A stretch of 59,689 bases of DNA from an uncultured Candidatus Saccharibacteria bacterium (GTDB lineage: Bacteria; Patescibacteriota; Minisyncoccia; Phycocordibacterales; Phycocordibacteraceae). Position numbers and translations under genes: made by a program. Positions 1 through 59,689 of this stretch are shown in pieces. How positions within the stretch are numbered: the first letter of the stretch is position 1; each line of letters opens with the position of its first letter. The notes below the pieces were generated by a model. That model did no database searches. It saw nothing but the letters and a program-made list of their open reading frames with translations, and was not told the DNA's origin. The stretch covers positions 1 to 59,689 of the forward strand of contig CAZJKG010000001.1 of the NCBI GenBank assembly GCA_964546795.1, given 5' to 3'.

Positions 1-255
1 GAAGGAAGATATTTGTAGCAACATACACGAATGAGGGGCTTAAGTTTCAAATGGTTTTAGGTCCTCTGAAATTTGAACCAAGTAAGAGGGGACGTCCGAC
101 AGCCACGATCTAGACCAAGACCACCCGATTTGCCATTTATTTGCCCCGGTGGCGAGCTTTGTCCCGAGGATCGACGTTTGCCCCATCTTGCGCCTTGGCC
201 AAGCCGTTTGAACAAATTTGAACCATTGGCACTATTTGCTTAACTTAAGCAAACT

Positions 256-284
256 GAGACAATTCACCGATTTTTTGCTACAAT
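256..284 (+). promoter_or_regulatory. sigma70-type promoter candidate for the ECF sigma gene (leaderless geometry)
   Basis: GAGACA (256-261), 17-nt spacer, TACAAT (279-284). The ATG at 292 is only 7 nt downstream and no Shine-Dalgarno is present. Confidence 0.35.
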
Positions 285-291
285 AAGAACA

Positions 292-855
292 ATGATAAGT
301 GATGAACAATTAATTTCTGACTATCTTGATGGCAATGAAAAGGCCATAGGAATACTTGTCGATCGGCATTTAACTAGTGCCTATAATTTCGCGTTGAAAC
401 TAGTAAATGACAGTCAGGCCGCTAATGACATAACTCAAGATGCATTCGTAAAAGCGTGGAAAAATATTCGAGGATTCAAGCGAGGAAGTACCTTCCAAAC
501 GTGGCTTTTTGCAATCACCAGAAATGTCGCGATCGACTGGCTTCGACGAAGAAAAGAAGTTGCCTTCTCTGCTTTTGAAAATGAAAGAGGAGAAAATATG
601 CTCACTGAAACTCTCGCAGACTCCAGCTTGTTGCCAGATGAGCTTTTAGCAAGGGCAGAAGATGCTCGATTTGTAGAAATACTTTTGGAAGAACTTGATC
701 CTCTCTACCGCGATGTATTGAAACTTCGATATTCAAGCAATATGACATTTGAGGAAATCGGCGAACTTCTTAAGAGGCCACTTCATACAGTTAAAAGTCA
801 GCATAGAAGGGCGCTCATTGCATTGCGGCGGTCTCTTGAAGTAAGGCCAATTTAA
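292..855 (+). CDS. RNA polymerase sigma factor, ECF (sigma-70 group 4) family
   Basis: 187-aa ORF with region 2 (DITQDAFVKAWKNIRGF...TWLFAITRNVAIDWLRRR) and a region 4 HTH (LKLRYSSNMTFEEIGELLKRPLHTVKSQHRRAL). Confidence 0.9.
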   Translation: MISDEQLISDYLDGNEKAIGILVDRHLTSAYNFALKLVNDSQAANDITQDAFVKAWKNIRGFKRGSTFQTWLFAITRNVAIDWLRRRKEVAFSAFENERGENMLTETLADSSLLPDELLARAEDARFVEILLEELDPLYRDVLKLRYSSNMTFEEIGELLKRPLHTVKSQHRRALIALRRSLEVRPI

Positions 856-881
856 ATAAGAACTTTCTCTCCCTTTATCAG

Positions 882-914
882 GATGCACCAAAATGCATTT
901 TGTTTTCGTCTAAT
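882..914 (+). repeat. 33-nt conserved module, copy 1 (putative sigma-dependent promoter/operator, or duplicated 5' coding end)
   Basis: GATGCACCAAAATGCATTTTGTTTTCGTCTAAT, 30/33 identical to 1581-1613. It contains an ATGCA-N6-TGCAT inverted repeat and a CGTC-type -10-like element. It also opens a 20-codon mini-ORF (883-945). Confidence 0.5.
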
Positions 915-955
915 ACATGTAGTCGATATTATTACTAATAACTAACAATAAACAG

Positions 956-1522
956 ATGATCAAAAAATATTTATCAGGAATTTCCAGGAAGTCTAAAATG
1001 ATAGCGGTCACTGCTTTTGTTCTCGGACTTACCGTACTCGGTGGCGGGATCGCGAGCGTGAGCGCAGCAGAAACCACTAATGCTCATAATCCAATGAGTG
1101 CTATCGTATCTGCCATTGCGAGCAAATTCAATCTCAACGCTGCAGACGTACAGACTGTAGTGGGTGAAGTTATGAAGACTCAGCATGCAGAGATGGGAGC
1201 GAAAATGCAAGCTGGTTTTGCAAGCCGACTCGCAAAAGCGGTGACAGACGGCAAGCTTACTCAAATTCAGGCTGATCTTATAACTGCTAAGTCAGCAGAG
1301 CTCAAAGCTTCAATGGAAGCTGATCGTACAGCCAATCAAACCTTAACTCAGGAGGAGCGAAAAGCTAAGATGGAAGCGAAGCAGACATCTCTTAAGGAAT
1401 GGGCAACTGCTAACAGCATTCCAGAAGAGTATCTTAAGTTTATAGGCGGAGGAGGTATGGGATTTGGTGGCCATGGTTTCCCTGGCGGTCAAGATGGACA
1501 TCGACCAATGAAAGTACGATAA
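956..1522 (+). CDS. secreted/membrane-anchored hypothetical protein with Gly-rich C-terminus
   Basis: 188 aa. N-terminal hydrophobic segment IAVTAFVLGLTVLGGGIASVSA, helical Ala/Lys/Glu-rich body, tail GGGGMGFGGHGFPGG. A terminator hairpin follows. Confidence 0.7.
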   Translation: MIKKYLSGISRKSKMIAVTAFVLGLTVLGGGIASVSAAETTNAHNPMSAIVSAIASKFNLNAADVQTVVGEVMKTQHAEMGAKMQAGFASRLAKAVTDGKLTQIQADLITAKSAELKASMEADRTANQTLTQEERKAKMEAKQTSLKEWATANSIPEEYLKFIGGGGMGFGGHGFPGGQDGHRPMKVR

Positions 1523-1542
1523 AGTATTATAGTTTCTATAGT

Positions 1543-1566
1543 AAAAAGCCCCAGTGGGGCTTTTTA
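1543..1566 (+). terminator. rho-independent terminator
   Basis: AAAAGCCCC-AGT-GGGGCTTTTT hairpin with a T-run 20 nt after the stop at 1522. Confidence 0.7.
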
Positions 1567-1580
1567 CTATATACATTACA

Positions 1581-1613
1581 GATGCACCAAAATGCATCCT
1601 GTTTCCGTCTAAT
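1581..1613 (+). repeat. 33-nt conserved module, copy 2
   Basis: GATGCACCAAAATGCATCCTGTTTCCGTCTAAT, 30/33 identical to 882-914. It overlaps the first 11 codons of ORF 1582. Confidence 0.5.
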
Positions 1614-1989
1614 TGGTATGGAGAAAATAGAGCCACCGCAGGACTTAAAACGGAATATCCTTTTAGGAATTGCAAAGGAGGAGTTTCGACGTGCAAAAGT
1701 TTACTTCACTGTAGCAGCTACGGCATTACCAGTGTCTTTAGTTGCAGTATTTTTGTCCGGCAAATATCTCATAAGTAGTTTTTATGAATCTGGCTTTTAC
1801 GACTATTTTTCATTGCTGTTCTCCGGAGATAGTGCGGTTTTGGCCTACTGGAAGGAGCTAACGTACTCCTTAGTAGAAACAATGCCGGTCGTGGGCACGA
1901 TCGTGTTTCTGATTGCCTTTAGCTTTCTCATTTGGTCAGGAGCTAACACATTTACAAATTTGCGCCGTTTTACTTTAGCAACTAATTAA
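1582..1989 (+). CDS. small membrane protein, possible ECF-sigma partner or regulon member
   Basis: 135-aa ORF. TATACA (1570-1575)-N6-ATG fits the leaderless pattern seen elsewhere; an alternative start is ATG 1618 (MEKIEPP...). Two hydrophobic segments. No zf-HC2 anti-sigma motif was recognised. Confidence 0.6.
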   Translation: MHQNASCFRLIGMEKIEPPQDLKRNILLGIAKEEFRRAKVYFTVAATALPVSLVAVFLSGKYLISSFYESGFYDYFSLLFSGDSAVLAYWKELTYSLVETMPVVGTIVFLIAFSFLIWSGANTFTNLRRFTLATN

Positions 1990-1995
1990 TCAGAT

Positions 1996-2481
1996 ATGGA
2001 TTTTAGAGATATACACAAATCACAAAAAGTAAGAGGTATCCTGATAGGACTGGGAGTTGCCGTTCTTGCCCTAGTTATTTTCCAAGCTGGCATGGTTGCG
2101 GGGTACAACAAAGCTAGGTTCGGTGCGCGATTCGGCGACAATTTCGAGAGAAACTTTGTCGGTCCTCGAGGAGGAGACTTTGGCGGAGGATTTCCTGCTC
2201 CAGGTATGCCAGGCGGACACGGAGCTGTCGGAGAGATTGTCAGTATCGCTCTTCCGCAAGTTGTCATAGCAGGTCCCGATAATTTGGAAAAAACTGTGCT
2301 CGTTGGTACATCAACAAAAGTTCGTGAATTTCGAAATGAAATCACAGCAGATAAGCTCAAGGTCGGTGATTTTGTCGTAGTTCTTGGAAATCCAAATGAG
2401 GAAGGCCAAGTCGATGCCAAATTAATTCGTCTCATGCCTCCACCACCCGATAGAGCCATGAACAATCAACCGCTGCAATAG
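1996..2481 (+). CDS. membrane-anchored Gly-rich protein (DUF5666-like C-terminal beta domain)
   Basis: 161 aa. TM segment ILIGLGVAVLALVIF, Gly-rich linker RGGDFGGGFPAPGMPGGHG, C-terminal KVGDFVVVLGNPNEEGQVDAKLIRLMP. Same architecture as 6242-6679. Confidence 0.7.
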   Translation: MDFRDIHKSQKVRGILIGLGVAVLALVIFQAGMVAGYNKARFGARFGDNFERNFVGPRGGDFGGGFPAPGMPGGHGAVGEIVSIALPQVVIAGPDNLEKTVLVGTSTKVREFRNEITADKLKVGDFVVVLGNPNEEGQVDAKLIRLMPPPPDRAMNNQPLQ

Positions 2482-2483
2482 TT

Positions 2484-4271
2484 ATGAAAACATTTATTAA
2501 AAAAATCATTACATGGGGTAAAGCCCATAAGATCATGGGCGCTGTTGTTCTCCTCGTACTCATTGGTGCGGGTTATGGAATGGTGCGCGCTTTTGGTAGC
2601 GACACAAGTGAGACTCGCTACGTCCTTGGTACGGTGGAGAAAGGTACGATTGTTGCTTCCATATCTGCAAGCGGCCAAGTTTCAGCTTCCAATCAAGTCG
2701 AAATTCAACCGAAAGCATCTGGAGAAATCATTTACATAGGAGTTAAAGAAGGACAGACTGTAAAAAATGGAACTGTCATAGCACAAATCGATGCAAAAAG
2801 CGCACAAAAATCAGTGCGTGACGCCCAGGCGAATCTCGAGAGTGCACAGATCGCATTGGAAAAGTTGAACAAACCCGCTGATTCGCTTTCGCTTACACAA
2901 GCGGAAAATTCACTTGCAAAAGCAAACGAATCAAAACAAGACGCACAGACTGATCTGCAAAAAGCATATGACGACGGGTTCAATGATGTCTCTAACGCCT
3001 TTCTTGATTTGCCGACGGTAATGGCAGGCCTCGAAGATATTTTGTATGGAAGCAATGGAAATTCGGGACAAGACAACATCAGCTTCTACGCTGATGCTAT
3101 TAAGTCAACTAATGACAATGCGATGCGTTTCAAGGACGACGCGGCAACAAAATATACTGCCGCACGTGCCGCCTATGATAAAAATTTCTCAGACTATAAA
3201 TCGGCAAGTCGGACTTCTGATGCTACAACAGTCGAGGCGTTGATTAATCAAACCTACGATACATCGAAAGAGATTGCAGATGCAGTAAAAAGCGCGAACA
3301 ATCTGATCCAGTTGTATCAAGACGAATATACGAAACGACATTTCACTCCGGTTGCTTTCTCGACCACAGCACTTACAAATCTTGGAACATACACCGGAAC
3401 AACCAATACGCACGTTTCCTCTCTGCTCTCCGCAAAAAGTACGATAAAGACCAGTAGGGACGCGATCGTCAACGCTGATCGTACAATCACCGAAAGCACA
3501 GAATCTCTTAATAAGCTCAAGGCAGGGACTGATTCCCTCGACATCCGCAGTTCGGAACTAAGCGTGGTAAAAGCACAAAATGCATTGCAGGACGCCCAGA
3601 ATACACTTGCCGATTATTATATTCGTGCACCGTTTGACGGCGTTGTTGCGTCCCTTGATATACAGAAAGGACAGACAGTAAGTTCCGCTGCTGTGGCAAC
3701 GCTGATTACAAAGCAGAAAGTAGCAACACTCTCGGTCAACGAAGTGGATGCCGCGCAAATCAAGATTGGCAATAAAGCGACCCTTAGTTTTGATGCTATA
3801 GAAGACCTAACACTCACCGGCGAAGTGGCGGCAATCGATACTATTGGGACGGTAACCCAAGGTGTCGTTTCGTACGAATTGAAAGTCGTATTCGATTCGC
3901 AAGACGAACGCATCAAATCTGGCATGACAGCAAATGCCGCGATCCAAACCGCTACAAAACAAGACGTTCTTGTTGTTCCTTCAAGCGCAGTCAAGACGCA
4001 AAACGGAGTGAGTTATGTGCAAGTATTCGATCCGCCACTAGAGCAAACGGGCGGTACGCAAGGTGTTGTCTCTGCCGTTGCTCCACAACAAGTAGAAGTA
4101 GTAATAGGCATAGCAGACGATGCAAACGTAGAGATCGTCTCCGGTCTTAAAGTAGGTCAACAAGTCGTAACGCGCACGGTTTCGGGCACCACCACAAATG
4201 CTCCTACAACTGGAAGCGCAACTAACCGCGGAGGTGGATTTGGTGCCCCCACCGGAGCAATCCGTTTTTAA
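2484..4271 (+). CDS. efflux transporter periplasmic adaptor subunit (HlyD/MacA family)
   Basis: 595 aa. N-terminal TM, long coiled-coil region, YIRAPFDGVV and VLVVPSSAV beta-barrel motifs. Directly precedes the MacB-type ATPase and permease. Confidence 0.85.
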   Translation: MKTFIKKIITWGKAHKIMGAVVLLVLIGAGYGMVRAFGSDTSETRYVLGTVEKGTIVASISASGQVSASNQVEIQPKASGEIIYIGVKEGQTVKNGTVIAQIDAKSAQKSVRDAQANLESAQIALEKLNKPADSLSLTQAENSLAKANESKQDAQTDLQKAYDDGFNDVSNAFLDLPTVMAGLEDILYGSNGNSGQDNISFYADAIKSTNDNAMRFKDDAATKYTAARAAYDKNFSDYKSASRTSDATTVEALINQTYDTSKEIADAVKSANNLIQLYQDEYTKRHFTPVAFSTTALTNLGTYTGTTNTHVSSLLSAKSTIKTSRDAIVNADRTITESTESLNKLKAGTDSLDIRSSELSVVKAQNALQDAQNTLADYYIRAPFDGVVASLDIQKGQTVSSAAVATLITKQKVATLSVNEVDAAQIKIGNKATLSFDAIEDLTLTGEVAAIDTIGTVTQGVVSYELKVVFDSQDERIKSGMTANAAIQTATKQDVLVVPSSAVKTQNGVSYVQVFDPPLEQTGGTQGVVSAVAPQQVEVVIGIADDANVEIVSGLKVGQQVVTRTVSGTTTNAPTTGSATNRGGGFGAPTGAIRF

Positions 4272-4272
4272 C

Positions 4273-4986
4273 ATGATAGAAATTAAAGGAATAACTAAAT
4301 CCTATGGTGAAGGAGACGCTACCTTTCAAGCACTGAAGGGCGTTACTTTCACGATAGAAGATGGCGAATTCGTCGCAATCATGGGTCCATCAGGTTCTGG
4401 TAAGTCAACGCTCATGCACATCCTTGGTTGTCTCGACACACCGACATCCGGCACATACTTTCTCGACGGCAAAGATGTTTCGACTTTCGACGATGATCGG
4501 CTCGCGGATATTAGAAAAGACAAGATCGGATTCGTATTCCAATCATTCAATCTGCTGCCACGAACTACTGTATTGCGAAATGTTATGTTGCCGCTCGTAT
4601 ATGCTGGCATAGAAGAAAAGGAACGCGAGGTTCGTGCTACGAAAGCCCTTAAATCTGCAGGTCTTACTGAGACTCATTTTCAACATAAGTCGAATGAGAT
4701 TTCTGGGGGACAAATTCAACGCGTAGCGATCGCACGAGCACTAGTTAATGACCCTTCATTGATTCTTGCCGATGAGCCAACAGGAAACCTTGATACTAAA
4801 ACAGGTGAAATCGTTCTCGGTACGTTCCAAAAATTAAATAAAGAACATGGACGTACGGTCATTCTTATTACGCACGAGCATGATGTTGCCGAACACGCGG
4901 ACAGAATCATCACATTGCGTGACGGTAATATTCTTTCCGATTCTAAAGCGCATTCACGTCGCCACTCAAAACACCATGAAGATTAA
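4273..4986 (+). CDS. ABC transporter ATP-binding protein (MacB/LolD-type)
   Basis: Walker A GPSGSGKST, signature SGGQIQRVAIARAL, Walker B LILADEPTGNLD. ATG 4273 lies 2 nt after the adaptor stop; the track start at 4198 overlaps the upstream gene. Confidence 0.9.
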   Translation: MIEIKGITKSYGEGDATFQALKGVTFTIEDGEFVAIMGPSGSGKSTLMHILGCLDTPTSGTYFLDGKDVSTFDDDRLADIRKDKIGFVFQSFNLLPRTTVLRNVMLPLVYAGIEEKEREVRATKALKSAGLTETHFQHKSNEISGGQIQRVAIARALVNDPSLILADEPTGNLDTKTGEIVLGTFQKLNKEHGRTVILITHEHDVAEHADRIITLRDGNILSDSKAHSRRHSKHHED

Positions 4987-6202
4987 CGATATCGCACACG
5001 AAACATACACCGCCCTTTCTGCGAATAAGGTTCGCTCGGGTCTTACGATACTCGGCATCGTGATCGGCATTTCTTCGGTTATCGCAATGGTCTCAATAGG
5101 TACCGGTGCATCAAATAGTATTTCTTCCTCAATTGAGTCACTCGGATCGAATCTCATCCAGGTGACTCCTGGCGCACAACGCACACAAGGGTTTGGCGTA
5201 AGCGCGGGTCGCGGGGGCGCAAAGACACTCACGAATGAGGACGCGGAAGCAATCGCAACTGAAATCGCAGATGTGCAGGCAGTGGACTCACAGGTTTCCG
5301 GGCGCTATCAGATCACTGCAAAAGGTACGAACACTAATACAAGCGTGACTGGCGTGACTAGCAATTATCCGCAGATTCGTAACCTCGAAGTGGAAGAAGG
5401 GGCGTTTATCTCCGATACACAAAATAATTCGGCGTCAAAAGTGGCGGTCATAGGGCCGACGACACGAGACGACCTCTTCGGGGAGGGTACAACAGGCGTT
5501 GTCGGCCAGTCGATCCGGATTAATAAACTCGAATTCAAAGTCATTGGCGTTACGAAAGCGAAAGGCGGCAGCGGATTCCAAAATCAGGATGATGTGATCT
5601 ACATCCCTGTCAAAAGTGCGCAGCGATATCTCTCCGGTGATCAGTATCTCACCACGATCGCAGTGCAAGCCTCCTCGCCAGATGCAATGGCGCAAGTACA
5701 AGCCGATATAACCACCCTGCTCTTAGATAGGCACCGCATTAGTGATGCGACAGCGGCTGATTTTAGTGTTCTCAATCAAAATGACATTCTCGGTGCTGCG
5801 ACAAGCGTCACAACAACGTTGACGTATCTCTTAGCAGCGATAGGCGGCATATCGCTTCTTGTCGGCGGTATCGGCATTATGAACATGATGCTCACGACAG
5901 TCACCGAGCGCACGAGAGAAATCGGCTTGCGGAAAGCAATCGGAGCGAAGAAGAAAGACATCTCGACGCAGTTTCTTGCTGAGGCTATCGCGCTTACCGT
6001 AATCGGTGGCGTTGTGGGGATTGCACTCGGCTGGCTCATTTCCTTTGTTGTGAATTTAACAGGTCTCGTGACAACCAGTGTGTCGCTCTCATCGGTTGTT
6101 ATTGCGTTCGGTGTATCGGCAGTAACAGGAATCGTATTCGGTTATTACCCCGCGCGAAAGGCGGCAGGCATGAACCCTATCGATGCCTTGCGCTATGAAT
6201 AG
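4976..6202 (+). CDS. ABC transporter permease (MacB/FtsX family)
   Basis: N-terminal TM, large extracytoplasmic domain, C-terminal FtsX-type TM block with TERTREIGLRKAIGA. ATG 4976 overlaps the ATPase stop. Confidence 0.9.
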   Translation: MKINDIAHETYTALSANKVRSGLTILGIVIGISSVIAMVSIGTGASNSISSSIESLGSNLIQVTPGAQRTQGFGVSAGRGGAKTLTNEDAEAIATEIADVQAVDSQVSGRYQITAKGTNTNTSVTGVTSNYPQIRNLEVEEGAFISDTQNNSASKVAVIGPTTRDDLFGEGTTGVVGQSIRINKLEFKVIGVTKAKGGSGFQNQDDVIYIPVKSAQRYLSGDQYLTTIAVQASSPDAMAQVQADITTLLLDRHRISDATAADFSVLNQNDILGAATSVTTTLTYLLAAIGGISLLVGGIGIMNMMLTTVTERTREIGLRKAIGAKKKDISTQFLAEAIALTVIGGVVGIALGWLISFVVNLTGLVTTSVSLSSVVIAFGVSAVTGIVFGYYPARKAAGMNPIDALRYE

Positions 6203-6241
6203 GTGAAGCAAAATTAATTAATAACTTAGTAATAAAGATAT

Positions 6242-6679
6242 ATGAATAAACAAATGATTATTGGAGGATTGGTCGCATTAGCAATCGTTGGTGGAGGTGC
6301 ATTTTACGGGGGTATGACTTACTCAAAATCTCAAGTACCTGCGCGAGGACAATTTATGGGAAACGGTCAATTCCCGGGAGGGGCAGGAGGAGGTGCGCGT
6401 GCAGGTATGAACGGAGGTTTTACTGCTGGTGAGATTATTTCCAAAGATGACTCGAGTATAACGATCAAGATGCAAGATGGTAGCACCAAAATTGTGCTCG
6501 TCAGCTCAAGCGCGCAAGTTATGAAATCAACTACAGGCTCGTTTAACGATCTTGCCGTCGGTACTCAAGTCACCGTCACCGGCTCCGCAAACAGCGATGG
6601 AAGCGTAACCGCACAATCCGTCCAAATTCGTCCAGCTGGATCAGCACCGCTTCGTGGTACGCCACCAACAGCACAATAG
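6242..6679 (+). CDS. membrane-anchored Gly-rich protein (DUF5666-like), paralogue-like of 1996-2481
   Basis: 145 aa. TM segment IIGGLVALAIVGGGAFYGG, Gly-rich GNGQFPGGAGGGARAGMNGG, C-terminal VGTQVTVTGSANSDGSVTAQSVQIRP. Confidence 0.7.
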   Translation: MNKQMIIGGLVALAIVGGGAFYGGMTYSKSQVPARGQFMGNGQFPGGAGGGARAGMNGGFTAGEIISKDDSSITIKMQDGSTKIVLVSSSAQVMKSTTGSFNDLAVGTQVTVTGSANSDGSVTAQSVQIRPAGSAPLRGTPPTAQ

Positions 6680-6725
6680 CTTTATACTGAGTTAATAAAT
6701 TTTTGCAAAGATAATTTCACGATGG

Positions 6726-7121
6726 TTACTCAGTAGTTTTTCCATCAAATTCATCAGTGGTGTCGGCTTCGCCCTCGGCTTTGGTTTTGTGAATTACGCT
6801 ATCTCGATGATGCGGTGGCATATAGAGGGTATAGAGCTTCATGGGGCCGGAATCGGAATTCATAATGTTATGTTTTGTCCCGGCAGGCACGATGATCACG
6901 CTACCATCGGCAAGGTCGTGAGAGATGTCGCTTAAGATTGCGATGCCTGTTCCTTTTTCCACGCGTAGGAACTGATCGACATTATGCACTTCTTCTCCGA
7001 TTTCTTCTCCAGCAAGGAGAGACATCAAAACAAGCTGGCTGTTTTTGTCGGTGTATAAAACCTTACGAAAATTATCATTTTCAAGTGATAGCTTTTCAAT
7101 GTTTGTGACGTATCCTTTCAT
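6726..7121 (-). CDS. cupin domain protein
   Basis: 131 aa. Cupin motifs GEEIGEEVH and VIIVPAGTKHNI. Confidence 0.8.
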   Translation of the reverse strand: MKGYVTNIEKLSLENDNFRKVLYTDKNSQLVLMSLLAGEEIGEEVHNVDQFLRVEKGTGIAILSDISHDLADGSVIIVPAGTKHNIMNSDSGPMKLYTLYMPPHHRDSVIHKTKAEGEADTTDEFDGKTTE

Positions 7122-7141
7122 AAATATATTTTTTATTAAGA

Positions 7142-7618
7142 TTAATTAAGCATCCAAATACTAAAATTCAAGTATCCGGCAAAACTTACCCAGAGAATAT
7201 ATGGCATAAGAAGCCATGCGGCCGGTTTAGAGATTTTCGCAAAGGCAATAATCGTGGCGAGAATGGCGAGCCAGAGGAATACGATCTCAATAAGCGCACC
7301 GCCCGGGCTGTGCAGACCAAAAAAGATAATTGACCAAAGGGTATTGAGCACTAGCTGTCCGAGAAATATGCCGAGAGCAATTTTTACATCCCTACGATCC
7401 AGTCCTTTCTTCCAGACAAGAAAGGCCGCGATGCCCATAAGCGCAAACAATGTCGTCCAGACCGGTCCGAACACCCACGCCGGGGGATTGATAGCAGGCT
7501 TCACGATCCCTGAGTACCAGCCGGCAATGGACGGCGTGGTAAACACTGAACTGATAATGCCAGCAAGTTCGGAGACTATGATGGCGATGATAAGTTTGAA
7601 GGCGTTATTAATTTTCAT
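7142..7618 (-). CDS. tspO: TspO/MBR family tryptophan-rich sensory protein
   Basis: 158 aa, five hydrophobic helices, Trp-rich signature WYSGIVKPAINPPAWVFGPVWTTLF. Confidence 0.85.
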   Translation of the reverse strand: MKINNAFKLIIAIIVSELAGIISSVFTTPSIAGWYSGIVKPAINPPAWVFGPVWTTLFALMGIAAFLVWKKGLDRRDVKIALGIFLGQLVLNTLWSIIFFGLHSPGGALIEIVFLWLAILATIIAFAKISKPAAWLLMPYILWVSFAGYLNFSIWMLN

Positions 7619-7736
7619 AACTTCATTTTACTCCTTCCATTCTCTTATTCATAATTCATCAACTGGTTACTCCCTATGATGGGTTTGGAATTGGGAGCAA
7701 GAGAATAAAAAAGAACCTCTGGTGTGGGCAAAGATT

Positions 7737-7765
7737 TTGATGTCATCCGGATAAAGAGGTATAAT
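7737..7765 (+). promoter_or_regulatory. sigma70-type promoter of the methyltransferase gene with flanking operator-like repeats
   Basis: TTGATG (7737-7742), 17 nt, TATAAT (7760-7765). The 10-mer TGATGTCATC occurs at 7738-7747 (over the -35) and 7765-7774 (just after the -10). Confidence 0.55.
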
Positions 7766-7779
7766 GATGTCATCGACCT

Positions 7780-9093
7780 ATGCCACCAATCGCCAGCTCA
7801 ATACAAAAGCAGTTCAAAATATTAGAACCTCGTGAGGAGTGGTCTTTTAGAGATGCAGGTCGTTCTCAGACCACCGCCTTCTCTCATGACTACCACCGTT
7901 ACCCAGCAAAATTTATTCCACAGATCGTCCGCAAACTGATCGAAGATTACGCGCCAAGCACTGAGCAAATAGTCTGTGATCCATTCGGTGGATGTGGGAC
8001 GACTCTGGTGGAAGCAAAACTGCTAGGACATCCCAGCATCGGTTTTGATATCAACCCTGTTGCGAAATTGATAACCCAAACAAAGACTACCGCGATCAAG
8101 CCACGCACCCTTACAAATCACAAGCAGAAATTTTTAGAGTACTACGATATGGCACCTAAGATTTCCTACGAGCACCATCCTCGCATTACCTACTGGTTCG
8201 ACGAGGAAACAATCACCGAATTAGACAGAATTTATTTTGCGGTAAAGAAAATAGAGAATCATAATGTCCGCAGGTTTTTCCTCTGTGCCTTTTCACACAA
8301 CCTTAAAAACTGCTCGCGCTGGCTGATGAAAAGCATCAAGCCAACCATCGACAAGGATAAAATCATACCCGTCCCAAAACAGTCTTTCCTCCGGCATCTT
8401 GATTCAATGATTAGAAAGAACGAGTTGTTCTATACGAAGCTGGCTGAATCCGGACGCACTAAGGTCTCCGCTAAGATGTATCGCCGAGATTCCACTAAGA
8501 CATTCTCGATGGAGTCTGAATCGGTAGATTTAATCGTTACGTCTCCACCCTACGTCACCTCATATGAATACGCTGATCTTCACCAGCTGACGCTTCTATG
8601 GTTCGGGGATGATCCTAAGCATTTCAAAAAATGGCATCATTTTAGTAATGGATTTATAGACTTTCGTCGAACTTTTATCGGCACAAGTTCAAAAGCTAAA
8701 AAAACTGGTGACTTCAACAGCACCATAGGAAAAAAGATTGTCGACGATCTTATGCTAGTTGAACGTCCACTCGCTATCGATGTCGCAAATTATTTTCTGG
8801 ATATGCAAAAAGTATTCGCCGAAACTCACCGAATCCTTAAGAAGGGTGGAAAGGCCTGCGTGATTATTGGCAATACCAATCTTCGAGGCGTAGAAATTCA
8901 AAACGCGCAGGTTGCGGCAGAACAGATGCAGGCCGCTGGTTTTACCAAAGTAGATTTTATAAAACGCGAAATCCCTAATAAGATGATTACTCCGTGGCGC
9001 GACACTGAGAGCGGCAAATTTACAGGCATGGACAATCCGTCAAAAACTCGTGCTTACGAATTTGAGTATGTAGTTGTGATGGAAAAGAATTAA
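7780..9093 (+). CDS. DNA methyltransferase, N4/N6 (amino-MTase) family, motif I before motif IV
   Basis: 437 aa. AdoMet-binding VCDPFGGCGTTLVEAKLLG near the N-terminus and catalytic LIVTSPPYVTSYEY about 190 aa later. An SPPY tetrapeptide is more typical of N4-cytosine enzymes (inference). Confidence 0.85.
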   Translation: MPPIASSIQKQFKILEPREEWSFRDAGRSQTTAFSHDYHRYPAKFIPQIVRKLIEDYAPSTEQIVCDPFGGCGTTLVEAKLLGHPSIGFDINPVAKLITQTKTTAIKPRTLTNHKQKFLEYYDMAPKISYEHHPRITYWFDEETITELDRIYFAVKKIENHNVRRFFLCAFSHNLKNCSRWLMKSIKPTIDKDKIIPVPKQSFLRHLDSMIRKNELFYTKLAESGRTKVSAKMYRRDSTKTFSMESESVDLIVTSPPYVTSYEYADLHQLTLLWFGDDPKHFKKWHHFSNGFIDFRRTFIGTSSKAKKTGDFNSTIGKKIVDDLMLVERPLAIDVANYFLDMQKVFAETHRILKKGGKACVIIGNTNLRGVEIQNAQVAAEQMQAAGFTKVDFIKREIPNKMITPWRDTESGKFTGMDNPSKTRAYEFEYVVVMEKN

Positions 9094-11612
9094 ACAATTT
9101 TCCTTATCATGCCAGGTAGGGCTTTCCCAATAGCACGCATAGCAGAACCGAGAATCAGGTCCTTATCAGGATCGTTTTTTAATTCAAAGTAAAGATACAG
9201 AGAATAAATATAGGTGTCAGCAATATATTTATTTTCCGCACTTCCAACCTTATCAAGGCCCACCATCTTTTTTAGGTCCTTCAAGGGTTTGGAATCCACA
9301 TTTAGATTAACTATCAATCCTTGCGTTCGAGAGGAGTCAACACTGGCCACGCTATGCTCATTCCATCCATGGGTTGGCCAATCTCTTTCGTAAACAGGGT
9401 TTCTTTTTGGTTCGTTAAGCTTCGAACTTTCTTCGGGAGATATGACCTCGATTGGTATAGAGATATCAAACTTATGATCACCGTCATTGTTAATCAGTAT
9501 TTTGGCATCTGGTATTTTTCCTAATTTTTCAGTGGCGGCATAAAAGGTGACTTCAAGAATGCCGTCATTTAAACGAAATTTCTTTAGCCGTAAATCGTCA
9601 CGATCTTCAAACTCAAATGACCCAGGATCAGCTTCCCGGGTAAAGTAGTCATTTGCAACATCCGTAGCAAAACTGAATTTTTTATTTGTTTTTGACGGAA
9701 TTCTTAACGTTTCCTTTAGTGGCTTAAAGTATGTTGGGAAATATGAACCTTCGTAAGGAGGCGTCTCGATTATTTTGAAAGTAACCGTTTGTTCAAATTT
9801 CTTTACTTTCTCGGAGTCTAGCAGAGTGAAAGTAATTTTATCTTGATCACCAACTTTGGCATTTTCTCTACAATCTACACGGAGGGAGACAATGCCCTTA
9901 TTCATACTGCGAACAACGACATCGAGGAGGGTTGAATCTTTCGACCAATCAATGTAATAGCGGTTCTTTTTTCTGGTAAAGAGTTTGTCTTCCGCGTCGG
10001 TCTTAAAAGATATAAGGGTATAGGAAGATTTATCGACCTCCTTGGGCTGGCTTCCTACAAGTTCAAACATCTTTGGATGTTCTTCGCCGACATACTTCTC
10101 TTTATCCTCGTCTTTCCCTTTCGGAATCTTAATTTCTTCACCGATACCGAGTAGCTCTTTTAGTTCAGGATCGTCAACAATTGCTCTCTCTATAAGCTTA
10201 TCAAGTTCCTTATTATCCTCATTAGAACTTGCCAAGCTTTTTTCTTGATATTCCCTATCCCATTTCTCGAAAATCTCATTTTCAAAGAATTTTTTTAGAC
10301 GATCTCTCAGGGTGTGATAATCTTCAGTGCGAGCTAATTCCTCTCTTCCAGAATGAAAGATGTTTGCTAGTTCGACTGGAATATCCGACATATCAATATA
10401 ACAGAGCAGATAGGGAGCTAGAGCAGGAAGTTGACAATCTGTTCGCACAAAAGATTCATTCTCATATCCTAGTGCCAAGCCATTTTCCAGATAGAATATT
10501 TTCTGATTTAGTTCTTTATAAGATTTTACTCCTTCGGCATCGCTTATATGCCTCAAGCGAATGCATCGAATATTACGAGTTCCTATCTCACCCAAACCCG
10601 CTGGAAGTGTGATGTCGTCATTGATAATGTTTTTATTATCCTCAATTCGTCTAAGCAAACCCGCAATTGTATATTTTGTATCTCCCTTCCACCCTCTCTT
10701 GTCTTGCAAAAAGATAGGGAGTGGAGGTTTCTGTAATTTCTGATCAAAATCAAAAGCTAGTGAATGGAATCCGAAAGTTATGTTTGATGGATTATCCAGA
10801 TAATAGTCGTACAGACGAATGAGACAGCCATCGATAAAATCAATTTCTAAACCATCAATTTTTATTGGATTATCATAAGGAAAAGAAAAAATGCCCTCAG
10901 TTATGTCGGTACAGTATTCGTAATAGGGAACCCTATTTTTATAACTACGTCTCACCAAAGTGAATCCCCAATCGTTCTTCTCATTTTTATCAGCAATACT
11001 TTCTGCGCGTCGGGATAGAACGAGTTGGTAGCATTTAGATTTGCCACCGGCGAAGCGTATGGCTGCTGATCCGCCTTGATGGTACTTACCAAAGACAAAA
11101 TTAATCTTCTCTTTTATACTCTCACTCAATCCAACGATAGTATCTTGGATTCTATTAGGAGTTTGCCCTTCTCCACGATCAATAATAGTAATTGTCGGCC
11201 TCTTTTTATCACCCTCAGCTAAAACGACTAAGTGTTGCCTTGCCCACGCGCTTCGGTTTTTATTTATCTCCTCCTCACTCCCGAAATATTTTGTAATTGC
11301 TTCAGATAGAGTTTTTGGTAATCGTGGATCACCACTACTAGGATGCACACCTTCCACTTCGTAGCATCGTCTCATTAACAATGCGTCCGTAGAATTTGTT
11401 ATTTTTTCAACCAAAGCATTACTTGAGCTTTTCATCTGCCCCTCAATCTGCGGAGCATTAAGTTCACGCCCACCATACGGCACCCATTTAGAGTTTTCGG
11501 GTCCAAAAAATGCTTCACTTTCGATCAAAGAGGCTATCTCTTCTGAAGAAACAGTACCGAGTAGTTTAAAAAATATTTCTTTGTTCAGCTTTTGATTCAT
11601 ATTTATTTTCAT
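9090..11612 (-). CDS. GHKL-superfamily (MORC/HATPase_c_3-like) ATPase, large uncharacterised C-terminal region
   Basis: 840 aa. N-box ALVEKITNSTDALL, G1 box ITIIDRGEGQT, G2-like GKYHQGGSAAIRF in the first 200 aa or so. I recognised no domain in the remaining 600 aa or so. Its stop codon overlaps the MTase stop (TTAA at 9090-9093). Confidence 0.75.
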   Translation of the reverse strand: MKINMNQKLNKEIFFKLLGTVSSEEIASLIESEAFFGPENSKWVPYGGRELNAPQIEGQMKSSSNALVEKITNSTDALLMRRCYEVEGVHPSSGDPRLPKTLSEAITKYFGSEEEINKNRSAWARQHLVVLAEGDKKRPTITIIDRGEGQTPNRIQDTIVGLSESIKEKINFVFGKYHQGGSAAIRFAGGKSKCYQLVLSRRAESIADKNEKNDWGFTLVRRSYKNRVPYYEYCTDITEGIFSFPYDNPIKIDGLEIDFIDGCLIRLYDYYLDNPSNITFGFHSLAFDFDQKLQKPPLPIFLQDKRGWKGDTKYTIAGLLRRIEDNKNIINDDITLPAGLGEIGTRNIRCIRLRHISDAEGVKSYKELNQKIFYLENGLALGYENESFVRTDCQLPALAPYLLCYIDMSDIPVELANIFHSGREELARTEDYHTLRDRLKKFFENEIFEKWDREYQEKSLASSNEDNKELDKLIERAIVDDPELKELLGIGEEIKIPKGKDEDKEKYVGEEHPKMFELVGSQPKEVDKSSYTLISFKTDAEDKLFTRKKNRYYIDWSKDSTLLDVVVRSMNKGIVSLRVDCRENAKVGDQDKITFTLLDSEKVKKFEQTVTFKIIETPPYEGSYFPTYFKPLKETLRIPSKTNKKFSFATDVANDYFTREADPGSFEFEDRDDLRLKKFRLNDGILEVTFYAATEKLGKIPDAKILINNDGDHKFDISIPIEVISPEESSKLNEPKRNPVYERDWPTHGWNEHSVASVDSSRTQGLIVNLNVDSKPLKDLKKMVGLDKVGSAENKYIADTYIYSLYLYFELKNDPDKDLILGSAMRAIGKALPGMIRKIV

Positions 11613-11637
11613 ATTTATGTTCTTGGAGAGGAGCTAT

Positions 11638-11868
11638 TTATAAGCGGAACTCTCGGTTTTTGGGGAAGTGGAATTTTGCCTTAACTTCCTTTAATTTACG
11701 TTCAATTTCATAAAATATTTTATCCACGTCCTCCTCGGTATATTGATAAGCTTGTCTATTTGCACAATTTCCAAGCACCTTAAGCCTTCGGAGAACAGTG
11801 TTCGTGCGAAGCGTGGCCAACCTTTTGAATCTTTCTTGAGGGGTCTCTTTTTTATTTGGCTTTTCCAT
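11638..11868 (-). CDS. small basic hypothetical protein, first gene of the GHKL operon
   Basis: 76-aa ORF ending 25 nt upstream of the GHKL ATPase start, same strand. Minus-strand TATAAT (11874-11879) lies 5 nt upstream of its ATG. Confidence 0.6.
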   Translation of the reverse strand: MEKPNKKETPQERFKRLATLRTNTVLRRLKVLGNCANRQAYQYTEEDVDKIFYEIERKLKEVKAKFHFPKNREFRL

Positions 11869-11937
11869 AATATATTATATTTATCACATCTAGTTTACAG
11901 ATGCAAGGGTGTTATGCCCTTTATAAGGGTAGTCTAA

Positions 11938-11949
11938 ATGAAAAGATAA
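11938..11949 (+). other. displaced original 5' end of mnmA at attL (ATG AAA AGA then element-derived TAA)
   Basis: Joining 11938-11946 to 16997 onward gives ATG AAA AGA AAG GTC TTC GTC GGG..., which translates to MKRKVFVGLSGGVDS, a canonical MnmA N-terminus. Confidence 0.6.
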
Positions 11950-12068
11950 GACGAGTCAATAAGATACACACCCATCCATCTATCGTAAGATAGGCAAAAG
12001 TGATAGAATAAAATCAACAGTTAAATAAGCGCCTCACGAGGCAACCTGAAAGGTATTCCGAGTCCAAG

Positions 12069-12119
12069 GGCTCGCGATCTACGTCACTTTTGTGATTACG
12101 GATCGCGAGCCTTTTGTTT
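12069..12119 (+). terminator. strong hairpin plus T-run just inside attL (insulating terminator or attenuator)
   Basis: GGCTCGCGATC-21 nt-GATCGCGAGCC followed by TTTTGTTT. No plus-strand ORF lies upstream of it inside the element. Confidence 0.45.
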
Positions 12120-12134
12120 AACTGGACAATAAAT

Positions 12135-12704
12135 ATGAAAAATAAGTATGAGAAATTGAGCTTTATTAAAGCTCTCATAAGCCAGCTGGATAATTTGTCC
12201 CGTGTACCGGCCAAGGTTTATTTTAATTATACTTCCGCAAGTTTTGATATTAATCAGCAAAAGGAAGTTTTAGCGGAGCTTAAAAAGAAAAAGTTGATAT
12301 CGAGCTACCGATGGAACGAGGACGATTTTATAATCACCAAGCCAAGCAGGAGAGGTCTTTTTGAATACTGGCTGAAGCTACATATAGAACCGGTCCCGGA
12401 ACAAAAGCCGATTGACACGAGAATAATTTTTAACGAGAAAACCGGCGACATCGTCCGGGCCGGAAAGGTGTGTCCGATCCCTATCAGCACAAACCAATAT
12501 TTTCTTTGCAAGGCTTTATTCGCTGTTCCTTTCGGCACGCCGGTAACGGAGATCGACATCATGGAAGCGGCCGATCTGGCGAGAAGGGAACCCAAGCGAA
12601 GCATACGCGACGCCAAAACGGCGGTGAATAAGAAAATAAAGGCCAAATTCGGCATAGACGAGTTTATATGCTGGAAAAACCAGCGGGCTTGGATCAGAAA
12701 ATAA
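12135..12704 (+). CDS. hypothetical protein with possible C-terminal winged-helix DNA-binding region
   Basis: 189 aa from ATG 12135 (MKNKYEKL...). The C-terminal segment TEIDIMEAADLARREPKRSIRDAKTAVNKKIK resembles wHTH regulators (weak). Confidence 0.6.
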   Translation: MKNKYEKLSFIKALISQLDNLSRVPAKVYFNYTSASFDINQQKEVLAELKKKKLISSYRWNEDDFIITKPSRRGLFEYWLKLHIEPVPEQKPIDTRIIFNEKTGDIVRAGKVCPIPISTNQYFLCKALFAVPFGTPVTEIDIMEAADLARREPKRSIRDAKTAVNKKIKAKFGIDEFICWKNQRAWIRK

Positions 12705-12748
12705 ACTGCGAGTCCGGGTGACTCGAAGGTGAATCGCGGGCGCGGGAG

Positions 12749-12777
12749 CAGACTGGAAGAAAACAGTCTGTTTTTTT
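12749..12777 (+). terminator. rho-independent terminator
   Basis: CAGACTG-GAAGAAAA-CAGTCTG followed by TTTTTTT. Confidence 0.6.
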
Positions 12778-12781
12778 ATTT

Positions 12782-12958
12782 ATGAGAATAAAAAGGTCGC
12801 CACAATTCAAAATCGAAACGATTTACCGGGAAGTGCCGGACAAGAAGGATCGTATCCGGCAACTTTGGGATTTATTGATATCCCTGCCGGAGCAGGAAGA
12901 TAAGAAAATAGAAAATAAGAATCCTTATGAAAATCAAAAAATCACAGCCAACGTATAA
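12782..12958 (+). CDS. possible 58-aa ORF (below the ORF-track cutoff)
   Basis: ATG 12782 to TAA 12956-12958 (MRIKRSPQFKIETIYREVPDKKDRIRQLWDLL...). It fills the gap between the terminator and the next gene and overlaps the 12927 start by 32 nt. Confidence 0.3.
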   Translation: MRIKRSPQFKIETIYREVPDKKDRIRQLWDLLISLPEQEDKKIENKNPYENQKITANV

Positions 12959-13181
12959 CACCACCGACTTCTATTTGAGTTGTTTTCTTCTAGCAAGAGG
13001 GATACAGCTCATAGGACTCAATCAAACCGATGATCCGGGTCGTCGGTCTTTTGTGTTTGTGGAATCGGAAATGCGATCCGTGCTCATGAACGAGTACAAC
13101 TTTGACGGAGAAGCGGAAATCAACGTGAGAGATTTTATATCGGCCATACGCAAACTCAAGACTCTCTTATACGAAAAATAA
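12927..13181 (+). CDS. DUF5659-like small protein
   Basis: 84 aa. TTDFYLSCFLLARGIQLIGL...RRSFVFVES matches my recollection of the DUF5659 pattern common in phage and CPR elements. Confidence 0.55.
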   Translation: MKIKKSQPTYNTTDFYLSCFLLARGIQLIGLNQTDDPGRRSFVFVESEMRSVLMNEYNFDGEAEINVRDFISAIRKLKTLLYEK

Positions 13182-13182
13182 T

Positions 13183-13953
13183 ATGGCCAACATCCCAAAC
13201 ACAACTCAAACGCCTAACATCATTTTCAACGGCTTGATGAAAGAGATGTCTGACACCGAGCTTCGTGTCGTGCTTATCGTTACCCGGGCCACACTCGGCT
13301 GGGTTTTGGATAGGGAGAAGGGAATGCGAAAAGAGGAGGATTGGATTTCACACTATCAGCTGAAGCAAAAGACCGGCCGTGAGTCCGGCGCCATATCTAA
13401 AGCCATTGACCGGTGTATCCAGAAAGGATGGATAGAAGCCAGAGACCACGGTGGCGAACTGTTGGATACCAAAGACAAGCGACGTGGCAAAAATATCTAC
13501 TACCGCTTGGGTCCAGCAATCCTTTTGAGAACATCTTCGGAAAGCGAAGATGTATATGTAACCTCTTCCAAAAGCGAACTTCATAAACCGAATTTCGCAA
13601 AGCAAAGTATACAAAAGGTAATCCCTACAAAACTAACTATACAAAAAACTATATTGCCGACTCTGGAGGATATCGAGATATCCATGACCTTAAAAGAGTT
13701 TGTTGATTGGTGCAGTAAGAGTAGTCAAAAGCACATTCGGATCATCGGTAACTGGGCAGACACCATAGAGCCAGATTTTAAGACCAAACAGCAGTGGGAG
13801 GCATTTCTGAAAAGAAATCTAAGAGCGGCCAAGAATCTTGAGCCATTCGAGGATAAACGACTGATCGAAGGATTCAAGAAAATCCAGGAAGCGGCAAAAC
13901 AGGGTTGGCTCAAGAAATACACACTGGAGACTCTCTTTAAATTCATCGTATGA
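13183..13953 (+). CDS. replication-initiator-like protein (phage replication protein O N-terminal-like wHTH)
   Basis: 256 aa. TQTPNIIFNGLMKEMSDTELRVVLIVTRATLGWVLDRE...ISHYQLKQKTGRESGAISKAIDRCIQKGWI follows the Rep_O N-terminal pattern. Confidence 0.6.
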   Translation: MANIPNTTQTPNIIFNGLMKEMSDTELRVVLIVTRATLGWVLDREKGMRKEEDWISHYQLKQKTGRESGAISKAIDRCIQKGWIEARDHGGELLDTKDKRRGKNIYYRLGPAILLRTSSESEDVYVTSSKSELHKPNFAKQSIQKVIPTKLTIQKTILPTLEDIEISMTLKEFVDWCSKSSQKHIRIIGNWADTIEPDFKTKQQWEAFLKRNLRAAKNLEPFEDKRLIEGFKKIQEAAKQGWLKKYTLETLFKFIV

Positions 13954-14438
13954 AATACAACCAACCGGCGGAAGCCACAAAAACCGAATACGATCTGAAT
14001 AATCCGGAGGAAAAGAAAACTATCAGGGACTTTGAAGTCCTGCTTGAGAATTTGAAAACCGTACCGCTCAAATATCCGCTCTGGGTTTATGGAGAACCGA
14101 AAGAGGTGATCCCTGCGTTCAAATTCGGCAAGCGAGAATTTCCGGAAAGTATAAACCCAAGACGTATTCGCAATGACATCGTCGGTCTCACCGATGCTGG
14201 TATCGTTCAACACCTGCTCGAGGTCAAAGCCATATCCCGTCGCCATGTGAAAAAAGAACATCCGAATTATGGCTGGGCGGTGGGTCCCGATCTGAAAGCA
14301 TACGAGGATTTTTATAAGAAACAGCGAGCCCTCGAGGAACTCAAAGATAAACGTGTGTACGCCGAGCAAAAAGACGAGGAATCTTTTGACGCGCTTATCG
14401 AAGGTCGTGAGGGGCTAATCAAATCAATGAAGCCATGA
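13950..14438 (+). CDS. hypothetical protein (element)
   Basis: 162-aa ORF, ATGA overlap with the upstream gene, same-strand operon. Confidence 0.6.
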   Translation: MKYNQPAEATKTEYDLNNPEEKKTIRDFEVLLENLKTVPLKYPLWVYGEPKEVIPAFKFGKREFPESINPRRIRNDIVGLTDAGIVQHLLEVKAISRRHVKKEHPNYGWAVGPDLKAYEDFYKKQRALEELKDKRVYAEQKDEESFDALIEGREGLIKSMKP

Positions 14439-14632
14439 ATAAATACAGCAAGGAAATGGAGAACGCCATAAATGTGCTCAAAAGGAATCCGGTCAAAGGG
14501 GCGGAAATAGTATTGTCCCTACTGAAAAGTAAAGATGACATGGTAAAGCTTGAAGCGGCCGCATTCATTCTTGATCGGGTCATGGGGAAGCCAAAGGCGA
14601 TGCCGAACAGGAGTAGAAGAAACTCTACTTAA
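14435..14632 (+). CDS. hypothetical protein (element)
   Basis: 65-aa ORF, ATGA overlap with the upstream gene. Confidence 0.5.
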   Translation: MNKYSKEMENAINVLKRNPVKGAEIVLSLLKSKDDMVKLEAAAFILDRVMGKPKAMPNRSRRNST

Positions 14633-14643
14633 CACAACTTTTT

Positions 14644-15219
14644 ATGGCCAAACTGAAACACATAACCAAATACCACGAACGAGCGCTCGAACTGAAATAT
14701 AAAGGGTATTCCTACCAAAATATCGCCGAGGACATCAATAGGAAATTTGAAAAAAGTAGAAAAGCCAAATTCACCGAGCAAAGCGTAAAAGATTGGTTCA
14801 AACAATCCGGAACATTGCAGGAAACCTATAGGCTCTACGCGCAGGAACTGGATATCATCCATCAAGAAACCGTGGACATAGTCCGGAAAGCCGGTGTGCG
14901 TGTTCGTGAGCAGAATTTTCGCTTGGCCAATGAGATGCTCGTAGCTCTTATGGGAAGTCAGAATGACGGCGTGAAGCTCGCGGCCATCAAGGAACTTTTA
15001 GATCGTGTAGAGGGTCATCCTAAAGACCGCATTGAGCTTAGCAAGATCAACTTTAAAGATATGTCACCGGGCGATCGATGGGAGTTTATTCCTTACGAGA
15101 TGCAACTTGCTCTGGCACGCAATCAATACCCCGATGCCAAGGCCGCGATCATAAAAAAGTGGCTTGCGGACGGAGAACCAGCTGTGGGCAACTCGAGCTT
15201 AGCGGATGAGCAAAATTAG
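14644..15219 (+). CDS. hypothetical HTH-like protein (element)
   Basis: 191 aa. N-terminal ERALELKYKGYSYQNIAEDINRKF resembles an HTH. It ends inside the 5' region of the recombinase ORF. Confidence 0.6.
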   Translation: MAKLKHITKYHERALELKYKGYSYQNIAEDINRKFEKSRKAKFTEQSVKDWFKQSGTLQETYRLYAQELDIIHQETVDIVRKAGVRVREQNFRLANEMLVALMGSQNDGVKLAAIKELLDRVEGHPKDRIELSKINFKDMSPGDRWEFIPYEMQLALARNQYPDAKAAIIKKWLADGEPAVGNSSLADEQN

Positions 15220-15259
15220 TATAGGGTGCTGTGTTGAGAACGAAGATGAGCATAAAAAT

Positions 15260-17980
15260 ATGAAATCAGTCCTTTACGCCCGGGTTTCAACCGAGGAACA
15301 AAAAAGCAATCAAACCATCGACACTCAAATTCATGGCATCGGTGGAATGTTGCAATATGCCATCAATCACAAATTGCCGGTCCCGGACGAGACAATGATG
15401 TTCATTGATGATGGCTTCAGCGGAGCGACACTGATACGTCCGGCTCTCACTGCTTTCCGTGAGTATTTGAAAACGCATGACGATGTCAGCTATTTTCTGG
15501 TTTATGACGCCGACCGAATCGGCCGAGACACGTATAACCAACTGATTATCCTTGAGGAGCTCAAAAAGAAAAACGTCACCATCCATTTTAAGACCGGCGA
15601 GCTCGGATCAACCCCGAACGATAAACTGCTATTCACCATCTTAAGCGCGTTCAGTGAATTCGAGAGAGCAAAAATAATGGAGCGAACCCAGCGCGGAATG
15701 AAAAGAAGAATAGAGTCCGGCAAATTTAATGGCGGACGTCCGCTTTTCGGATATCGATACAATTATGCGATCGGCAAACACGAGCTTGACGAAACCGAAG
15801 CTAAGGTAGTGAAGATGATTTATGACTGGTACACCGAGGACAAACTCAACATCAGACAAATCCAAGCCAAACTATTTGAGCTTAAAATCCCCACTAAATA
15901 TGACGCTCTGAAAAATAACGAAAAGAATCGCAAGATGAAAGGATTGAAAAAGTTTCCGCTGGGCTGGTGGAGCGAAGTGACAATACGAAACGTTCTGGCC
16001 AACGAAGCGTACACCGGTCGATGGTACTGCTGTAAAAATCAGACCATCAAATTGGACGTGGCGAATCTTCGGACGGGGAAGCCTAAAGTCAGACAAATCA
16101 AAAGAGCCAAAGAGGAATGGTTTCCGATAGAGATACCAAGGATCGTCTCCGATGAACAGCATAAGAAAGGACTCCTGCAAGCTAGAAAGAATTTGATGTT
16201 CGCCAAACGATGTACCAAGCAAACATATCTACTGCAAGGACTCATCCGATGCGGTAAAGACCATCTCAAGTATCGCGGTCATCAGGAAAAAAGTGGCGTC
16301 ATTTATTACTACTGCAAAAGCCGGATGAATAATAATCCGGTAGAGAATTGCCATAGTCCGTATCTGCGAGCGGATCAGATCGAGCCAATAGTTTGGAACA
16401 CGGTACAATCGATCTTGAAAAATCCGGAAGATGTTTTTAACACGTTCCGTGACGAATCCATACTGAACGAGGAACGAGCCAAAAGTATCGAAGGCCGATT
16501 AGATTATATATCCGGCGCGGTCAAAAAACTTGAGGTGGCCAAGAAACGAATCACCGAGGCGTTTAAAGCCGAAGTGATGACGCTTCCGGAATTGAGGAAA
16601 GAGAAAACTGATATCGAACTTAGCGAGGAGAAGCTTATTTCCGAGCGTGATGCTTTGATGATGAAGCTCAACGTTCAGCATGACGTGAGCGCAAAGATCG
16701 ATCTGTTTAAAGAAACCTGCTATAAGTTTTTGAGCAAAATAAACGATCCGAAAATAGTGACAGAACGTCTGAAAAAAGATATAATCAAACTCTTAATTGA
16801 TGAAGTGGTGATCGAAGGCGAGAGCGTCAAGATTTTTGCCACCATCCCTCTGCCGAATAAGATTCACGAACGGGAAATGGACAAAACTGACATTCCCGGT
16901 ACTTTTAATGCTGGGGCCACATTAGGCCCGGTGAACGAAACGAATATGACCAGAATTTGGAATAAACACAAACAAACAAATACCCCTCTTAAAAGAAAGG
17001 TCTTCGTCGGGTTGTCGGGAGGAGTGGACTCCGCGGTGTCGGCGGCACTTTTGAAGCAGGCGGGTGCATACGTAACGGGCGTATTCATCAAGGGTTGGTA
17101 TCCGCCCGGGATGCCCTGCTCATGGGCAGAGGAGCGCCGCGACGCGATGCGGGTTGCGGCGCGGCTTCAGATACCGTTCCGTACGCTTGACGCGAGCGTT
17201 GAATACAAAAAGGGAGTCATTGATTATCTCTTGGCCGAATATCGCGCCGGCCGCACGCCGAATCCTGATGTCATGTGCAATCGTGAAGTGAAGTTCGGTG
17301 CGTTCTCGCGCTATGCCATGGCACAGGGAGCCGACGCCATCGCGATGGGACATTATCGCTCGGGAGAGAATGATCAGAGTTATTTCCTCTGGGCGGTGCC
17401 CAAAGACATTCTGGCCGGAACGCTGTTTCCCGTGGGTTCCTATGAAAAGAAAAAAGTGCGCGAACTTGCAAAGCATTTTGATCTGCCGGTTGCGCAAAAA
17501 AAGGACAGCCAGGGTATTTGCTTTCTCGGCAACATTTCAGTTGAAGAATTCCTGCGCAGCGAATTTGATGTTCTGTCCGGCCGTGCACTTGACGAGCAGG
17601 GACGCGTCCTTGGCCAGCACGGAAGCGCTCTACTCTCCACTATCGGCGAGCGCGTTGCGCTCAAGGGTGCTCTTGAGAAAGGTCCGTGGTTCGTGCTCGC
17701 AAAAGATGTCGCCAAGAATGAGCTTATCGTGGGGAAGACGCGGCTTCCGCATTCCGCTCCCTCGCACCAAGAGATACCATTCACCGATGCTAATTGGTTT
17801 GACGTACCGGAGAATGTTACGGAAGCGCACTATCGCTATCGAGGTCCGCATGTACCGGGAAGCATCAGGGGAGATCGTTTCGTGAGTTCGGAACCGCTTC
17901 CGGATATTCCCGCTCCCGGCCAATCGCTTGTTTTCTATCATTCTGGCGAACTTGTCGGTGGTGGTATTATTGCTTCATGA
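15260..17980 (+). CDS. chimeric open reading frame: large serine recombinase (about 579 aa) running without a stop into MnmA
   Basis: Resolvase catalytic motif VLYARVSTEEQ, recombinase domain (GGRPLFGYRY), Cys-rich zinc-ribbon segment, coiled coil. There is no in-frame stop before attR, so the frame continues into KRKVFVGLSGGVDSAV (MnmA P-loop). Confidence 0.8.
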   Translation: MKSVLYARVSTEEQKSNQTIDTQIHGIGGMLQYAINHKLPVPDETMMFIDDGFSGATLIRPALTAFREYLKTHDDVSYFLVYDADRIGRDTYNQLIILEELKKKNVTIHFKTGELGSTPNDKLLFTILSAFSEFERAKIMERTQRGMKRRIESGKFNGGRPLFGYRYNYAIGKHELDETEAKVVKMIYDWYTEDKLNIRQIQAKLFELKIPTKYDALKNNEKNRKMKGLKKFPLGWWSEVTIRNVLANEAYTGRWYCCKNQTIKLDVANLRTGKPKVRQIKRAKEEWFPIEIPRIVSDEQHKKGLLQARKNLMFAKRCTKQTYLLQGLIRCGKDHLKYRGHQEKSGVIYYYCKSRMNNNPVENCHSPYLRADQIEPIVWNTVQSILKNPEDVFNTFRDESILNEERAKSIEGRLDYISGAVKKLEVAKKRITEAFKAEVMTLPELRKEKTDIELSEEKLISERDALMMKLNVQHDVSAKIDLFKETCYKFLSKINDPKIVTERLKKDIIKLLIDEVVIEGESVKIFATIPLPNKIHEREMDKTDIPGTFNAGATLGPVNETNMTRIWNKHKQTNTPLKRKVFVGLSGGVDSAVSAALLKQAGAYVTGVFIKGWYPPGMPCSWAEERRDAMRVAARLQIPFRTLDASVEYKKGVIDYLLAEYRAGRTPNPDVMCNREVKFGAFSRYAMAQGADAIAMGHYRSGENDQSYFLWAVPKDILAGTLFPVGSYEKKKVRELAKHFDLPVAQKKDSQGICFLGNISVEEFLRSEFDVLSGRALDEQGRVLGQHGSALLSTIGERVALKGALEKGPWFVLAKDVAKNELIVGKTRLPHSAPSHQEIPFTDANWFDVPENVTEAHYRYRGPHVPGSIRGDRFVSSEPLPDIPAPGQSLVFYHSGELVGGGIIAS
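16946..17980 (+). CDS. mnmA: tRNA-specific 2-thiouridylase MnmA (host gene, N-terminus now supplied by the element)
   Basis: PP-loop SGGVDSAV, then NPDVMCN, GHY and CFLG motifs. Internal ATG 16946 (MTRIWNKHKQTNTPLKRKVFVGLSGG) is the first candidate start in the integrated state. A sharp AT-to-GC shift occurs at about 16,995. Confidence 0.8.
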   Translation: MTRIWNKHKQTNTPLKRKVFVGLSGGVDSAVSAALLKQAGAYVTGVFIKGWYPPGMPCSWAEERRDAMRVAARLQIPFRTLDASVEYKKGVIDYLLAEYRAGRTPNPDVMCNREVKFGAFSRYAMAQGADAIAMGHYRSGENDQSYFLWAVPKDILAGTLFPVGSYEKKKVRELAKHFDLPVAQKKDSQGICFLGNISVEEFLRSEFDVLSGRALDEQGRVLGQHGSALLSTIGERVALKGALEKGPWFVLAKDVAKNELIVGKTRLPHSAPSHQEIPFTDANWFDVPENVTEAHYRYRGPHVPGSIRGDRFVSSEPLPDIPAPGQSLVFYHSGELVGGGIIAS

Positions 17981-18453
17981 ATCCTATTGAAGATACCGAC
18001 GAACAGACAGGGATGAGTTCTCATCCCATATCGAACAGAGTGAATCATATGCGCCTATGGGTTGCTGCAGCTATCATCGCTTTCGTCGTCCTCATCACCT
18101 TTATGCTCTCCGTGCCACATACCCGCGATCTTGGCGTGAAGTCACCACTTTCTTCTGAGACAATAAGTGTTCCTGTCGTCACGTTGCGCGACGTCTTTAA
18201 GAAAGATCTCCATACCATCACTGGTTCGGTAGAGGCGCCGAACGCATGCGCTACCGCAAGCGCCGAAGCGAATATGATGAGCGACGCATCAAGCACACAA
18301 AGCATTCTTGTAGCTATTTCTATGCATACCGACACAGGTATCTGCCTCCAATTGCCGACTCCTATCTCTTTTCAAACAACGATCACGGCACCCGCACGTT
18401 TGCCGATCATCGCGACCGTCAACGGCGCGCCAGCGACCATAAGCGCACCATGA
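17977..18453 (+). CDS. membrane-anchored hypothetical protein
   Basis: 158 aa. TM segment LWVAAAIIAFVVLITFML. ATGA overlap with the mnmA stop. Confidence 0.6.
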   Translation: MNPIEDTDEQTGMSSHPISNRVNHMRLWVAAAIIAFVVLITFMLSVPHTRDLGVKSPLSSETISVPVVTLRDVFKKDLHTITGSVEAPNACATASAEANMMSDASSTQSILVAISMHTDTGICLQLPTPISFQTTITAPARLPIIATVNGAPATISAP

Positions 18454-19319
18454 CAAGGATGCCGATTATTAGTAAGGCAGACGGGACAAAGGAAATCTTC
18501 AATCCGGAGCGCCTCGTCGTGTCGCTTGAGCGTTCCGGCGCAGGTGCCTATGCGGCGCAACGCATAGCGGAAAGCATTACAAACACCGTCGCGCCGGGTA
18601 CGTCCTCAAAAGAAATTTATACGCGCGCGTTTGCGCTCCTGCGCAAAGAAGCACGTCCGGTTGCCGCGCGTTATGCGTTGCGCCGCGCGTTGCTTGAACT
18701 CGGTCCGTCAGGGCATCCGTTTGAAGATTTTGTCTCGCATCTCTTTCGGGCCGAGGGTTGGCAGGTGGAGACGCGTAAGACCATCCAGGGAAAGTGCGTG
18801 CCGCACGAAGTCGATTTTTATGCTTCGCATCCGGAACAGAACACTTTCATCGCTGCAGAATTGAAGTACCACAACGACCCGGGCTATAAAACCGATCTAA
18901 AGATCGCTCTATATGTGAAGAGTCGGTTTGATGATATTTTCAATTGCGACCCTTCTATCCGCGCATGCCCAATCGATAGAGGTCTGTTGGTTACGAATAC
19001 GAAATTCACTTCTGAAGCCATCGCGTATGCCGAATGTTCGGGCGTAGAACTCCTTGGCTGGGGGTATCCCGTGAACGAGAATCTTTTTACCCACATGAGC
19101 CGGGCAAAAGTATATCCGATAACCACACTCACCGGACTTTCCCGTGCCGAAAAATGGCTCCTTATTGAGCATGGCGTCATTGCTGTTGATGAAGTTATGG
19201 AAGACCGCCGTCGGCTCGATGTATTACATCTCACGAGCGAGCGGATAGGAGAGGTTCTAGCGGAGGTCGAGGGCCTCCTTGCGCTCCCCTCCATATCCCG
19301 TGATATTGTTCCCATATGA
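18450..19319 (+). CDS. ATP-cone domain protein fused to a restriction-endonuclease-like (Mrr/PD-(D/E)xK) domain
   Basis: Start ATG 18450 (ATGA overlap). N-terminus MPIISKADGTKEIFNPERLVVSLERSGA is ATP-cone-like. FEDFVSHLFRAEGWQV...HEVDFYA...AELKYH gives a D...E-x-K nuclease core. Confidence 0.75.
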   Translation: MTRMPIISKADGTKEIFNPERLVVSLERSGAGAYAAQRIAESITNTVAPGTSSKEIYTRAFALLRKEARPVAARYALRRALLELGPSGHPFEDFVSHLFRAEGWQVETRKTIQGKCVPHEVDFYASHPEQNTFIAAELKYHNDPGYKTDLKIALYVKSRFDDIFNCDPSIRACPIDRGLLVTNTKFTSEAIAYAECSGVELLGWGYPVNENLFTHMSRAKVYPITTLTGLSRAEKWLLIEHGVIAVDEVMEDRRRLDVLHLTSERIGEVLAEVEGLLALPSISRDIVPI

Positions 19320-19792
19320 TGAACCACTTTTCCATGAGTTCCTTTATCGTCGGTCTCATGTTCGGCGCCGTCCTTGCGGGCGCGTGGTTCTTTGGCGGCA
19401 CCTCCGGCTTCGCACCGGGACAACCTTCTTCAAGTCCCGCCGAGAGCAGTGAAGCATTGGGACAGGGAAGCGGGGCGGTTTCTGTCGCTGACCAACCATC
19501 AGGCAGCGAGGTTATTGTTGAATCGGTGACTGTACCGCCGCCTGGCGTCTGGGTCGCCGTGCGCGAAATGCAAGGCAGCACTTTGGGGAATGTGCTTGGT
19601 GCCGTACGGGTAAGCGGTCCGCGAAGCTCAATCTCCATCCCTCTCTTGCGCGCAACCGAGCCGGGTCGTCCTTACGCGGTACAACTGTACCGCAATGACG
19701 GCACTGATGCCTTTGACCTTTCTACGCTCAGCGTGTATGTGGATTTCGATTCCGGCGCGCGTGTCATCTCGTATTTCAAGACCACCGAGTGA
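19316..19792 (+). CDS. membrane-anchored hypothetical protein
   Basis: 158 aa. TM segment FIVGLMFGAVLAGAWFF, Ser/Pro-rich linker, small beta domain. ATGA overlap. Confidence 0.6.
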   Translation: MMNHFSMSSFIVGLMFGAVLAGAWFFGGTSGFAPGQPSSSPAESSEALGQGSGAVSVADQPSGSEVIVESVTVPPPGVWVAVREMQGSTLGNVLGAVRVSGPRSSISIPLLRATEPGRPYAVQLYRNDGTDAFDLSTLSVYVDFDSGARVISYFKTTE

Positions 19793-19793
19793 T

Positions 19794-20594
19794 ATGAAGC
19801 CCAATAGTTTCAGAGCGAGGACGCAAGGACCGTTCGACCCATCTTCACGCGAGCCGTTTAAGGTCAGTCGTTCCAAACTCGATCTCTTTACGGAATGTCC
19901 GCGCTGCGCGTATCTCGATATGCGGCTCGGCGTGAAGCGGCCCTCCATGCCGGCGTTTACGCTCAATAACGCCGTTGACGAGCTTTTGAAACGCGAGTTC
20001 GATATCCATCGCGCCCAAGCGTCCCAGCATCCTCTTCTGCAGCGCTACGGCCTTGATGCAGTGCCTCTCGTCGATGAGCGGATGGAGGAGTGGCGCGATG
20101 CGCTTCGTCGCGGCATCACGTTCCTGCATGAGCCAACAAACCTCCTCATTCGGGGAGGCATTGACGACGTCTGGGTCAATCCCGAAGGAGAATTCATCAT
20201 TGTGGACTACAAAGCGACCAGCAAGAAAATAGGCCCGAGTACCGTGGACGACCTGTACGATTCGTATAAGCGGCAGATGGAAATCTATCAATGGCTCTTT
20301 CGTCAGAACGGATTCAAGGTGTCACCGACTGGCTATTTCGTGTACGTCAACGGCAAGGCCGATGCGGAGGCGTTCGATGGAAAACTTGAATTTGATGTGG
20401 AACTTATTCCATACACGGGTAGCGACACGTGGGTGGAGCCGGCGATTTTTGACATGAAGGAAATGCTTCTGAGCAAAGAGATCCCGAATATAGGAACGTC
20501 GTTCGGCGGCGGTCCGTGCGAATATTGCACGTATCGGGAGAATGCCGGAAAGATTTTCCGTGAACTTCATACTAAGAATAAGAAGAAAGAATAA
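19794..20594 (+). CDS. PD-(D/E)XK nuclease family protein (Cas4/RecB-like, Cys-cluster)
   Basis: Start ATG 19794. GGIDDVWVNPEGEFIIVDYKAT core; N-terminal CPRC and C-terminal CEYC cysteines as in Cas4/AddB-type Fe-S nucleases. Confidence 0.75.
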   Translation: MKPNSFRARTQGPFDPSSREPFKVSRSKLDLFTECPRCAYLDMRLGVKRPSMPAFTLNNAVDELLKREFDIHRAQASQHPLLQRYGLDAVPLVDERMEEWRDALRRGITFLHEPTNLLIRGGIDDVWVNPEGEFIIVDYKATSKKIGPSTVDDLYDSYKRQMEIYQWLFRQNGFKVSPTGYFVYVNGKADAEAFDGKLEFDVELIPYTGSDTWVEPAIFDMKEMLLSKEIPNIGTSFGGGPCEYCTYRENAGKIFRELHTKNKKKE

Positions 20595-20603
20595 TTTGAT
20601 GGC

Positions 20604-20861
20604 ATGAAAAAGAATTCATTTGCCGACATAGTCCGAAATGCTGTACGCCAAATTCCAAAAGGCGAGACGCGTAGTTATGCGGCTGTGGCAAAAGCCGTCG
20701 GCCATCCCCGAGCCGCACGCGCCGTCGGCACTGTCATGAAGAATAACTATGACCCGACCGTTCCATGCCATCGCGTCATTCGAGCCGACGGTACGCTCGG
20801 CGGATACAATCGCGGCCGCAAACACAAGCGCGAACTATTGGAAAAGGAAGGGGCTCTCTGA
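20604..20861 (+). CDS. MGMT-family protein (O6-alkylguanine alkyltransferase DNA-binding/catalytic domain only)
   Basis: 85 aa with the active-site motif PCHRVI. Confidence 0.85.
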   Translation: MKKNSFADIVRNAVRQIPKGETRSYAAVAKAVGHPRAARAVGTVMKNNYDPTVPCHRVIRADGTLGGYNRGRKHKRELLEKEGAL

Positions 20862-20870
20862 TACGCAGAC

Positions 20871-21539
20871 ATGAAGGTTAAGATAGAACCGTCATGGGAG
20901 AAAAGATTGGCAGGGGAATTCGAGCAGTCGTATTTTACGGAACTCGCGGCGTTTGTGAAGAAGGAATATCAGGATGGAACGGTGTATCCGCCACCAAAGG
21001 ATATTTTCCGCGCGTTTGATCTCTGTCCGTTTGAAAGCGTGGAGGTTGTGATACTCGGCCAAGACCCCTATCACGGAGAACGGCAGGCCAACGGTCTTGC
21101 TTTTGCGGTCGGCGAGAAGGAAATTGTGCCGCCTTCACTCCAGAATATTTTTAAGGAGATCGAAAGCGATCTCAGGAAGCCGTTGGTGCACAAAAGCGGC
21201 AATCTTTCCCGGTGGGCGCATCAGGGCGTTCTCCTCCTTAACTCAACGCTTACCGTGCGTGCTCATGCTGCCGGCTCGCACCAGACGCGCGGTTGGGAAC
21301 TCTTCACCGACGCAGCCATCCGCGCACTCTCGGACGAACGCGAGCATCTCGTTTTCATGCTCTGGGGGAATTATGCGAAAGCGAAGGGTGCACATATCGA
21401 CCGGAGCAAACATCTCGTGCTTGAAGCCCCGCACCCTTCTCCCTTTTCTGTGAACAATGGCTTCTTCGGCTGTAAGCATTTCAGTCGCGCAAACGAGTAC
21501 CTCATTGCCCACGACAAAACCCCTATCGACTGGTTGTAG
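20871..21539 (+). CDS. ung: uracil-DNA glycosylase, family 1
   Basis: 222 aa. GQDPYH water-activating loop and HPSPFS motif. Confidence 0.9.
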   Translation: MKVKIEPSWEKRLAGEFEQSYFTELAAFVKKEYQDGTVYPPPKDIFRAFDLCPFESVEVVILGQDPYHGERQANGLAFAVGEKEIVPPSLQNIFKEIESDLRKPLVHKSGNLSRWAHQGVLLLNSTLTVRAHAAGSHQTRGWELFTDAAIRALSDEREHLVFMLWGNYAKAKGAHIDRSKHLVLEAPHPSPFSVNNGFFGCKHFSRANEYLIAHDKTPIDWL

Positions 21540-21569
21540 CGCCGAGAAGTGCTAAGGGTACACAACAAC

Positions 21570-21599
21570 TTGACATCTTAGTATAAATGGTATTATACT
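21570..21599 (+). promoter_or_regulatory. sigma70-type promoter
   Basis: TTGACA (21570-21575), 18 nt, TATACT (21594-21599). Followed by a leader with AAGGAG before ATG 21654. Confidence 0.5.
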
Positions 21600-21653
21600 G
21601 CCTTTGGATATTCTGCTCATCAATAATAAAATCAAGAGAAAAGGAGATCCTCA

Positions 21654-22475
21654 ATGGAGACAAAAAAGATCGCAGTTGCTTGTTTCATCGGCGGTGTGCT
21701 CTGTTGCGCGGTTGCGCTTATGTTCGCGCCGGTCTACTGGTGGTTCGGTCTCATCGCGGGAATGGCGGGCGGCTACATCAGCTACGAGTTCCGTGAGGCT
21801 CGCAAAACGATTCCCATCGCCTTGCGCGCCGCCGGACGAGAAAGTGTGGTTATATGGGAGGACGCAATCGCACAAGCGAGAGAGTGGTTCTCCGAACCCC
21901 ACCCTTTCTTCTATTCTTCGGCAATTATAGCCGTTCTCATGTTTTTCTTGCTCCCTCCTCGCATGGACACAAAGGAGATAACCATCAGCCAACTGTTCGT
22001 AATGGGAGCCCTTTTCATCGAAATTCAAATATGGGCAACCATCTGTGTGGGACTTTTTACCTTTATCGGTATGACTAACCAAGAGTCTGAAGCGGAAGAA
22101 TCTCAGAGAAAACTGCTAAGCTACCAAGATTTCACTCGCTGGTTTGCCAAAGGTCTCGGTCTCACCATCTTGTTCTTCGTGTGGACGCTATGGAAGTATC
22201 TCGTCATCGCTGCATGGGCGGCAATCCGCTTCTTTGGTGAGTTCGCATGGCATTTGTTCAAGCTAATCCACTCGGAGAAGCGGGTGCTCTGTGCGCTCGA
22301 TGGAACGCTTGGTGGCGCCACGAGCTACATCTGGTTCGCGTCGGCGACGATGTCGTTTCCGGAGCAGGTGGTGTTCGTCGTCTTCGGCGGACTTCTCGGC
22401 GCCGCATTTGGCGTCGCGAACTGGGAAATCGTTTCCAAGGGAATCCTCCGTGTGCCTGCAAGCACTTCGGCGTAA
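21654..22475 (+). CDS. multi-pass membrane protein, unknown function
   Basis: 273 aa, at least six hydrophobic segments. SD AAGGAG 7 nt upstream. Confidence 0.7.
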   Translation: METKKIAVACFIGGVLCCAVALMFAPVYWWFGLIAGMAGGYISYEFREARKTIPIALRAAGRESVVIWEDAIAQAREWFSEPHPFFYSSAIIAVLMFFLLPPRMDTKEITISQLFVMGALFIEIQIWATICVGLFTFIGMTNQESEAEESQRKLLSYQDFTRWFAKGLGLTILFFVWTLWKYLVIAAWAAIRFFGEFAWHLFKLIHSEKRVLCALDGTLGGATSYIWFASATMSFPEQVVFVVFGGLLGAAFGVANWEIVSKGILRVPASTSA

Positions 22476-22590
22476 CAACGCCACAACTTCACTGGCGGTT
22501 CGGTAGATGTCAAACATCTCCAGCCGCCAGTTTTATTTTCTAAATTTTATTGATTGCCGGACTTCTACCATTTTAGGATATACTCGACAG

Positions 22591-23163
22591 ATGAACCATA
22601 CGCCGCAGATAAAAAAGGCAATTCAATTCGCGGCGCGCAAGCATCATGGGCACATGCGCCAAGAGACAGAACCCTTGCCGTATATCACCCATCTCTTTTC
22701 GGTTGCGCTCCTTGTCGCCGAAGATGGAGCGAACGATGATGTGGTGACCGCGGCGCTCCTGCACGATACGCTAGAAGATACTAAAACTACGTGCGAAGAG
22801 ATCATCGAGATTTTCAACGAGAATGTTGCGGGACTTGTCGAATCAGTGAGTGAGATAAAAGAAAAAGATGGGGCTACGCTCGATTGGAAAGGGCGTAAGA
22901 CGCACTATCTCGCGCAGGTCGAGAGCGCGAGTGACGATGCTGTGCTCATCGCCATTGCCGACAAGATAGATAATATCGAAAGCAAACTTGAAGCATTTCA
23001 GAAAGAAGGTGCGGTACTTTTGAAACGCTGGAAGCAGCCGGTAGAGGAATATCTGTGGTATCACGGCGAGGTATTGCGTATCGCTCATGCGCGATTACCA
23101 AAACATCGGCTCACAGCACGCCTTGCTGAGGCGCATGCGAAGGAACGAGAAACATTTTTGTAG
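22591..23163 (+). CDS. HD-domain phosphohydrolase ((p)ppGpp-hydrolase/SpoT-N-like)
   Basis: Start ATG 22591 (TATACT 22579-22584 lies 6 nt upstream). KHHGHMRQ...YITHLFSVA...LLHDTLEDT motifs. Confidence 0.8.
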   Translation: MNHTPQIKKAIQFAARKHHGHMRQETEPLPYITHLFSVALLVAEDGANDDVVTAALLHDTLEDTKTTCEEIIEIFNENVAGLVESVSEIKEKDGATLDWKGRKTHYLAQVESASDDAVLIAIADKIDNIESKLEAFQKEGAVLLKRWKQPVEEYLWYHGEVLRIAHARLPKHRLTARLAEAHAKERETFL

Positions 23164-23194
23164 ATTCTAAGCCGGTTTGCTACAGTAGAGGAGT

Positions 23195-24508
23195 ATGAGT
23201 TCCTCATCTACATCTTCAATGCCGACTGTTGCTGGCACGACTTTCATCCGTTCTCTCGAGAATATTCATGAGTATCGCCTCGATGCGAACGGGCTCCAAA
23301 TCCTGCTTTCGCCCGACCCTGTAGCGCTTGTGGCTGGAATCATGGTGACGTACCGGGTCGGTTCCAGAAATGAAGCGATAGGGTATACAGGCGCGACGCA
23401 CTTGCTTGAACATCTCATGTTCAAGGGTTCGGACAATTTCAATAAAGAGAAAGGGGGTACGGTCTGGGATCTACTCGAGACGAAAGGTGCTTTAGTGAAT
23501 GCGACGACCTGGAACGATCGTACGAACTACTTTGAGATGCTTCCTCAGGAGCATCTCCCGACGGCGATAGCGCTCGAGGCCGATCGTATGCGCACAGCAT
23601 TCATTAAAGAGGAGGATCGGATTTCTGAGATGCCAGTAGTACGGAATGAATTTGAACGCGGAGAAAATCTTCCTATGGAAGTGCTTGATAAGCAGCTCTG
23701 GGCGCTCGCGTACGAAGCTCATCCGTATCATCATTCGACTATCGGATGGAGGAGTGATATCGAACAGGTACCGATCGAACGGCTTAAGAAATTCTATGAC
23801 GACTTTTATCATCCGGACAATGCGACCATTTCAGTAATCGGAGGTTTCGATGTCGCGGTGACTCTTGCGACTATCGTGAAGGAGTTCGGAGTGCACGGGA
23901 AAGCTCCTTCAGCATATCCAACGATGTATACTGAGGAGCCAAAGCAGGAAGGCGAGCGTCGTGCCGTCGTGAAGCGCGCCGGTCATACCAACATGCTCGC
24001 TCTCGCACACAAGATTCCGGGGGCTACAGATACCGATCTCCCAGCACTCCTCATCCTCTCTCTCATCCTTAGTGACGGGAAAACGAGCCGTCTGTATCGT
24101 GCGCTCATCGACTCAGCCATCGCCACAGACGTCACCACCATCTGCTACCAGTTCCGCGACCCATCGCTTTTGATTTCCTATATCACTCTCGCGCCACGCG
24201 CACGGCACAAAGCTGTCGAAAAACGGGTCAAACAAGAGTTCGACAAGATCGTCGTGAAAGGCATCACTGCTCAAGAGCTTGCGCGCTCGAAACGCTCCTT
24301 GCGCGCTTATATTGCTTCGCGGCGCGATGGTCCATACGCACTCCTCTCGTCTCTCAATGAAGAGATAGCGGTTGGCGATTGGATGCGATTCGTGACACTT
24401 CCGCAGGCGCTCTCGAGAGTAACTGCGAAAGACGTGCAGAAGGTTGCGAAGAAATACCTCGTCGATGATCAAAGCACCATTGGTTATTTTATTGGCACCG
24501 ACGCATGA
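23195..24508 (+). CDS. M16 family zinc peptidase (pitrilysin-like, active subunit)
   Basis: 437 aa. Inverted zinc motif HLLEHLMFKG. Confidence 0.85.
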   Translation: MSSSSTSSMPTVAGTTFIRSLENIHEYRLDANGLQILLSPDPVALVAGIMVTYRVGSRNEAIGYTGATHLLEHLMFKGSDNFNKEKGGTVWDLLETKGALVNATTWNDRTNYFEMLPQEHLPTAIALEADRMRTAFIKEEDRISEMPVVRNEFERGENLPMEVLDKQLWALAYEAHPYHHSTIGWRSDIEQVPIERLKKFYDDFYHPDNATISVIGGFDVAVTLATIVKEFGVHGKAPSAYPTMYTEEPKQEGERRAVVKRAGHTNMLALAHKIPGATDTDLPALLILSLILSDGKTSRLYRALIDSAIATDVTTICYQFRDPSLLISYITLAPRARHKAVEKRVKQEFDKIVVKGITAQELARSKRSLRAYIASRRDGPYALLSSLNEEIAVGDWMRFVTLPQALSRVTAKDVQKVAKKYLVDDQSTIGYFIGTDA

Positions 24509-25773
24509 AAAACGAACATCTATCAGCACAAGAGTTTCCGATAGTAGAGAGCGGCAGATTGTTCCTTGCACCGACTCGCGCGCACGACATCGTCACAGTC
24601 GAGGGTAGTGTGCTCGGCGGCCCGAACATGCTTTCCGCTACACTCAACGTCGTCTCAGGATTGGCTTCTGAATTGCTTGATGCGGGCACCGTCAAGAAAA
24701 AGAAAAGCGTTATCCGAGAAATGCTTGCTAGGCGCGGCATCTCATTATCCTTCTCTTCATCCGGCGATCGTACGGCGTTCTCCGGACGCTGTTTTCCGGA
24801 GGACCTGCCCGTACTCCTCGCTACTATCACCGAGTGTTTAAATGAGGCGAGTTTTCCAGAGGGAGAGGTGAAGAATGCGAAGGTACGTACGCTCGGCGAG
24901 CTTTCTGAAGAAAAATCCGATACGCGCACTCAAGCAGAACGAGCTCTCACGGAGCTTCTCTATGACCCAGAGCATGTGAATTACCTGCGTCCTACCAAAG
25001 ATGAAGAGAAGAATGTTGCCGCAACGCGCCGCTCGCATCTTCAGGATTTCAGAAAAATGCTAGGGAGGGGCGGTCTCGTGCTCGCGATAGTGGGAGATAT
25101 TGAAGTCGCATCTGCGCAAGCGATTGCTCTAAAAGCGTTCAAAAAGCTCGGGCAGGGAACCTCGATAGCGCCAGTGAAGCAGATGAGCAAGAAAGCACAG
25201 AACTCAAGCGAGAGATTAATCGAAATTGCCGACAAAGCGAATATAGACGTTCTTCTCGGCACCACACTTCCGCTCACTGTGCATCATCAGCTGTATCATC
25301 CTGCGAAAGTGCTTACCGAGATGCTCGGTGGCGGATTCTCTGCGCATCTCATGCAGACCATCCGTGAGCGCGATGGCCTCACTTATGGCGTATCTGCCAC
25401 GCTCGCTGGTCTGACTTCAGGTGCGGATGGATATTTCAAGATTTGGGCGACCTTCTCGCCGCAGCGGTATGAAGAGTCCGTTGCAAAACTCCGCGAAGAG
25501 ATAGGCAACTTCTTTTCAAAGGGTTTGATGGAGACAGCGCTCGAGAAGAGGAAGGAAGAGATCGCCGGATCATATCTAGTCGCTCTCTCGACTACACGGA
25601 ATCTCGCCTCGACTCTGCACTCTATCGGCGCACTTGGCTTCGACCTCTCGTATCTGACCGAGTATCCGGAGATCATCCGTTCTGTATCGCTTGTCGATAT
25701 CAAGAACGCCGCTGATCTCATCCCACAGAGCAAGTTTGCGCTAGCAGCATCGGGCACCTTCCAAAAAAATTGA
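24505..25773 (+). CDS. M16 family peptidase, non-catalytic partner subunit
   Basis: 422 aa. M16 C-terminal-type fold pattern, no HxxEH motif. ATGA overlap with the upstream M16 gene. Confidence 0.75.
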   Translation: MKNEHLSAQEFPIVESGRLFLAPTRAHDIVTVEGSVLGGPNMLSATLNVVSGLASELLDAGTVKKKKSVIREMLARRGISLSFSSSGDRTAFSGRCFPEDLPVLLATITECLNEASFPEGEVKNAKVRTLGELSEEKSDTRTQAERALTELLYDPEHVNYLRPTKDEEKNVAATRRSHLQDFRKMLGRGGLVLAIVGDIEVASAQAIALKAFKKLGQGTSIAPVKQMSKKAQNSSERLIEIADKANIDVLLGTTLPLTVHHQLYHPAKVLTEMLGGGFSAHLMQTIRERDGLTYGVSATLAGLTSGADGYFKIWATFSPQRYEESVAKLREEIGNFFSKGLMETALEKRKEEIAGSYLVALSTTRNLASTLHSIGALGFDLSYLTEYPEIIRSVSLVDIKNAADLIPQSKFALAASGTFQKN

Positions 25774-25788
25774 TATGATTTCCACACT

Positions 25789-27651
25789 ATGACCCCCGTT
25801 AGAAAACTCGAGGATTCGCGTTCAAACGGGACAAGCGTCAGCGAAGTGAGAAGTAAATACTTTGCGTTTTTTAAAGCGCGAGGACATATGATCATCCCTT
25901 CGGCTCCCATCGTGCCCGAAAATGATCCGACGACGCTTTTCACAAGCAGCGGCATGCAGCCCTTAGTGCCATATCTTTTGGGTCAGCTGCATCCGGAGGG
26001 CTCGCGTCTGGTGAATTCTCAGATGTCATTTCGCTCCGAAGACATAGAAGAAGTGGGGGACAATCGCCATACGACCTTTTTTGAAATGCTCGGCAATTGG
26101 TCTTTGGGCGATTATTTCAAGCAGGAGCAGCTTCCGTGGTTCTTCGCATTTCTTACTGACAAAGAAGAGGGAATCGGCCTTGATCCAAGAAAATTATATG
26201 TAACAACTTTTTCCGGCGACCAGGAGAGCGCGATGGAAGCAGATACGGAATCCGCAGACATTTGGAAAAAGATCGGCGTTCCTGACGACCATCTGTTTTC
26301 CTACGGCGCAAAAAAGAATTGGTGGAGCCGCGCCGGCATACCGACCAAAATGCCTCCGGGAGAGATAGGAGGCCCCGATTCCGAAGTGTTTTACGATTTC
26401 GGCCTCCCGCATGATGCGAAGTTCGGCGAAGAATGCCATCCCAACTGCGACTGCGGACGCTTCGTTGAAATCGGTAATTCGGTTTTCATGCAATTCATCA
26501 AGCAACCGGAGGGTACTTTTAAGGAACTGCCGAAAAGAAATGTGGATTTCGGCGGCGGCTTGGAACGACTCACGGCCGCTACACTTGGGAATCCCGATAT
26601 ATTTCTCATTGATGTATTTAATGCGGCGCGCGCCGCGCTCGAAAAGCGCTCGGGGAAATCCTATGACGATGAGAATGCGATACGCTCATTCCGCATCATC
26701 CTTGACCATATGCGTGCAGCATCGTTCTTCATCGCCTCCGGCATTCGTCCTTCCAATACCGAACAGGGATATGTATTGCGCCGCCTCATTCGCCGCTCTA
26801 TCCGAGAAGCCGATAAGCTCAGTATCAAAGAATCCGTGCTTGCAGAAGTTGCAGAGGGATTCGGCGGCGCATACAGAGAGGCCTATCCTTTTGTGCATGA
26901 GGCAACATTCATTATCCGCGACGAGCTTGAGAAAGAAGAGGCGCAATTCAGGAAAACGCTTGCCCATGGCCTGCGCGAGCTTGAGAAAATGACTGACGTT
27001 GATGCCTTCATGCTCTTCACTACATACGGATTTCCGGTGGAACTCACGGAAGAAATTGCAAAAGAACGCGGTATTGCATTGGATATGGAGGCCGTGAAGG
27101 TGAAGATGGAGGAACATCAGGCGCTTTCGCGTGCGGGAGCAGCGCAGAAATTCGCCGGCGGGCTTGCCGATCATGCTGAACAGACCATTCGGTATCACAC
27201 CGCGCATCATATTCTTCTGAAGGCGCTCCAGATGGTGCTCGGGCCGGAGGTCCATCAGCGCGGCAGCAATATCACGAGCGAGCGTTTGCGCATTGACTTC
27301 TCCTACGGGCAGAAAATGACGTCAGAACAGAAAGCTGAGGTAGAAAAAATCGTGAACGAGAAGATTTCCGAAGGCATCCCCGTCGTTCGTACGGATATGA
27401 AAAAGGAGGAGGCGGAAAAGCTCGGCGCAGAACATGAATTCGGCGCGACCTATCCTGACATGGTCTCGGTGTATTCGATCGGACCCCTGCCTGCCGGCAG
27501 GCAGGGCTTGAAACCATTCTCCATAGAGTTCTGCGGCGGTCCGCATGTGAGTAACACAAGCGAACTCGGACAAGGCGGTAAAAAGTTCAAGATTTTGAAG
27601 GAGGAAGCGTCATCCGCGGGCGTTCGTCGCATTAAGGCAGTGTTAGAATGA
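25789..27651 (+). CDS. alaS: alanine--tRNA ligase (short form lacking the C-Ala domain)
   Basis: 620 aa. FFKARGHMIIPSAPIVPENDPTTLFTSSGMQP, editing-domain HTAHHIL and CGGPHV motifs. Confidence 0.9.
   Translation: MTPVRKLEDSRSNGTSVSEVRSKYFAFFKARGHMIIPSAPIVPENDPTTLFTSSGMQPLVPYLLGQLHPEGSRLVNSQMSFRSEDIEEVGDNRHTTFFEMLGNWSLGDYFKQEQLPWFFAFLTDKEEGIGLDPRKLYVTTFSGDQESAMEADTESADIWKKIGVPDDHLFSYGAKKNWWSRAGIPTKMPPGEIGGPDSEVFYDFGLPHDAKFGEECHPNCDCGRFVEIGNSVFMQFIKQPEGTFKELPKRNVDFGGGLERLTAATLGNPDIFLIDVFNAARAALEKRSGKSYDDENAIRSFRIILDHMRAASFFIASGIRPSNTEQGYVLRRLIRRSIREADKLSIKESVLAEVAEGFGGAYREAYPFVHEATFIIRDELEKEEAQFRKTLAHGLRELEKMTDVDAFMLFTTYGFPVELTEEIAKERGIALDMEAVKVKMEEHQALSRAGAAQKFAGGLADHAEQTIRYHTAHHILLKALQMVLGPEVHQRGSNITSERLRIDFSYGQKMTSEQKAEVEKIVNEKISEGIPVVRTDMKKEEAEKLGAEHEFGATYPDMVSVYSIGPLPAGRQGLKPFSIEFCGGPHVSNTSELGQGGKKFKILKEEASSAGVRRIKAVLE
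27485..27506. repeat. perfect palindrome CCCTGCCTGCCGGCAGGCAGGG inside alaS (20-bp core shared with grpE)
   Basis: The core CCTGCCTGCCGGCAGGCAGG (27486-27505) is identical to 36826-36845. It is read as L-P-A-G-R-Q in both genes. Confidence 0.9.
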
Positions 27652-27655
27652 GAGG

Positions 27656-28735
27656 ATGAGTTTCTTTTCTGATTTTTTTCGCAACAAAAAACATGCGAAA
27701 TCAGTCGTACTGATAGATATAGGTACGGATTCGGTCGCGGGCGCATATGCACACTATGTGGAGGGCAAGAAACCAGTTTTGCTCTACACGCAACGTCTCC
27801 CGATTCAGATCAGAAAAGGTGAGTTCCCTGAACACGCAATGCTGCACACGCTTAAAGTGCTCGGCGCCACACTCATTCTTGAAGGTGCGCCGGCCTTGAT
27901 GCGCGCTACCGGCAGCGGTCATAGCGGTACCATCCTTGTCTCCGTCGATGCTCCATGGCAGACGACATCAGTGCGCACTGAACACTTTGAACGGCAAACT
28001 CCATTTGTTTTTACTAGAAGCATGACGATCACCGCATTACAGAAGACCGGCGTTACTCCGCCCGGAAAATTGCTTGCCGATGAAAGCATCATCGGCACTA
28101 TCCTCAATGGGTACGAAACACGCGATCCGTATGGGAAGAAAGTGCATCGCGCGTCCGTCATCGTTCTAACGTCATTCATAGACGAACCCGTAGCTGCCGG
28201 CATAGCCGCGATCCTTCAGGGCCTGTATCACACGAAAGACAGTATGCTTATCGCGGGCAGTTCGTTGCGCTATCAGGCGATGCGTACGGCGTTTCCGCAC
28301 GAACGAGATGCTCTCATTCTCGATGCGACCGGGTCGGTGACTTCTATTGCACTCGTGCGCAAAGACCTGTTCGTCGCTTTGTCCGAAGTATCGGATGGCG
28401 TTACCGGCAGCGATGATTGGATAAGAAAGATAGCGAGTGAATTTTCCAAGTTTCAAGAGCGCTATCCATTGCCGCGAACGATATTTCTCCTCGCGGAAGA
28501 GTCCAAAATTCCGTCTCTGCAAAAAATACTTGGCTCCATGTATAACGGAAAGCTTCGACTCTCGAGTAGTTCGTCGAAGATCGTTCCGGTCTTCGCCAAT
28601 CACATCCTCGGATTGATACAGCAGACCGGTACCACACCGCCAGATCTTCAACTTCTTCTCATGACTCTTTTCTGGCAGCACCACGCGTCCGAAGAAAAGG
28701 ACTTAATACACAGCGACCATCCGAGCTTGCGCTAG
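27656..28735 (+). CDS. hypothetical protein, possibly actin-fold ATPase (FtsA/PilM-like)
   Basis: 359 aa. VVLIDIGTDSVAGA and LILDATGSVTSIALV resemble the phosphate-1 and phosphate-2 motifs of the ASKHA fold (weak). Confidence 0.6.
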   Translation: MSFFSDFFRNKKHAKSVVLIDIGTDSVAGAYAHYVEGKKPVLLYTQRLPIQIRKGEFPEHAMLHTLKVLGATLILEGAPALMRATGSGHSGTILVSVDAPWQTTSVRTEHFERQTPFVFTRSMTITALQKTGVTPPGKLLADESIIGTILNGYETRDPYGKKVHRASVIVLTSFIDEPVAAGIAAILQGLYHTKDSMLIAGSSLRYQAMRTAFPHERDALILDATGSVTSIALVRKDLFVALSEVSDGVTGSDDWIRKIASEFSKFQERYPLPRTIFLLAEESKIPSLQKILGSMYNGKLRLSSSSSKIVPVFANHILGLIQQTGTTPPDLQLLLMTLFWQHHASEEKDLIHSDHPSLR

Positions 28736-28756
28736 AAACTCTGTTATACTTCTCCC

Positions 28757-29977
28757 ATGCGTACACTTGATGACATCATTCCGCCTTCCCGCCGTAAAGA
28801 GAGTGAACAACTTCCCACAGTCGCCGGTCGAGGACCATCACATCCGTCCGAGCGCCCATCCACATTCCCCTACACAACGATCATCATCGTTGTAGTTGTC
28901 ATAGCCGCCTCCTTTGGGGCGCTTTCTTATTTCTCAAATGCGAAGATCGAGCTAACGCCGAATACCGTTTCTGCGGCGGTGCAGAGTTCTTTCACGGCCC
29001 AAAAGAGCGCCGGCAATTTGCCATATGAGATCATCACGGCCCAGAAGATCGCCTCGCAAAGCGTGAAGGGTAGCGGCACCAAAACAGTGAATTCCTCTGC
29101 GTCCGGCATGCTCACTATCTACAATACTCAAGCAAAGGCGCAGAAACTCATCACGAACACTCGTTTCGCGACCGCAAGTGGACTCATCTTCCGCATCCAT
29201 TCGGCGGTGACAATTCCGGGAGGCACATCATCCAAGCCCGGCAGTATTAACGTAAAGGTCTATGCCGATCAGACGGGTAGTTCCTATAATGTGGGTCCTA
29301 CTTCCTTCACTATTCCGGGATTTGCGGGGACACCGCTCGCGAGCCAGGTCTATGCACGCTCAACGACTCCTATGGAAGGTGGGGCCTCGGGGAATGTACC
29401 CGTAGTGGATGCGGCACTTGAAGCGCAGACGCGCAGTGCGCTCATAGCGGCACTCGCGCCGGACCTCGCTGCAAGCATTCAGACGCAAATCCCCTCCGGC
29501 TACGTGCTTCTCACTGGCGCCGCGACGACGACTTATCAGGCATCCGCGGCTGAACCGTCCTCAACGACCGGCCAGGTGGATGTGAAAGAACAGGGAACCA
29601 TGACGGCGGTTATTTTCCCGAATGCCGCCCTTGCCAAAGCCATCGCTACTTCGGTGAGCGGTATCGGCTACAATGGCGAGCCGCTGACACTCTCATCTGC
29701 CGATGGTCTCATATTCAAGGGGACTAACGGTATTCCGGACCCGGAGACCGCATCCCTTTCCTTCACAATCACTGGTACGGCTTCGCTCGTGTATACAGTT
29801 GATCCGGCGCGCATTGCTGCGGCGGTAAGCGGAAAGACACGTTCGGAGGCAGAAGTTGCCCTCACAAGTTATCCGGAGGTCAAAAAGGCAATCATCATCC
29901 TCCGGCCATTCTGGAGACAGTCGTTCCCAGAGGATCCGTCCTCCATCTCTATCGTGATGGCCGCAGAGACGCATTGA
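28757..29977 (+). CDS. membrane-anchored extracytoplasmic beta-rich hypothetical protein
   Basis: 406 aa. Short cytoplasmic N-terminus, TM segment TTIIIVVVVIAASFGALSYF, long Ser/Thr/Ala-rich ectodomain. TATACT (28745-28750) lies 6 nt upstream of the ATG. Confidence 0.6.
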   Translation: MRTLDDIIPPSRRKESEQLPTVAGRGPSHPSERPSTFPYTTIIIVVVVIAASFGALSYFSNAKIELTPNTVSAAVQSSFTAQKSAGNLPYEIITAQKIASQSVKGSGTKTVNSSASGMLTIYNTQAKAQKLITNTRFATASGLIFRIHSAVTIPGGTSSKPGSINVKVYADQTGSSYNVGPTSFTIPGFAGTPLASQVYARSTTPMEGGASGNVPVVDAALEAQTRSALIAALAPDLAASIQTQIPSGYVLLTGAATTTYQASAAEPSSTTGQVDVKEQGTMTAVIFPNAALAKAIATSVSGIGYNGEPLTLSSADGLIFKGTNGIPDPETASLSFTITGTASLVYTVDPARIAAAVSGKTRSEAEVALTSYPEVKKAIIILRPFWRQSFPEDPSSISIVMAAETH

Positions 29978-30034
29978 CGCTTTTTCAAGCATCTGCTAGA
30001 TTGATATGGCGTCTGCATATTTAATGATTAGCAA

Positions 30035-30325
30035 ATGAGCGACGGCGAAGAGAAAAAAACGGCGGTTGGCACCGTTGAAGAAGTGTTGCCAAATTCACTT
30101 TTTCGTGTTCGTTTATCTCTGGAGGCCTCACTGGGCGCGTCCGGCGAGGGCGAAGCGAAAGAAATCCTCCCCGCAGACGGGGAGGCAGAAGAGGGGGAAC
30201 TTGTGCTCGCTTATCTTGCAGGCAAGATGCGCCTGCACCGCATCCGCGTCTTGATGGGTGATCAAGTAGACATGATACTTGATCCCTACGGGGGCCGTGC
30301 GAGGATTGTGCGCCGATTAACGTAA
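30035..30325 (+). CDS. infA: translation initiation factor IF-1 with an internal acidic/Gly-rich insertion of about 28 aa
   Basis: [16 protein letters not shown] ... [27 protein letters not shown] matches the IF-1 S1/OB fold. [28 protein letters not shown] interrupts it. Confidence 0.8.
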
Positions 30326-30344
30326 CTACTATCACACCTTTACG

Positions 30345-30461
30345 ATGAAAGTCCGTGCCTCAATAAAGAAGCAACAGCCAGCAGATCAACTCGTCCGGCG
30401 CGGCGGGCGTTTGTATCGTATTAATAAGAAGAATCCTCGACGCAAGGCGCGCCAAGGATAA
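30345..30461 (+). CDS. rpmJ: 50S ribosomal protein L36 (Cys-less form); not in the ORF track
   Basis: ATG 30345 to TAA 30459-30461: [38 protein letters not shown]. Canonical position between infA and rpsM. Confidence 0.8.
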
Positions 30462-30478
30462 TCGATCTATTTTCATAT

Positions 30479-30859
30479 ATGCGTATCGCTGGTGTCACCA
30501 TTCCGGATAACAAACAACTTGCGTATTCATTGCCGCTTATTTTCGGCATCGGGCCGACGCGTGCGCGGCAGATATTGAAGACCGTCGGCATTCCTGCGAA
30601 CAAGAAGGGTAGCGAGCTAAAGGGCGATGAGGAACAGAAGATTCGCGCTCTCGCGGAAGAGTTCACCATTGAGGGCGAATTGCGCCGCGAGATAGGACAG
30701 AACATCAAACGTCTGAAGGATATTCGTTCAGCGCGTGGTGAACGCCACTCGCGCGGATTGCCGGTACGCGGCCAGCGCACCAAGACCAACTCACGCACGC
30801 GCCGCGGCAACGTCCGTAAGACGATGACCTCTGGTCGGCGCACGCTTGAGAAAACCTAA
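30479..30859 (+). CDS. rpsM: 30S ribosomal protein S13
   Basis: MRIAGVTIPDNK...IRSARGERHSRGLPVRGQRTKTN. Confidence 0.95.
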   Translation: MRIAGVTIPDNKQLAYSLPLIFGIGPTRARQILKTVGIPANKKGSELKGDEEQKIRALAEEFTIEGELRREIGQNIKRLKDIRSARGERHSRGLPVRGQRTKTNSRTRRGNVRKTMTSGRRTLEKT

Positions 30860-30861
30860 GT

Positions 30862-31296
30862 ATGGGAAAGAAACGTATCATCAAGAAGTCCGGCCGCGGG
30901 ATGGATCAGGGACGCAAGGAGCGAGCCCTCTCCAAAGTCACGAAGCGCCATTTGGAGAAAGGTGTTCTCTATGTGGACGCGACTTTCAACAACACAAAGG
31001 CCATCCTCACGGACGAAAAAGGGAACGCTATCGTCTCGTCAAGCGCAGGCGCGCTCGGCTTCGCTGGTGCGAGGAAGTCCACGCCGTATGCTGCGGCAAA
31101 GGTGGGCGAGTTCCTCGGCGAAAAGTGCGCGATGATAGGTCTCAAAGAGGCGACCGTTATCATTCGCGGTGTCGGTGCCGGCCGCGAGTCGGTGTTGCGG
31201 GCATTTTCTGGGAAAGGCATCCAGATTCAATCTATCAAGGACGTCACGCCAGTGCCGCATAACGGTCCGCGGCCGCCTAAGCCACGACGCGTATAA
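30862..31296 (+). CDS. rpsK: 30S ribosomal protein S11
   Basis: ATFNNTKAILTDEKGN...GARKSTPYAA...IKDVTPVPHNGPRPPKPRR. Confidence 0.95.
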   Translation: MGKKRIIKKSGRGMDQGRKERALSKVTKRHLEKGVLYVDATFNNTKAILTDEKGNAIVSSSAGALGFAGARKSTPYAAAKVGEFLGEKCAMIGLKEATVIIRGVGAGRESVLRAFSGKGIQIQSIKDVTPVPHNGPRPPKPRRV

Positions 31297-31302
31297 ACAA
31301 TT

Positions 31303-31917
31303 ATGATAACCGGCCCACGATACAAAATAGCCAAGCGCCTCGGTGCATCCGTCTTTGAGAAAGCTCAGACGCAGAAGTTCGCGCTGTCCGCCGACCGCAG
31401 CGCGAAGAACAAGCGTCGCGGACGCGGACGTCAAAGCGAGTACGGCAAGCAAATGTTAGAGAAGCAGAAGGTGCGCATCACGTACGGCCTGTCGGAAAAG
31501 CAATTCCGCAATTACGTGCATAAGGCGCTCGCCGCCGTGCACACGACGAACCCGAGCGACCGCCTCCATGAGCTTCTTGAGCTTCGCCTTGATAACGTCA
31601 TCTGGCGTCTCGGCCTCGCGCGCACGCGTAGGGCCGCACGTCAGATGGTCGCTCATGGTCATATGATGGTCGGCGACAAGAAAACCCGCATTCCCTCGCA
31701 TGCGCTTCAGGTCGGCGATCGCATCAGCGTGCGCGAGGGTTCCAAGGAGCACGGCGTGCTCCTTGGTTTTGCGGACCGCTTCGCGGAGCATCCGGCTCCA
31801 TCCTGGCTCCTGTGGGACCCCAAGTCGATGCAGGGCTTGGTCAAAGAGCGGCCGACCCACTCGTCTGCGGATCCGGCGGGCGACCTCGTCGCGGTGCTCT
31901 CGTTCTACACGAGATAA
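31303..31917 (+). CDS. rpsD: 30S ribosomal protein S4
   Basis: 204 aa. S4 N-terminal region and S4 RNA-binding domain (RLDNVIWRLGLARTRRAARQMVAHGH). Confidence 0.95.
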   Translation: MITGPRYKIAKRLGASVFEKAQTQKFALSADRSAKNKRRGRGRQSEYGKQMLEKQKVRITYGLSEKQFRNYVHKALAAVHTTNPSDRLHELLELRLDNVIWRLGLARTRRAARQMVAHGHMMVGDKKTRIPSHALQVGDRISVREGSKEHGVLLGFADRFAEHPAPSWLLWDPKSMQGLVKERPTHSSADPAGDLVAVLSFYTR

Positions 31918-31967
31918 TATTATTACGTGCTCGTCCTCATTAATTAATTGGTAACAACGATTGAGTT

Positions 31968-32915
31968 ATGGAATACCATATTACACTTCCGAGTAAGCCC
32001 CGCATTGTTTCCGAAGAAGGTTTGCAAGGCGTTTATGAAATTGACTCGCTCTACCCGGGCTACGGCCACACGCTCGGCAATTCGCTCCGCCGCATCATCC
32101 TTTCCTCGCTTCCCGGCGCGACCGTCACGCAAGTGAAGATAGAAGGCGTCCCGCACGAATTCGCCACCATTGACGGCGTACGTGAGACGGTCATGGAAAT
32201 CCTTTTGAATCTTAAGCGTGTTCATTTCGTCCTCCACGGCGATGAGCCGCAGACCATATCGCTCGTGGCCAAGGGCGCTGGCGAAGTCACGGCAAAAGAC
32301 CTCAAGACACCGAGTCAGGTGGAGATAAAGAATCCGGGACAGCACATTTGCGATCTGTCGGGCAAAGCATCACTCGAACTGGAAGCCACTATTGAGCGCG
32401 GCCTCGGATACGTCGCACGCGAAGTGCTTACCCGCGACAAGGTAGATATCGGCACTATCGCACTTGATGCGACCTTTACGCCCATCCGCCGCGTGAATTA
32501 CGAAGTGGAGAACATGCGCGTTGGGGATCGCACCGATTTCAATCGTTTGCGCATCCTTATTGAGACCAATGGCACGATAGCTCCGAGAGAGGCGTTGGAG
32601 CGCTCCATTGAGACGATGATCCATCAGCTCAAGGCCGTTATCGGCTTCCAGGAGAGCGCCACAATTGAGACCGAGAACGGCTATTCCGGCAAAAGCGCAG
32701 AAAGTGGCTCCGATGCGACCAAGATTAAAGTCGCTGACCTCGGCCTTTCGCCACGCATCACCTCTGCTCTAGAAGACGCGAGCATCAAGAGCGCCGCAGG
32801 CCTCGCACGTAAGACGGCACGCGCGCTCAAAGAGCTTGATGGCATCGGCGACAAGGCGATTGAGGAGATCTCGGAAGCGCTTGCCGGTCACGGACTCACG
32901 CTCAAGAGCGAATAA
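31968..32915 (+). CDS. rpoA: DNA-directed RNA polymerase alpha subunit
   Basis: 315 aa. GYGHTLGNSLRRILLSSLPG-type N-terminal domain and C-terminal HhH domain (LGLSPRITSALEDASIKSAAGL). Confidence 0.95.
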   Translation: MEYHITLPSKPRIVSEEGLQGVYEIDSLYPGYGHTLGNSLRRIILSSLPGATVTQVKIEGVPHEFATIDGVRETVMEILLNLKRVHFVLHGDEPQTISLVAKGAGEVTAKDLKTPSQVEIKNPGQHICDLSGKASLELEATIERGLGYVAREVLTRDKVDIGTIALDATFTPIRRVNYEVENMRVGDRTDFNRLRILIETNGTIAPREALERSIETMIHQLKAVIGFQESATIETENGYSGKSAESGSDATKIKVADLGLSPRITSALEDASIKSAAGLARKTARALKELDGIGDKAIEEISEALAGHGLTLKSE

Positions 32916-32921
32916 TAACGT

Positions 32922-33037
32922 ATGCCCCGTATGATTAACTTGAGTCACCAATCGCTCGCAATCCCAATCGCACCTTCGCGCTGCATAAGCGTGGGTTATT
33001 ATTCGGCGCGCCTTCGCGCAAACTAATCATACGGGGT
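32922..33037 (+). repeat. long-range inverted repeat enclosing the whole rpoA-rplQ spacer
   Basis: CCCCGTATGATTA (32925-32937) pairs with TAATCATACGGGG (33024-33036); 15/16 when extended. The loop carries two CCTTCGCGC direct repeats. The 3' arm ends 1 nt before the rplQ ATG. Confidence 0.7.
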
Positions 33038-33391
33038 ATGGCATTTACCAAGAAAGCACAGATCTTCGGTCGTCCGAGTAATCAGCGCCGGGCGCTCCTG
33101 CGCTCGCTTGCGCGCTCCCTGGTCATGCATGAGCGCATCTCAACCACCGAAGCGAAAGCAAAAGCACTGCGCCCGTTCATCGAGCGTCTCGTGACATATG
33201 CTAAGAAAAACACGCTTGCAAGCCGCCGGCTCACACAGACACGCCTCGGCGATAAGGATGCCGTCAAGAAACTTTTCGACTCCATCGGCCCCCGCTACAC
33301 GGGACGCGCCGGCGGCTATACGCGTGTCATCAAGCGCACCAAGCGCGGCTTCAACGATGCCCGCAAACTTGCGTATATCGCTTTTGTTTAG
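33038..33391 (+). CDS. rplQ: 50S ribosomal protein L17
   Basis: GRPSNQRRALLRSLARSLVMHERISTTEAKAKALRPFIERLVT. Confidence 0.95.
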   Translation: MAFTKKAQIFGRPSNQRRALLRSLARSLVMHERISTTEAKAKALRPFIERLVTYAKKNTLASRRLTQTRLGDKDAVKKLFDSIGPRYTGRAGGYTRVIKRTKRGFNDARKLAYIAFV

Positions 33392-33493
33392 AGAAATAAA
33401 GAGTATGACGACTATATTTCTCTTAACACTGAGTAGAACTTTTGCGGGCACTTCCGTAAAAGTGATGCGTAGTGTAAGGTTTCCTAATTGCCT

Positions 33494-33865
33494 ATGACAC
33501 TCAACACGACACCAAAGGAGATGATTCACACGATTGACGCGACCGACCGCACGCTCGGCCGCGTGGCGAGCGAGGCGGCGCATGCGCTCCTCGGGAAGAG
33601 GAGCGTCCACTTCACCAAGAATCAAGCATTGCCGGTCACGGTCACCATCATGAACGCCGACAAGCTTCACCTCCCGGCGCGCCGCACGGAAGGCAAGGTC
33701 TACCTGCGCTACACCGGCTATCCGGGAGGTCAGCGCGAGATGACCATGGCCGAGATGGTCACGAAAAAGGGCGTCGCGGAGGTCCTCAAAAAGACGATTG
33801 ACGGCATGATACCGCGCAACAAGCTCCGCAAGTTGCGCATGAAGAACCTCATCATCAACGCCTAA
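33494..33865 (+). CDS. rplM: 50S ribosomal protein L13
   Basis: ATG 33494 (the track start 33488 is a TTG). IDATDRTLGRVASEAAHALLGK...YLRYTGYPGG. Confidence 0.93.
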   Translation: MTLNTTPKEMIHTIDATDRTLGRVASEAAHALLGKRSVHFTKNQALPVTVTIMNADKLHLPARRTEGKVYLRYTGYPGGQREMTMAEMVTKKGVAEVLKKTIDGMIPRNKLRKLRMKNLIINA

Positions 33866-33866
33866 T

Positions 33867-34262
33867 ATGCCAACCAAATACATCATCGCTGTCGGACGCC
33901 GCAAGACCGCCATCGCGACAGTGCGCATGACCGCCGCTCCGAAGGGCAGTGTCATGGTCAACGGCAAGACCCCGAAAGAATATTTTAAGACAAATGAACG
34001 CGCAAAGATCGCGGAAGAAGCACTCGGCACTGCGCAGAGCGCGGAGCATTATGCAGTCGTCGCGCACGTAGAGGGCGGTGGTGTTGCCGCCCAGGCAGAC
34101 GCTGTGCGGCACGCCATCTCCCGCGCCATCATCAAGGCAGAGCCGAAGACGCGCACAGTGCTCAAGGCCGCTAAGTTCCTCAAACGCGACCCGCGCGCCA
34201 AAGAGCGCAAGAAACCAGGCCTCAAGAAAGCAAGGAAGGCTCCCCAGTGGTCTAAACGGTAG
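33867..34262 (+). CDS. rpsI: 30S ribosomal protein S9
   Basis: AVGRRKTAIATVRM...GGGVAAQADAVRHAISRAI...KKARKAPQWSKR. Confidence 0.95.
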   Translation: MPTKYIIAVGRRKTAIATVRMTAAPKGSVMVNGKTPKEYFKTNERAKIAEEALGTAQSAEHYAVVAHVEGGGVAAQADAVRHAISRAIIKAEPKTRTVLKAAKFLKRDPRAKERKKPGLKKARKAPQWSKR

Positions 34263-34271
34263 TAATACAAA

Positions 34272-34304
34272 AAGAACGCCCGATAATCTCGGGCGTTCTT
34301 TTTC
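34272..34304 (+). terminator. rho-independent terminator of rplM-rpsI
   Basis: GAACGCCCG-ATAATCT-CGGGCGTTC followed by TTTTT. Confidence 0.8.
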
Positions 34305-34401
34305 ATCATCCTTCCGCAGTCCAAACACATGAAATGGCATTTTGCATATGCGGCCACCGGTAGGTGAGCAGCCGCGATGCCATTTCTTGTGAGGGACAAG
34401 C

Positions 34402-34428
34402 AAAGCCCCTCAGTGGTCTAAGCGTTAA
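34402..34428 (+). repeat. second copy of the rpsI 3' end (codes KAPQWSKR*), att-like
   Basis: AAAGCCCCTCAGTGGTCTAAGCGTTAA versus native AAGGCTCCCCAGTGGTCTAAACGGTAG. All 6 differences are synonymous. Followed by its own hairpin and T-run (about 34440-34468). Confidence 0.75.
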
Positions 34429-34485
34429 TCCACTGCATGAAAAACTCTCCCATACGGAGGGTTTTTCATATGTCATGATGAACGA

Positions 34486-34716
34486 GTGGAAATCCATTTC
34501 AGTGATCATGCGTTATTGAAGTTGGGTCAGCGGAAAATTTCGATCTCGTTAGTGCGTAAGGTGGTTTTATCACCCGATATTCGCAGATCAGAGAACTTCC
34601 CAAAAGAAGAGTGGTTTAAGCGGTTTAGAATTTGGCATCTCAAGGTCATTCTTGTCCGAGAGCCCAGACGAATCATTGTCATTACTGCCCATTGGGTAAA
34701 GAAGGTTCCGTTATGA
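34486..34716 (+). CDS. DUF4258-family toxin-like protein
   Basis: 76 aa, GTG start. IHFSDHALLKLGQRKISISLVRKVV fits the DUF4258 N-terminal pattern. Paired with a DUF2283 gene. Confidence 0.65.
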   Translation: MEIHFSDHALLKLGQRKISISLVRKVVLSPDIRRSENFPKEEWFKRFRIWHLKVILVREPRRIIVITAHWVKKVPL

Positions 34717-34729
34717 TATACTGTCGACA

Positions 34730-34954
34730 ATGAAAATTACATATGATAAAAAGGTTGATGCGTTGAATGTCTCGATCCGTCCCGGGGCAGTCGCTAAAAC
34801 TGTAGAAGTCGCTCCTGAAGTGCTTCTTGATATCGACAAGAAAGGCCGTCTCCTTAATCTGGAAATTCTTGGTGCCCGAGAAAAAGTGGGGGCTCGAAAC
34901 TTCAGCACTGTGAATATCGGGGGCACGTTGGTTCCGATGTCTTCACTGGCTTAA
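34730..34954 (+). CDS. DUF2283-family antitoxin-like protein
   Basis: 74 aa. MKITYDKKVDALNVSI...LLDIDKKGRLLNLEILGA is the typical DUF2283 pattern. Confidence 0.75.
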   Translation: MKITYDKKVDALNVSIRPGAVAKTVEVAPEVLLDIDKKGRLLNLEILGAREKVGARNFSTVNIGGTLVPMSSLA

Positions 34955-34957
34955 ATA

Positions 34958-35022
34958 CCAAAGAGCGCAAGAAACCAGGCCTTAAGAAAGCAAGAAAAGC
35001 TCCTCAGTGGTCGAAGCGTTAG
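34958..35022 (+). repeat. third copy of the rpsI 3' end (65 nt, codes KERKKPGLKKARKAPQWSKR*)
   Basis: 58/65 identical to 34198-34262. All 7 differences are third-position synonymous. A decayed fourth remnant (AAGCGTTAATC, 35051-35061) matches copy 2. Confidence 0.85.
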
Positions 35023-35093
35023 CGGAAATCCCGAGTATTTTGAGGGGAGCAAGCGTTAATCTAAAAGTCGTTTTTTATCACTTCATTTTAATT

Positions 35094-36170
35094 TCAGGAT
35101 TCAATTAGAGGAATTATGTTTTTGTTGCGAGCGAGAATACATGTGGCATTAACACTACCTCCATCTTGAAAAGAACGCTTATATTCTTTTTCTTTCCCGA
35201 TTTCTAAATATTTTTCAGACATTTTCACTGCAGCCACAACTTTTCGGACAAAATCTATATTTTCGCCCCAACCCATAAAATAAATACTTTCTACACCGGA
35301 TGGTAAGTGTTCTGTACGATACACGTAACTACTAATCTCCTCGGTATTTCTTTTATCCCTCGCTGCTACTAGTATAAAAGAAACCTTTATGTTGTTATCC
35401 CGGAAATCCATATTACTAATCGATCTGCGCTCTCGGCTGATGAATTGTAAAAGGAATCCAATAAATTTCTCCACTTCTTGAGACAGTCCTCTTATATGTG
35501 GGCGAAATGATGCCTTTGCTCCAAGAAAAACCATTTCTTGAATAAAGACAGTAAAGAAAACACCGCCTTCGTCCATCTGTTCAAGCTTATTGAACAAGGT
35601 CTGTATATTTGGATGTTTTGCAATAAGTGGTCTATAAAATTTCTCTTCCAGCTCCTTTAATCCTTCCTTTCCTCCATTCATCAGAATATTTTTTGCGGTA
35701 TAAAGACGAATAGCTTCCTGTTGAAGACGATTTAAAGATGGATCGATCCTCGAATATAAGTGTTGGCTATAGAAAACTGCGACGTTCGCTAAATTTTCTC
35801 CGTGATTCTCTCTTTTCTGAAGATATAGTACGAGAGTATGGTCTCTTATAAATGCTTCACGTGTCGTGGTTCTAACAAGGACTATTTTAACTTGATTGGC
35901 GTCGAGTCCATCTATCTTGCTTAGAACATTTTCGATACCCTTGCCGACTTTGCCCTCGATATGGTTAACAACGTAATAACGCTCGGCAAAAACACCAAAG
36001 AAATAGGATAGAACTGACCAGACCTGAGCGAGAACAAGTTTGACGTTGGCGGGATACTGAACCCAAATCCACCAAAGAATCAGTGCTATAACAACTGCTG
36101 ACCCGAGACCCGTGGTAAGACCACCTGCGAATCCTCGGGCAGTGGCTTCTGCAATTTCAGGACTAATCAT
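35094..36170 (-). CDS. membrane-anchored hypothetical protein (N-terminal TM, soluble domain of about 290 aa), very AT-rich
   Basis: 358-aa ORF. GFAGGLTTGLGSAVVIALILWWIWV is hydrophobic; I recognised no motif in the remainder. Its start overlaps the upstream 81-aa gene by 8 nt. Confidence 0.7.
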   Translation of the reverse strand: MISPEIAEATARGFAGGLTTGLGSAVVIALILWWIWVQYPANVKLVLAQVWSVLSYFFGVFAERYYVVNHIEGKVGKGIENVLSKIDGLDANQVKIVLVRTTTREAFIRDHTLVLYLQKRENHGENLANVAVFYSQHLYSRIDPSLNRLQQEAIRLYTAKNILMNGGKEGLKELEEKFYRPLIAKHPNIQTLFNKLEQMDEGGVFFTVFIQEMVFLGAKASFRPHIRGLSQEVEKFIGFLLQFISRERRSISNMDFRDNNIKVSFILVAARDKRNTEEISSYVYRTEHLPSGVESIYFMGWGENIDFVRKVVAAVKMSEKYLEIGKEKEYKRSFQDGGSVNATCILARNKNIIPLIES

Positions 36171-36408
36171 GGTCCTTTCTAGTAATTTTTTCTAATTTTG
36201 CACGGGCAGTGTCGTTGTCTGCAACAAATCTGATTTCTTTCCCATCTGAAAATATGCTGAGTAGATTATTCTTACTTATTATGACATTTGAGAAAATACA
36301 ATGAATGTGCCCATTCTCAAAATCATTCTTAAAGCCCAGATCTTCAATTAATTTTGATAGGTCTTTGTCGTATACTGCTTTAATTTCCTGTGGTTGACTC
36401 ATTCCCAT
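36163..36408 (-). CDS. small hypothetical protein, translationally coupled to 35094-36170
   Basis: 81-aa ORF. Same strand and composition as the downstream gene. Confidence 0.6.
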   Translation of the reverse strand: MGMSQPQEIKAVYDKDLSKLIEDLGFKNDFENGHIHCIFSNVIISKNNLLSIFSDGKEIRFVADNDTARAKLEKITRKDHD

Positions 36409-36484
36409 ATTTTACTCTTGTATTAATATCAGTAAAGAGAGTTTTCATTTTGACTTCAACAAGATATTCTGGCATAGTGGGGAG

Positions 36485-37093
36485 ATGGCTATAACTTTTG
36501 GAAAAAGTTCGCCCGACTCCGCCGAGGAGGCGGAGTTTAGGGATGAAGAGGAAGTGAAAATTGTCGAAGACCCTGAAGTTGCTGAAGGGTCTGAAGATCC
36601 CGAGGCAGCCGAGGGAAAGAAAGTCGCGAAGATGCGCGAGGAGTTGAGCGCGTGCCGGAAGGATAAGCAGGAATATATGGACGGCTGGCAGAGGGCCAAG
36701 GCGGACTATGTGAATCTACTCAAGCGATTTGAGGTGGAAATCAAGACCGCCAAGGTCGCAGGAGTGGTGAAGGCAGTAGAGACGCTTCTGCCGGCATTTG
36801 ACGCCCTGGAGCGCTCCAAGGAGCACCTGCCTGCCGGCAGGCAGGTGGTAAATTCCGAAGGATTCCTCGCCATCGCCAAGCAGCTAGAGAGTGCCTTCGC
36901 CTCGCTCGGCCTCCAAGAGCTTGGGAAGGGCGGCGAAAAGTTTGATCCGGCTTATCATGAGGCATTGGGACGGGATGTGGCAGAATCCATTGAAACCGAC
37001 GATACTATCACCACGGTATTAGAAAAAGGATGGAAGATAGGCGACAATGTCATTCGTCCGGCGAAGGTCCGTGTCGCGCACTTTGCAAAATAA
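36485..37093 (+). CDS. grpE: nucleotide exchange factor GrpE
   Basis: 202 aa. Coiled-coil N-terminus, FDPAYHEAL and VLEKGWKIGDNVIRPAKVRV motifs. Confidence 0.9.
   Translation: MAITFGKSSPDSAEEAEFRDEEEVKIVEDPEVAEGSEDPEAAEGKKVAKMREELSACRKDKQEYMDGWQRAKADYVNLLKRFEVEIKTAKVAGVVKAVETLLPAFDALERSKEHLPAGRQVVNSEGFLAIAKQLESAFASLGLQELGKGGEKFDPAYHEALGRDVAESIETDDTITTVLEKGWKIGDNVIRPAKVRVAHFAK
36824..36847. repeat. perfect 24-bp palindrome CACCTGCCTGCCGGCAGGCAGGTG inside grpE (20-bp core shared with alaS)
   Basis: The core at 36826-36845 is identical to 27486-27505. Same codon phase, encoding LPAGRQ. Confidence 0.9.
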
Positions 37094-37232
37094 CTTGCCG
37101 CCAAGTGAAAAATAAGAGCGCGTTCCAGGCTACTTCGGTCAAGTCCTTACTCTCTTATTTTTTACTTGGCGGGGCAAAGTTGCGCGAACACGAACATTTA
37201 CGTACAATTACTAAAAGTTAATTAATTTCACT

Positions 37233-39128
37233 ATGGCAAAAATCCTTGGCATTGATTTGGGTACTACGAATTCCGCGATGGCGATAGTGGAAGGCGGCGA
37301 ACCGCGCGTTCTTGAGAACGCCGAGGGCGCACGCACGACCCCGTCCATCGTCGCAGTGGGGAAGACCGGCGAACGTATTGTTGGCACACTTGCCAAGCGC
37401 CAATCGGTGACGAACCCTCTCAATACTATTTTCCAAATTAAGCGTTTCATCGGTCATTCCTTTGACGAGCCGGAGGTACAGAAGGATAAAGCCGTTGTCC
37501 CATTTGAAATGAAGAAGGCCGACAAAGGCGGCATTGAGGTCAAAATGACCGAAAAATGGTATCGCCCCGAAGAAATATCGGCAATGATTTTGGGCAAGAT
37601 GAAGGCCGATGCGGAGGCGAAACTCGGCGAGAAGATTACCGAAGCGGTTATCACCGTTCCCGCATACTTCAACGACGACCAGCGCAGTGCGACGAAAGCC
37701 GCAGGACAGATAGCCGGTCTGGATGTGAAGCGCATCATCAATGAACCGACCGCGGCTGCCCTCGCCTATGGCTTCAACAAAAAAAAGGATGAAAAGATAG
37801 CGGTCTTTGACTTCGGCGGCGGTACCTTTGATATTTCGGTGCTTGAAGTGGGCGGCGACGTCATAGAAGTGAAGAGTACCGATGGCGATGCACACCTGGG
37901 CGGCAAGGATATTGACCAAAAGATAATCAACTGGCTTGCGGACGAGTTCAAGAAGGAGAGCAGTATAGATGTGCGGAGCGATGCACTCGCGCGCCAGCGC
38001 CTGGACGAGGCCGCCGAGAAAGCGAAGATAGAACTCTCAAGCGCGATGGAGACCGAGATTAATATTCCGTTCCTTACCTCGGACGCCTCTGGTCCGCGCC
38101 ACTTACTCATCAAAATGACGCGTGCCAAACTAGAAGAAGTTGCGGCTGAATTCATCACCCGCGCGATGGATATCACCAAGCGCGCGATGGAGGCCTCGCC
38201 GTTTAAAATACCGGAGATAAATGAAGTGATACTCGTGGGTGGTCAGACCCGCATGCCGAAGATCCAGGCCGAAGTCGAGAAGTTCTTCGGCAAGAAGCCA
38301 AATATGACGGTGAATCCGGACGAAGTGGTTGCCATCGGCGCAGCTATCCAGGCGGGCATTCTCCAGGGCGACGTGAAGGATATTCTGCTCGTGGACGTCA
38401 TCCCTCTCTCGCTCGCCATAGAGACGATGGGCGGCGTCGCAACCAAGCTTGTGGAGCGCAATACCGCGATACCGACGAACCGCTCACAGACGTTCTCCAC
38501 CGCAGCAGACAATCAGCCATCGGTAGAGATACATATCACGCAGGGTGAGCGCGCGATGAGCGCCGATAACAAGTCGCTCGGTAAGTTCATGCTAGACGGC
38601 ATCCCGCCGGCTCCCCGCGGCATGCCGCAAGTAGAAGTGACGTTTGATATAGATGCTTCCGGCATCCTCACCGTGAAAGCCAAGGAGAAGACGACCAGCA
38701 AGGAACAGTCCATTCGCATTGAGGGTTCCACTGGTCTTTCTAAAGAAGATATCGCGAAGATGCAGGCCGATGCCGAAGCGCACGCCGCGGACGATGAGAA
38801 ACGCAAAGAGCTTGTAGAGGCGCGTAATATCGCCGACCAGGCCGTCTACGCCGGCGAGAAAGCAATTAAGGAGCACGGTGAGAAAGCGGGGCCGGAGGTG
38901 GTGAAAGAAGTGCAAGATAAAATTGACGCTCTGAAGACGGCGCGCGCGAGTGAGGATTCAGCGCTCATCAAGACCGCCACCGAGACACTTTCCTCGGCAC
39001 TCATGAAGATCGGTGAGGCGATGGCGAAACAATCCCAGACACCGCCGGCGTCTGACGCCGGCGGGCAGACCCCTCCGCCCGATGCCGCCGCTGGCGCGAC
39101 CGACGCAGAGTTTAAAGAAAAGCCCTAA
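37233..39128 (+). CDS. dnaK: molecular chaperone DnaK (Hsp70)
   Basis: 631 aa. [17 protein letters not shown] and other Hsp70 signatures. Confidence 0.97.
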
Positions 39129-39147
39129 TCCCTAAGATAATTTCTAA

Positions 39148-39177
39148 AGCCCCCGCGATGCTCTGCATCGCGGGGCT
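39148..39177 (+). terminator. GC-rich hairpin after dnaK (weak T-run)
   Basis: AGCCCCCGCGATG-CTCTG-CATCGCGGGGCT. Confidence 0.5.
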
Positions 39178-39273
39178 TATCCTTGACTTATATCTCGCCT
39201 GAGCATATTTTCTACATGGATGCTTTTTCCAATCACAAACTAACACGACCAAAAATCCGAAAAGGGAGGGTGT

Positions 39274-40233
39274 ATGTACAAACCAGTTCCTCTGAAATCG
39301 GTTTTCCTGGAAAACGAAAAGGAGTGGCCGGAATGGTTTGCACTTGATTTCGTCTACGATCTGAATCCGACGCTTCTTCCTCTACCTTTTCCGGTTCCTC
39401 TCCTCATCCTTGGCTTTGCCGAAGAACCTCTGCATCGGCTCGTTGAAGAGTTGCTGAAATCTCCCATTCTCGAAGATTGCCAAGAACGTCTCAAGGAACA
39501 TGACGTCAAAGCGGACTTTTCCCTCAACATCAAAGAACCCTGGGGGTTCGCGGGGGTGCTCAGTCCGTATTATCGACCAGGCCGCGAGGGAATCATTGAA
39601 TACGCCATTCCCATTCCGCGGATAGAGAAGGATGCGGGTGAGTGCGAATCCTGCCACGGCACTGCTCAGGATGATGAAATGGATTGTTTTCACTGCATGG
39701 GAACAGGAATGGAGACGGAGCGGGACTGGGAAGCCATCACCTGCATTTTCGCGACCCTCTGGGTTCTTGGCGTTCTGTTGGACAGGCCGGAAAAGGAATT
39801 ACTTGCTGGTATCGACACCGAGCGAAAACAGCTCTTGTCGGTACGGACATCCTTTGACCGGGAACGTTTCTTTATCAGCGCGCGACTCTCCAGAACGTTC
39901 GGTGATTACATGCGCTCGCTCTCGAACCAGAATTTGCCGGAAATGAAGGAGGCGATCAAGAGCGCATATCTGCAGATGTACCCGAATTATGAAAGGTTCG
40001 GTGACTTCGATTACAAGGCGGCTGTTCACGACAATGGTCAGGTCATTCTTGATGTTCCCGGCAGTGCTTGTGGCTTGTACGTGGACGGCTCCAGCAGCAG
40101 CTTGTACGAGGCCTCTGGACCGATGAGATTGGATTGCCACAATGTCGATGGATACCATCAGGAATTGGCACTTCTCTCGGGTCTCGCCGCGCTCTGTGGC
40201 ATGGCCAGAAAAAGCTTGTACCCCAATACGTGA
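39274..40233 (+). CDS. hypothetical protein with one DnaJ-type CxxCxGxG zinc-finger pair, inserted between dnaK and dnaJ
   Basis: 319 aa. CESCHGTAQDDEMDCFHCMGTG. Own promoter candidate (TTGACT 39183-39188 / TATTTT 39206-39211), strong SD GGGAGGG and a terminator. Confidence 0.65.
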   Translation: MYKPVPLKSVFLENEKEWPEWFALDFVYDLNPTLLPLPFPVPLLILGFAEEPLHRLVEELLKSPILEDCQERLKEHDVKADFSLNIKEPWGFAGVLSPYYRPGREGIIEYAIPIPRIEKDAGECESCHGTAQDDEMDCFHCMGTGMETERDWEAITCIFATLWVLGVLLDRPEKELLAGIDTERKQLLSVRTSFDRERFFISARLSRTFGDYMRSLSNQNLPEMKEAIKSAYLQMYPNYERFGDFDYKAAVHDNGQVILDVPGSACGLYVDGSSSSLYEASGPMRLDCHNVDGYHQELALLSGLAALCGMARKSLYPNT

Positions 40234-40237
40234 AAGG

Positions 40238-40275
40238 AAAACCGCGCCGCCCCGGTATATGGGCGGTTTCTTTTT
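40238..40275 (+). terminator. rho-independent terminator
   Basis: AAACCGC...GCGGTTT GC-rich hairpin followed by CTTTTT. Confidence 0.6.
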
Positions 40276-40302
40276 GCATACAAAAAGTAAGAGGAGTATA
40301 AT
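40274..40302 (+). promoter_or_regulatory. sigma70-type promoter of dnaJ (leaderless geometry)
   Basis: TTGCAT (40274-40279), 17 nt, TATAAT (40297-40302). ATG 40311 lies 8 nt downstream, no SD. Confidence 0.5.
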
Positions 40303-40310
40303 CGACGCAT

Positions 40311-41405
40311 ATGGCAAAGGATTACTACAACGTACTGGGCATTGATAAGAAAGCGACTAAGGACGATATCAAAAAGGCGTTCCGACATCTTGCGCACAAA
40401 TATCATCCTGATAAGGGCGGTACTGACGAATCAAAGTTCAAAGAAATTACCGAGGCCTATTCGGTCTTGAGTGATGATAAGAAGCGCCGCGAATATGATA
40501 CCTATGGCCAGGCATTCGCGGGCGGCGCGCCGCGGGGCGGGCAGGGAGGCGCACAAGGATTCAACGGTTTTGATTTCAGCGGTTTCCAGCAGGGTTTCGG
40601 CCAGGGCGGCGCGGAATTCGATTTCGGAGATATTTTTGGCGACATGTTTGGAGGCGGCCGCGGAGGGCAGACACGCACGCCACGGGGCCGTGATATTTCC
40701 ATTGACTTGGAAATTCCTTTCAAAGATGCCGTCTTCGGCACTTCTCGCACGGTCCTCATAGCCAAGGTCTCTACCTGTAGTCATTGCCACGGCTCCGGAG
40801 CGAAGCCGGGTACCGAGCTTGAGACCTGCACGACCTGTAATGGCAGCGGGCGTGTGCACGAGACGCGCAACTCCATCCTCGGACAGTTCAGCAGCGTCCG
40901 CGCGTGCACCATCTGCGACGGCAGCGGGAAGATTCCTAAAGAGAAATGTCCAGAATGCAAAGGTCACGGTACGAGGCGCAAAGAGGAAGAGATAAAAATA
41001 AGTATTCCCGCTGGCATGGATAATGGCGAGATGATACGCCTGCCGCAACAGGGCGAGGCGGTAAAGACAGGTGTCCCGGGCGATCTGTACGTTAAAATAC
41101 ATGTGAAGCCGCATCAGACGTTCCGCCGCGATGGCTCGCATCTCATTATGAACCTGCCGGTCAAGCTTACCGATGCAATACTCGGCACTACCGTTTCTAT
41201 AGAGACATTGGAAGGGAAGACACTTGAAGTAAAAGTTCCGCCAATGAAACGCGCGGAAGAACTCCTACGCGTCGCAGGTAGAGGTATTCCGAGCGAAAGT
41301 GGCGGGCGCGGCGATCTCATCATTCATTTGGAAACGGCGCTTCCGCACAAACTCTCGGCAAAGGCACGGAAGGTTGTTGAGGACTTGAAAAGCGAGGGAT
41401 TATAG
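40311..41405 (+). CDS. dnaJ: molecular chaperone DnaJ
   Basis: J-domain HPD (KYHPDKGG), G/F region, four CxxCxGxG repeats. Confidence 0.95.
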   Translation: MAKDYYNVLGIDKKATKDDIKKAFRHLAHKYHPDKGGTDESKFKEITEAYSVLSDDKKRREYDTYGQAFAGGAPRGGQGGAQGFNGFDFSGFQQGFGQGGAEFDFGDIFGDMFGGGRGGQTRTPRGRDISIDLEIPFKDAVFGTSRTVLIAKVSTCSHCHGSGAKPGTELETCTTCNGSGRVHETRNSILGQFSSVRACTICDGSGKIPKEKCPECKGHGTRRKEEEIKISIPAGMDNGEMIRLPQQGEAVKTGVPGDLYVKIHVKPHQTFRRDGSHLIMNLPVKLTDAILGTTVSIETLEGKTLEVKVPPMKRAEELLRVAGRGIPSESGGRGDLIIHLETALPHKLSAKARKVVEDLKSEGL

Positions 41406-41426
41406 AGGTGGTATACACTATAAAGC

Positions 41427-41948
41427 ATGACTGCTGCTGACGGGATTGCACAAGTGAGCACACTCGCCACGAACACCGCGCTCACGGTATGGAACGGCGC
41501 TAGTGATTTTCTCATCATTCTTATCTTACTTTCCGTCTTCTTCCTCTTCGCCTACTACGTTGGACGTGGGCCTTTTGTCGCGCTTCTGCTTGCGTTCTAC
41601 TGTGCCTACGCACTCTACGCTCTGTTCCCGTATGAATCATATCTGCCCACTGCTCCGGCGATGACCGCGCTTCTCGCGCATATCGGCCTCTACGCCGCCT
41701 TCACGCTCGGGTTCTATATTATTTTGCGCCGCGTCGTTGTGTCTGACTTTCTCTATGTTGGGCTTTTCGGGCTTATTGCGCTCTCGTTCCTTGCTTCGGC
41801 TCTCCTCCTCGCGTTCGCGTACCACATCTTTCCCGTTGCAAACGTTTATAACTTCACACCGGCGATAGACCTCTTGTTTGCGCCAAAAGCATATTTCTTC
41901 TGGTGGTTTTCCGCTCCTGCTGTCGGCTTATTCTTCCTTGCGCGCTAG
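41427..41948 (+). CDS. multi-pass membrane protein, unknown function
   Basis: 173 aa with four to five hydrophobic helices. Confidence 0.65.
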   Translation: MTAADGIAQVSTLATNTALTVWNGASDFLIILILLSVFFLFAYYVGRGPFVALLLAFYCAYALYALFPYESYLPTAPAMTALLAHIGLYAAFTLGFYIILRRVVVSDFLYVGLFGLIALSFLASALLLAFAYHIFPVANVYNFTPAIDLLFAPKAYFFWWFSAPAVGLFFLAR

Positions 41949-42018
41949 AGTATGAAAATAGGAAGGGCCGCATCGCGATGCGCGAGCGGCCCCTCGAAAA
42001 ATCAGAAACGAACGATGT

Positions 42019-42468
42019 CTACAACAAGAGAACGGACCGGCTGCTCGGCAGCGCGACCAGGTCGTTCGGTCCGTACGCGATGCGGCGGCTCTTTTTGACA
42101 TATAGCTGCCCGGGCGTCTCATCGTTCAAGTAGCGCAGGTCCCGCACATCCTTGCTGATCATATCGCGGGGATTCGAAATGATGGCACCAGTGACCGCTG
42201 CATAGGACACCCTTCGCAAGCAATCCGTCCTGGTAGGGTGCCGATTGGGCGCCATCCAGTTGGTATTGACCGCGAGGATGCCGGCCGGCATCGGAGTGTT
42301 CTCGCCGCCGTAGAGGCCGGGAGTGGACACCGGCACACAGACGTTCTTGACGCGCTCGATGGTCGGCTGGCTCAACTGGATAGAGATCTCGGCCGGCGGC
42401 GACTGGAACGCAAAGACGACTGCGAAGACAAAGATCAGTGAAGACAAGATCAGGACCTTCTTCCTCAT
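42019..42468 (-). CDS. secreted hypothetical protein
   Basis: Start chosen at MRKKVLILSSLIFVFAVVFAFQ (signal peptide), preceded by the SD GGGGGAGG. The track start at 42519 adds 17 non-signal residues. Confidence 0.6.
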   Translation of the reverse strand: MRKKVLILSSLIFVFAVVFAFQSPPAEISIQLSQPTIERVKNVCVPVSTPGLYGGENTPMPAGILAVNTNWMAPNRHPTRTDCLRRVSYAAVTGAIISNPRDMISKDVRDLRYLNDETPGQLYVKKSRRIAYGPNDLVALPSSRSVLLL

Positions 42469-42549
42469 ATCCTCCCCCTCTCGATACGGCACTGCATCAT
42501 TGCAGTGGCGTAATTTCACAATATCACATATCTCAAAAACTGCAAAAGC

Positions 42550-43344
42550 TTAATCCAACTTCATCAATAATCCTTTTTCTTTTACCACGGCAAACATCCG
42601 GTGGAAATACCAGAATGTGAGGAGTAGGTAGATGAGATTCGTACCGACTGCCAACAGGAAATTCTCAATCGACATCTGCCCGGTCGCAATGACGGACCGC
42701 ATTCCCTCAAACACGTACGTTGACGGAATGAGATATGCGATAAAATGCACTTGTTCTGGAAGTGCTGAGACGGGATAAAAAACGGCGCTGAACGGCTGAA
42801 AAATAGAAATAAGCCCGAATGCAAGCACTTGAGCCGATGTTCCAAACCGGAGGATGATGGCCGTAGAAAACAGCCCAAGAGTCCAGCCGAACACGAGAAG
42901 ATTCAGAACGAACGGAATGAGAAAGAATCCGAATGTAAAGATATTGAAGTGATAGAGCAGGAATGCAAGACCGGCCATGACGGTTCCCGCCATGAGTATC
43001 CGGACGAAGCCCAGTAAGAACGATGAAGCCATGAACTCATTGATCGTAAGTGGTGTGACAAAGAGATTCAGAAAGTTCTTCTCCCACACCTCTTCCAAGA
43101 ATGCGATCGAGACGGAACGTTGGGACTGGCTCAATAAATCCCAGAAGATGATGGCGCCAAGAAGGACGGTGATAGCATTGAAGCCCGCGATATTGAACGT
43201 GGCGATGAAAGCGCTGATAAAGCCCCATAGCAGAAGCTCAAATATCGGCCAATAGAAAATATCCATCAGCCGGGGGATGCTCCGCTGGTAGAGGTAGAGA
43301 TGTCTCATCAGAATGCCTTGGATTCGATGCCACTTCATATTCAT
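42550..43344 (-). CDS. ABC-2 type transporter permease
   Basis: 264 aa, six hydrophobic helices. ATGA overlap with the upstream ATPase gene. Confidence 0.85.
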   Translation of the reverse strand: MNMKWHRIQGILMRHLYLYQRSIPRLMDIFYWPIFELLLWGFISAFIATFNIAGFNAITVLLGAIIFWDLLSQSQRSVSIAFLEEVWEKNFLNLFVTPLTINEFMASSFLLGFVRILMAGTVMAGLAFLLYHFNIFTFGFFLIPFVLNLLVFGWTLGLFSTAIILRFGTSAQVLAFGLISIFQPFSAVFYPVSALPEQVHFIAYLIPSTYVFEGMRSVIATGQMSIENFLLAVGTNLIYLLLTFWYFHRMFAVVKEKGLLMKLD

Positions 43345-44105
43345 TTTTTCAGTATTGTCTCAAAATCTTTTGCTTCCTGATTTGTCTCTCCGCGCGCGAT
43401 GGTTAGGAACACTTCGTTCAAGTCGGTCCGGCCGTATTTCTTGATGAGCTCCGCAGGCGTTCCGTCATCCTTGATCTTCCCGTGGTCAAGGAAGATGACG
43501 CGATCGCATATCTCTTCCACTTCTGCCATGTTGTGAGATGTGTAGAGGATGGTCACCCCTTTTTCTTTCTGGATCTTCTGAAGGAGTTTCCGCGTCCGGT
43601 CGGCGATATCGGGGTCAAGAGAGGCCGTCGGCTCATCCAATAACAGGAGCTTTGGGTCGTTTAAAAGGGCCTTCGTCAAATTCAGACGGGTAAGCTGGCC
43701 CGTTGAAAGCGTCGAGGTCATTTTGGGCAAGAGGTCCTTGATGCCGAAGAAATCTGACAGTTCGTTAATTTTCTTTTGTATGTTTCGGACACCGTACAGC
43801 CGAGCGAACGTTGTGAGATTTTCCCAGACCTTCAAGTTGTTAGGAAGGGCGACGTACGGGGATGAGAAATTAATCTTGCCGAGAAGCTCTTCGCGATGAT
43901 ATTTCATTTCCTTACCGAAAATATGTATCGCTCCGCTGGTCGGCGTGACCAGATCAAGAAGCATCTGGATGGTGGTCGTTTTCCCCGCACCATTGGGGCC
44001 CAAAAGGCCAGTAATAAGCCCCTCTTGGATGCTAAAAGAAATGCCGTCAACCGCCGTGACGCCATTGAATTTCTTCACCAGGTCTTTCACTTCAATAATG
44101 CCCAT
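43341..44105 (-). CDS. ABC transporter ATP-binding protein (ABC-2/DrrA-like)
   Basis: Start at MGIIEVKDLVKKF. Walker A GPNGAGKTT, signature LSTGQLTRLNL, Walker B LLLLDEPT. The 425-aa track ORF is an upstream open-frame extension that runs into tyrS. Confidence 0.9.
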   Translation of the reverse strand: MGIIEVKDLVKKFNGVTAVDGISFSIQEGLITGLLGPNGAGKTTTIQMLLDLVTPTSGAIHIFGKEMKYHREELLGKINFSSPYVALPNNLKVWENLTTFARLYGVRNIQKKINELSDFFGIKDLLPKMTSTLSTGQLTRLNLTKALLNDPKLLLLDEPTASLDPDIADRTRKLLQKIQKEKGVTILYTSHNMAEVEEICDRVIFLDHGKIKDDGTPAELIKKYGRTDLNEVFLTIARGETNQEAKDFETILKK

Positions 44106-44169
44106 GAGTGCGTATGAAAATAACATATGGGACGGGACTTTCATAGGCGGAACATGATATAGTTTTCCC

Positions 44170-45423
44170 ATGACTTTCGCCGAGGAACTGAAGGCACGTG
44201 GACTTATGGAGCACTCATCTGCGGCCCCGGAGCAAATTTTGGCAGCTCCTCGAACAGCATATTTGGGCATTGACCCGACCGCTGACTCGCTCCACGTCGG
44301 CCATCTCGTTCCCATTCTCCTGATGAAGCGTCTCGGCGATGCTGGGAACAAACTCATCTTCCTCGTGGGCGGCGGTACGGGGATGATCGGCGATCCGAAA
44401 GAGAAAGGCGAGCGCCCGATGCTCGATGAGAAGACGGTTGCGACCAACACTAAAGCGCTCACATCCCAACTAAAAAAAGTGCTCGGGAACGCATCGTTCA
44501 AAATGGTGGATAATGCCGATTGGCTTATGAAGGTCAAGTTCGTGTCGTTCCTACGTGATATCGGCAAGTATTTTACTATCAATGACCTAATAAAACGCGA
44601 CATCATCAAAAAGCGCATTGAGACGCCCGATGAGAGTATTTCCTATACTGAATTTTCCTATGCCCTCCTCCAGGGATTTGATTATCTGACCTTGTACCAA
44701 AAATATGGATGTGATCTGCAGGTCGGCGCGAGCGACCAGTGGACGAACATTCTTTCCGGCGTAGACCTCATCCACAAGAAACTCGGCAAGGACGCCTATG
44801 CGTTCACCGTACCCCTGGTCACGGATGCGACCGGCAAGAAATTCGGCAAGAGCGAGGGCAATGCCGTCTGGCTTGACGCGAAGAAGACCTCGCCATTTCA
44901 GTTTTACCAATTCTGGATAAATCTTCCGGACGAAAATATTGAGAATTACCTCAAGATATATACATTTTTGCCTCTTACAGAGATAGATGCGCTCATGGAA
45001 CAGCATCGGCGTAATCCGGGTGATCGCGAGGCCCAGGAGACGCTCGCACGGCTCGTGACCGAGATAGTGCACGGCCCCGCAGCAACGGCCCAAGCGGCAG
45101 CTACAACCGATGCACTCTTTGGCGACACTCCTTTTAACGAACTCTCGCGCGAAGCGCTCGCTGTCGCGCTTGCGGAAGCCCCCTCGCTTGCCCTCTCGAA
45201 GAAAGATGTCGCTGACGGCTCGCCGCTTGCCGAAGCGCTCGTCGCCGGTGGCCTTGCGGCTTCCAAGAGCGATGCGCGCCGTCTGATATCCGGAAAGGGA
45301 ATTACGCTCTCCGGCCAGACGATAGAGAATCCCGACCAGAAAGTGTATCCGGGCGACCTTAAGAACGGCTACGCATTGGTGCGCAAAGGCAAGCAAGGCG
45401 TCCTCATTTTGGTTTTGAAATAA
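44170..45423 (+). CDS. tyrS: tyrosine--tRNA ligase
   Basis: 417 aa. HIGH-type SLHVGHL, KMSKS-type KFGKSEG, C-terminal S4-like domain. Confidence 0.95.
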   Translation: MTFAEELKARGLMEHSSAAPEQILAAPRTAYLGIDPTADSLHVGHLVPILLMKRLGDAGNKLIFLVGGGTGMIGDPKEKGERPMLDEKTVATNTKALTSQLKKVLGNASFKMVDNADWLMKVKFVSFLRDIGKYFTINDLIKRDIIKKRIETPDESISYTEFSYALLQGFDYLTLYQKYGCDLQVGASDQWTNILSGVDLIHKKLGKDAYAFTVPLVTDATGKKFGKSEGNAVWLDAKKTSPFQFYQFWINLPDENIENYLKIYTFLPLTEIDALMEQHRRNPGDREAQETLARLVTEIVHGPAATAQAAATTDALFGDTPFNELSREALAVALAEAPSLALSKKDVADGSPLAEALVAGGLAASKSDARRLISGKGITLSGQTIENPDQKVYPGDLKNGYALVRKGKQGVLILVLK

Positions 45424-45451
45424 TCCAAAAATCCGCTATAGTGAGTTTCTT

Positions 45452-45535
45452 GCGTCGGTAGGTAAGTGGTCAAAACACGCACGCTGTAAACGTGCTGCCT
45501 TAATGGCTTCGGAGGTTCGAATCCTCCCCGGCGCA
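45452..45535 (+). tRNA. tRNA-Tyr (anticodon GTA), long variable arm, no encoded CCA
   Basis: Acceptor GCGTCGG/CCGGCGC. Anticodon stem GCACG/CGTGC with loop CTGTAAA. Variable-arm hairpin GCC-TTAAT-GGC. T arm GGAGG-TTCGAAT-CCTCC. The D stem is weak. Confidence 0.85.
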
Positions 45536-45710
45536 CAAAACAAATGAGTTCACAGCGAAAGCTGTGGGGGATTATTGTTTTGTAGCGGAGGGAAGGATTC
45601 GAAGAGACGGAGCGGGGCACCCGTTCAGCAGAATGGGTCGCGAGTCGCGGACACGACCAAAACCGAGCGGCGGCGAGGTTTCGAGTTGCGGAAGAAAAAT
45701 GTAATCATGG

Positions 45711-45725
45711 TCCTTCCCGGCGCAC
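45711..45725 (+). repeat. direct repeat of the tRNA-Tyr 3' end (att-like scar)
   Basis: TCCTTCCCGGCGCAC versus TCCTCCCCGGCGCAC at 45522-45536 (14/15). Confidence 0.6.
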
Positions 45726-45817
45726 GTGGCTATATATAATGTGATGGTGTACCATTACGGTTCAGAGTTAGATCATTAAACAACCAATACTCAATCAGCC
45801 GGAAGGAGGGAGTCATT

Positions 45818-46288
45818 ATGTCATTGCTCATTCCGGTTGCCACGATCGAAGTAGACGGCATCGTCTCGTTTGTCACGAAGGAGAAATTCCGAGAAAGAAC
45901 GGTAACGGATGGCGTAAGATTTGTCTGGACCGGCGAGAACTTCGATGAACACTTCCTCAGCAAGATTGAGAAGAACGTTCCTGCTGCATCGCTATGCATT
46001 CAGCGGCTCAGGAAAGCATCTTCGGACTCTCAAATCATCGCAAAGCTCCCCGACACCCATGAGACAATGTTGTCGCACTGTTGGGAACTGCTGAAGAAGC
46101 AGGGTTCCGGGGAGAAGGGTGCGCTTCTCGTCAATGGTTGTGGGAACATCGCTTTCATCCGTGACGAGAAGAACATTCTTTGGACTATGCACTTCTGCTG
46201 GCACATCGTTGTTGATGGTTGGGGTGTCGAGGCCCACTCGCAGAACTCGTGGGAATGGCACGCCAACTATCAAATCATTTCACGCTGA
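45818..46288 (+). CDS. hypothetical protein
   Basis: 156-aa ORF with a strong SD (GGAAGGAGGG) 6 nt upstream. Confidence 0.6.
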   Translation: MSLLIPVATIEVDGIVSFVTKEKFRERTVTDGVRFVWTGENFDEHFLSKIEKNVPAASLCIQRLRKASSDSQIIAKLPDTHETMLSHCWELLKKQGSGEKGALLVNGCGNIAFIRDEKNILWTMHFCWHIVVDGWGVEAHSQNSWEWHANYQIISR

Positions 46289-46324
46289 TCTTTCTCAACT
46301 CTTTCACTTTGAAGGGAGGATGCC

Positions 46325-47008
46325 ATGAAGAAATGGGTGGTGCTGTCCATCGCGATCGTGCTTGTCTCTCTGATTTCGATCTCCTGCGCCAAGCAGAAAG
46401 TCGCGGTTGAAGAAGTCGCTCCCGCTCAAGTCCGTTCTTCGGAGTCCGTGTCGACCGCAGACAAGGCGGAAATCGCCCGGCTGCGCACGGAAATCGTATC
46501 GCTCCAGGAAAGCGTCAGTACTCTGACCCAGGCCAACAAGGGTCTCGCGGAGGAGCTTCTTGCAGCGAAAGATGCTTTGAAAGTCAAAGACAGCGAGATG
46601 GCGACCCTTTCCGAGAATTTGGGAGCCACGATCGAGGCCGGGAGCAAGGGAAAGAAAGCGATGATGGAACAAATTGCCGGTCTCATTAAAGAAAACAATG
46701 GGCGTAAGGGCGAGCTCATTGCCTTACAGACATTCTTTTCTGAGAAACTTGCCGCCGCCGAAACCGAGAAGGCGAAGCTCGTCGCCGAAATGACCGCACT
46801 CAGGACTTCTTTTGGCAAGGAAATCAAAGAAGCGAACGAGCGCCTTCAGAAAAAGGACGTTGAACTCATTAGGGCTCAAGAAAACGCCTATGTGCAAAAA
46901 ATGGCTGGAGTTGCTCTGGCGTGTATGCTTCTCCTCTCTTTGGCTTCCGGTCTGTACCTTTGGACGCTTGCAGCAAAAAGAAACGAACCGCAGCCAGTAA
47001 CGCAGTGA
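46325..47008 (+). CDS. coiled-coil envelope protein with N-terminal signal/anchor and C-terminal TM
   Basis: 227 aa. MKKWVVLSIAIVLVSLISISC, long heptad-like region, C-terminal GVALACMLLLSLASGLYLW. SD GGGAGG. Confidence 0.65.
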   Translation: MKKWVVLSIAIVLVSLISISCAKQKVAVEEVAPAQVRSSESVSTADKAEIARLRTEIVSLQESVSTLTQANKGLAEELLAAKDALKVKDSEMATLSENLGATIEAGSKGKKAMMEQIAGLIKENNGRKGELIALQTFFSEKLAAAETEKAKLVAEMTALRTSFGKEIKEANERLQKKDVELIRAQENAYVQKMAGVALACMLLLSLASGLYLWTLAAKRNEPQPVTQ

Positions 47009-47025
47009 GCCATGCTGTCCTTTGG

Positions 47026-47076
47026 AAAACCCCCTGAACCTTTGCCGCTCATCGGCATTGGAACAGGGGTTTTTTG
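47026..47076 (+). terminator. hairpin plus T-run after 46325-47008
   Basis: CCCCTG...CAGGGG stem with a long loop, followed by TTTTTT. Confidence 0.45.
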
Positions 47077-47092
47077 TATACGACCGAAAATA

Positions 47093-47479
47093 TTAAGACC
47101 TTTTGAGAAGAGTTGTCTCGCAACGCTTCGCGCCGAAGAACGTCTGGCAGAAGGCAGCGGTTTTCTCTGGGTCGAACCACGCGCAAGAGAAGATGTTGAG
47201 ATAGGCCGTACCCCGATGTTCCGAGAAGTGCCCGGTAATGGAACTTGTCTCTATAAGCTGTACCAGAGAATATCCCGAAGTTATGGGATTATCGTGGCCG
47301 AAGTGCGGTATTTGTGGCTCGCCGTAGCGCACCATCTTGATAACATTGTCGCAAAGCTCTATGACGAACTTCCGTATCTCATCCTCCGAAGAAATCTTCG
47401 CTGGGTCGCAATCGTAGAGATTCAGGATGAGCTCTTGGCCGAAATAATCGGCTTCGTGGGGATTCGGATTGTTAAGCAT
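47093..47479 (-). CDS. S-adenosylmethionine decarboxylase-related proenzyme (SpeH/pfam02675-like)
   Basis: 128 aa. GQELILNLYDCD and LIETSSITGHFSE (Glu-Ser self-cleavage-site-like) patterns. Confidence 0.65.
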   Translation of the reverse strand: MLNNPNPHEADYFGQELILNLYDCDPAKISSEDEIRKFVIELCDNVIKMVRYGEPQIPHFGHDNPITSGYSLVQLIETSSITGHFSEHRGTAYLNIFSCAWFDPEKTAAFCQTFFGAKRCETTLLKRS

Positions 47480-47585
47480 GGACGAACAGAAAAATTAAAA
47501 AAGAATAATGAAGCGAGCATAGCAACTGCACACTAGAGCGCAAGAGGTAAAACGAGTTTTCCACAAGTATTGATTTCGTACAGCT

Positions 47586-47621
47586 ATCAACAACTTGTCG
47601 CTATAGCTACAAGTTGTTGAT
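47586..47621. repeat. 13-bp perfect inverted repeat in the divergent speH-like/trpS promoter region
   Basis: ATCAACAACTTGT-10 nt-ACAAGTTGTTGAT. No T-run on either strand, so an operator or RNA hairpin rather than a terminator. Confidence 0.6.
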
Positions 47622-47657
47622 GGTCGCTATATTGGAAGATATGGTATCGTATCGGAT

Positions 47658-48623
47658 ATGAGCAGTCAGAAGCCCGTTCTCGTCTCCGGCATCAAGCCGA
47701 CCGGACAATTGCACATCGGCAATTATTTCGGCGCAATGCGCCAGTTAGTTGAGCTCTCGAAGGCGGGGAAGTATCGCCCGTTCATTTTCGTTGCCGATTA
47801 CCACGCGCTCAATACGATGCAAGATGCGCAGGAGATGAAATTGCGCACCCAGGAGCTTGTGAAAGCATATCTTGCTATCGGTTTGGACCCCAAGGACGTC
47901 GTGTTTTTCAAGCAGTCAGACGTGCCGGCGCACACCGAGCTCTGTTGGATCTTTGACACCATTACCACGATGCCGTATCTCATGCGTTCGCATGCCTACA
48001 AAGACGCCGAAGCGAAGAATAAGGAGATAAACGTTGGAACCTTCAACTACCCAATGTTAATGGCGGCCGATATTCTGCTCTATGATGCCGCAGTGGTGCC
48101 GGTCGGGGCCGACCAAAAGCAACACATAGAATATGCGCGCGATGCCGCTGAAAAATTCAATCGCACGTTCAAGACGGACGTATTCAAACTCCCGGAGCCC
48201 TATATCATGCCGGAGGTTGCTGTCGTCCCCGGCACCGATGGCCAGAAGATGAGTAAAAGTTACGGAAATGTCATTCCTCTTTTCGCTTCTCGCGATGAAT
48301 TGGTGAAATGCGTGATGAGCATCATCACCGACTCTTCGGGAGAACGGCCGGAGAATGTCTATCGAATACATCGGCTCGTCCGAAGCGAAGCGGAACTGGC
48401 ATCTCTCTATGCTGAACATCGCGGGAACTACAAATCACTCAAAGAAGCCCTTGTTGAAGACCTTGATCGCTATCTCGCGCCGATGCGGGTGGCATACGAA
48501 GAACTTGAAAAGGATACCGGTATTGTGGAAGAGGTCCTGACGAAAGGGAAGCGTGAGGCGCGCGCCGTAAGCGAAGTGAAGATGGAGCAGGTCCGTCGAG
48601 CTATCGGTGTAGCAGAAAGATAG
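47658..48623 (+). CDS. trpS: tryptophan--tRNA ligase
   Basis: 321 aa. GQLHIGNYFGA (HIGH) and QKMSKSYGN (KMSKS). Confidence 0.95.
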   Translation: MSSQKPVLVSGIKPTGQLHIGNYFGAMRQLVELSKAGKYRPFIFVADYHALNTMQDAQEMKLRTQELVKAYLAIGLDPKDVVFFKQSDVPAHTELCWIFDTITTMPYLMRSHAYKDAEAKNKEINVGTFNYPMLMAADILLYDAAVVPVGADQKQHIEYARDAAEKFNRTFKTDVFKLPEPYIMPEVAVVPGTDGQKMSKSYGNVIPLFASRDELVKCVMSIITDSSGERPENVYRIHRLVRSEAELASLYAEHRGNYKSLKEALVEDLDRYLAPMRVAYEELEKDTGIVEEVLTKGKREARAVSEVKMEQVRRAIGVAER

Positions 48624-48626
48624 CCC

Positions 48627-48660
48627 ATAAAATAAAGAGGACTCCTCTGTAGGAGTCCTC
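48627..48660. terminator. bidirectional hairpin between the convergent trpS and 48683-49111 genes
   Basis: GAGGACTCCT-CTGT-AGGAGTCCTC. The T-run is on the minus strand only. Confidence 0.6.
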
Positions 48661-48682
48661 GTTCGAATGGAATGGAGCCCAA

Positions 48683-49111
48683 TCAAATGGTATCCCGTTT
48701 CCGCTCGATTTTCTTTTCCAGATACACTGGATCGATATTCACCGTAATCCACGAGTATTGTTTTTCTTTCCCTTCTTCATAGAGCACTTCGATCTGTCCC
48801 CAGATCTCAACTTCCTTTCCATTGAGCTTTCTAAGTTCGGCGATGGTTATTTTTTCTCCGCGTATCCGAATCACCGTTTCCGAAGTGACTTTGATTGTCA
48901 TGAGAAAAGATTCTTCCCGCAGTTTCGGGCTCCAGAGCGTAACCTTTGTTTCCGCCGGCATAGAGTATGCTGCGAGGTCAATTTCCATTATGACCCGGGC
49001 CGGATGAAAATCCGTTGTTTCTTTCACACCCTTCTTCTCCGCCAGCGTAGCTCCCGGGGATAGGGTAATGAGCAGGAATGCGAGAATGAAAACATTCAGT
49101 ATGTTCTTCAT
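48683..49111 (-). CDS. secreted hypothetical protein
   Basis: Start at MKNILNVFILAFLLITLSPGATLA (signal peptide) with the SD AAGGAG upstream. Confidence 0.6.
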   Translation of the reverse strand: MKNILNVFILAFLLITLSPGATLAEKKGVKETTDFHPARVIMEIDLAAYSMPAETKVTLWSPKLREESFLMTIKVTSETVIRIRGEKITIAELRKLNGKEVEIWGQIEVLYEEGKEKQYSWITVNIDPVYLEKKIERKRDTI

Positions 49112-49355
49112 CAGGTGTTCTCTCCTTTCTTCTTTGATCGGTTTTTGTTTCCCAATGTTCAATTAACCGCCTACATGATAGCATAGTGTATTGTACTTGT
49201 CAATGACGTTTAGGATATGACTCGAGACAAACAGTTATAGATGATATATGAATTCTTGACTTTAAATTAAATACTGGTAGTATCGTCTCCAGCCCAAATC
49301 CTGGGAAACTAATTGGATGTTCATTCAGCAAACATATGGAAGGGAGGAATCTGTC

Positions 49356-49724
49356 ATGGCTAAAGTTCTGTCGCAGTTCCCGATCTGGAAAGTCGTGTTG
49401 TTCGGTACGACCGAAGTTGACCTGGTCAGTGTTTCTCCCAGAGAGCTTGGTCTCACCGGGAGGTTGATCAGAGATAAGGAGATCTGCGAGGGCGGTGTTG
49501 CCCAAGGACTTCAGCTCTGCTCTCCGGAACTGGTTCATCAATTGCGTCTACAACATCTTAAACCGGGTCCCAATAATCTCCGGATCGCAATGGACGAAAT
49601 CGTCATCGATACGTCAATCAGCTACTTGATCACGGCATTGCTGGCTTCTGGCCGTCGTCGTAGGACCAGTGGTGGTTTCCGAGAAGCTGACGAACGTATC
49701 GTTTTCATTCAGCCGCGCCACTGA
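49356..49724 (+). CDS. hypothetical protein
   Basis: Start ATG 49356 (MAKVLSQF...) is preceded by GGAAGGGAGG. The track start at 49317 lacks an SD. Confidence 0.5.
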   Translation: MAKVLSQFPIWKVVLFGTTEVDLVSVSPRELGLTGRLIRDKEICEGGVAQGLQLCSPELVHQLRLQHLKPGPNNLRIAMDEIVIDTSISYLITALLASGRRRRTSGGFREADERIVFIQPRH

Positions 49725-49768
49725 TCCCTTCAATTCGTTCCTTACCGCAGATCAAGCTCTGTGTAGCG

Positions 49769-49800
49769 CCCCGCGATTCCGATCGCGGGGTGTGCTATTT
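49769..49800 (+). terminator. hairpin with weak T-run upstream of aspS
   Basis: CCCCGCGAT-TCCG-ATCGCGGGG then TGTGCTATTTTA. Confidence 0.45.
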
Positions 49801-49810
49801 TATACGCTAT

Positions 49811-51157
49811 ATGCAAGACCGAACGCTTATCGGTGACTTAGGAAGTCACGTCGGCAAAACAGTCACTATTTCCGGCTGGGTGGACGTCCGTCGCGACCAT
49901 GGAAAGCTTGTCTTCCTCGATATCCGCGACCGCTCGGGGAAAGTCCAGAGTGTGTGCTTGCCAAATCATGCCGAAGCCGTCGCTACGGCCCAAACGCTGC
50001 GGCCCGAATGGGTCGTACAGATAGAGGGCATAGTGAACGAGCGCTCAGAGAAAATGCGCGCCGAAGGCATCAATGGGAACGTGGAACTTGAGGCGCTCGT
50101 TATCACCATGCTTGCACAAGCGCAGGAGTTGCCTTTTGAGAAAGATATCGAGGTGAATATGGATACGTATTTGGATAATCTCCCGCTCACACTACGCAGC
50201 CAGCGCGCCCGGGCGATATTCAAGGTGCAAGCGGAGATTGTGAAGGTCTATCGCAGTTTCCTTGATATGGAGGGATTCATCGAATTCCAGGCGCCAAAAC
50301 TCACGGGTGATGATGCCGAAGGCGGAGCGAATGTTTTCTCGGTGCCGTATTTCAATAAAAAAGTCGCGCACCTAGCCACCTCGCCGCAATTCTATAAACA
50401 GATCATGGTCGGCGTTTTTGAACGCGTATACGCCATCGGCAATGTCTATCGCGCCGAAAAGCATTCCACGACCCGCCATTTGAATGAATATACCTCCATG
50501 GACATGGAGATGGGCTTCATCAACGACCATCGTGACCTGATGGACCTTATGACGCGTTTTATGCATGTGCTCATCGCGCAATTAAAGAAGAACTGTGAAC
50601 GGGAATTCAATATGCTCGACGCAACGCTGCCGAAAGTCCCGAAAACGTTCCCAGTGTTGAAACTCCGCGAGGCGCTTGAGCTCATTTTCAAAGAGACCGG
50701 CCGCGACCACCGCAATGAACCCGACCTTGAACCGGAAGATGAGCGTTGGCTCTCGGAGTGGGCGCTTAGAGAGCACGAGAGCGATTTCATATTCGTTACG
50801 CACTATCCGGTGGCTAAACGGCCGATGTATACGTATGAGGATCCGGAGGATAAGGGATATACGCGGAGTTTTGATCTCCTCTTGCGGGGCGTGGAAATAA
50901 CCACCGGAAGCCAGCGACGACACGAGTATGACGATTTAGTTGCAGGTATAAAAATGAAAGGTCTCGATCCAGAAAAATTCTCCTACTATCTTCAGGCGTT
51001 CAAGTTCGGTATGCCGCCGCACGGCGGATGGGGGATGGGCCTCGAGCGGCTCACCCAGAAGATGCTTATGCTTGCGAATGTAAAAGAGGCGACGCTCTTC
51101 CCGCGCGACATAAACCGTATTGACACGCTTCTTTCCGAGTCGTCCGTTAAAGAATGA
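49811..51157 (+). CDS. aspS: aspartate--tRNA ligase, archaeal/eukaryotic-type (short form)
   Basis: Start ATG 49811 (MQDRTLIGDL). OB anticodon-binding domain, motif 2 FRAEKHSTTRHLNEYTSMDME, motif 3 GGWGMGLERL. Confidence 0.9.
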   Translation: MQDRTLIGDLGSHVGKTVTISGWVDVRRDHGKLVFLDIRDRSGKVQSVCLPNHAEAVATAQTLRPEWVVQIEGIVNERSEKMRAEGINGNVELEALVITMLAQAQELPFEKDIEVNMDTYLDNLPLTLRSQRARAIFKVQAEIVKVYRSFLDMEGFIEFQAPKLTGDDAEGGANVFSVPYFNKKVAHLATSPQFYKQIMVGVFERVYAIGNVYRAEKHSTTRHLNEYTSMDMEMGFINDHRDLMDLMTRFMHVLIAQLKKNCEREFNMLDATLPKVPKTFPVLKLREALELIFKETGRDHRNEPDLEPEDERWLSEWALREHESDFIFVTHYPVAKRPMYTYEDPEDKGYTRSFDLLLRGVEITTGSQRRHEYDDLVAGIKMKGLDPEKFSYYLQAFKFGMPPHGGWGMGLERLTQKMLMLANVKEATLFPRDINRIDTLLSESSVKE

Positions 51158-51161
51158 GTTA

Positions 51162-52598
51162 ATGAATCTTACTTTTGCCAAAGGAGGTATTGAAAAAGCG
51201 CCGAAACAATTCGTACGCATCAAGCTCACTGACGAATCAAAGGGGACGAAACGTTTCGTGCGGGAAAAGGAAATAGAGACCCTTGAAATGGGGGTGGGGA
51301 AATCTGCGGAGATGAACAGACGGAAATTCGTCATTTTGTGCCGTTCCGTCATCCAATCGGCGAAAGCGAACAGGTGCAGAAAGATAGCAATCCAGTTTGA
51401 CCGCACGCCGGAACTATTCAAAAATCTTCGAGACATCTCTCCTGAGGATATTTCGCAGATCGCGGCGGAGAATTTTGAGATGGCGAATTTCGAATTCAAC
51501 GCTTTCAAGACGAAACCGAAAGAGGGTTGGCACATGGTGGAAGAAATACTGTTGTACGGGAAATCCTCGTCCAGCATCGAGAAGGCGGTGAGGAAAGGCC
51601 AGGAAATAGGGAAGGCGGTGAATGCGTGCCGCACGCTTTCCAACACGCCCGGAGGCAATATGACCCCGACCCTGCTTGCCAAGGCCGCCAAGGCGGCGGT
51701 GAAAGGGCTTCCGGTCAAAGTGACCATGCTTGGGGAAAAGGAAATGAAAAAACTCGGCATGGGAGCGCTCCTCGGCGTTGCTAAGGGCTCTACCGAAGCG
51801 CCGACCTTCACGATCATGGAATACAAGGGCGGAAAAGGAAGTCCTATCGTATTCGCGGGCAAAGGCGTGACCTTTGACAGCGGAGGGCTCAATTTGAAGT
51901 CATCAAACGGCATTTACGAAATGCATATGGATATGTCAGGAGCCGCTTCAGTCATTCACGCAGTAGCGTTAGCTGCACGTTTGAGAATTAAAAAACCAAT
52001 TATCGGCCTCATACCTGCGGTTGAGAACATGCCCGGCAATAATGCGTATCGCCCCGGCGATGTGTTGAAATCGCTTTCAGGGAAGACGATAGAAGTCCTC
52101 GACACCGATGCGGAAGGCCGGCTCATCCTCGCGGATGCGCTTACCTACGCGAAACGCTTCAAACCCTCCGTCGTCATTGACGTCGCGACATTGACCGGCG
52201 CATCGCTCACTGCGCTCGGCCTGCATGCAAGCGCTCTTTTGACCCGGGATGATGCTTTGGCCGAAAACATATCCGACAGCGGAGAGTCCTCCGGCGATTA
52301 TGTCTGGCGGCTTCCACTCTGGGATGAATATGAAGAGCGTGTGAAAGGAACGTTCGCCGATATCAAGAATGTGCCGGGCGGCTCAACGAGCCGTCATGGA
52401 GGAGCGATTGATGGAGGAATGTTCCTCTGGCAATTTGCGAAAGAGTTGGAATGCCCGTGGGCACATCTTGATATAGCTCCAAGGATGACGAGTGCGCCGG
52501 AAGATGAACTCGCAAAAGGCGCCGCCGGTGCGCCGGTGCGGCTATTACTGCGCTTTATCGAACAATGGCCCGTCACACGAAACGGCGTTGCCGCGTGA
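51162..52598 (+). CDS. pepA: leucyl aminopeptidase (M17)
   Basis: Start ATG 51162. VLDTDAEGRLILADAL and the GKGVTFDSGG motif. Confidence 0.9.
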   Translation: MNLTFAKGGIEKAPKQFVRIKLTDESKGTKRFVREKEIETLEMGVGKSAEMNRRKFVILCRSVIQSAKANRCRKIAIQFDRTPELFKNLRDISPEDISQIAAENFEMANFEFNAFKTKPKEGWHMVEEILLYGKSSSSIEKAVRKGQEIGKAVNACRTLSNTPGGNMTPTLLAKAAKAAVKGLPVKVTMLGEKEMKKLGMGALLGVAKGSTEAPTFTIMEYKGGKGSPIVFAGKGVTFDSGGLNLKSSNGIYEMHMDMSGAASVIHAVALAARLRIKKPIIGLIPAVENMPGNNAYRPGDVLKSLSGKTIEVLDTDAEGRLILADALTYAKRFKPSVVIDVATLTGASLTALGLHASALLTRDDALAENISDSGESSGDYVWRLPLWDEYEERVKGTFADIKNVPGGSTSRHGGAIDGGMFLWQFAKELECPWAHLDIAPRMTSAPEDELAKGAAGAPVRLLLRFIEQWPVTRNGVAA

Positions 52599-52705
52599 CG
52601 AAAAACGCGTCATAATGCCGTAAGTATGACGTATTACACACGGGCGTCGACTTTGGTTATGACATGCGCGGCGAAAGCCGAGACGCCGTTTTCGTGTGTC
52701 GGGCA

Positions 52706-53449
52706 ATGGAAACCGTAACCAAAAAGAATGTATTTTCAATAAAAACCGACTCCTATGAGGGTCCTTTTGAAGTGCTTCTTGACCTCATTGAGGAACGAAA
52801 ACTCCTGGTCAACGATCTTGCGCTTGCGAACATCACCGAGGATTTCATACAGCATGTGCGTTCGCAGGAAACATTTCCCGTTGAAGAAACTGCAAATTTC
52901 ATCCAAATCGCCGCAACGCTCCTCCTTATTAAGTCAAAATCTCTTATTCCCGACCTCGCACTGACTGAAAACGAAAATGCGGATGTTGAAGACCTCAAGC
53001 GCCGGCTAGCGGCATACGAAAAAGTTCGCGAAGCGGCGCGTGAACTCTCACGAATATTTGGAAAGTCGATCATGCATCCCGTGGGAGAAAGGCCTCCGGA
53101 ACCCTCGTTTGCACCTTCGCGCGATCTCTCCGTGAGCGCGCTTGAAGCGACGCTTGTACGAGTTCTCGCGGCGCGCGTGGTGGTGGAGGAGCTGCCTGAA
53201 GCCCGCGTGAAGCCGCTCATCACTATTGAGGAGATGATGGATCGGCTAGCCAAGCGTGTACAAAGCACTATGACGCTTTCCTTCAAGGAATTCGCCGGAA
53301 GCGTAAAGGAAAGGGTGGAGGTTATCGTGTCTTTTCTTGCGCTTTTGGAGCTCGTGAAGCAGGGTGCAGTCGCCGCGGAACAGCATGGTACCTACGGCGA
53401 GATTCGCATCAGTCATACTGCCTCTCGAGCGGTCCCGCGCTACGGATAA
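52706..53449 (+). CDS. scpA: segregation and condensation protein A
   Basis: Start ATG 52706. YEGPFEVLLDLIEERKLLVNDLALANIT is the kleisin ScpA N-terminus. Confidence 0.85.
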   Translation: METVTKKNVFSIKTDSYEGPFEVLLDLIEERKLLVNDLALANITEDFIQHVRSQETFPVEETANFIQIAATLLLIKSKSLIPDLALTENENADVEDLKRRLAAYEKVREAARELSRIFGKSIMHPVGERPPEPSFAPSRDLSVSALEATLVRVLAARVVVEELPEARVKPLITIEEMMDRLAKRVQSTMTLSFKEFAGSVKERVEVIVSFLALLELVKQGAVAAEQHGTYGEIRISHTASRAVPRYG

Positions 53450-53490
53450 GCATCCCCAAAGGCGCATTGCCGAGGAGGAGCGGCGCCGTT

Positions 53491-54066
53491 ATGATAGAGG
53501 GAATGCTCACTCCTCCTGCCGCCGCCCATGCACTCCTCTTCGCTTCCGGCGATCCTCTGGAAAAGAAACGGCTCGCAGGGCTTCTCGATATCAAGAACTC
53601 AGAACTTGCGGTGGTACTCAAAGCGCTTGCCGATTCGCTCAAAGGAAGCGGTGTTGTGTTGGTTGAGACCGATACTGAGGTTGAATTACGCACGGCGCCC
53701 CTCGCTTCCGGCTTCATAAAGAAGCTCCGAGAAAGCGAGCTGACGCGTGACTTGGGGAAGGCGAGTTTGGAGACGCTTGCCGTTATCGCGTACCAGACGG
53801 GCACGACCCGCAGCGAGATTGATTGGGTGCGCGGTGTCAACTCGTCGACATCGCTTCGCACTCTGCTTTTGCGCGGCCTCATTGAGGGAAGGGAGGATGA
53901 ACGCGATAAGCGACGAGTGCGATACGCTCTCACGACCGAAGCGCTTGCGCATTTGGGCATATCGCGCGAAAGCGAACTGCCGCGAGTCGAGGAATTGGGC
54001 ACCAAAGCGCGAACTATTATTGAAGAAGAAATGCGGAACGCGGCCAGTGCAGATGCTTCCGTCTAA
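53491..54066 (+). CDS. scpB: segregation and condensation protein B
   Basis: ATG 53491 (the track start 53467 is a TTG). ALLFASGDPL...SLETLAVIAYQTGTTRSEIDWVRGV winged-helix repeats. Confidence 0.85.
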   Translation: MIEGMLTPPAAAHALLFASGDPLEKKRLAGLLDIKNSELAVVLKALADSLKGSGVVLVETDTEVELRTAPLASGFIKKLRESELTRDLGKASLETLAVIAYQTGTTRSEIDWVRGVNSSTSLRTLLLRGLIEGREDERDKRRVRYALTTEALAHLGISRESELPRVEELGTKARTIIEEEMRNAASADASV

Positions 54067-54071
54067 GATAT

Positions 54072-55019
54072 ATGGATACCGTCGAACTTCAGAAGCTTGC
54101 TTTACAAACTCGCTTTATGCGCGAGACGGGTATTGCGCTGGTGTTTGGTTCAGGTATTCTCGCACTCTTTCTTTTCATACCGATAACGCCGAAGGAAACA
54201 TCCTCCGCGCCGATCGCTGTAGCAACGTCAACCGCTCCTGATGCGTTTGCGCGAGTTCCGATTGAGGCGAAGGCGGCCATCGTCTACGACCTTGCCTGTG
54301 GAAAAACGCTCTATGCCAAAAATGCCGATGCGCAACTACCGCTCGCTTCACTCACAAAACTTCTGACCGTGTATGCCGCGCTCAACGAACTTTCGTTGCA
54401 TACACCTATAACCATTCCCGCCGAAGCGACACATCTTGAAGGACCTCATGTTTTTTCCGCGGGACAGACATTTACGCTCGCCGATCTTGCGCGTCTCACC
54501 TTGGTCGCTTCTCTGAATGATGGCGCCGCAGCTATTGCACAGACGACCGCTTCTCGCTCGCAGCGCTCGCAAAATGAAACGCTTGCCGCTGCGGCCGTGG
54601 CGCTCGGCCTCTCGCAAACCTATGCCATCAATGGCAACGGTCTTGATGTGAATGCGGCGGTTTCCGGCGGTTATGGTTCCGCACAGGATCTCGCGCGTCT
54701 TGCCGGCGCTCTCATCAAACAAGCTCCGACGATTGCGGCGGCGACTATCAAAAGCTCCGCAGAAGCCGTTTCAGAAAAGGGAACTCTCTTCAAGGTCAAG
54801 AACACGGACCCGATGGTGGACACCATCCCGGGCCTGATGCTCTCAAAGACCGGTTATACCGACCTTGCGGGCGGGAATCTTGTCCTTGTCTTTGATGCTG
54901 CTATCGGGCATCCCATCGCCGTGGTTGTCCTCGGCTCTTCCTTGAAAGCCCGCTTCACTGACGGTACGGCGCTCGTCGCCGCGGCGCTCGCACACTTCGC
55001 GGGCGTGGAATCCTTATGA
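54072..55019 (+). CDS. D-alanyl-D-alanine carboxypeptidase (S11 serine peptidase/PBP5-like)
   Basis: SxxK (ASLTKLLT), SxN (SLNDG) and KTG (SKTGYT) motifs. N-terminal TM. Confidence 0.85.
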   Translation: MDTVELQKLALQTRFMRETGIALVFGSGILALFLFIPITPKETSSAPIAVATSTAPDAFARVPIEAKAAIVYDLACGKTLYAKNADAQLPLASLTKLLTVYAALNELSLHTPITIPAEATHLEGPHVFSAGQTFTLADLARLTLVASLNDGAAAIAQTTASRSQRSQNETLAAAAVALGLSQTYAINGNGLDVNAAVSGGYGSAQDLARLAGALIKQAPTIAAATIKSSAEAVSEKGTLFKVKNTDPMVDTIPGLMLSKTGYTDLAGGNLVLVFDAAIGHPIAVVVLGSSLKARFTDGTALVAAALAHFAGVESL

Positions 55020-56080
55020 TCACTTCAGACCTTATCAAAGTATTCATCCCGGCTACCGCTTCATTCGCAGTCGGCATCCTTTTCGCGCCGCTCCTCACGC
55101 ATTATCTGTATAAATATCGCGTATGGAAAAAAGTGGTGGGGAAGACCGCTCTTGATGGTTCGGTTGCCGTTGAATTTGAAAAACTGCGGACAACTGCCGA
55201 GACGACAACGCCGCGCATGGGTGGCATCCTCATTTGGGTGAGCGTTATGGTCGTCACGGTCGGAACGTGGATGCTCGCACAATTCTTCCCGTCGCCCTTG
55301 ACCGAAAAACTTGATTTCTTGAGCCGCAGCCAAACGTGGATACCTCTCTTTACATTGCTTGCCGGAGCCGGCATGGGTTTTGTGAACGACCTCTTGGATA
55401 TCCAACCGTCAGGCGAACGGGGCATACGTCTGCGCACACGGCTTCTGTTCGTCACGCTCATATCGCTTTTCATCGGGTGGTGGTTCTACGCGAAGCTCGG
55501 TGTGGTTGCCATCGGCATTCCCGCCGATGGCACGCTTATGCTTGGCGCATTCATCATTCCGCTTTTTATACTCATTACCATCGGATTGTATGCGGGCGGC
55601 GTCATAGACGGCATTGACGGGCTTGCGGGCGGCGTTCTCAGTTCCGCTTTTATGGCGTACGCCGGCATCGCATATTTCCAAAATCAGATAGACATGGCTG
55701 CTTTTTCGGCGACCGTATCGGGCGCGCTCCTCGCCTTTTTATGGTTCAACATTCCGCCGGCGCGCTTCTGGATGACAGAGACCGGTACCATGGGCCTTAC
55801 CATGACACTCGCCGTTGTCGCTTTCATGACCGATACGCTCGGGAACGGCTATGGTATCGCGGCGCTTCCCATCATTGCATTCCCGCTCCTCATTACCGTC
55901 CTTTCCAATATCATCCAGATCACTTCCAAAAAACTGCGCGGGAAAAAAATATTCCGTATCGCTCCGCTCCATCACCACTTTGAAGCGATTGGTTGGCCGT
56001 CGTATAAAGTTACGATGCGGTATTGGATCATCTCCATTGTGTGCGCCATCGTCGGCATGACCGTAGCCCTTCTCAAGTAA
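55016..56080 (+). CDS. mraY: phospho-N-acetylmuramoyl-pentapeptide-transferase
   Basis: 354 aa, about 10 TM, MraY-like loops (TPRMGGILIW, GFVNDLLDI, APLHHHFE). Confidence 0.93.
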   Translation: MITSDLIKVFIPATASFAVGILFAPLLTHYLYKYRVWKKVVGKTALDGSVAVEFEKLRTTAETTTPRMGGILIWVSVMVVTVGTWMLAQFFPSPLTEKLDFLSRSQTWIPLFTLLAGAGMGFVNDLLDIQPSGERGIRLRTRLLFVTLISLFIGWWFYAKLGVVAIGIPADGTLMLGAFIIPLFILITIGLYAGGVIDGIDGLAGGVLSSAFMAYAGIAYFQNQIDMAAFSATVSGALLAFLWFNIPPARFWMTETGTMGLTMTLAVVAFMTDTLGNGYGIAALPIIAFPLLITVLSNIIQITSKKLRGKKIFRIAPLHHHFEAIGWPSYKVTMRYWIISIVCAIVGMTVALLK

Positions 56081-56086
56081 GTATGA

Positions 56087-56208
56087 ATCCCGTTAGAAAT
56101 CGCGGACACTTTGATACAATGTGTAGCATGAGTTCGTTTATTAGCGATAATCGGATAGGGTTCGACCGCAATATTTATTGTGCGTCCGCGTCCTATTTCT
56201 AACGGGAT
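56087..56208 (+). repeat. long-range inverted repeat enclosing the mraY-ftsW spacer
   Basis: ATCCCGTTAGAAAT-CGCGGAC (56087-56107) pairs with GTCCGCG-TCCT-ATTTCTAACGGGAT (56184-56208). 14 + 7 bp with a 4-nt bulge. The 3' arm overlaps ATG 56207. Confidence 0.7.
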
Positions 56209-57304
56209 GAAATTCGCATCCGGTGACCGCATGTTCTTCATGCTCGTGCTCGGAATCGCGCTTGCCGGTTTGGCCATTTTCTCTTCCGCAGCGCTCGGGC
56301 TCCTCGCGCGGGAGAGCAGTTCAGTATCGCAAGACCTTCTGCTTCAGGCGGGCCTCGGGCTCGGGCTTGGGTTCCTCTCGCTCTTTGCGGCGCGCGCCGT
56401 TCCCCTTGCGTGGATAAAGCGTTTAGCGCCCTATATCTATGCCGCAACGCTCCTTTTTACCGCGCTCGTCTTCGTGCCAAGCATTGGGTTCCAAGCGGGT
56501 GGTGCCACCCGCTGGATCGATCTGGGCTTCACCACTACACAACCGGCCGAATTTCTGAAGATTGGTTTTGTGATAATGCTCGCCTGGTGGCTCGCGCCGC
56601 GCGCGCGGCAACTGACCGAACCGAAAAAAGGATTGATTCCTTTTATCGCTCTACTCGCGCTGCCGTCCATCCTCCTGCTCGCCCAACCGAACACGTCGAT
56701 GATGCTTCTCATCCTCGCCACCGGTGCCGTGATGTACTTTGCCGCGGGAGCGCCCTGGCGCGATTTCGGTATTCTCCTGCTCGGTGTCATTCTCGCCATT
56801 AGTGTTGTAGTTCTCGTGCGACCATATGTGCTTGAGCGCATAAAAACATTCATCAATCCTTCGGCGAATTCGCTGAGCAGCGGCTATCAGATCCAACAAT
56901 CGTTGATCGCCATCGGCTCCGGCGGACTTCTAGGAAGAGGTTTTGGGCAGAGTGTGGAAAAGTTCAACTACCTACCGGAACCTGAAGGCGACTCCGTCTT
57001 CGCTGTTTTTGCGGAGGAAACTGGATTTTTCGGGGCAACAGTGTTGCTTGCTCTTTTCATCGCGCTTGCCTCGCGCGGCATGGTGATAGCGGGGAATTCG
57101 CAAGATCTCTTCGGCGGACTTATCGCGCTCGGTTTTTCCAGCATTATCATTCTGCAGGCCTTTATCAACATTGGCGCCATGCTGGGCATCATTCCGCTTA
57201 CGGGCTTGCCGTTGCCTTTTATTTCCCACGGCGGGACCGCGCTTGTGGCCGTTCTTATCATGTGCGGCCTCATCCTGAACGTCGCGGCACATCGCAAATC
57301 CTAA
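56207..57304 (+). CDS. ftsW: FtsW/RodA/SpoVE family cell-cycle protein (SEDS glycosyltransferase)
   Basis: Start ATG 56207 (the alternative at 56180 is a non-ATG track start). Multi-TM with the QPAEFLKI, GYQIQQSL and PFISHGGTA motifs. Confidence 0.85.
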   Translation: MKFASGDRMFFMLVLGIALAGLAIFSSAALGLLARESSSVSQDLLLQAGLGLGLGFLSLFAARAVPLAWIKRLAPYIYAATLLFTALVFVPSIGFQAGGATRWIDLGFTTTQPAEFLKIGFVIMLAWWLAPRARQLTEPKKGLIPFIALLALPSILLLAQPNTSMMLLILATGAVMYFAAGAPWRDFGILLLGVILAISVVVLVRPYVLERIKTFINPSANSLSSGYQIQQSLIAIGSGGLLGRGFGQSVEKFNYLPEPEGDSVFAVFAEETGFFGATVLLALFIALASRGMVIAGNSQDLFGGLIALGFSSIIILQAFINIGAMLGIIPLTGLPLPFISHGGTALVAVLIMCGLILNVAAHRKS

Positions 57305-57333
57305 ATTAATACTATCGATAACATTGTCAGTGC

Positions 57334-57440
57334 CCTTCGCGCCACAAGTGATTTTGGAGCGTCCGGAGCGCGACGGCGCGAGATAGAGCAAATTTTCAGC
57401 AGAAAATTATGCGGCTCCAAAATCACTTGTGGCGCGAAGG
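57334..57440 (+). repeat. 27-bp perfect inverted repeat (107-nt element) in the ftsW-murG spacer
   Basis: CCTTCGCGCCACAAGTGATTTTGGAGC (57334-57360) and its exact reverse complement (57414-57440). 53-nt loop containing an inner AATTTTC/GAAAATT hairpin. TTTTTT at 57445-57450. Confidence 0.85.
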
Positions 57441-57480
57441 ATCGATTTTTTATACGAAGCAGGTAGGGTATACTTTACGC

Positions 57481-58620
57481 ATGACCATTGTGTTTACCGG
57501 CGGGGGAACGGGGGGACATTTTTATCCAATCATCGCCATCGCCGAAGCGCTTGATGATCTCGTCCACGAGGAACGCCTCATCGCACCATCGCTCTACTAT
57601 CTCGCGCCGAATTCATTTGACGAGAAAGCTCTCTTTGAGAACGGTATCACGTATATCCGCATACCGGCGGGAAAGCTACGCCGCTATGCTTCACTGCGAA
57701 ATATCACCGATCTATTCATCACCTTGGCCGGAACGCTTTCAGCACTTTTTACGCTTTTCCGTTTGTATCCGGATGTGGTGATGAGTAAGGGCGGTTATGG
57801 TAGCGTGCCGACAGTGCTCGCTGCGCGGCTGTTGTTCATTCCCGTTATCATCCATGAGTCGGATGCTAAACCCGGGCGCGCAAATCTACTGGCGGCAAGG
57901 TTTGCGGCAAGAATTGCCATTTCCTTTGAAGGTGCAGCAAAATATTTTCCCGACAAGGTACAGAATAAGATCGCTCGAACCGGCATTCCCATCCGCAAGG
58001 CGCTCATGCGCATAGAACCCGAAGGTGCGCGACAGTATCTGGGGCTTGAGAAAAACGTACCAACCATCCTTATTCTGGGCGGTTCACAGGGTGCGATGAA
58101 GATAAATGAGACCGTGCTTTCATCCCTCCCGACCTTTGTTTCTTTCGCCAACATTATTCACCAAACAGGGCAGGCGCATTTCAAGAATGTTGAGGCGGTC
58201 GCGCAGGTCGTGCTTGCCACATCTCCGCACGCGAACCGCTATCATGCTGTTAACTATCTGTCCGAAATATCGCTCCAGCGCTCTGCCGGGGTCGCGGACA
58301 TCGTTATCTCGCGCGCAGGCGCCAACTCAATCGCTGAGATAGGCCTTTGGAAAAAACCGGCGATCCTTATCCCGATTCCCGAGGCAATAAGCCACGATCA
58401 GCGCAGTAATGCGTATGCATATGCGCAGACGGGAGCGGCCATTGTGCTTGAGGAAGAGAATCTTACGCCGAACCTTCTCGTTTCCGAAGCGCGTCGCATC
58501 ATCAGCAATCCGGAGTTGGGAAAACGCATGGGTCTGGGAGCCGAAGGATTTACTGACCCGGATGCTGCACGCATCATCGCCCGCGAAGTGTTGTCAATCG
58601 CACTTTCCCATGAATCATAA
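57481..58620 (+). CDS. murG: undecaprenyldiphospho-muramoylpentapeptide beta-N-acetylglucosaminyltransferase
   Basis: Start ATG 57481 (TATACT 57469-57474 lies 6 nt upstream). GGGTGGHFYP N-terminal G-loop. Confidence 0.9.
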   Translation: MTIVFTGGGTGGHFYPIIAIAEALDDLVHEERLIAPSLYYLAPNSFDEKALFENGITYIRIPAGKLRRYASLRNITDLFITLAGTLSALFTLFRLYPDVVMSKGGYGSVPTVLAARLLFIPVIIHESDAKPGRANLLAARFAARIAISFEGAAKYFPDKVQNKIARTGIPIRKALMRIEPEGARQYLGLEKNVPTILILGGSQGAMKINETVLSSLPTFVSFANIIHQTGQAHFKNVEAVAQVVLATSPHANRYHAVNYLSEISLQRSAGVADIVISRAGANSIAEIGLWKKPAILIPIPEAISHDQRSNAYAYAQTGAAIVLEEENLTPNLLVSEARRIISNPELGKRMGLGAEGFTDPDAARIIAREVLSIALSHES

Positions 58621-59689
58621 GGTCGTCACTCGCTTCGCGCCCTCGCCGACCGGCCTCCTGCACGCCGGAAATTACCGGACAGCCGTCTTCGCCTATCTTT
58701 TCGCGAAGCATAGCGGGGGCTCATTCATCCTGCGCATAGAAGATACGGACGCCGAGCGTTCAAGACCCGAATATGAGGAGAATATCCTGGAAGCGCTTGC
58801 ATGGCTGGACTTTCCTTTCGACCGACGCTACCGCCAAAGCGAACACCGGGCGCGACATAAGGAACTCCTGGAAAAACTCATTGCCGCCGACAAGGCCTAT
58901 CTGTCAAAGGAAATACCGAAAAACCCTGGTGATAGGGAAGAGGTTATCCGCTTCAGGAACCCGAAAGGTACCGTTTCTTTCACGGACATTATCCGCGGCG
59001 AGATAACCATGGACGTAAGCGATTTGGGCGATTTCATCATCGCCCGTTCTTTTGACGAACCGGTCTTTCATTTCGCGGTCGTCGTGGATGACGCAGACGA
59101 GAATGTAACGCATGTCATCCGGGGCGAAGAACATATCTCAAATACGCCGCGACAAATACTCATCCAACGTGCGCTCGGCTTCGCTACGCCCGTGTACACT
59201 CACTTGCCGCTCATCCTCGGCAGCGATCGCACCAAACTCTCCAAGCGCAAAGGAGCAAAGGCGCTTACCAAATATCGTGATGAGGGCATACTGCCTCACG
59301 CGATGCTCAATTATCTGGCATTTCTCGGATGGAATCCGGGCGACGAGCGCGAATATCTCTCACGAGATGAACTCATAGCGGCATTTGACCTCGCACAGGT
59401 GCAAAAAGGGAGCGCCATTTTTGACGAAACAAAACTTCTTTCCGTAAACCAGCATTGGATGCGCGAATTGTCGGTTGATGATTTCATCGCACAATTAAAC
59501 ATTGGACATCCGATGTCCAATGTTGACCCTAAGAAGCTTCGGAAAGCTGTTCCGCTTCTCAAGGAACGCGCGCGCACTTTCGGTGAAGCCCGAACAATGC
59601 TTGCGGGAGAATTGGCTTGTCTTTTCAGTGAGCCGGTGCTAAACCGCCAGACACTCCTCGCAAAAGAACCGATGGAACGCCCCGCTGTA
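58610..59689 (+). CDS. gltX: glutamate--tRNA ligase, 5' partial (runs off the window); absent from the ORF track
   Basis: My translation from ATG 58610 reads [31 protein letters not shown]...ILRIEDTD...[16 protein letters not shown]...KLSKRKG. The frame is open for 360 codons to the window end. Confidence 0.9.
   Translation, partial: [360 protein letters not shown]

What the first reader, a model, noticed from the sequence alone, without database searches (positions are those of the whole stretch)
7780..11868. Candidate undescribed defence module: amino-methyltransferase convergent with an 840-aa GHKL (MORC-like) ATPase and a 76-aa partner
The locus has three genes:
- a solitary-looking N4/N6-type MTase with motif I (DPFGGCGTT) about 190 aa before motif IV (SPPY)
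- a minus-strand operon, convergent with the MTase, encoding a 76-aa basic protein and an 840-aa protein

The N-terminus of the 840-aa protein carries the Bergerat-fold boxes ExxxNSxDA, DRGEGQ and GxxGGS. GHKL/MORC ATPases are known from comparative genomics to be embedded in restriction-modification-like loci, but they are poorly characterised.

I could recognise no nuclease, helicase or S5-like domain in the remaining 600 residues or so. If the module restricts DNA, its effector is therefore not obvious.

The two large genes share overlapping stop codons (TTAA, 9090-9093) with no terminator between them. The block is the most AT-rich part of the left arm. It lies directly beside an active-looking integration site (mnmA).
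Basis: partly seen in the sequence, partly recalled or inferred. Interest (0 to 1): 0.8.

Follow-up and report, generated by a model that had tools for sequence, protein, structure and literature searches.

The report
Methylase paired with Hsp90-like ATPase
A mobile three-gene cassette pairs a DNA methyltransferase with a small self-regulating DNA-binding protein and a large Hsp90-like ATPase that has no recognisable DNA-cutting domain; it is laid out like a restriction-modification system, belongs to a large undescribed protein family, and its function is untested.

Summary
The three ORFs, their motifs, the TTAA stop-codon overlap and the low G+C are all present.

**The parts**
- The 840-aa protein is a GHKL ATPase by invariant motifs and by fold. 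It resembles Hsp90/TRAP1/HtpG (N-terminal plus middle domain) rather than MORC.
- It does have a transducer-like middle domain with a near-invariant arginine. Ig-like β-domains and a C-terminal helical hairpin follow.
- It hits no model in Pfam, NCBIfam, PADLOC or PHROGs, and no PDB sequence.
- The methyltransferase is α-class with an SPPY motif, so it is probably an N4-cytosine enzyme.

**Linkage**
- The trio (small ORF → GHKL, plus methyltransferase) is kept in 20 of 20 informative loci of the window's clade, across several phyla. It survives one gene-order rearrangement.
- Palindromes upstream co-vary with the small protein, so it is most likely a controller-like autoregulator.
- The superfamily is large: at least 1,839 clusters at 50% identity.
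- In the sister clade, only about a quarter to a third of loci have an adjacent DNA methyltransferase. These belong to several unrelated methyltransferase families. Many members stand alone or sit in defence islands.

**Verdict**
This is most likely a restriction-modification-like module on an integrated element, with the GHKL protein as an ATP-gated DNA clamp. The effector chemistry is unresolved and defence is untested. It is a new variant of the known theme of GHKL ATPases in R-M loci.

The parts
7737..7765 (+). Sigma-70-like promoter candidate for the methyltransferase gene (TTGATG-17-TATAAT, 10 of 12 matches)
   Evidence: This is a consensus match only; promoter-like sites are not enriched over shuffled sequence in the region.
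7780..9093 (+). Alpha-class amino-DNA methyltransferase, 437 aa. Motif I (DPFGGCGTT, aa 67-75) is followed by a ~190-aa target-recognition region and then motif IV (SPPY, aa 255-258). Probably N4-cytosine.
   Evidence: Pfam N6_N4_Mtase 3e-19, with the two halves of the profile in permuted order. PADLOC Type II MTase model PDLC03322, 6.5e-51, full length. PHROG 18146, 1.9e-52. 25.6% identity over 95% of its length to M.DraR1, a characterised alpha-class m4C enzyme with SPPY (PMC10855626). Homologues at 53-82% identity sit next to every clade-1 GHKL gene.
9090..9093 (.). TTAA: the two convergent genes overlap by their stop codons
   Evidence: The same 4-nt overlap occurs in 11 of 19 related loci, longer overlaps in 5, and gaps in 3 (coordinates).
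9090..11612 (-). 840-aa GHKL (Bergerat-fold) ATPase with Hsp90-like N+M architecture; the presumptive restriction or exclusion component
   Evidence: No hit in Pfam, PADLOC, NCBIfam or PHROGs, nor by sequence in PDB. Invariant ATP-binding motifs. AlphaFold2 mean pLDDT 78. Foldseek best matches are TRAP1, Hsp90, GRP94 and HtpG N+M domains, E 3e-8, probability 1.0, ~450-490 aligned columns. Distant relatives reach Pfam HATPase_c_3.
10773..11435 (-). GHKL ATP-binding domain (aa ~60-280): E69/N73/D76 (N box), D145-G-E-G-Q150 (G1), K167, G175...G180-G181 (lid)
10233..10760 (-). Middle, transducer-like alpha/beta domain (aa ~285-460). R423 sits in a flexible loop (FHSGREE) and is 99% conserved across the superfamily.
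   Evidence: The equivalence of R423 to the Hsp90 catalytic-loop arginine is inferred from my own knowledge of Hsp90.
10098..10229 (-). Charged, low-confidence linker (aa ~462-505)
   Evidence: pLDDT below 50.
9300..10064 (-). Ig-like beta-sandwich domains (aa ~517-771). The motif FxTDxxxDxxxR occurs twice (aa 536-547 and 648-659). A small C-terminal domain carries P735, W745 and N771.
   Evidence: DSSP on the model. Foldseek matches to Fab, filamin, intimin and SbsC and to phage Ig-like tail proteins. hhalign shows clade 1 has one extra ~110-aa beta-domain relative to clade 2.
9096..9290 (-). C-terminal helical hairpin (aa ~775-839), a candidate dimerisation element
   Evidence: The dimerisation role is inferred by analogy with the Hsp90 C-terminal helical bundle and has not been tested.
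11638..11868 (-). 76-aa basic two-helix protein, a probable sequence-specific autoregulator (controller-like), co-transcribed with the GHKL gene
   Evidence: No family hit. AlphaFold2 gives two helices, aa 10-38 and 45-65, pLDDT 71. No structural match. 345 homologous clusters, all unnamed or generically labelled. Directly upstream of the GHKL gene in 23 of 24 clade-1 loci and in 15 clade-2 loci. Upstream palindromes co-vary with it.
11905..11929 (-). Operator-like half-sites CCCTT(11929-11925)-ATA-AAGGG(11921-11917)-N7-CCCTT(11909-11905), immediately downstream of the -10-like box
   Evidence: Sequence. AAGGG/CCCTT occurs in 13 of 26 upstream regions (null 2.2, z 7.8); TAAGG/CCTTA in 16 of 26 (z 5.9). 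The same palindrome recurs in clade-2 loci that carry the conserved small protein. Different palindromes occur where the small protein is divergent.
11931..11959 (-). Sigma-70-like promoter candidate for the small-ORF/GHKL operon (TTGACT-17-TAGACT)
   Evidence: TTGAC is present in 22 of 26 (z 8.5) and 13 of 14 homologous upstream regions.
15206..17980 (+). Context: a large serine recombinase ORF that reads in frame into mnmA. It marks the right end of the integrated element that carries the module.
   Evidence: Pfam Resolvase, Recombinase and Zn_ribbon_recom at aa 22-400, and tRNA_Me_trans from aa 598. PHROG integrase 1.2e-78. G+C steps from 0.435 to 0.552 at ~17 kb.

Best explanation
The locus is a three-gene, restriction-modification-like cassette carried on an element integrated at mnmA.

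1. **Methyltransferase.** The alpha-class methyltransferase, probably an N4-cytosine enzyme, marks a short sequence in the resident DNA. The enzyme class is shown; the specificity and the protective role are inferred.
2. **Small protein.** The 76-aa two-helix basic protein is made from the same transcript as the large gene. It binds palindromes that overlap its own promoter, and so times or limits expression as R-M controller (C) proteins do. The motif enrichment and the protein-operator co-variation are shown; binding is inferred.
3. **GHKL protein.** The 840-aa protein is the restriction or exclusion component. It is an Hsp90-like GHKL ATPase: ATP site, then a transducer domain with an arginine finger, then Ig-like domains, then a helical tail.
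4. **Mechanism I commit to.** The protein dimerises through its tail. ATP binding closes the N-terminal gate around unmethylated target DNA. The trapped DNA is then blocked from replication or expression, or is handed to a nuclease supplied in trans. A metallo-beta-lactamase-fold gene occasionally sits next door and could fill that role. The architecture and the conserved catalytic residues are shown. Dimerisation, DNA entrapment, sensitivity to methylation and the outcome for the DNA are inferred.
For: **Module integrity**
- The methyltransferase is adjacent in 20 of 20 informative clade-1 loci, and the small ORF is present in 23 of 24. GHKL identity in these loci runs from 37% to 94%.
- Linkage survives a change of gene order in L006/L007.
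- In L024 both large genes are fragmented together.
- The tail-to-tail stop overlap is conserved.

**Mobility**
- The module lies between housekeeping genes and a serine-integrase/mnmA junction, alongside a Rep-O-like gene.
- Relatives at 71-78% identity occur in MAGs assigned to Patescibacteria, Clostridiales, Nitrospina, Deltaproteobacteria and Terrimicrobiaceae.
- Neighbours elsewhere include Fic, MazE, a serine recombinase, VapBC, SIR2+DUF262, McrBC, and Mrr_N+patatin.

**Behaviour like an R-M component across the superfamily**
- Distant members sit next to N6_N4, C5, Dam-like D12 and N6_Mtase+S-domain methyltransferases.
- N6_N4_Mtase is the most frequent Pfam family among 84 downstream neighbours of 56 clade-2 loci. 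Other R-M parts follow it.

**ATPase competence**
- E69, N73, D76, D145, G147, G149, K167, G175, G180 and R423 are invariant or at least 97% conserved.
- The fold matches Hsp90-family N+M domains and, among viral proteins, phage topoisomerase II ATPase subunits and giant-virus Hsp83.

**Controller role of the small protein**
- The upstream words TTGAC, AAGGG and TAAGG are strongly enriched.
- The same palindrome, ATAAGGATA-N3-TATCCTTAT, accompanies the conserved small protein in both clades. Divergent small proteins have other palindromes at the same place.

**No conserved nuclease site**
- No nuclease fold appears among the top structural matches.
- In 39 diverse members there is no invariant acidic or histidine cluster outside the ATP site.
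Against: - There is no functional data of any kind.
- The harmful activity is unidentified. A methylation-based system needs an effector, and none is visible in the window.
- In the sister clade, the small-ORF+GHKL pair lacks an adjacent methyltransferase in 9 of 10 loci checked. Four long-contig members are solitary. The GHKL protein is therefore not intrinsically lethal to unmethylated hosts, or else it depends on unlinked methyltransferases.
- The C-terminal region does not track the partner methyltransferase family. That gives no support to a swappable DNA-recognition domain.
- The full-length model has a low pTM of 0.44, so domain arrangement and dimerisation are not established.
- Nearly all the evidence comes from metagenome-assembled sequence.
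Confidence: 0.5

Rival explanations
1. It is a true ATP-dependent Type II-like restriction endonuclease. On this reading the 840-aa protein itself cuts unmethylated sites, using a cryptic, clade-specific active site in the middle domain or in the beta/C-terminal region. The methyltransferase and the controller-like protein play their classical roles.
For: - The organisation (controller-like gene, then the large gene, convergent with the methyltransferase) is that of many Type II systems, and the trio is strictly conserved.
- Clade-1-invariant polar residues exist outside the ATP site: D269, H355, D407, H420, E424, E454, D651 and D655.
- The clade-2 consensus has a D689...D695...E702-x-K704 pattern near the C-terminus.
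- Restriction enzymes are notoriously diverse in sequence (my own knowledge).
Against: - None of those residues is conserved across the superfamily.
- The clade-2 D...ExK pattern is replaced by I...LxK in the window's clade (alignment against the consensus).
- No nuclease fold is seen in the model or among the structural matches.
- Solitary clade-2 members would be self-toxic if they cut unmethylated DNA.
Confidence: 0.22
2. It is not self/non-self immunity. Instead it is a maintenance or regulatory module of the mobile element. On this reading the GHKL ATPase remodels or compacts DNA, or acts as an Hsp90-type chaperone. The methyltransferase sets an epigenetic state for the element's own life cycle, or provides post-segregational addiction only.
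For: - The module is cargo of integrative elements.
- Many superfamily members lack a methyltransferase and sit among ordinary genes.
- The closest fold is that of a chaperone.
Against: - Association with several unrelated DNA methyltransferase families and with R-M or defence neighbours is far above any plausible background.
- The controller-type regulation and the convergent, overlapping layout are typical of toxic restriction genes.
- No IMG/VR viral contig carries the family.
Confidence: 0.15
3. The GHKL protein is a modification-dependent (Type IV-like) or abortive-infection effector. On this reading the neighbouring methyltransferase is not its protective partner but an independent or counter-acting gene, and the small protein is an antitoxin-like inhibitor.
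For: - Solitary clade-2 members occur beside McrBC, Mrr_N, and SIR2+DUF262.
- The small+GHKL pair is an autonomous unit in clade 2.
Against: - In the window's clade the same methyltransferase type is present 20 of 20 times in a fixed overlapping arrangement. That is hard to explain without functional coupling.
- The small protein is basic, and palindromic DNA sites co-vary with it. This points to DNA binding rather than protein inhibition.
Confidence: 0.1
4. It is a housekeeping GHKL protein (HtpG, MutL or GyrB/ParE type) that merely happens to lie next to a methyltransferase.
For: The best structural matches are Hsp90 family members.
Against: - There is no sequence-level match to any Hsp90, MutL or topoisomerase model or PDB chain.
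- The distribution is patchy and the gene is horizontally transferred.
- The context is mobile elements and R-M genes.
- The C-terminal architecture is different.
Confidence: 0.02

Closest known systems
MORC and paraMORC1-5 GHKL ATPases of prokaryotic restriction-modification operons (Iyer, Abhiman & Aravind 2008, PMC2292703)
   Same: - A GHKL ATP-binding domain followed by a transducer-type domain that supplies a basic finger.
- Horizontally mobile genes embedded next to DNA methyltransferases.
- Some family members are solitary, as reported for paraMORC3.
- The proposed role is the same: an ATP-driven engine acting on DNA in R-M systems.
   Different: - There is no superfamily II helicase and no HNH, RE-fold, Vsr, TIR or RecB-like nuclease, either in the operon or fused.
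- The window protein does not reach Pfam HATPase_c_3. Only some distant relatives do, at about threshold.
- The fold is nearest to Hsp90 N+M.
- The C-terminal half consists of Ig-like domains plus a helical hairpin.
- There is a dedicated small controller-like partner.
- Whether the family coincides with one of paraMORC1, 2 or 5 could not be tested, because no reference sequences were available.
Hsp90 family (HtpG, TRAP1, GRP94, cytosolic Hsp90)
   Same: - It is the best structural match over ~450-490 residues, spanning the N and middle domains.
- A charged flexible linker is present.
- A conserved Arg sits in a flexible middle-domain loop: FHSGREE in the window and FMNSRDRLR in clade 2. From my own knowledge, this resembles the Hsp90 catalytic loop.
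- There is a C-terminal helical element.
   Different: - Sequence identity is only 10-15%, and there is no Pfam HSP90 or NCBIfam HtpG hit.
- Ig-like domains replace most of the Hsp90 C-domain.
- The context is mobile elements and R-M genes, not proteostasis.
- There is no evidence of client-protein chaperoning.
Type II R-M systems with controller (C) proteins, and the DraI m4C system for the methyltransferase
   Same: - The layout is the same: a small regulator immediately upstream of, and co-transcribed with, the 'R' gene, with a separately promoted methyltransferase.
- Palindromic boxes overlap the regulator's own promoter.
- The methyltransferase is alpha-class with SPPY, like M.DraR1.
   Different: - The small protein is not an HTH_XRE protein. 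It has no Pfam hit and is predicted as a two-helix hairpin.
- The 'R' slot holds a GHKL ATPase without a nuclease fold.
- M.DraR1's partner is a GIY-YIG enzyme ten ORFs away.
BREX and related methylation-based exclusion systems without a canonical nuclease
   Same: - Self is marked by a site-specific methyltransferase.
- An ATPase component is essential in those systems, and no nuclease is evident (PMC9122589 abstract).
- This provides a conceptual precedent for restriction without cutting.
   Different: There are no PglZ, BrxC, BrxL or PglX homologues. PADLOC finds nothing for the large or the small protein. The module has only three genes, and its ATPase belongs to a different superfamily.
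SMCHD1 (eukaryotic GHKL ATPase with a long beta-rich region and a C-terminal dimerising hinge); comparison from my own knowledge only
   Same: The order of parts is the same: an Hsp90-like GHKL ATPase plus transducer, then beta-rich domains, then a C-terminal dimerisation element. SMCHD1 acts on methylated or silenced chromatin.
   Different: No SMC hinge is present. The protein is far smaller. No homology was tested here beyond the shared GHKL fold.

Membership tests
GHKL / Bergerat-fold ATPase superfamily | N box (ExxxNxxD), G1 box (DxGxG) and a glycine-rich lid (G2) | tested here: met
   E69, N73, D76, D145, G147, G149, G175 and G180 are invariant in 23 clade members and in 39 diverse superfamily members. 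They are 97-100% conserved in 138 representatives.
GHKL / Bergerat-fold ATPase superfamily | Alpha/beta sandwich ATP-binding fold | tested here: met
   AlphaFold2 pLDDT is 80-92 over the domain. Foldseek matches Hsp90-family structures with probability 1.0 and E 3e-8. Relatives hit Pfam HATPase_c_3, with P0129 at 25.5 bits against a cut-off of 25.
GHKL / Bergerat-fold ATPase superfamily | ATP binding and hydrolysis | not testable with these tools
   This needs a biochemical assay.
Hsp90 family | Sequence-level membership (Pfam HSP90 or NCBIfam HtpG models) | tested here: not met
   There is no hit at E <= 1. No PDB chain is found by phmmer or by two profiles.
Hsp90 family | N-terminal ATPase plus a middle domain carrying a catalytic-loop arginine | tested here: met
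   The structural alignment spans N+M. R423 is 99% conserved and sits in a flexible loop. This is a works-like resemblance only.
MORC / paraMORC | GHKL domain plus an S5-fold transducer with a basic finger | tested here: met
   A middle alpha/beta domain follows the GHKL domain and carries the near-invariant R423. The domain matched is the Hsp90 M domain; its S5 fold as such was not separately verified.
MORC / paraMORC | The MORC-specific GhXhhpXXRhl motif, or the family-specific C-terminal signatures (paraMORC2 ExxxH, paraMORC3 RecB-like nuclease, paraMORC4 TIR, paraMORC5 HxH) | tested here: inconclusive
   No nuclease or TIR fold is present, so paraMORC3 and paraMORC4 are excluded. The other motifs could not be mapped without reference sequences.
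MORC / paraMORC | Operon with a superfamily II helicase and/or an endonuclease | tested here: not met
   None is present in the window or in the clade-1 loci.
Type II restriction-modification system | A site-specific DNA methyltransferase | tested here: met
   The protein matches Pfam N6_N4_Mtase and full-length PADLOC Type II MTase models, and has motifs I and IV. Its activity and recognition site are untested.
Type II restriction-modification system | A cognate endonuclease with a recognisable or demonstrated nuclease activity | tested here: not met
   There is no nuclease family, motif or fold in any of the three proteins. Cutting activity itself cannot be tested here.
R-M controller (C) proteins | A helix-turn-helix protein of the XRE type | tested here: not met
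   There is no Pfam or NCBIfam HTH hit. The model is a two-helix hairpin with no PDB match.
R-M controller (C) proteins | The gene lies directly upstream of the restriction gene, with palindromic operators at its own promoter | tested here: met
   Position is shown. Enriched palindromes that co-vary with the protein are shown. Binding is untested.
Alpha-class N4/N6 amino-methyltransferases | Motif order X-I-(II-III), then the TRD, then IV-VIII, with (S/D/N)PP(Y/F) in motif IV | tested here: met
   FGG is at aa 69-71 and SPPY at aa 255-258. The Pfam profile is matched in permuted order. There is full-length similarity to the alpha-class m4C enzyme M.DraR1. That SPPY implies N4-cytosine is an established rule of thumb, not a proof.
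Known anti-phage systems in PADLOC-DB 2.0 (BREX, DISARM, Mza, Tiamat and others) | Homology of the large or small protein to any system component | tested here: not met
   There are no hits at E <= 1 for either protein.

The most novel reading that the evidence does not exclude
On this reading the module is a minimal, nuclease-free restriction system. An Hsp90-like GHKL ATPase dimer reads the methylation state and topologically clamps unmethylated foreign DNA, silencing or excluding it rather than cutting it. A new type of two-helix controller protein sets its expression. That would make it a prokaryotic counterpart of MORC/SMCHD1-type silencing, and a three-gene model for what GHKL ATPases do in R-M systems.
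Probability: 0.25. Interest if true: 0.85.

Novelty: new variant of a known kind. Interest (0 to 1): 0.68.

Why it matters
GHKL (MORC-like) ATPases were predicted in 2008 to work in restriction-modification systems. I found no paper in this library that characterises a prokaryotic one, and the operons described in 2008 are complex, with helicases and nucleases.

- **A tractable system.** This is a very large, unannotated GHKL superfamily: at least 1,839 clusters at 50% identity, in bacteria and archaea. In one clade it comes down to a strictly conserved three-gene cassette of methyltransferase, small regulator and ATPase.
- **What it could show.** The cassette is small enough to clone and test. 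It could show how an ATP-gated clamp contributes to discriminating self from foreign DNA. It could also show whether restriction can work without a nuclease.
- **A possible new regulator.** The small protein may be a new kind of controller.
- **Practical gain.** Profiles for these two families would let defence-annotation tools recognise thousands of currently 'hypothetical' genes.

Tried and rejected
- **Sequence-level identification of the 840-aa and 76-aa proteins.** Pfam, NCBIfam, PADLOC and PHROGs gave nothing, and neither did PDB by phmmer or by two family profiles. The one PDB hit, THO complex subunit 7 at E 0.25, is a low-complexity coiled-coil artefact.
- **Fold search with the small protein.** No match.
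- **Presence in viral contigs (IMG/VR).** None found.
- **Variable C-terminus as a swappable target-recognition domain.** I tested whether it tracks the partner methyltransferase, and rejected the idea. Clade-2 tails are homologous to each other whatever methyltransferase, or none, is adjacent. hhalign shows whole-length homology between the clades.
- **Recombination breakpoints inside the GHKL gene to explain the L004 mosaic.** Divergence is uniform along the gene.
- **An att-type direct repeat marking the left end of the integrated element.** Nothing longer than 11 nt, so the result is uninformative.
- **The MBL-fold neighbour as a general effector.** It occurs in only three distinct loci and is absent from the window.
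- **Literature searches.** I searched for GHKL or Hsp90-like defence proteins and checked MANTIS directly; MADS was only a search term, and no paper on it was read. No description of this family turned up, and MANTIS is unrelated (AAA+ ATPase plus PLD-helicase).

Full report
**1. What is there**

- a 437-aa methyltransferase at 7780-9093(+);
- an 840-aa protein at 9090-11612(-);
- a 76-aa basic protein at 11638-11868(-).

The two large genes converge and share the tetranucleotide TTAA at 9090-9093 as overlapping stop codons. G+C falls to 0.37-0.40 over 9-12 kb, against 0.50-0.58 in most of the window.

These are DPFGGCGTT and SPPY in the methyltransferase, and EKITNSTDA and DRGEGQ in the large protein. 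The third box reads GKYHQGGS rather than GxxGGS.

**2. The methyltransferase**

It matches Pfam N6_N4_Mtase, with the C-terminal part of the profile (motif I) matched first and a second matched stretch elsewhere in the protein. It matches a PADLOC Type II methyltransferase model over its whole length at 6.5e-51. It also matches a phage methyltransferase family in PHROGs.

The order is motif I, then about 190 residues, then motif IV. That is the alpha-class arrangement.

It is 25.6% identical over 95% of its length to the plasmid-borne methyltransferase of Deinococcus radiodurans R1. The literature describes that enzyme as M.DraR1: an alpha-class N4-cytosine enzyme with an SPPY motif that methylates CCGCGG (PMC10855626). 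An N4-cytosine activity is therefore likely here. The recognition sequence cannot be inferred at this level of identity.

**3. The 840-aa protein**

No profile library recognises it: not Pfam, NCBIfam, PADLOC or PHROGs. No solved structure is found by sequence, even with family profiles.

Homology search returns 430 full-length relatives, and the 120 listed are unnamed or labelled only 'hypothetical protein'. A profile search of 1.84 billion representatives finds 1,839 clusters at E <= 1e-3 and 629 at E <= 1e-30.

An AlphaFold2 model built on 23 diverse homologues has mean pLDDT 78 and pTM 0.44. It shows, in order:
- an N-terminal alpha/beta domain;
- a second alpha/beta domain;
- a disordered charged linker at aa 462-505;
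- an all-beta region at aa 517-771;
- a helical hairpin at aa 775-839.

Foldseek against the PDB puts TRAP1, Hsp90, GRP94 and HtpG N+M fragments at the top. These score E about 3e-8, probability 1.0, with 450-490 aligned columns. Immunoglobulin-like domains follow for the C-terminal half. Against viral models, the named GHKL-type matches are phage topoisomerase II ATPase subunits and giant-virus Hsp83. Some distant relatives reach Pfam HATPase_c_3 at about threshold.

Across 138 representatives and a 39-sequence alignment, the ATP-site residues are invariant or nearly so. These are E69, N73, D76, D145, G147, G149, K167, G175 and G180. So is R423, in a flexible loop of the middle domain. From my own knowledge of Hsp90, the loop FHSGREE (FMNSRDRLR in the sister clade) resembles the Hsp90 catalytic loop that carries the arginine contacting the gamma-phosphate.

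The protein is thus a bona fide GHKL ATPase with a transducer domain.

No nuclease, helicase or Toprim fold is seen. Outside the ATP site, no acidic or histidine residue is invariant across the superfamily.

**4. The small protein**

It has no family hit. It has 345 homologous clusters; the ones listed are unnamed or carry only generic labels. It is predicted as two long helices with no structural match.

It lies directly upstream of the GHKL gene in 23 of 24 clade-1 loci and in 15 clade-2 loci.

Upstream of it, the words TTGAC, AAGGG/CCCTT and TAAGG/CCTTA are strongly over-represented. They occur in 22, 13 and 16 of 26 regions, with z scores of 8.5, 7.8 and 5.9.

In the window, a TTGACT-17-TAGACT promoter-like site at 11959-11931 is followed at once by CCCTT-ATA-AAGGG-N7-CCCTT at 11929-11905.

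The key test is co-variation. Clade-2 loci whose small protein is about 70-75% identical to the window's carry the same palindrome; L078 has ATAAGGATATGCTATCCTTAT, for example. This holds although their GHKL cores are only about 28-30% identical. Loci with divergent small proteins carry different palindromes at the same position.

This co-variation between protein and operator is the behaviour of a sequence-specific autoregulator. It is analogous to R-M controller proteins, although the protein is not an HTH_XRE protein.

**5. Is the trio a unit?**

Contexts of homologues were fetched by exact-protein look-up and by a scan of species-representative genomes. I scored them with HMMs built from the three proteins.
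- In the window's clade (37-94% identity), all 20 distinct loci that extend past the GHKL gene have the same methyltransferase type next to it.
- In 11 of the 19 related loci the 4-nt stop overlap is identical.
- In L006/L007 the order is methyltransferase, small ORF, GHKL on one strand, next to a serine recombinase. Linkage therefore survives rearrangement.
- In L024 both large genes are broken into pieces.
- Hosts assigned to the contigs include many Patescibacteria, and also Clostridiales, Nitrospina, Deltaproteobacteria, Gammaproteobacteria and Terrimicrobiaceae, at 71-78% identity. That indicates horizontal transfer.
- Conservation is mosaic. In L004 the small protein is 71% and the methyltransferase 78% identical to the window's, but the GHKL protein only 39%, uniformly along its length.

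**6. The wider superfamily**

A sister clade of proteins of about 780 aa has at least 3,690 hits. Nearly all those listed are unnamed or 'hypothetical', and one UniRef record calls it a 'Histidine kinase-, DNA gyrase B-, and HSP90-like ATPase'. It includes an archaeon. It is homologous over its whole length: hhalign gives probability 100%, E 7.5e-68 and 729 aligned columns, with the window's clade carrying one extra beta-domain.

In genome loci, its members sit next to varied partners:
- N6_N4 methyltransferases (L029, L033);
- a C5 methyltransferase (L032);
- a Dam-like D12 methyltransferase (L030);
- N6_Mtase+S-domain fusions within Type I islands (L026, L028, L031);
- McrBC (L034).

Four members on long contigs are solitary.

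In 80 metagenome loci, annotation-free clustering of neighbours gives these results:
- the same small protein at position -1 in 15 loci;
- an SPPY methyltransferase convergent at +1 in 14 loci;
- HsdM-like methyltransferases in 4 loci;
- alternative -1 partners, including HARE-HTH proteins.

A batch Pfam scan of 84 downstream neighbours from 56 loci ranks N6_N4_Mtase first with 12 members. N6_Mtase, Methylase_S, Eco57I, PDDEXK, Mrr and Fic follow, and the rest are singletons.

However, 9 of 10 clade-2 loci that have the small protein lack an adjacent methyltransferase.

Plasmid-borne relatives lie beside SIR2+DUF262+PAPS-reductase genes, or beside VapBC and integrases.

So the core unit of the superfamily is a DNA-binding partner plus the GHKL protein. 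Association with a methyltransferase is very strong but facultative, and it is fixed only in the window's clade.

The C-terminal region does not track the methyltransferase family. I therefore dropped the idea that it is a swappable recognition domain.

**7. Genomic setting in the window**

- To the left are an efflux system, a cupin and a TspO gene.
- To the right are a DUF5659 gene, a Rep-O-like gene and small unknown genes.
- At 15206-17980 lies a large serine recombinase ORF that runs in frame into a complete mnmA. G+C rises sharply at about 17 kb.
- The module is therefore cargo of an element integrated at the 5' end of mnmA. I could not locate the left end.

**8. Mechanism**

Shown:
- a conserved, mobile trio;
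- an alpha-class methyltransferase;
- a catalytically equipped GHKL+transducer ATPase;
- a small protein whose promoter-proximal palindromes co-vary with it;
- no recognisable nuclease.

Inferred: the methyltransferase protects self DNA, the small protein controls the operon, and the ATPase is the component that acts on unmethylated DNA.

A nuclease site conserved across the family is unlikely. GHKL+transducer modules in MutL, type II topoisomerases, MORC and Hsp90 work as ATP-closed dimeric gates (established knowledge; Iyer et al. 2008). I therefore commit to an ATP-gated DNA clamp. It would block the trapped DNA or deliver it to a nuclease supplied in trans. An MBL-fold gene directly after the GHKL gene in three loci could be such a helper.

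A cryptic, clade-specific nuclease site is the main rival. Non-immune roles and a Type IV-like role are less likely for this clade. A housekeeping role is excluded.

**9. Comparison and novelty**

The closest described entities are the MORC/paraMORC ATPases of R-M operons. The shared features are the GHKL+transducer engine and the R-M context. The differences are:
- no helicase or nuclease partner;
- the Hsp90-like fold;
- the Ig-like C-terminal half;
- the dedicated controller-like partner.

Membership in paraMORC1, 2 or 5 could not be tested.

The protein is not a member of the Hsp90 family by sequence. The system is not in PADLOC 2.0, and I found no paper that describes it.

I rate it a new variant of a known kind. 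Interest is fairly high because the cassette is minimal, widespread and directly testable.

**10. Caveats**

- Almost all the data are metagenomic.
- Neighbour statistics for the sister clade rest on my own ORF calls.
- The locus samples are biased by the search patterns used.
- The full-length model has a low pTM.
- No function has been tested.

Noticed in passing
window 15206-17980 (+): A single 924-aa ORF joins a large serine recombinase (Resolvase, Recombinase and Zn_ribbon domains at aa 22-400; PHROG integrase match to aa 567) in frame, with no stop codon, to a complete mnmA (from aa ~598; a possible own Met at ~aa 580). G+C jumps from 0.435 to 0.552 at ~17 kb. It looks like an element integrated at the very 5' end of mnmA.
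   Followed up: partly
L024:8974-13925: A decaying copy of the module. The GHKL gene is split into at least seven frame pieces and the methyltransferase into two. The small ORF lies ~800 nt away instead of abutting.
   Followed up: no
L004:2789-6901 compared with window 7780-11868: Conservation is mosaic. The small protein is 71% and the methyltransferase 78% identical to the window's, but the GHKL protein between them only 39%, uniformly along its length. This suggests whole-gene replacement or very fast evolution of the ATPase.
   Followed up: partly
L006:10511-11563, L103:2759-3820, L120:2714-3316: A ~350-aa metallo-beta-lactamase-fold protein directly follows the GHKL gene in two clades whose GHKL cores are about 30% identical. 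The two MBL proteins compared (L006 and L103) are 45% identical (E 4e-112). It is a rare optional fourth gene and a candidate hydrolase or nuclease helper. It is absent from the window.
   Followed up: partly
L098:5377-5937, L045:4942-5991, L119:176-838, L064:5490-5963 (clade-2 loci): The position directly upstream of clade-2 GHKL genes is filled by alternative partners. One is a HARE-HTH protein (4 loci). Three are families without any Pfam model (349 aa in 16 loci, 157 aa in 7, 220 aa in 5), and several have winged-helix-looking C-termini.
   Followed up: partly
window 11871-11903 (-): A perfect TATAAT at 11879-11874 lies only 5 nt before the small ORF's ATG, with no Shine-Dalgarno sequence. 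The transcript may therefore be leaderless. An extra inverted repeat, CATCT(11903-11899)/AGATG(11891-11887), is also conserved in L008.
   Followed up: no
window 35094-36170 (-): A second low-G+C patch (0.38) holds a 358-aa ORF with no Pfam hit, next to grpE. It may be another horizontally acquired gene.
   Followed up: no
L001:11905-15056: In the Pacebacteria locus, an 819-aa protein with no family hit lies next to the methyltransferase, followed by a 229-aa DUF4160 protein. It is unrelated to the GHKL family.
   Followed up: partly
window 12927-13953 (+): Other element genes are a DUF5659 protein (12927-13181) and a weak Phage_rep_O / replication-initiator-O-like protein (13183-13953). The ORF at 14644-15219 has only a faint PHROG match to a terminase small subunit.
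   Followed up: no

What the first reader, a model, noticed from the sequence alone, without database searches (positions are those of the whole stretch)
11938..16996. 5.05-kb serine-recombinase element whose attL/attR reconstruct both an intact mnmA start and a recombinase stop codon
attL reads ...TAAATG AAAAGA TAAGACGAG... (core 11941-11946). attR reads ...CCCTCTT AAAAGA AAGGTCTTCGTCGGG... (core 16991-16996).

Recombining the left flank of attL with the right flank of attR gives ATG AAA AGA AAG GTC TTC GTC GGG TTG TCG GGA GGA. This translates to MKRKVFVGLSGG, a textbook MnmA N-terminus in the correct frame.

The reciprocal product (attP) gives the recombinase ...NTPLKR followed by TAA, a 579-aa large serine recombinase. 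It also has partially inverted arms around the core: TCTT-AAAAGA-TAAGA, and further out AAGAGGGGTATTT versus AAGACGAGTCAAT.

Base composition switches sharply at attR. The cargo is a minimal replicon-like set (wHTH protein, DUF5659-like, RepO-like initiator, HTH protein). The element therefore looks like an integrative plasmid or satellite rather than a prophage.
Basis: partly seen in the sequence, partly recalled or inferred. Interest (0 to 1): 0.7.

Follow-up and report, generated by a model that had tools for sequence, protein, structure and literature searches.

The report
17-kb serine-recombinase island inside mnmA
A mobile DNA island of about 17 kb (not 5 kb) sits in the start of the tRNA-modification gene mnmA of a Patescibacteria (CPR) bacterium, and its recombinase gene reads in frame into mnmA; the same element family has entered the same codon in dozens of distantly related hosts.

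Summary
The quoted sequences are present. ORF 15206-17980 is a large serine recombinase (LSR) fused in frame to MnmA, and GC content rises at the junction.

Both proposed boundaries are wrong. The window's own contig, extended leftward, holds the missing mnmA start ATGAACGTACGGGGAAGGAAGATATTTGT. It is joined at a GT (window 15-16) to a conserved element end.

AAGGTCTTCGT is invariant across hosts and belongs to the element.

The element spans 17-17007 (16,991 bp). Joining its flanks gives MNVRGRKIFVGLSGG. This matches insert-free relatives and aligns without gaps to an empty site.

The ATGAAAAGATAA at 11938 lies inside the element, between variable cargo and a conserved 5-kb module.

attP lies inside the LSR gene, whose last 31 codons sit at the left end (17-113).

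In 30 fusion proteins the LSR halves have median 91% identity and the MnmA halves 48%. That points to recent horizontal spread. Cargo is mostly restriction-modification and other defence genes. LSR-less derivatives that keep both ends are common.

The parts
1..16 (+). Host B arm. This is the end of the severed 5' fragment of mnmA (…G GAA GGA AGA TAT TTG T). Its ATG lies 12 bases before the window start. GT at 15-16 is the crossover dinucleotide of attL.
   Evidence: L035 is the window's contig extended leftward. It reads ATGAACGTACGGGGAAGGAAGATATTTGT|AGCAAC…. It is colinear with the empty sites L005 and L006.
17..54 (+). P' arm of the element, AGCAACATACACGAATGAGGGGCTTAAGTTTCAAATGG. The GAGGGG at 33-38 mirrors the CCCCTC of the P arm.
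   Evidence: The arm is nearly invariant next to 47 different host arms in 68 metagenome loci, plus L014 and L016.
17..113 (+). Split-off 3' end of the recombinase gene: 31 codons plus TAG at 111-113. In the integrated state it is fused to the first 10 codons of mnmA instead.
   Evidence: The frame is conserved as a 32-39 residue peptide, V-ATYTNEGLKFQMVLGPLKFEPSKRGR..ATI*, with in-frame indels. Variation by codon position is 2:4:24. The circular-form LSR would be 614 aa.
114..255 (+). Conserved non-coding left-end region. It contains a promoter-like TTGAAC-17-TAACTT overlapped by the palindrome TTTGCTTAACTTAAGCAAA.
   Evidence: It is conserved in 44 loci, and conservation stops at about 255. 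There is no covariation supporting an RNA structure.
292..7618 (.). Cargo block 1. It holds an ECF sigma factor (292-855), small membrane or anti-sigma-like ORFs, a MacA-like adaptor (2484-4271), an ABC ATPase (4273-4986), a MacB/FtsX permease (4976-6202), a cupin (6726-7121, minus strand) and TspO (7142-7618, minus strand).
   Evidence: Pfam calls on L035. TspO is 79-86% identical at nucleotide level to copies inside other elements, L013, L017 and L034.
7780..11868 (.). Cargo block 2, a restriction-modification-like unit. It holds a type II N6/N4 methyltransferase (7780-9093, plus strand), an 840-aa ORF with no known family (9090-11612, minus strand) and a 76-aa ORF (11638-11868, minus strand).
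   Evidence: PADLOC MTase_II hit at 6.5e-51. No hit for the 840-aa ORF. Different R-M systems occupy the same place in L001, L002 and L004. The type I R-M cargo is shared by L004, L017 and L021.
11938..11949 (+). It is an internal intergenic sequence, not an attachment site.
   Evidence: It lies within the element. No counterpart exists in L001, L002 or L004. The 9-mer occurs 6 times in the window. It overlaps a minus-strand promoter-like site at 11959-11931.
11996..15259 (+). Conserved module. It holds a hairpin/terminator region (12030-12119), a 189-aa ORF (12135-12704), a DUF5659 protein (12927-13181), a RepO-like initiator (13183-13953), a 162-aa ORF (13950-14438), a 65-aa ORF (14435-14632) and a 191-aa small-terminase-like protein (14644-15219).
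   Evidence: Homology to L001, L011, L013, L015 and others starts at 11996-12004. Family hits from Pfam and PHROGs. The 191-aa model's best matches are small terminases, all below significance.
15260..17007 (+). Body of the large serine recombinase gene. It starts MKSVLYARVS with the catalytic Ser, has no stop codon, and ends …NTPLKRKVFV at the crossover.
   Evidence: Pfam Resolvase 4.5e-29, Recombinase 1.7e-12, Zn_ribbon_recom 7e-12. phrog_95 integrase 2.2e-78. Homologues start at MKSVLYARVS.
16757..16785 (+). Promoter-like site GTGACA-17-TATAAT embedded in the recombinase 3' region and facing mnmA.
   Evidence: 11 of 12 consensus matches. Both hexamers are kept in 16 of 18 variants while neighbouring wobble positions vary.
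16946..16948 (+). In-frame ATG 20 codons before the junction. It is the candidate replacement start codon for mnmA.
   Evidence: It is retained in most decayed remnants, down to a remnant that begins only 11 nt upstream of it.
16980..17007 (+). P arm ATACCCCTCTTAAAAGAAAGGTCTTCGT. CCCCTC is at 16983-16988, and the crossover GT of attR is at 17006-17007.
   Evidence: It is nearly invariant next to 31 different host arms. Conservation flips exactly after the GT.
17008..17980 (+). Host mnmA from codon 11 onward (G L S G G V D S …). The B' arm is the DNA encoding the PP-loop motif.
   Evidence: Pfam tRNA_Me_trans 2.2e-58. 82% nucleotide identity to the empty-site relative L005 across the joined flanks.

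Best explanation
Window 17-17007 is a single 16,991-bp integrative element. A large serine recombinase (LSR) inserted it into codon 10 of mnmA by exchange at a GT dinucleotide.

attP lies inside the LSR gene. In the circular form the LSR would be a 614-aa protein whose last 31 residues are encoded at the element's left end. Integration cuts off that tail and joins the LSR body in frame to mnmA.

The element's P arm encodes …KRKVFV. This mimics the host's …GRKIFV, so the MnmA fold stays complete from its first strand.

The native mnmA promoter and start codon end up 17 kb away. mnmA is therefore probably expressed from inside the element, either as the LSR-MnmA fusion or, more likely, from an embedded promoter-like site (16757-16785) and the in-frame ATG at 16946.

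The target is the DNA around the universally conserved PP-loop motif. This would explain the very wide host range within Patescibacteria.

Between the conserved left end (17-255) and a conserved module plus LSR (11996-17007), the element carries exchangeable cargo. Here the cargo is an ECF-sigma/MacAB-like efflux cluster, TspO, and a type II methyltransferase with a probable nuclease partner.

Shown by comparison: the ends, the crossover, the empty site, the horizontal spread and the cargo variability.

Inferred: the route of mnmA expression, the function of the tail, replication after excision (RepO-like gene), and the means of cell-to-cell transfer.
For: 1. The window's contig extended left (L035) has the gene order YchF-DUF5671-LeuRS-sigma70-DUF8128-YceG. 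This matches insert-free L006, where mnmA follows YceG directly.
2. L035 9697-9725 is an mnmA start, ATGAACGTACGGGGAAGGAAGATATTTGT, joined to AGCAACATACACG….
3. The joined flanks align without a gap to the empty site of L005. Identity is 82% over 387 nt, running through the junction.
4. The rebuilt N-terminus MNVRGRKIFVGLSGG matches the MNVRGKK/MDVRGKK-IFVGLSGG of the 119 closest insert-free MnmA proteins.
5. There are 47 distinct host arms at attL and 31 at attR. Conservation flips exactly at the GT in both.
6. CCCCTC and GAGGGG lie 17 and 16 nt either side of the GT.
7. The tail ORF is under purifying selection.
8. In 30 fusion proteins the LSR parts are 82-99% identical (median 91%). The MnmA parts are 35-76% identical (median 48%), and the two measures are uncorrelated, r = -0.03.
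9. Cargo is shared between elements in different hosts: type I R-M in L004, L017 and L021, and TspO in the window, L013, L017 and L034.
10. No second P or P' arm occurs inside the window's element.
Against: - No clean excised circle was found. The only P-P' junctions seen are in a 2-kb contig with a decayed LSR remnant (L050) and as degenerate internal junctions of tandem arrays.
- No unfused full-length LSR appeared among the best 120 hits of the 5.8-billion-protein search. Nothing turned up in IMG/VR.
- No empty site from the same species was recovered. The nearest relative has 86% MnmA identity.
- No recombination directionality factor was identified.
- There is no clear Shine-Dalgarno sequence before the ATG at 16946.
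- Cargo GC is heterogeneous (0.37-0.51). The island could therefore have grown in steps.
Confidence: 0.85

Rival explanations
1. One reading: a 5.05-kb element bounded by AAAAGA cores at 11941-11946 and 16991-16996. Excision would restore MKRKVFVGLSGG and give the recombinase a TAA stop.
For: The strings exist. The site lies only about 50 bp left of where the conserved module begins at 11996.
Against: - AAGGTCTTCGT, to the right of the proposed core, is element DNA.
- The real mnmA 5' fragment and P' arm are at window 1-54.
- No equivalent site exists in L001, L002 or L004, whose LSRs are about 90-99% identical.
- Close insert-free MnmA proteins do not start MKRK.
- The DNA left of 11938 is cargo shared with other elements.
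- The 9-mer occurs 6 times in the window.
Confidence: 0.02
2. A composite island with the same outer ends. An older cassette (17 to about 11950) and a later core element (about 11950-17007) were inserted successively at the mnmA site. Their internal P-P' junction has since decayed near 11938-11996.
For: Tandem arrays with internal P-P'-like junctions exist in L047, L071, L099 and L050. GC differs between blocks. LSR-less cassettes that keep both ends are common.
Against: No P-like or P'-like remnant occurs at 11900-12000 or anywhere else inside the element. Other loci show the same cargo/module boundary without an internal att site.
Confidence: 0.1
3. A domesticated, no longer mobile fusion. 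The LSR-MnmA gene is now a fixed chromosomal gene and the island is inert.
For: No circular form or unfused LSR was found in assemblies. Many genomes keep only remnants fused to mnmA.
Against: - LSR parts are 82-99% identical across hosts whose MnmA parts are 35-76% identical, with no correlation.
- The window's P and P' arms match the consensus with 0 mismatches.
- The LSR ORF is intact with all its domains.
Confidence: 0.05

Closest known systems
Phage and element large serine integrases that insert into protein-coding genes (Listeria A118/comK, Bacillus SPbeta SprA/spsM, phiC31, Bxb1)
   Same: - The same three-domain enzyme plus a coiled-coil region.
- Short asymmetric att sites and exchange at a 2-bp central dinucleotide, with no long homology.
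- Insertion inside a gene.
   Different: - At most 28% identity to any phage integrase in INPHARED.
- attP lies inside the recombinase ORF.
- Insertion keeps the target gene readable by an in-frame fusion instead of interrupting it.
- There are no virion genes.
SCCmec-type cassettes (Ccr serine recombinases, insertion at the end of rlmH/orfX in staphylococci); comparison from general knowledge
   Same: - An LSR-driven cassette at the end of a conserved RNA-modification gene, which stays functional.
- Highly variable cargo.
- Tandem composites and recombinase-less remnants that keep the end repeats.
- A replication-type gene next to the recombinase.
   Different: - The target is the 5' end rather than the 3' end, so a promoter and start codon must be replaced.
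- The host phylum is different.
- Orthology to Ccr was not tested.
Phage satellites with a serine integrase (Vibrio PLE; PICI-like islands)
   Same: - Small integrated island with an LSR, a replication initiator and a possible small-terminase-like protein.
- No recombination directionality factor of its own is evident. In PLE the helper phage supplies it (abstract of PMC9638900).
   Different: The terminase resemblance is below significance. No helper phage is known, there are no capsid-remodelling genes, and there is no hit in IMG/VR.
SSV1-type (fusellovirus) tyrosine integrases, whose attP lies within the int gene (general knowledge)
   Same: Integration splits the integrase gene, so the full-length enzyme can be made only from the circular form.
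   Different: That family uses tyrosine recombinase chemistry, has archaeal hosts and targets tRNA genes. Here only the last 31 codons are removed, and the body is fused to a host protein.

Membership tests
Large serine recombinase (serine integrase) | N-terminal resolvase-type catalytic domain with a serine nucleophile | tested here: met
   PF00239 at 4.5e-29. Motif MKSVLYARVSTEEQ. PDB hits to gamma-delta resolvase and the TP901-1 integrase catalytic domain.
Large serine recombinase (serine integrase) | Recombinase domain plus a zinc-ribbon domain with a coiled-coil insert | tested here: met
   PF07508 at 1.7e-12 and PF13408 at 7e-12. The coiled-coil-like stretch after the zinc ribbon was judged by eye only.
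Large serine recombinase (serine integrase) | Short attP/attB sites exchanged at a 2-bp central dinucleotide, with imperfect dyad symmetry in attP | tested here: met
   Conservation flips at GT across 47 attL and 31 attR host arms. CCCCTC and GAGGGG lie 17 and 16 nt from the GT. This is comparative evidence, not biochemical.
Large serine recombinase (serine integrase) | Catalyses attP x attB recombination, with excision needing a directionality factor | not testable with these tools
No directionality factor was identified.
   The DNA left of 11938 is element cargo. AAGGTCTTCGT is element DNA. Native relatives start MDVRGKK or MNVRGKK.
Prophage | Capsid, tail, large terminase or portal genes | tested here: not met
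   No such Pfam or PHROG hits in the conserved module, the 840-aa ORF or the 76-aa ORF. Precomputed Pfam calls on the L035 locus show none in the rest of the cargo. No relatives in IMG/VR.
Phage satellite (PICI/PLE-like) | Packaging-redirecting gene such as a small terminase, and dependence on a helper phage | tested here: inconclusive
   The 191-aa protein hits phrog_2538 (TerS) at E = 1.4e-3. Its best fold matches are G20c and P74-26 small terminases at E = 0.2-1, and BFVD TerS entries at E = 0.03-0.1. Model pLDDT is 73. Helper dependence cannot be tested.
Integrative plasmid / replicative island | A replication initiator of its own | tested here: inconclusive
   The RepO-like N-terminal wHTH domain hits phrog_678 at 1.6e-10. 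The Pfam Phage_rep_O score is below its cut-off, 20.7 against 28.7 bits. No origin was identified, and some LSR-bearing relatives lack the module (L016).
Conjugative or mobilisable element (ICE/IME) | Relaxase, coupling protein or type IV secretion genes | tested here: not met
   None appears among the Pfam or NCBIfam results for the element's ORFs. oriT was not searched for.

The most novel reading that the evidence does not exclude
Integration acts as a built-in state switch.

The circular element makes a 614-aa recombinase with a conserved 31-39 residue tail. The integrated element can make only a tail-less recombinase tethered to MnmA. In the integrated state the native mnmA promoter instead drives a 41-aa peptide (the first 10 mnmA codons plus the tail) and the element's left end. 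The two recombinase forms could differ in direction or activity, which would give directionality control without a classical directionality factor.

The element also becomes the sole supplier of promoter and start codon for a tRNA-thiolation gene. Deletions that remove its right end would then be counter-selected. This would explain why remnants nearly always keep the last 45-120 bp.
Probability: 0.25. Interest if true: 0.85.

Novelty: new variant of a known kind. Interest (0 to 1): 0.62.

Why it matters
- **Few elements are known in this group.** Patescibacteria (CPR) have almost no characterised mobile elements and no genetic tools. This is a widespread, apparently recently active serine-integrase family in that group.
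- **The sites are defined.** attP, attB and the crossover dinucleotide are all placed. The target is conserved in every host because it encodes the PP-loop of MnmA. That makes the family a natural candidate for site-specific integration vectors in these organisms.
- **The architecture is unusual for a serine integrase.** attP lies inside the recombinase ORF. The target gene is kept readable by an in-frame fusion, and the element supplies a replacement 5' end.
- **The cargo matters ecologically.** Full elements and recombinase-less derivatives carry mainly restriction-modification, Abi, toxin-antitoxin and Fic genes. The mnmA start therefore appears to be a defence-island docking site in this phylum.

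Tried and rejected
No match within 8 of 29 mismatches.
- **Other ATGAAAAGA copies.** Looked for a copy at the left edge of the conserved module in other loci. Only in-gene chance matches were found.
- **Alternative attL at 7700-7780.** Considered a site next to TspO (…GGATAAAGAGGTATAATG). Rejected, because it rebuilds a stop codon and TspO itself is cargo.
- **Native mnmA 5' fragment inside the window.** Searched with a regex and a fuzzy match. None was found, because the fragment straddles the window start.
- **Inverted copy of the P arm.** This search only found attR's own partial dyad.
- **Viral contigs.** IMG/VR scans with the LSR and with the P' arm gave no relatives, only chance methyltransferase matches.
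- **Excised form.** Looked for an excised circle or an unfused LSR. None was found among the best 120 hits, and L050 is a decayed junction.
- **RNA families and structure.** Rfam on 1-17500 gave nothing. RNAalifold on the conserved left-end region showed no covariation.
- **The 840-aa ORF.** No hit in Pfam, PHROGs, PADLOC, NCBIfam or PDB sequences.
- **Literature.** Searches for mnmA plus serine recombinase, and for CPR or Patescibacteria plus serine recombinase, found no description of this family.
- **Failed script.** One ViennaRNA script crashed and gave nothing.

Full report
**1. The observation**

ATG AAAAGA TAA is at 11938-11949, and …CCCTCTT AAAAGA AAGGTCTTCGTCGGG… runs from 16984, with AAAAGA at 16991-16996.

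ORF 15206-17980 (924 aa) carries Resolvase, Recombinase and Zn_ribbon_recom domains, followed in the same frame by the three MnmA domains. It also hits phrog_95 integrase at 2.2e-78. GC rises from about 0.44 to about 0.55 at 17000. So a large serine recombinase (LSR) fused to mnmA is real.

Two points spoke against the proposed left end from the start. GC is low all the way from base 1 to 17000, not only from 11938. ATGAAAAGA also occurs six times in the window, including twice more on the same strand nearby.

**2. Relatives show a family, and cast doubt on attL**

A protein search with the LSR part returned about 35 clusters at 83-99% identity. All full-length ones are fused to MnmA (915-958 aa). 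They come from many Patescibacteria lineages, including Ryan-, Zambryski-, Taylor-, Azam- and Doudnabacteria. MnmA proteins carrying only a C-terminal piece of the LSR also appeared. The next-best recombinases are only about 35% identical.

In three fetched loci the conserved 5-kb gene set is preceded by a different restriction-modification system each time. Homology to the window starts at about 11996, not at 11947.

A genome scan added 27 loci. The window's TspO gene (7142-7618) is 79-86% identical at nucleotide level to genes lying inside other copies of the element. Window 15-253 also matches a stretch 6 kb left of the LSR in L016. Type I R-M cargo is shared by L004, L017 and L021 in different hosts. 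The DNA left of 11938 is therefore element cargo.

**3. The right junction**

The 28-mer ATACCCCTCTTAAAAGAAAGGTCTTCGT is almost invariant across about 30 loci. Host sequence diverges at wobble positions immediately after …TTCGT.

Insert-free relatives read …AAGAACATATTCGTA… or …AAGAAGATATTCATA… at the same place. The crossover is at or next to the GT at 17006-17007.

The closest 119 insert-free MnmA proteins begin MDVRGKK or MNVRGKK followed by IFVGLSGG, not MKRKVFVGLSGG.

**4. The left junction**

The ECF sigma factor encoded at window 292-855 retrieved the window's own contig with 10 kb more on the left. This is L035, and window coordinate = L035 coordinate - 9709.

Its gene order is YchF, DUF5671, LeuRS, sigma-70, DUF8128, YceG. 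This matches insert-free L006, where mnmA follows YceG directly.

After YceG and a 111-aa gene, L035 reads ATG AAC GTA CGG GGA AGG AAG ATA TTT GT|A GCA ACA TAC ACG AAT GAG GGG…. The window begins 12 bases after that ATG. The GT is at window 15-16 and the element arm begins at 17.

Joining this flank to the sequence after 17007 gives MNVRGRKIFVGLSGG. The joined DNA aligns without a gap through the junction to the empty site of L005, the closest relative, at 82% over 387 nt.

The element is therefore 17-17007, or 16,991 bp.

**5. Generality of the ends**

The left arm also occurs in L016 and L014, each time directly after a GT. A metagenome scan with 24 bases of this arm returned 68 loci.

Their left flanks are 47 different mnmA starts, for example ATGACTAAAAAGCCGAAGGTTTTTGT and ATGAAGGATATACAAGGAAAGAAAATATTTGT. 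All are joined at GT to AGC[AC]ACATACACGAATGAGGGG.

- In attL, conservation is low to the left of the GT and near-total to the right.
- In attR the pattern is reversed.
- CCCCTC (16983-16988) and GAGGGG (33-38) lie 17 and 16 nt from the GT. This is the imperfect dyad expected of an attP.
- GT is the only dinucleotide shared between flanking mismatches: TTT|GT|A in attL and TTC|GT|C in attR.

**6. attP lies inside the recombinase gene**

Across the rebuilt attP the LSR frame continues …NTPLKRKVFV-ATYTNEGLKFQMVLGPLKFEPSKRGRPTATI* with a stop at window 111-113. That gives a 614-aa protein.

In 48 distinct left ends this tail is conserved as a peptide of 32-39 residues, with in-frame length variants. 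Minor-allele counts at codon positions 1, 2 and 3 are 2, 4 and 24. The tail is therefore translated and under selection.

Integration removes the tail and fuses the LSR body to MnmA. The severed 10-codon mnmA start becomes fused to the tail, giving a 41-aa ORF behind the native mnmA promoter.

**7. Horizontal spread**

In 30 full-length fusion proteins the LSR parts are 82-99% identical (median 91%). The MnmA parts are 35-76% identical (median 48%). The two measures are uncorrelated, r = -0.03, and 88 pairs combine at least 95% LSR identity with under 60% MnmA identity.

This is the signature of a recently spreading element that always lands at the same codon. The B' arm is the DNA encoding G-[LM]-S-G-G-V-D-S, the PP-loop. 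That gives a plausible reason for the broad host range.

**8. How mnmA may stay expressed (inferred)**

The element's …KRKVFV replaces the host's …GRKIFV, so the MnmA domain is complete. About 50 low-complexity residues separate it from the end of the recombinase fold.

A promoter-like site, GTGACA-17-TATAAT, lies at 16757-16785. Its hexamers are kept in 16 of 18 sequence variants while adjacent wobble positions vary.

An in-frame ATG at 16946 lies 20 codons before the junction. It is retained in most decayed remnants, including one that begins only 11 nt upstream of it. I saw no good Shine-Dalgarno sequence. This step is an inference.

**9. Anatomy and cargo**

| Region | Content |
|---|---|
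| 17-255 | Conserved left end: tail ORF, then a non-coding block with a promoter-like site and the palindrome TTTGCTTAACTTAAGCAAA; no RNA covariation |
| 292-7618 | ECF sigma, anti-sigma-like ORFs, MacA/MacB-like efflux, cupin, TspO |
| 7780-11868 | Type II methyltransferase (PADLOC 6.5e-51), an 840-aa ORF with no known family, a 76-aa ORF |
| 11996-15259 | Conserved module: hairpin/terminator, 189-aa ORF, DUF5659, RepO-like initiator (phrog_678 at 1.6e-10), 162-, 65- and 191-aa ORFs |
| 15260-17007 | Recombinase body |

The 191-aa family is confined to these elements. An AlphaFold model (pLDDT 73) has an HTH followed by long helices. Its best matches in PDB and BFVD are small terminases, all below significance.

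The element has no virion, relaxase or secretion genes.

**10. Derivatives**

Loci that hold both ends span 1.6-17 kb. The small ones keep about 250 bp of the left end and 44-131 bp of the right end, but have no LSR. By inspection of the translated ORFs, they carry AAA-ATPase, Fic, AbiEi/Eii, HsdS, Dam and RadC-type genes; none of these names was checked against a family library.

Internal P-P'-like junctions in L047, L071 and L099, and the junction in L050, indicate tandem arrays. I found no such internal junction in the window.

**11. Comparison with known systems**

The enzyme meets the sequence criteria of a large serine recombinase, and the att sites behave comparatively as expected. It is at most 28% identical to any phage integrase in INPHARED.

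Functionally the closest analogues are listed below. The first and third rest on general knowledge.

- **SCCmec-type cassettes.** These are LSR-driven, sit at the end of a conserved RNA-modification gene, carry variable cargo, and form composites and remnants.
- **LSR-bearing satellites such as PLE.** In PLE the helper phage supplies the directionality factor, according to the abstract of PMC9638900.
- **SSV1-type integrases.** These are the only case I know of where attP lies inside the integrase gene, but they are tyrosine recombinases.

Searches of the held literature found no description of an mnmA-targeting serine recombinase element in CPR bacteria.

**12. Verdict**

The fusion and the target gene are right. 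The left end, the core, the size, the rebuilt N-terminus and the stop-codon claim are refuted.

What is there is a 17-kb member of a widespread, recently spreading LSR element family of Patescibacteria. Its architecture is unusual: attP lies within the recombinase ORF, the recombinase is fused in frame to mnmA, and the element supplies a replacement 5' end.

Still missing are an excised form, a same-species empty site, a directionality factor and the means of transfer.

Noticed in passing
window 114-255 (and the same region in 44 loci): About 140 nt of strongly conserved non-coding DNA follows the tail ORF. It ends in a promoter-like TTGAAC-17-TAACTT overlapped by the palindrome TTTGCTTAACTTAAGCAAA, which may be an operator. 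Most relatives also have a terminator hairpin (GACCGCCCGAAAGGCGGTTTTT) right after the tail stop codon. That hairpin is deleted in the window's lineage.
   Followed up: partly
window 9090-11612 (-): An 840-aa ORF converges on a type II N6/N4 methyltransferase gene. It has no hit in Pfam, PHROGs, PADLOC, NCBIfam or PDB sequences. It is a candidate new restriction endonuclease or defence protein.
   Followed up: partly
window 12030-12119 (+): A hairpin region, GCGCCTCACGAGGC followed by GGGCTCGCGATC…GATCGCGAGCC-TTTTGTTT, marks the start of the conserved module. It is 76-90% conserved in L001, L004, L011, L013, L014, L015 and L017. It looks like a terminator insulating the module from the cargo.
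   Followed up: partly
L041, L045, L047, L061, L088, L089, L100, L101: These are recombinase-less cassettes of 1.6-5.3 kb. They keep about 250 bp of the left end and 44-131 bp of the right end, and carry defence or toxin-antitoxin-type genes. They might be mobilised in trans by a resident LSR.
   Followed up: partly
L047 ~3259, L071 ~11971, L099 ~13678, L050 1170: Internal junctions join a decayed P arm to a P' arm. They point to tandem arrays, which implies either insertion into an occupied site or integration of dimers. Neither is expected for canonical serine integrases.
   Followed up: partly
L045 (right-end remnant, about 100 nt before its attR): A roughly 45-nt hairpin-forming insert (CCCCGTTAGAG…CTCTAACGGGG) sits inside the LSR 3' remnant, between the retained ATG and the P arm.
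   Followed up: no
L016 (element 3498-9488): This 6-kb relative lacks the RepO module. Its LSR reading frame is interrupted (and the record has a run of N). Its cargo includes an ORF with a YADD motif that looks like a group II intron reverse-transcriptase fragment, and a 613-aa ORF.
   Followed up: no
P0263 (relative of window 14644-15219): One member of the 191-aa family is fused to a CHC2 primase-type zinc finger (PF01807). This hints at a DNA-replication role rather than a packaging role.
   Followed up: no
window 35094-36408 (-): A second low-GC patch (0.38 against about 0.53) holds a 358-aa and an 81-aa ORF in tandem. It may be a small separately acquired two-gene island.
   Followed up: no
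L036 (Logan SRR8863434 contig, 5865 bp): A contig from another sequencing run carries an identical ECF sigma protein and a gene order matching the window's cargo. It starts about 10 bases inside the P' arm, at window position about 26. A contig break at the att site fits alternative junctions existing in that population.
   Followed up: no

Follow-up and report, generated by a model that had tools for sequence, protein, structure and literature searches.

Tail-bearing modules probably enter the last codons of rpsI at a variable rpsI-grpE junction in a Kaiserbacteria-like genome

Why should the end of an essential ribosomal gene recur several times downstream of the intact gene? We addressed this question in a 59,689-nt stretch of DNA (the window), in which rpsI lies in the context rplM-rpsI ... 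grpE-dnaK-dnaJ (Table 1). The S9 reading frame is full length and ends in ...KAPQWSKR*. A repeat search returned a 65-nt direct repeat of 89% identity, formed by the functional tail T1 and a downstream copy, T3, together with a 31-nt family of three copies (34231-34261, 34397-34427 and 34991-35021). The tail T2 encodes ..SKAPQWSKR* and cannot be translated by itself; T3 begins 3 nt past the stop codon of a DUF2283 gene. A preliminary description had reported the 65-nt recurrence with seven synonymous differences and a recurrence of the last eight codons with six, stop codon included. Repeat search and in-frame comparison confirmed the former, and the latter is also correct, with the copy spanning 34398-34428. 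The decayed remnant (T4) mentioned there is real but short: its 12 nt AGCAAGCGTTAA (35048-35059) are identical to the native tail end in the related lineages L101 and L119. The T4 remnant comprises the four final codons of a native-type tail, with an AGC serine codon, and is possibly preceded by the decayed right end of an older module. The stretch after T3, considered as a decayed whole module, gave a marginal match that 3 of 588 genomic controls equalled.

Table 1. Positions of the rpsI tails, the module and neighbouring features in the window
Feature	Coordinates	Strand	Basis or remark
rpsI (ribosomal protein S9, 131 aa)	33867..34262	+	Pfam Ribosomal_S9, E=6.6e-39
T1, functional tail of rpsI (first copy of the 65-nt repeat)	34198..34262	+	repeat search
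Inserted 166-nt 'tail-terminator-hairpin' module (E-hp)	34232..34397	+	same codon position in six lineages
Module part: recoded tail	34232-34262	+	
Module part: terminator 1, perfect 15-bp stem between an A run and a T run	34269..34303	+	travels with the module
Module part: invariant 19-mer CCTTCCGCAGTCCAAACAC	34310-34328	+	
Module part: conserved multi-stem hairpin ending in GTGAGGGAC	34319..34397	+	
T2, displaced tail, last 10 codons + TAA	34398..34428	+	repeat search, substitution test
Terminator 2, behind T2	34437..34469	+	inverted repeat, fold
DUF4258 protein, RelE/ParE-superfamily putative toxin, 76 aa	34486..34716	+	PF14076, 25.9 bits vs cut-off 25
DUF2283 protein, putative antitoxin partner, 74 aa	34730..34954	+	PF10049, E=5.8e-14; 52.4 bits vs 23
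T3, displaced 65-nt tail, older	34958..35022	+	repeat search, substitution test
T4 remnant: TGAGGGG + AGCAAGCGTTAA + TCT	35041..35063	+	12-mer match to relatives' native tails
AT-rich inserted fragment	35082..36458	-	GC 0.32-0.47, flanking repeat
358-aa membrane-anchored ORF	35094-36170	-	within AT-rich fragment
81-aa ORF	36163-36408	-	within AT-rich fragment
Native grpE promoter TTGACT-17-CATAGT	36450-36478	+	same sequence in L119
grpE	36485-37093	+	fixed right border of variable interval

The tail copies bear the mark of coding sequence. In the frame of rpsI, all seven differences between T1 and T3 fall on third positions and are synonymous, and so are the six differences between T1 and T2 over the last eight codons and stop. 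The preliminary description had proposed an analysis of synonymous divergence, and random substitutions rarely or never matched the observed tails. Over 66 nt, a span that adds one codon 5' of the T1/T3 repeat and with it one replacement, equally few amino-acid changes arose at a frequency of about 1e-4 (20,000 trials); for T1/T2, none of 20,000 trials did as well. Tail pairs in five other lineages have 5-10 of 27-30 nt changed with 0-1 amino-acid changes (0/20,000 trials for L102, L013, L089 and L093; a fraction of 8e-3 for L115). A six-frame amino-acid scan of 83 related loci, requiring at least 7 of 9 residues, located extra tails exclusively on the same strand and downstream of rpsI, in six lineages. 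The left boundary of the duplicated tail varies by event (-65, -31 and about -27 nt), which weighs against repeated module insertion. A template/variable repeat pair like that of diversity-generating retroelements was ruled out, as the changes show no specificity for adenine and a reverse transcriptase is lacking. The locus is a clean natural case in which selection has kept a duplicated coding end synonymous although its two copies differ.

The two tails nearest the gene differ in provenance. In lineages other than that of the window, T2 and its terminator line up with the native tail and terminator found in module-free relatives, whereas the similarity of T1 to the native end of such relatives stops at the stop codon. 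Module-tail codons are systematically unlike those of native tails, with an identical-codon fraction of 0.30 as against 0.55 among native tails. On these sequence comparisons, the native rpsI end is represented by T2 and its terminator, and T1 belongs to the module, which supplies the final 10 codons and stop of the rpsI gene in the window. The functional copy thus lies on the module and the displaced native copy at its far side, as in gene-end replacement of the icd/e14 type. The collinearity of T2 upholds the earlier proposal that inserts bring a replacement tail and displace the native one; integrase-driven, site-specific integration, the other half of that proposal, found no integrase-bearing element in its favour. 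The supposed leftover spacer between tails 1 and 2 is instead the conserved 166-nt module. We consider it probable that the junction is a hot spot at which tail-bearing modules enter the last rpsI codons and push the old tail downstream.

If the tails had arisen inside a single genome and without foreign DNA, by local duplication, unequal crossing-over or gene conversion, this could explain why T1 and T3 differ at a single base over their first 34 nt, as a recent local duplication might leave them. This origin is nevertheless highly improbable and largely refuted. Up to 10 of 30 positions separate T1 from T2, with switches of codon family (Ser TCT vs AGC, Arg AGG vs CGC), and T1 with its terminator is nearly constant in six distant lineages while T2 and the terminator behind it are native and specific to each lineage. 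Moreover, what lies between the tails varies in content and differs in composition, and an empty site exists in L119.

The module contains no genes; it is made up of a spare gene end and about 100 nt of DNA or RNA that is both conserved and structured. Its haplotype begins sharply at a single base, which a codon scan placed at the third base of an Ala codon, and the junction lies 31 nt upstream of the stop codon. The right edge is invariably GGGAC followed by the native tail. The T1-type end can be written as GCA AGR AAG GCA NNN NAA TGG TCT AAA CGN TAR, and the other end of the unit as ...ATGCCATTTCTKGTGAGGGAC. As reported earlier, copies 1 and 2 each have a terminator hairpin of their own, a perfect or near-perfect inverted repeat followed by a T run. 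The conserved hairpin is built from GUCC / CACAUGAAAUGGCAU / GCGGC / CACC-GGUA-GGUG ... GGAC and folds with a z-score of -9.1; its consensus fold includes the compensatory pairs 70:129 (AU to CG) and 97:106 (AU to GC). Compensatory and G-U changes in terminator 1 are consistent with the + strand only. A small minus-strand ORF in the hairpin (MASRL...VWTAEG) was discarded, since its substitutions are mostly non-synonymous and the stem changes are compensatory.

Such a fold raises the question of whether the module is not mobile DNA but a functional RNA or 3'-UTR element that the rpsI operon has inherited vertically, with T2 as part of the RNA and its patchy occurrence due to repeated loss. The strong conservation, the compensatory changes and the G-U pairs that fit the + strand alone would agree with this, as would the fold z-score of -9, the constant location and orientation of the module and the pairing, in RNAalifold, of the 19-mer with part of T2. 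We nonetheless judge a functional RNA to be distinctly unlikely. The helix between the 19-mer and T2 is broken in the window, where TCT replaces AGC, and T2 varies synonymously like a coding tail and keeps its stop, which RNA pairing would not require. The module also lies directly behind a strong terminator and has no promoter-like site inside. Rfam 15 contained no family at gathering score (the best match, on the terminator only, reached 24 bits vs 60), and a scan of 33800-36600 at E values up to 10 returned terminator-like noise alone. Further evidence against vertical inheritance comes from the distribution of the module, which is missing from relatives at 95%, 93% and 91% RpsI identity and present at 74-76%, and from its sequence identity, which does not track host distance.

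The module occupies the identical codon position in six lineages: the window, L102/103, L093, L089/098, L013/086 and L016/L105, where it is interrupted. Between lineages its identity is 80-92%, compared with 70-82% for the rpsI bodies; by this measure, conservation across lineages is higher for the module than for rpsI. The module has no second copy and occurs only at rpsI, the one place where a covariance model detects its hairpin. The L016-type locus had been considered as a full-length element with cargo; it proved to be an IS256-family insertion (NF048019, E=6e-86) in the 5' arm of the hairpin, at which 24 of 24 contigs break.

Could the module instead spread by homologous recombination after DNA uptake, with a left-hand crossover in rpsI, a right-hand one in the tail or terminator and no site-specific enzyme? 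Codons -21 to -12, which precede the junction, are more uniform in carriers than in non-carriers (identical-codon fraction 0.80 vs 0.52), and this excess fades farther upstream, as expected for hitch-hiking. However, codons -16, -15 and -11 are still polymorphic among carriers within the supposedly co-transferred tract, and the right junction is sharp to the base, with lineage-specific DNA beyond it. Homologous recombination would also account for spread between lineages and not for the first insertion or the recoded tail. As a full explanation we regard it as unlikely.

Comparison of about 100 related Kaiserbacteria/Paceibacteria loci, which the preliminary description had suggested, revealed both empty and differently occupied junctions. 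In the closest relative, L119 (RpsI 95% identical), the site is empty, with an rpsI-grpE spacing of 43 nt and the same grpE promoter sequence directly after the rpsI terminator. Ten related lineages (76-95% RpsI identity) have ten different junction contents; those of L101, L102, L104, L111, L114, L115 and L086 all differ. This variability supports the view of the rpsI-grpE junction as an insertion hot spot. In the window the order is T1-module-T2-toxin-antitoxin cassette-T3-T4, so that att-flanked units devoid of recombination and transfer genes stand in tandem at one site, as in accretion of cis-mobilizable elements (CIMEs). The insertion lies within the rpsI 3' end and keeps the reading frame, as with integrative conjugative and mobilizable elements (ICEs and IMEs). 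A join from 34250 to 36467 in Logan contigs is not an excision product; it stems from a different, roughly 85%-identical strain.

The cassette behind terminator 2 consists of two adjacent small genes, both above the Pfam gathering score, and is a putative type II toxin-antitoxin pair. DUF4258 has been assigned to the RelE/ParE superfamily (PMC11980606), and the protein in the window shares 71-72% amino-acid identity with its counterparts in L102 and L104. In the window the pair does lie between tails, as described earlier. It is nonetheless better seen as a recurrent resident of the rpsI-grpE interval, where it is found in eight lineages: rpsI tails bracket it in two of these, and the other six have no second tail, which likewise weighs against repeated module insertion. 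In L115-118, a second tail likewise follows DUF2283, at 9 nt.

The earlier description had also singled out an AT-rich operon at 35.1-36.4 kb. Its low GC is real (0.32-0.47), and an imperfect 15-nt direct repeat bounds the fragment (35082-35096 and 36444-36458). A rare family of 12 proteins is represented in it, and homologues in L120-123 adjoin a large serine recombinase at tRNA-Glu. Neither the 358-aa nor the 81-aa protein matched Pfam, PADLOC, PHROG or NCBIfam, and neither the region nor the 358-aa protein had a counterpart in phage and plasmid collections. This gene content and neighbourhood mark the AT-rich genes as an insertion of their own beside the grpE promoter: a piece, lacking an integrase, of a serine-recombinase island for which tRNA-Glu is the site elsewhere. 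A presumed DUF2283 3'-end remnant upstream of grpE turned out, by comparison with L119, to be the native grpE promoter.

Which enzyme might act at this site? In agreement with the preliminary description, no integrase is encoded at 34263-36408, and ORFs in this interval and in ten related rpsI-grpE intervals lack any recombinase domain. The only recombinase in the window is a large serine recombinase at 15206, sited at mnmA; the mnmA/recombinase junction was rejected as a related site for want of similarity to the rpsI tail region. The integrase-bearing elements with an rpsI tail for which a search had been proposed did not appear in about 100 related loci, in metagenome matches or in five pattern scans of viral contigs, a limited search space, nor did any related autonomous element using the same att site. 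Inspection of the hairpin base revealed no complementary R''/R' boxes (RYYYAAC ... GTTRRRY) of an integron attC, and the window contains no IntI-like gene. An IS200/IS605-type architecture is absent, the two hairpins being unrelated and the module present in a single copy, at rpsI only; no transposase or TnpB occurs among the Pfam-scanned ORFs of the window or the Pfam families on record for 23.9-44.3 kb. By inspection, the rpsI tail also lacks Xer/dif-like dyad symmetry.

The tails themselves offer a clue. The longest identical run between T1 and T2, judged by eye, is 11 nt in the window and 5-6 nt in L013, L089, L093 and L102, and no identical core of at least 6 nt is conserved across lineages. 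This is compatible with a serine recombinase, which has a 2-nt crossover, and speaks against a typical tyrosine recombinase, because such an enzyme would need a common core. As no recombinase was found at the site and no recombinase-carrying element in the loci and contigs scanned, we infer the enzyme and mechanism. Modules would enter inside the final rpsI codons, each carrying at its left end a synonymous replacement tail and its own terminator, so that S9 stays intact and the previous tail is shifted downstream as an untranslatable copy. The gene-less 166-nt module would be the newest insert, placed between bases 2 and 3 of an Ala codon that lies ten codons upstream of the stop; outward from it would follow T2, terminator 2 and the DUF4258/DUF2283 cassette, then T3 and T4 as tails from earlier events, T4 being the original native end. 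The AT-rich island fragment would have arrived independently. Insertion and loss may be performed in trans by a recombinase encoded elsewhere, with the hairpin, the 19-mer and GTGAGGGAC as its recognition sequences and the module as a minimal att-only element. The module has presumably circulated for long within the clade, which would explain why its tail follows clade-specific S9 residues.

Mobile elements that enter the 3' ends of essential genes, bring spare ends and stack are already known. [quoted passage not shown] These share with our locus the target gene and end, the intact gene and toxin-antitoxin cargo. Whereas they are found in Firmicutes, measure about 9 kb or more and encode their own tyrosine integrase and relaxase, the inserts described here are 0.17-1.4 kb long, recombinase-less, without a conserved tail core and in a Patescibacterium host. 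For E. coli icd, the account of Hill, Gray and Brody (1989), as cited in PMC13626634, has the e14/phage 21 prophage supplying an alternative 3' end and leaving the pseudo-end icdC. In that account, the replacement end likewise differs mostly synonymously, the displaced end remains behind the element and excision gives a chimeric, functional gene. As described there, e14 is a 15-kb prophage with an integrase, in contrast to the 10-22-codon ends, gene-less 166-nt unit and several stacked displaced ends at rpsI.

Stacked repeats have also been reported at Dehalococcoides ssrA (PMC3146451), and CIMEs form by site-specific accretion (PMC5704250). Shared with our locus are serial direct repeats of a gene 3' end downstream of the gene, integrase-less islands between them and a strain-variable region. 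The Dehalococcoides repeats, however, are near-identical 20-bp copies derived from an RNA gene, and a serine integrase is still present on many islands there, whereas the repeats here are recoded protein-coding ends with no autonomous relative known. The pdif modules of Acinetobacter plasmids are small integrase-less cassettes, often toxin-antitoxin pairs, bounded by XerC/D sites. Like the inserts at rpsI, they are small, have bounding sites of roughly 28-31 nt and presumably rely for their movement on a recombinase gene located elsewhere; in our case the sites are the coding end of an essential gene and show no dif-like dyad symmetry on inspection.

A more speculative proposal, which we hold to be very doubtful, treats the 166-nt unit as a new type of minimal, selfish 'tail-swap' element that has specialised in one essential ribosomal gene. 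If so, its whole content would be the maximally recoded final 10 codons, one terminator and a structured hairpin for recognition. Recoding would keep S9 working and at the same time remove homology with, and targeting of, the native tail behind the hairpin. Hairpin and 31-nt native tail could then be the substrate of a trans-acting recombinase or, alternatively, a scaffold-plus-guide RNA that sends a nuclease or recombinase to module-free rpsI alleles, a form of homing. Either version would explain why both tails are coding and match lineage-specific S9 residues.

Under the preferred reading of modules that enter rpsI and displace its tail, the locus adds three points. One is the limiting case of a gene-less unit that is kept more faithfully than the adjacent ribosomal gene and is gained and lost as a precise unit. 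A second is that this module offers a short conserved sequence handle for finding the recombinase and its rules of site choice; if the enzyme were found, the two could form a compact system for DNA insertion at a defined conserved site. The third is gene-end replacement with tandem accretion in Patescibacteria (CPR), which are uncultivated, have tiny genomes and are poorly known for their mobile elements. The source host is an uncultivated groundwater bacterium of this group.

The window belongs to a metagenome contig of Patescibacteria (Kaiserbacteria/Paceibacteria-like), a group whose MAGs supply all of the nearest RpsI relatives. Locally, the genes follow the order infA-rpsM-rpsK-rpsD-rpoA-rplQ-rplM-rpsI, a 2.2-kb interval, then grpE-dnaK-dnaJ. 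At this junction, all the repeats of the rpsI 3' end claimed in a preliminary description were found in place (Table). The functional tail T1 and the distal copy T3 differ at 7 positions, each of them third-position and synonymous, and T2 differs from T1 at 6 positions over the last eight codons plus stop, again all synonymous. A dN/dS-style check, proposed at that stage, showed replacement changes to be too few against random substitution: of 20,000 trials each, a fraction of about 1e-4 gave equally few amino-acid changes for T1/T3 (tested over 66 nt, which takes in a further 5' codon and 1 replacement), and none did for T1/T2. The decayed remnant T4, previously put at 35051-35061, is present at shifted coordinates; its 12-mer is identical to the end of the native tail in the related locus L101 and matches that of L119 at 11 of 12 positions. 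When 83 related loci were scanned in all six frames for S9-tail peptides (>=7/9 residues), extra tails appeared in six lineages, always 3' of rpsI on the same strand, and none elsewhere. The tail pattern is far beyond chance.

Features of the rpsI-grpE region in the window and in related Kaiserbacteria/Paceibacteria loci (L numbers)
Feature	Locus	Position	Details
Tails T1 / T3	window	34198-34262 / 34958-35022	65-nt direct repeat, 89% identity
Tail T2	window	34398-34428	31 nt, last ten codons + TAA (best definition)
Last remnant (T4)	window	35041-35059	reads TGAGGGG-AGCAAGCGTTAA
Module (putative inserted unit)	window	34232-34397	166 nt
Module terminator	window	34269-34303	bidirectional
Module 19-mer	window	34310-34328	CCTTCCGCAGTCCAAACAC, invariant
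Module multi-stem hairpin	window	34319-34397	ends in GTGAGGGAC
Putative toxin-antitoxin (TA) pair	window	34486-34954	DUF4258/DUF2283
AT-rich gene pair	window	35094-36408	minus strand, 358-aa + 81-aa ORFs
Imperfect 15-nt direct repeat	window	35082-35096 / 36444-36458	TTCATTTTAATTTCA / TTCATTTTGACTTCA
Recombinase-MnmA ORF	window	15206-17980	plus strand, 924 aa
Module-carrying lineage	L013/L086		RpsI 76% identical
Module-carrying lineage	L089/L098		
Module-carrying lineage	L093		
Module-carrying lineage	L102/L103		RpsI 91% identical
Interrupted-module lineage	L016/L105-110		RpsI 74% identical; left half kept, then broken
rpsI-grpE content	L101 (also L004, L009)		DUF4258/DUF2283 pair + 79-aa gene
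rpsI-grpE content	L102		module, T2, cyclase, peptidase, then TA pair
rpsI-grpE content	L104		two ORFans + TA pair
rpsI-grpE content	L111		two ORFans after T1-type tail, without module
rpsI-grpE content	L114		five ORFans
rpsI-grpE content	L115-118		TA pair, DUF5678/aspartyl-protease pair, LUD-domain gene, GerE-type regulator
rpsI-grpE content	L086		module, T2, ~2 kb, then TA pair

The stretch between T1 and T2 is a conserved unit and no mere leftover. The 134 nt from the T1 stop to T2 recur in four more lineages with the second tail at equal distance (117-118 nt from the 19-mer). Comparing the tails of 6 carriers and 22 non-carriers codon by codon, we found that the carrier haplotype sets in abruptly at window position 34232, the third base (gcA) of an Ala codon that lies ten codons ahead of the stop. 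From this junction to the stop, carriers read gca-agg-aag-gca-ccc-caa-tgg-tct-aaa-cgN and non-carriers gcc-cgc-aaR-gcc-ccg-cag-tgg-agc/tcg-aaR-cgY. The differences include switches of codon family (Ser TCT/AGC, Arg AGG/CGC), and the fraction of identical codons is 0.30 between the two groups versus 0.55 among non-carriers. Moreover, the nearest module-free relatives have a native tail and terminator with which T2 and its following terminator align collinearly (L102 versus L119; L013 versus L009 and L017), and the likeness of T1 to such relatives stops at the stop codon. Together these features indicate that the recoded tail, terminator, 19-mer and hairpin were probably inserted as one unit and that T2 is the displaced rpsI end. 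Codons -21 to -12, 5' of the junction, are also more uniform in carriers (0.80 versus 0.52), which could reflect hitch-hiking in homologous exchange or a preferred left half-site of the target. T1 and T2 of each carrier specify identical lineage-specific residues (KAKQ in L013, KAPK in L089) despite 8-10 nucleotide differences, indicating that both tails have been under protein-level selection. A long-standing presence/absence polymorphism, with each tail functional at times, would be consistent with this dual selection.

In the module hairpin as recovered by RNAalifold, pairs change in compensatory fashion (AU to CG, AU to GC) and G-U pairs are workable on the plus strand only; the fold z-score of the hairpin is -9.1, and no Rfam family matches it. 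Since a covariance model of the hairpin finds no other copy in ~1 Mb of related loci or the rest of the window, the hairpin is single-copy and tied to rpsI. Measured from the stop codon to GGGAC, module identity is 80-92% where the rpsI bodies of the two lineages share 70-76% (82% for the window versus L102), and it does not track host distance. The module is missing in relatives with 95%, 93% and 91% RpsI identity (L119, L104, L101, L111) and present at 74-76%, a patchiness which indicates gain or loss as a precise unit. The interrupted copy is broken by an IS256-family insertion sequence (NCBIfam NF048019, E=6e-86), at which 24/24 contigs of the L016/L105-110 organism break. This element, a zinc-binding variant, lies in the 5' arm of the hairpin (L105 10472-11403; also L016, L087, L090, L091, L097 and L106-L110) and is probably multi-copy, as all 24 contigs end at it. 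The 19-mer resembles the native tail minus 3 nt (CCG CAG T[GG T]CC AAA C) and may represent either a recognition sequence or the trace of a still older tail.

Empty and differently occupied rpsI-grpE junctions, as expected of an integration hot spot, do occur in relatives (Table). In the closest one, L119, the site is empty: the 43 nt from rpsI to grpE hold the native tail (..tgg agc aag cgt tag), a terminator and the grpE promoter (TTGACT-17-CATAGT). Of the two refuting outcomes named in the preliminary description, an absence of variable content and plain tandem duplication, neither holds. In L115-118 the TA cassette starts 8 nt past the rpsI stop, and 9 nt past the DUF2283 stop the tail recurs as aac gcc ccg cag tgg tcg aag cgt taa, with five differences from the functional one, all at third positions; this mirrors the window, where T3 begins 3 nt past DUF2283. 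Right after the second tail of L115 (5922-6742), a DUF5678 small protein and a retropepsin-like aspartyl protease form another two-gene module in the variable interval. The rpsI end of L111 (420-446; also L113) is module-type, gcg agg aag gca ccc caa tgg agt aaa cgt taa, with no terminator-hairpin module behind it and two ORFans (93 and 199 aa) following. This case hints that other cargo, too, may start on the left with a recoded tail.

The AT-rich genes appear to have a separate origin. The family of the 358-aa and 81-aa proteins has just 12 members, all from Paceibacterota. In L120-123 (L120 2042-5090) the homologous pair and the gene of a 517-aa large serine recombinase stand head-to-head; the recombinase gene overlaps tRNA-Glu(CTC) at its 3' end, and an N6/N4 DNA methylase and a ResIII helicase come next. 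In other Paceibacterota, these genes are thus part of a tRNA-Glu island. The window pair lacks the recombinase and is read as a truncated island fragment outside the tail series. The 15-nt repeat flanking it, whose right copy contains the grpE -35 hexamer, is suggestive by position alone, repeats of this size commonly arising by chance in the region. Just upstream of tRNA-Glu in L120 (~1660-2025), a 37-nt palindromic sequence, ATTCTCACATTCTTAAGAAWGTGAGAGTATGT, flanks a 96-aa gene on both sides. Overall, the observations of the preliminary description stood and its interpretation largely did, with the corrections given here.

No recombinase gene lies in any rpsI-grpE interval examined, in agreement with the earlier remark that no integrase remains in the window. 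Scans of viral contigs with degenerate and exact patterns, and of phage and plasmid collections, likewise yielded no carrier of an rpsI tail or module, and none of the integrase-bearing elements with an rpsI-tail att site that had been proposed as a search target. The single excision-like joint in contigs assembled from the source runs belongs to another strain. Compared by eye, T1 and T2 have no identical core in common that holds across lineages, which argues against a classical tyrosine integrase. A serine recombinase, whose crossover takes 2 nt, would be compatible with this; islands in this group carry recombinases of that type. The window encodes one recombinase only, of the large serine type and joined in frame to MnmA (Resolvase, Recombinase and Zn_ribbon_recom at residues 22-400; tRNA 2-thiouridylase at 598-844). 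All window DNA to its left is low in GC (0.37-0.46 versus 0.52-0.60 in the core), with genes for a DNA methylase, an 840-aa ORFan and ABC/MacB/HlyD; the region (1-17000) looks like a >17-kb island integrated at the mnmA 5' end, its left end outside the window. Nothing in the mnmA/recombinase junction resembles the rpsI tail.

Streptococcal ICEs and IMEs with tyrosine integrases integrate into the same rpsI 3' end (PMC4701971, PMC5704250), whereas no such integrase was found here. As at icd with e14 or phage 21, the gene end is swapped for a mostly synonymous copy, and as in Dehalococcoides ssrA and CIMEs, gene-3'-end copies are stacked with integrase-less islands between them. The rpsI locus acts like a mix of these three types and is a member of none, because no integrase, autonomous relative or identical core was found. 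What is distinctive is a gene-less 166-nt unit that is better conserved than the adjoining essential gene.

The chaperone operon appears to hold a second variable spot: L101, a 91% relative from the same sample, has 4-5 small genes between dnaK and dnaJ (9932-11126), including a weak ParE-toxin match, and the window has a single 319-aa ORF in this gap.
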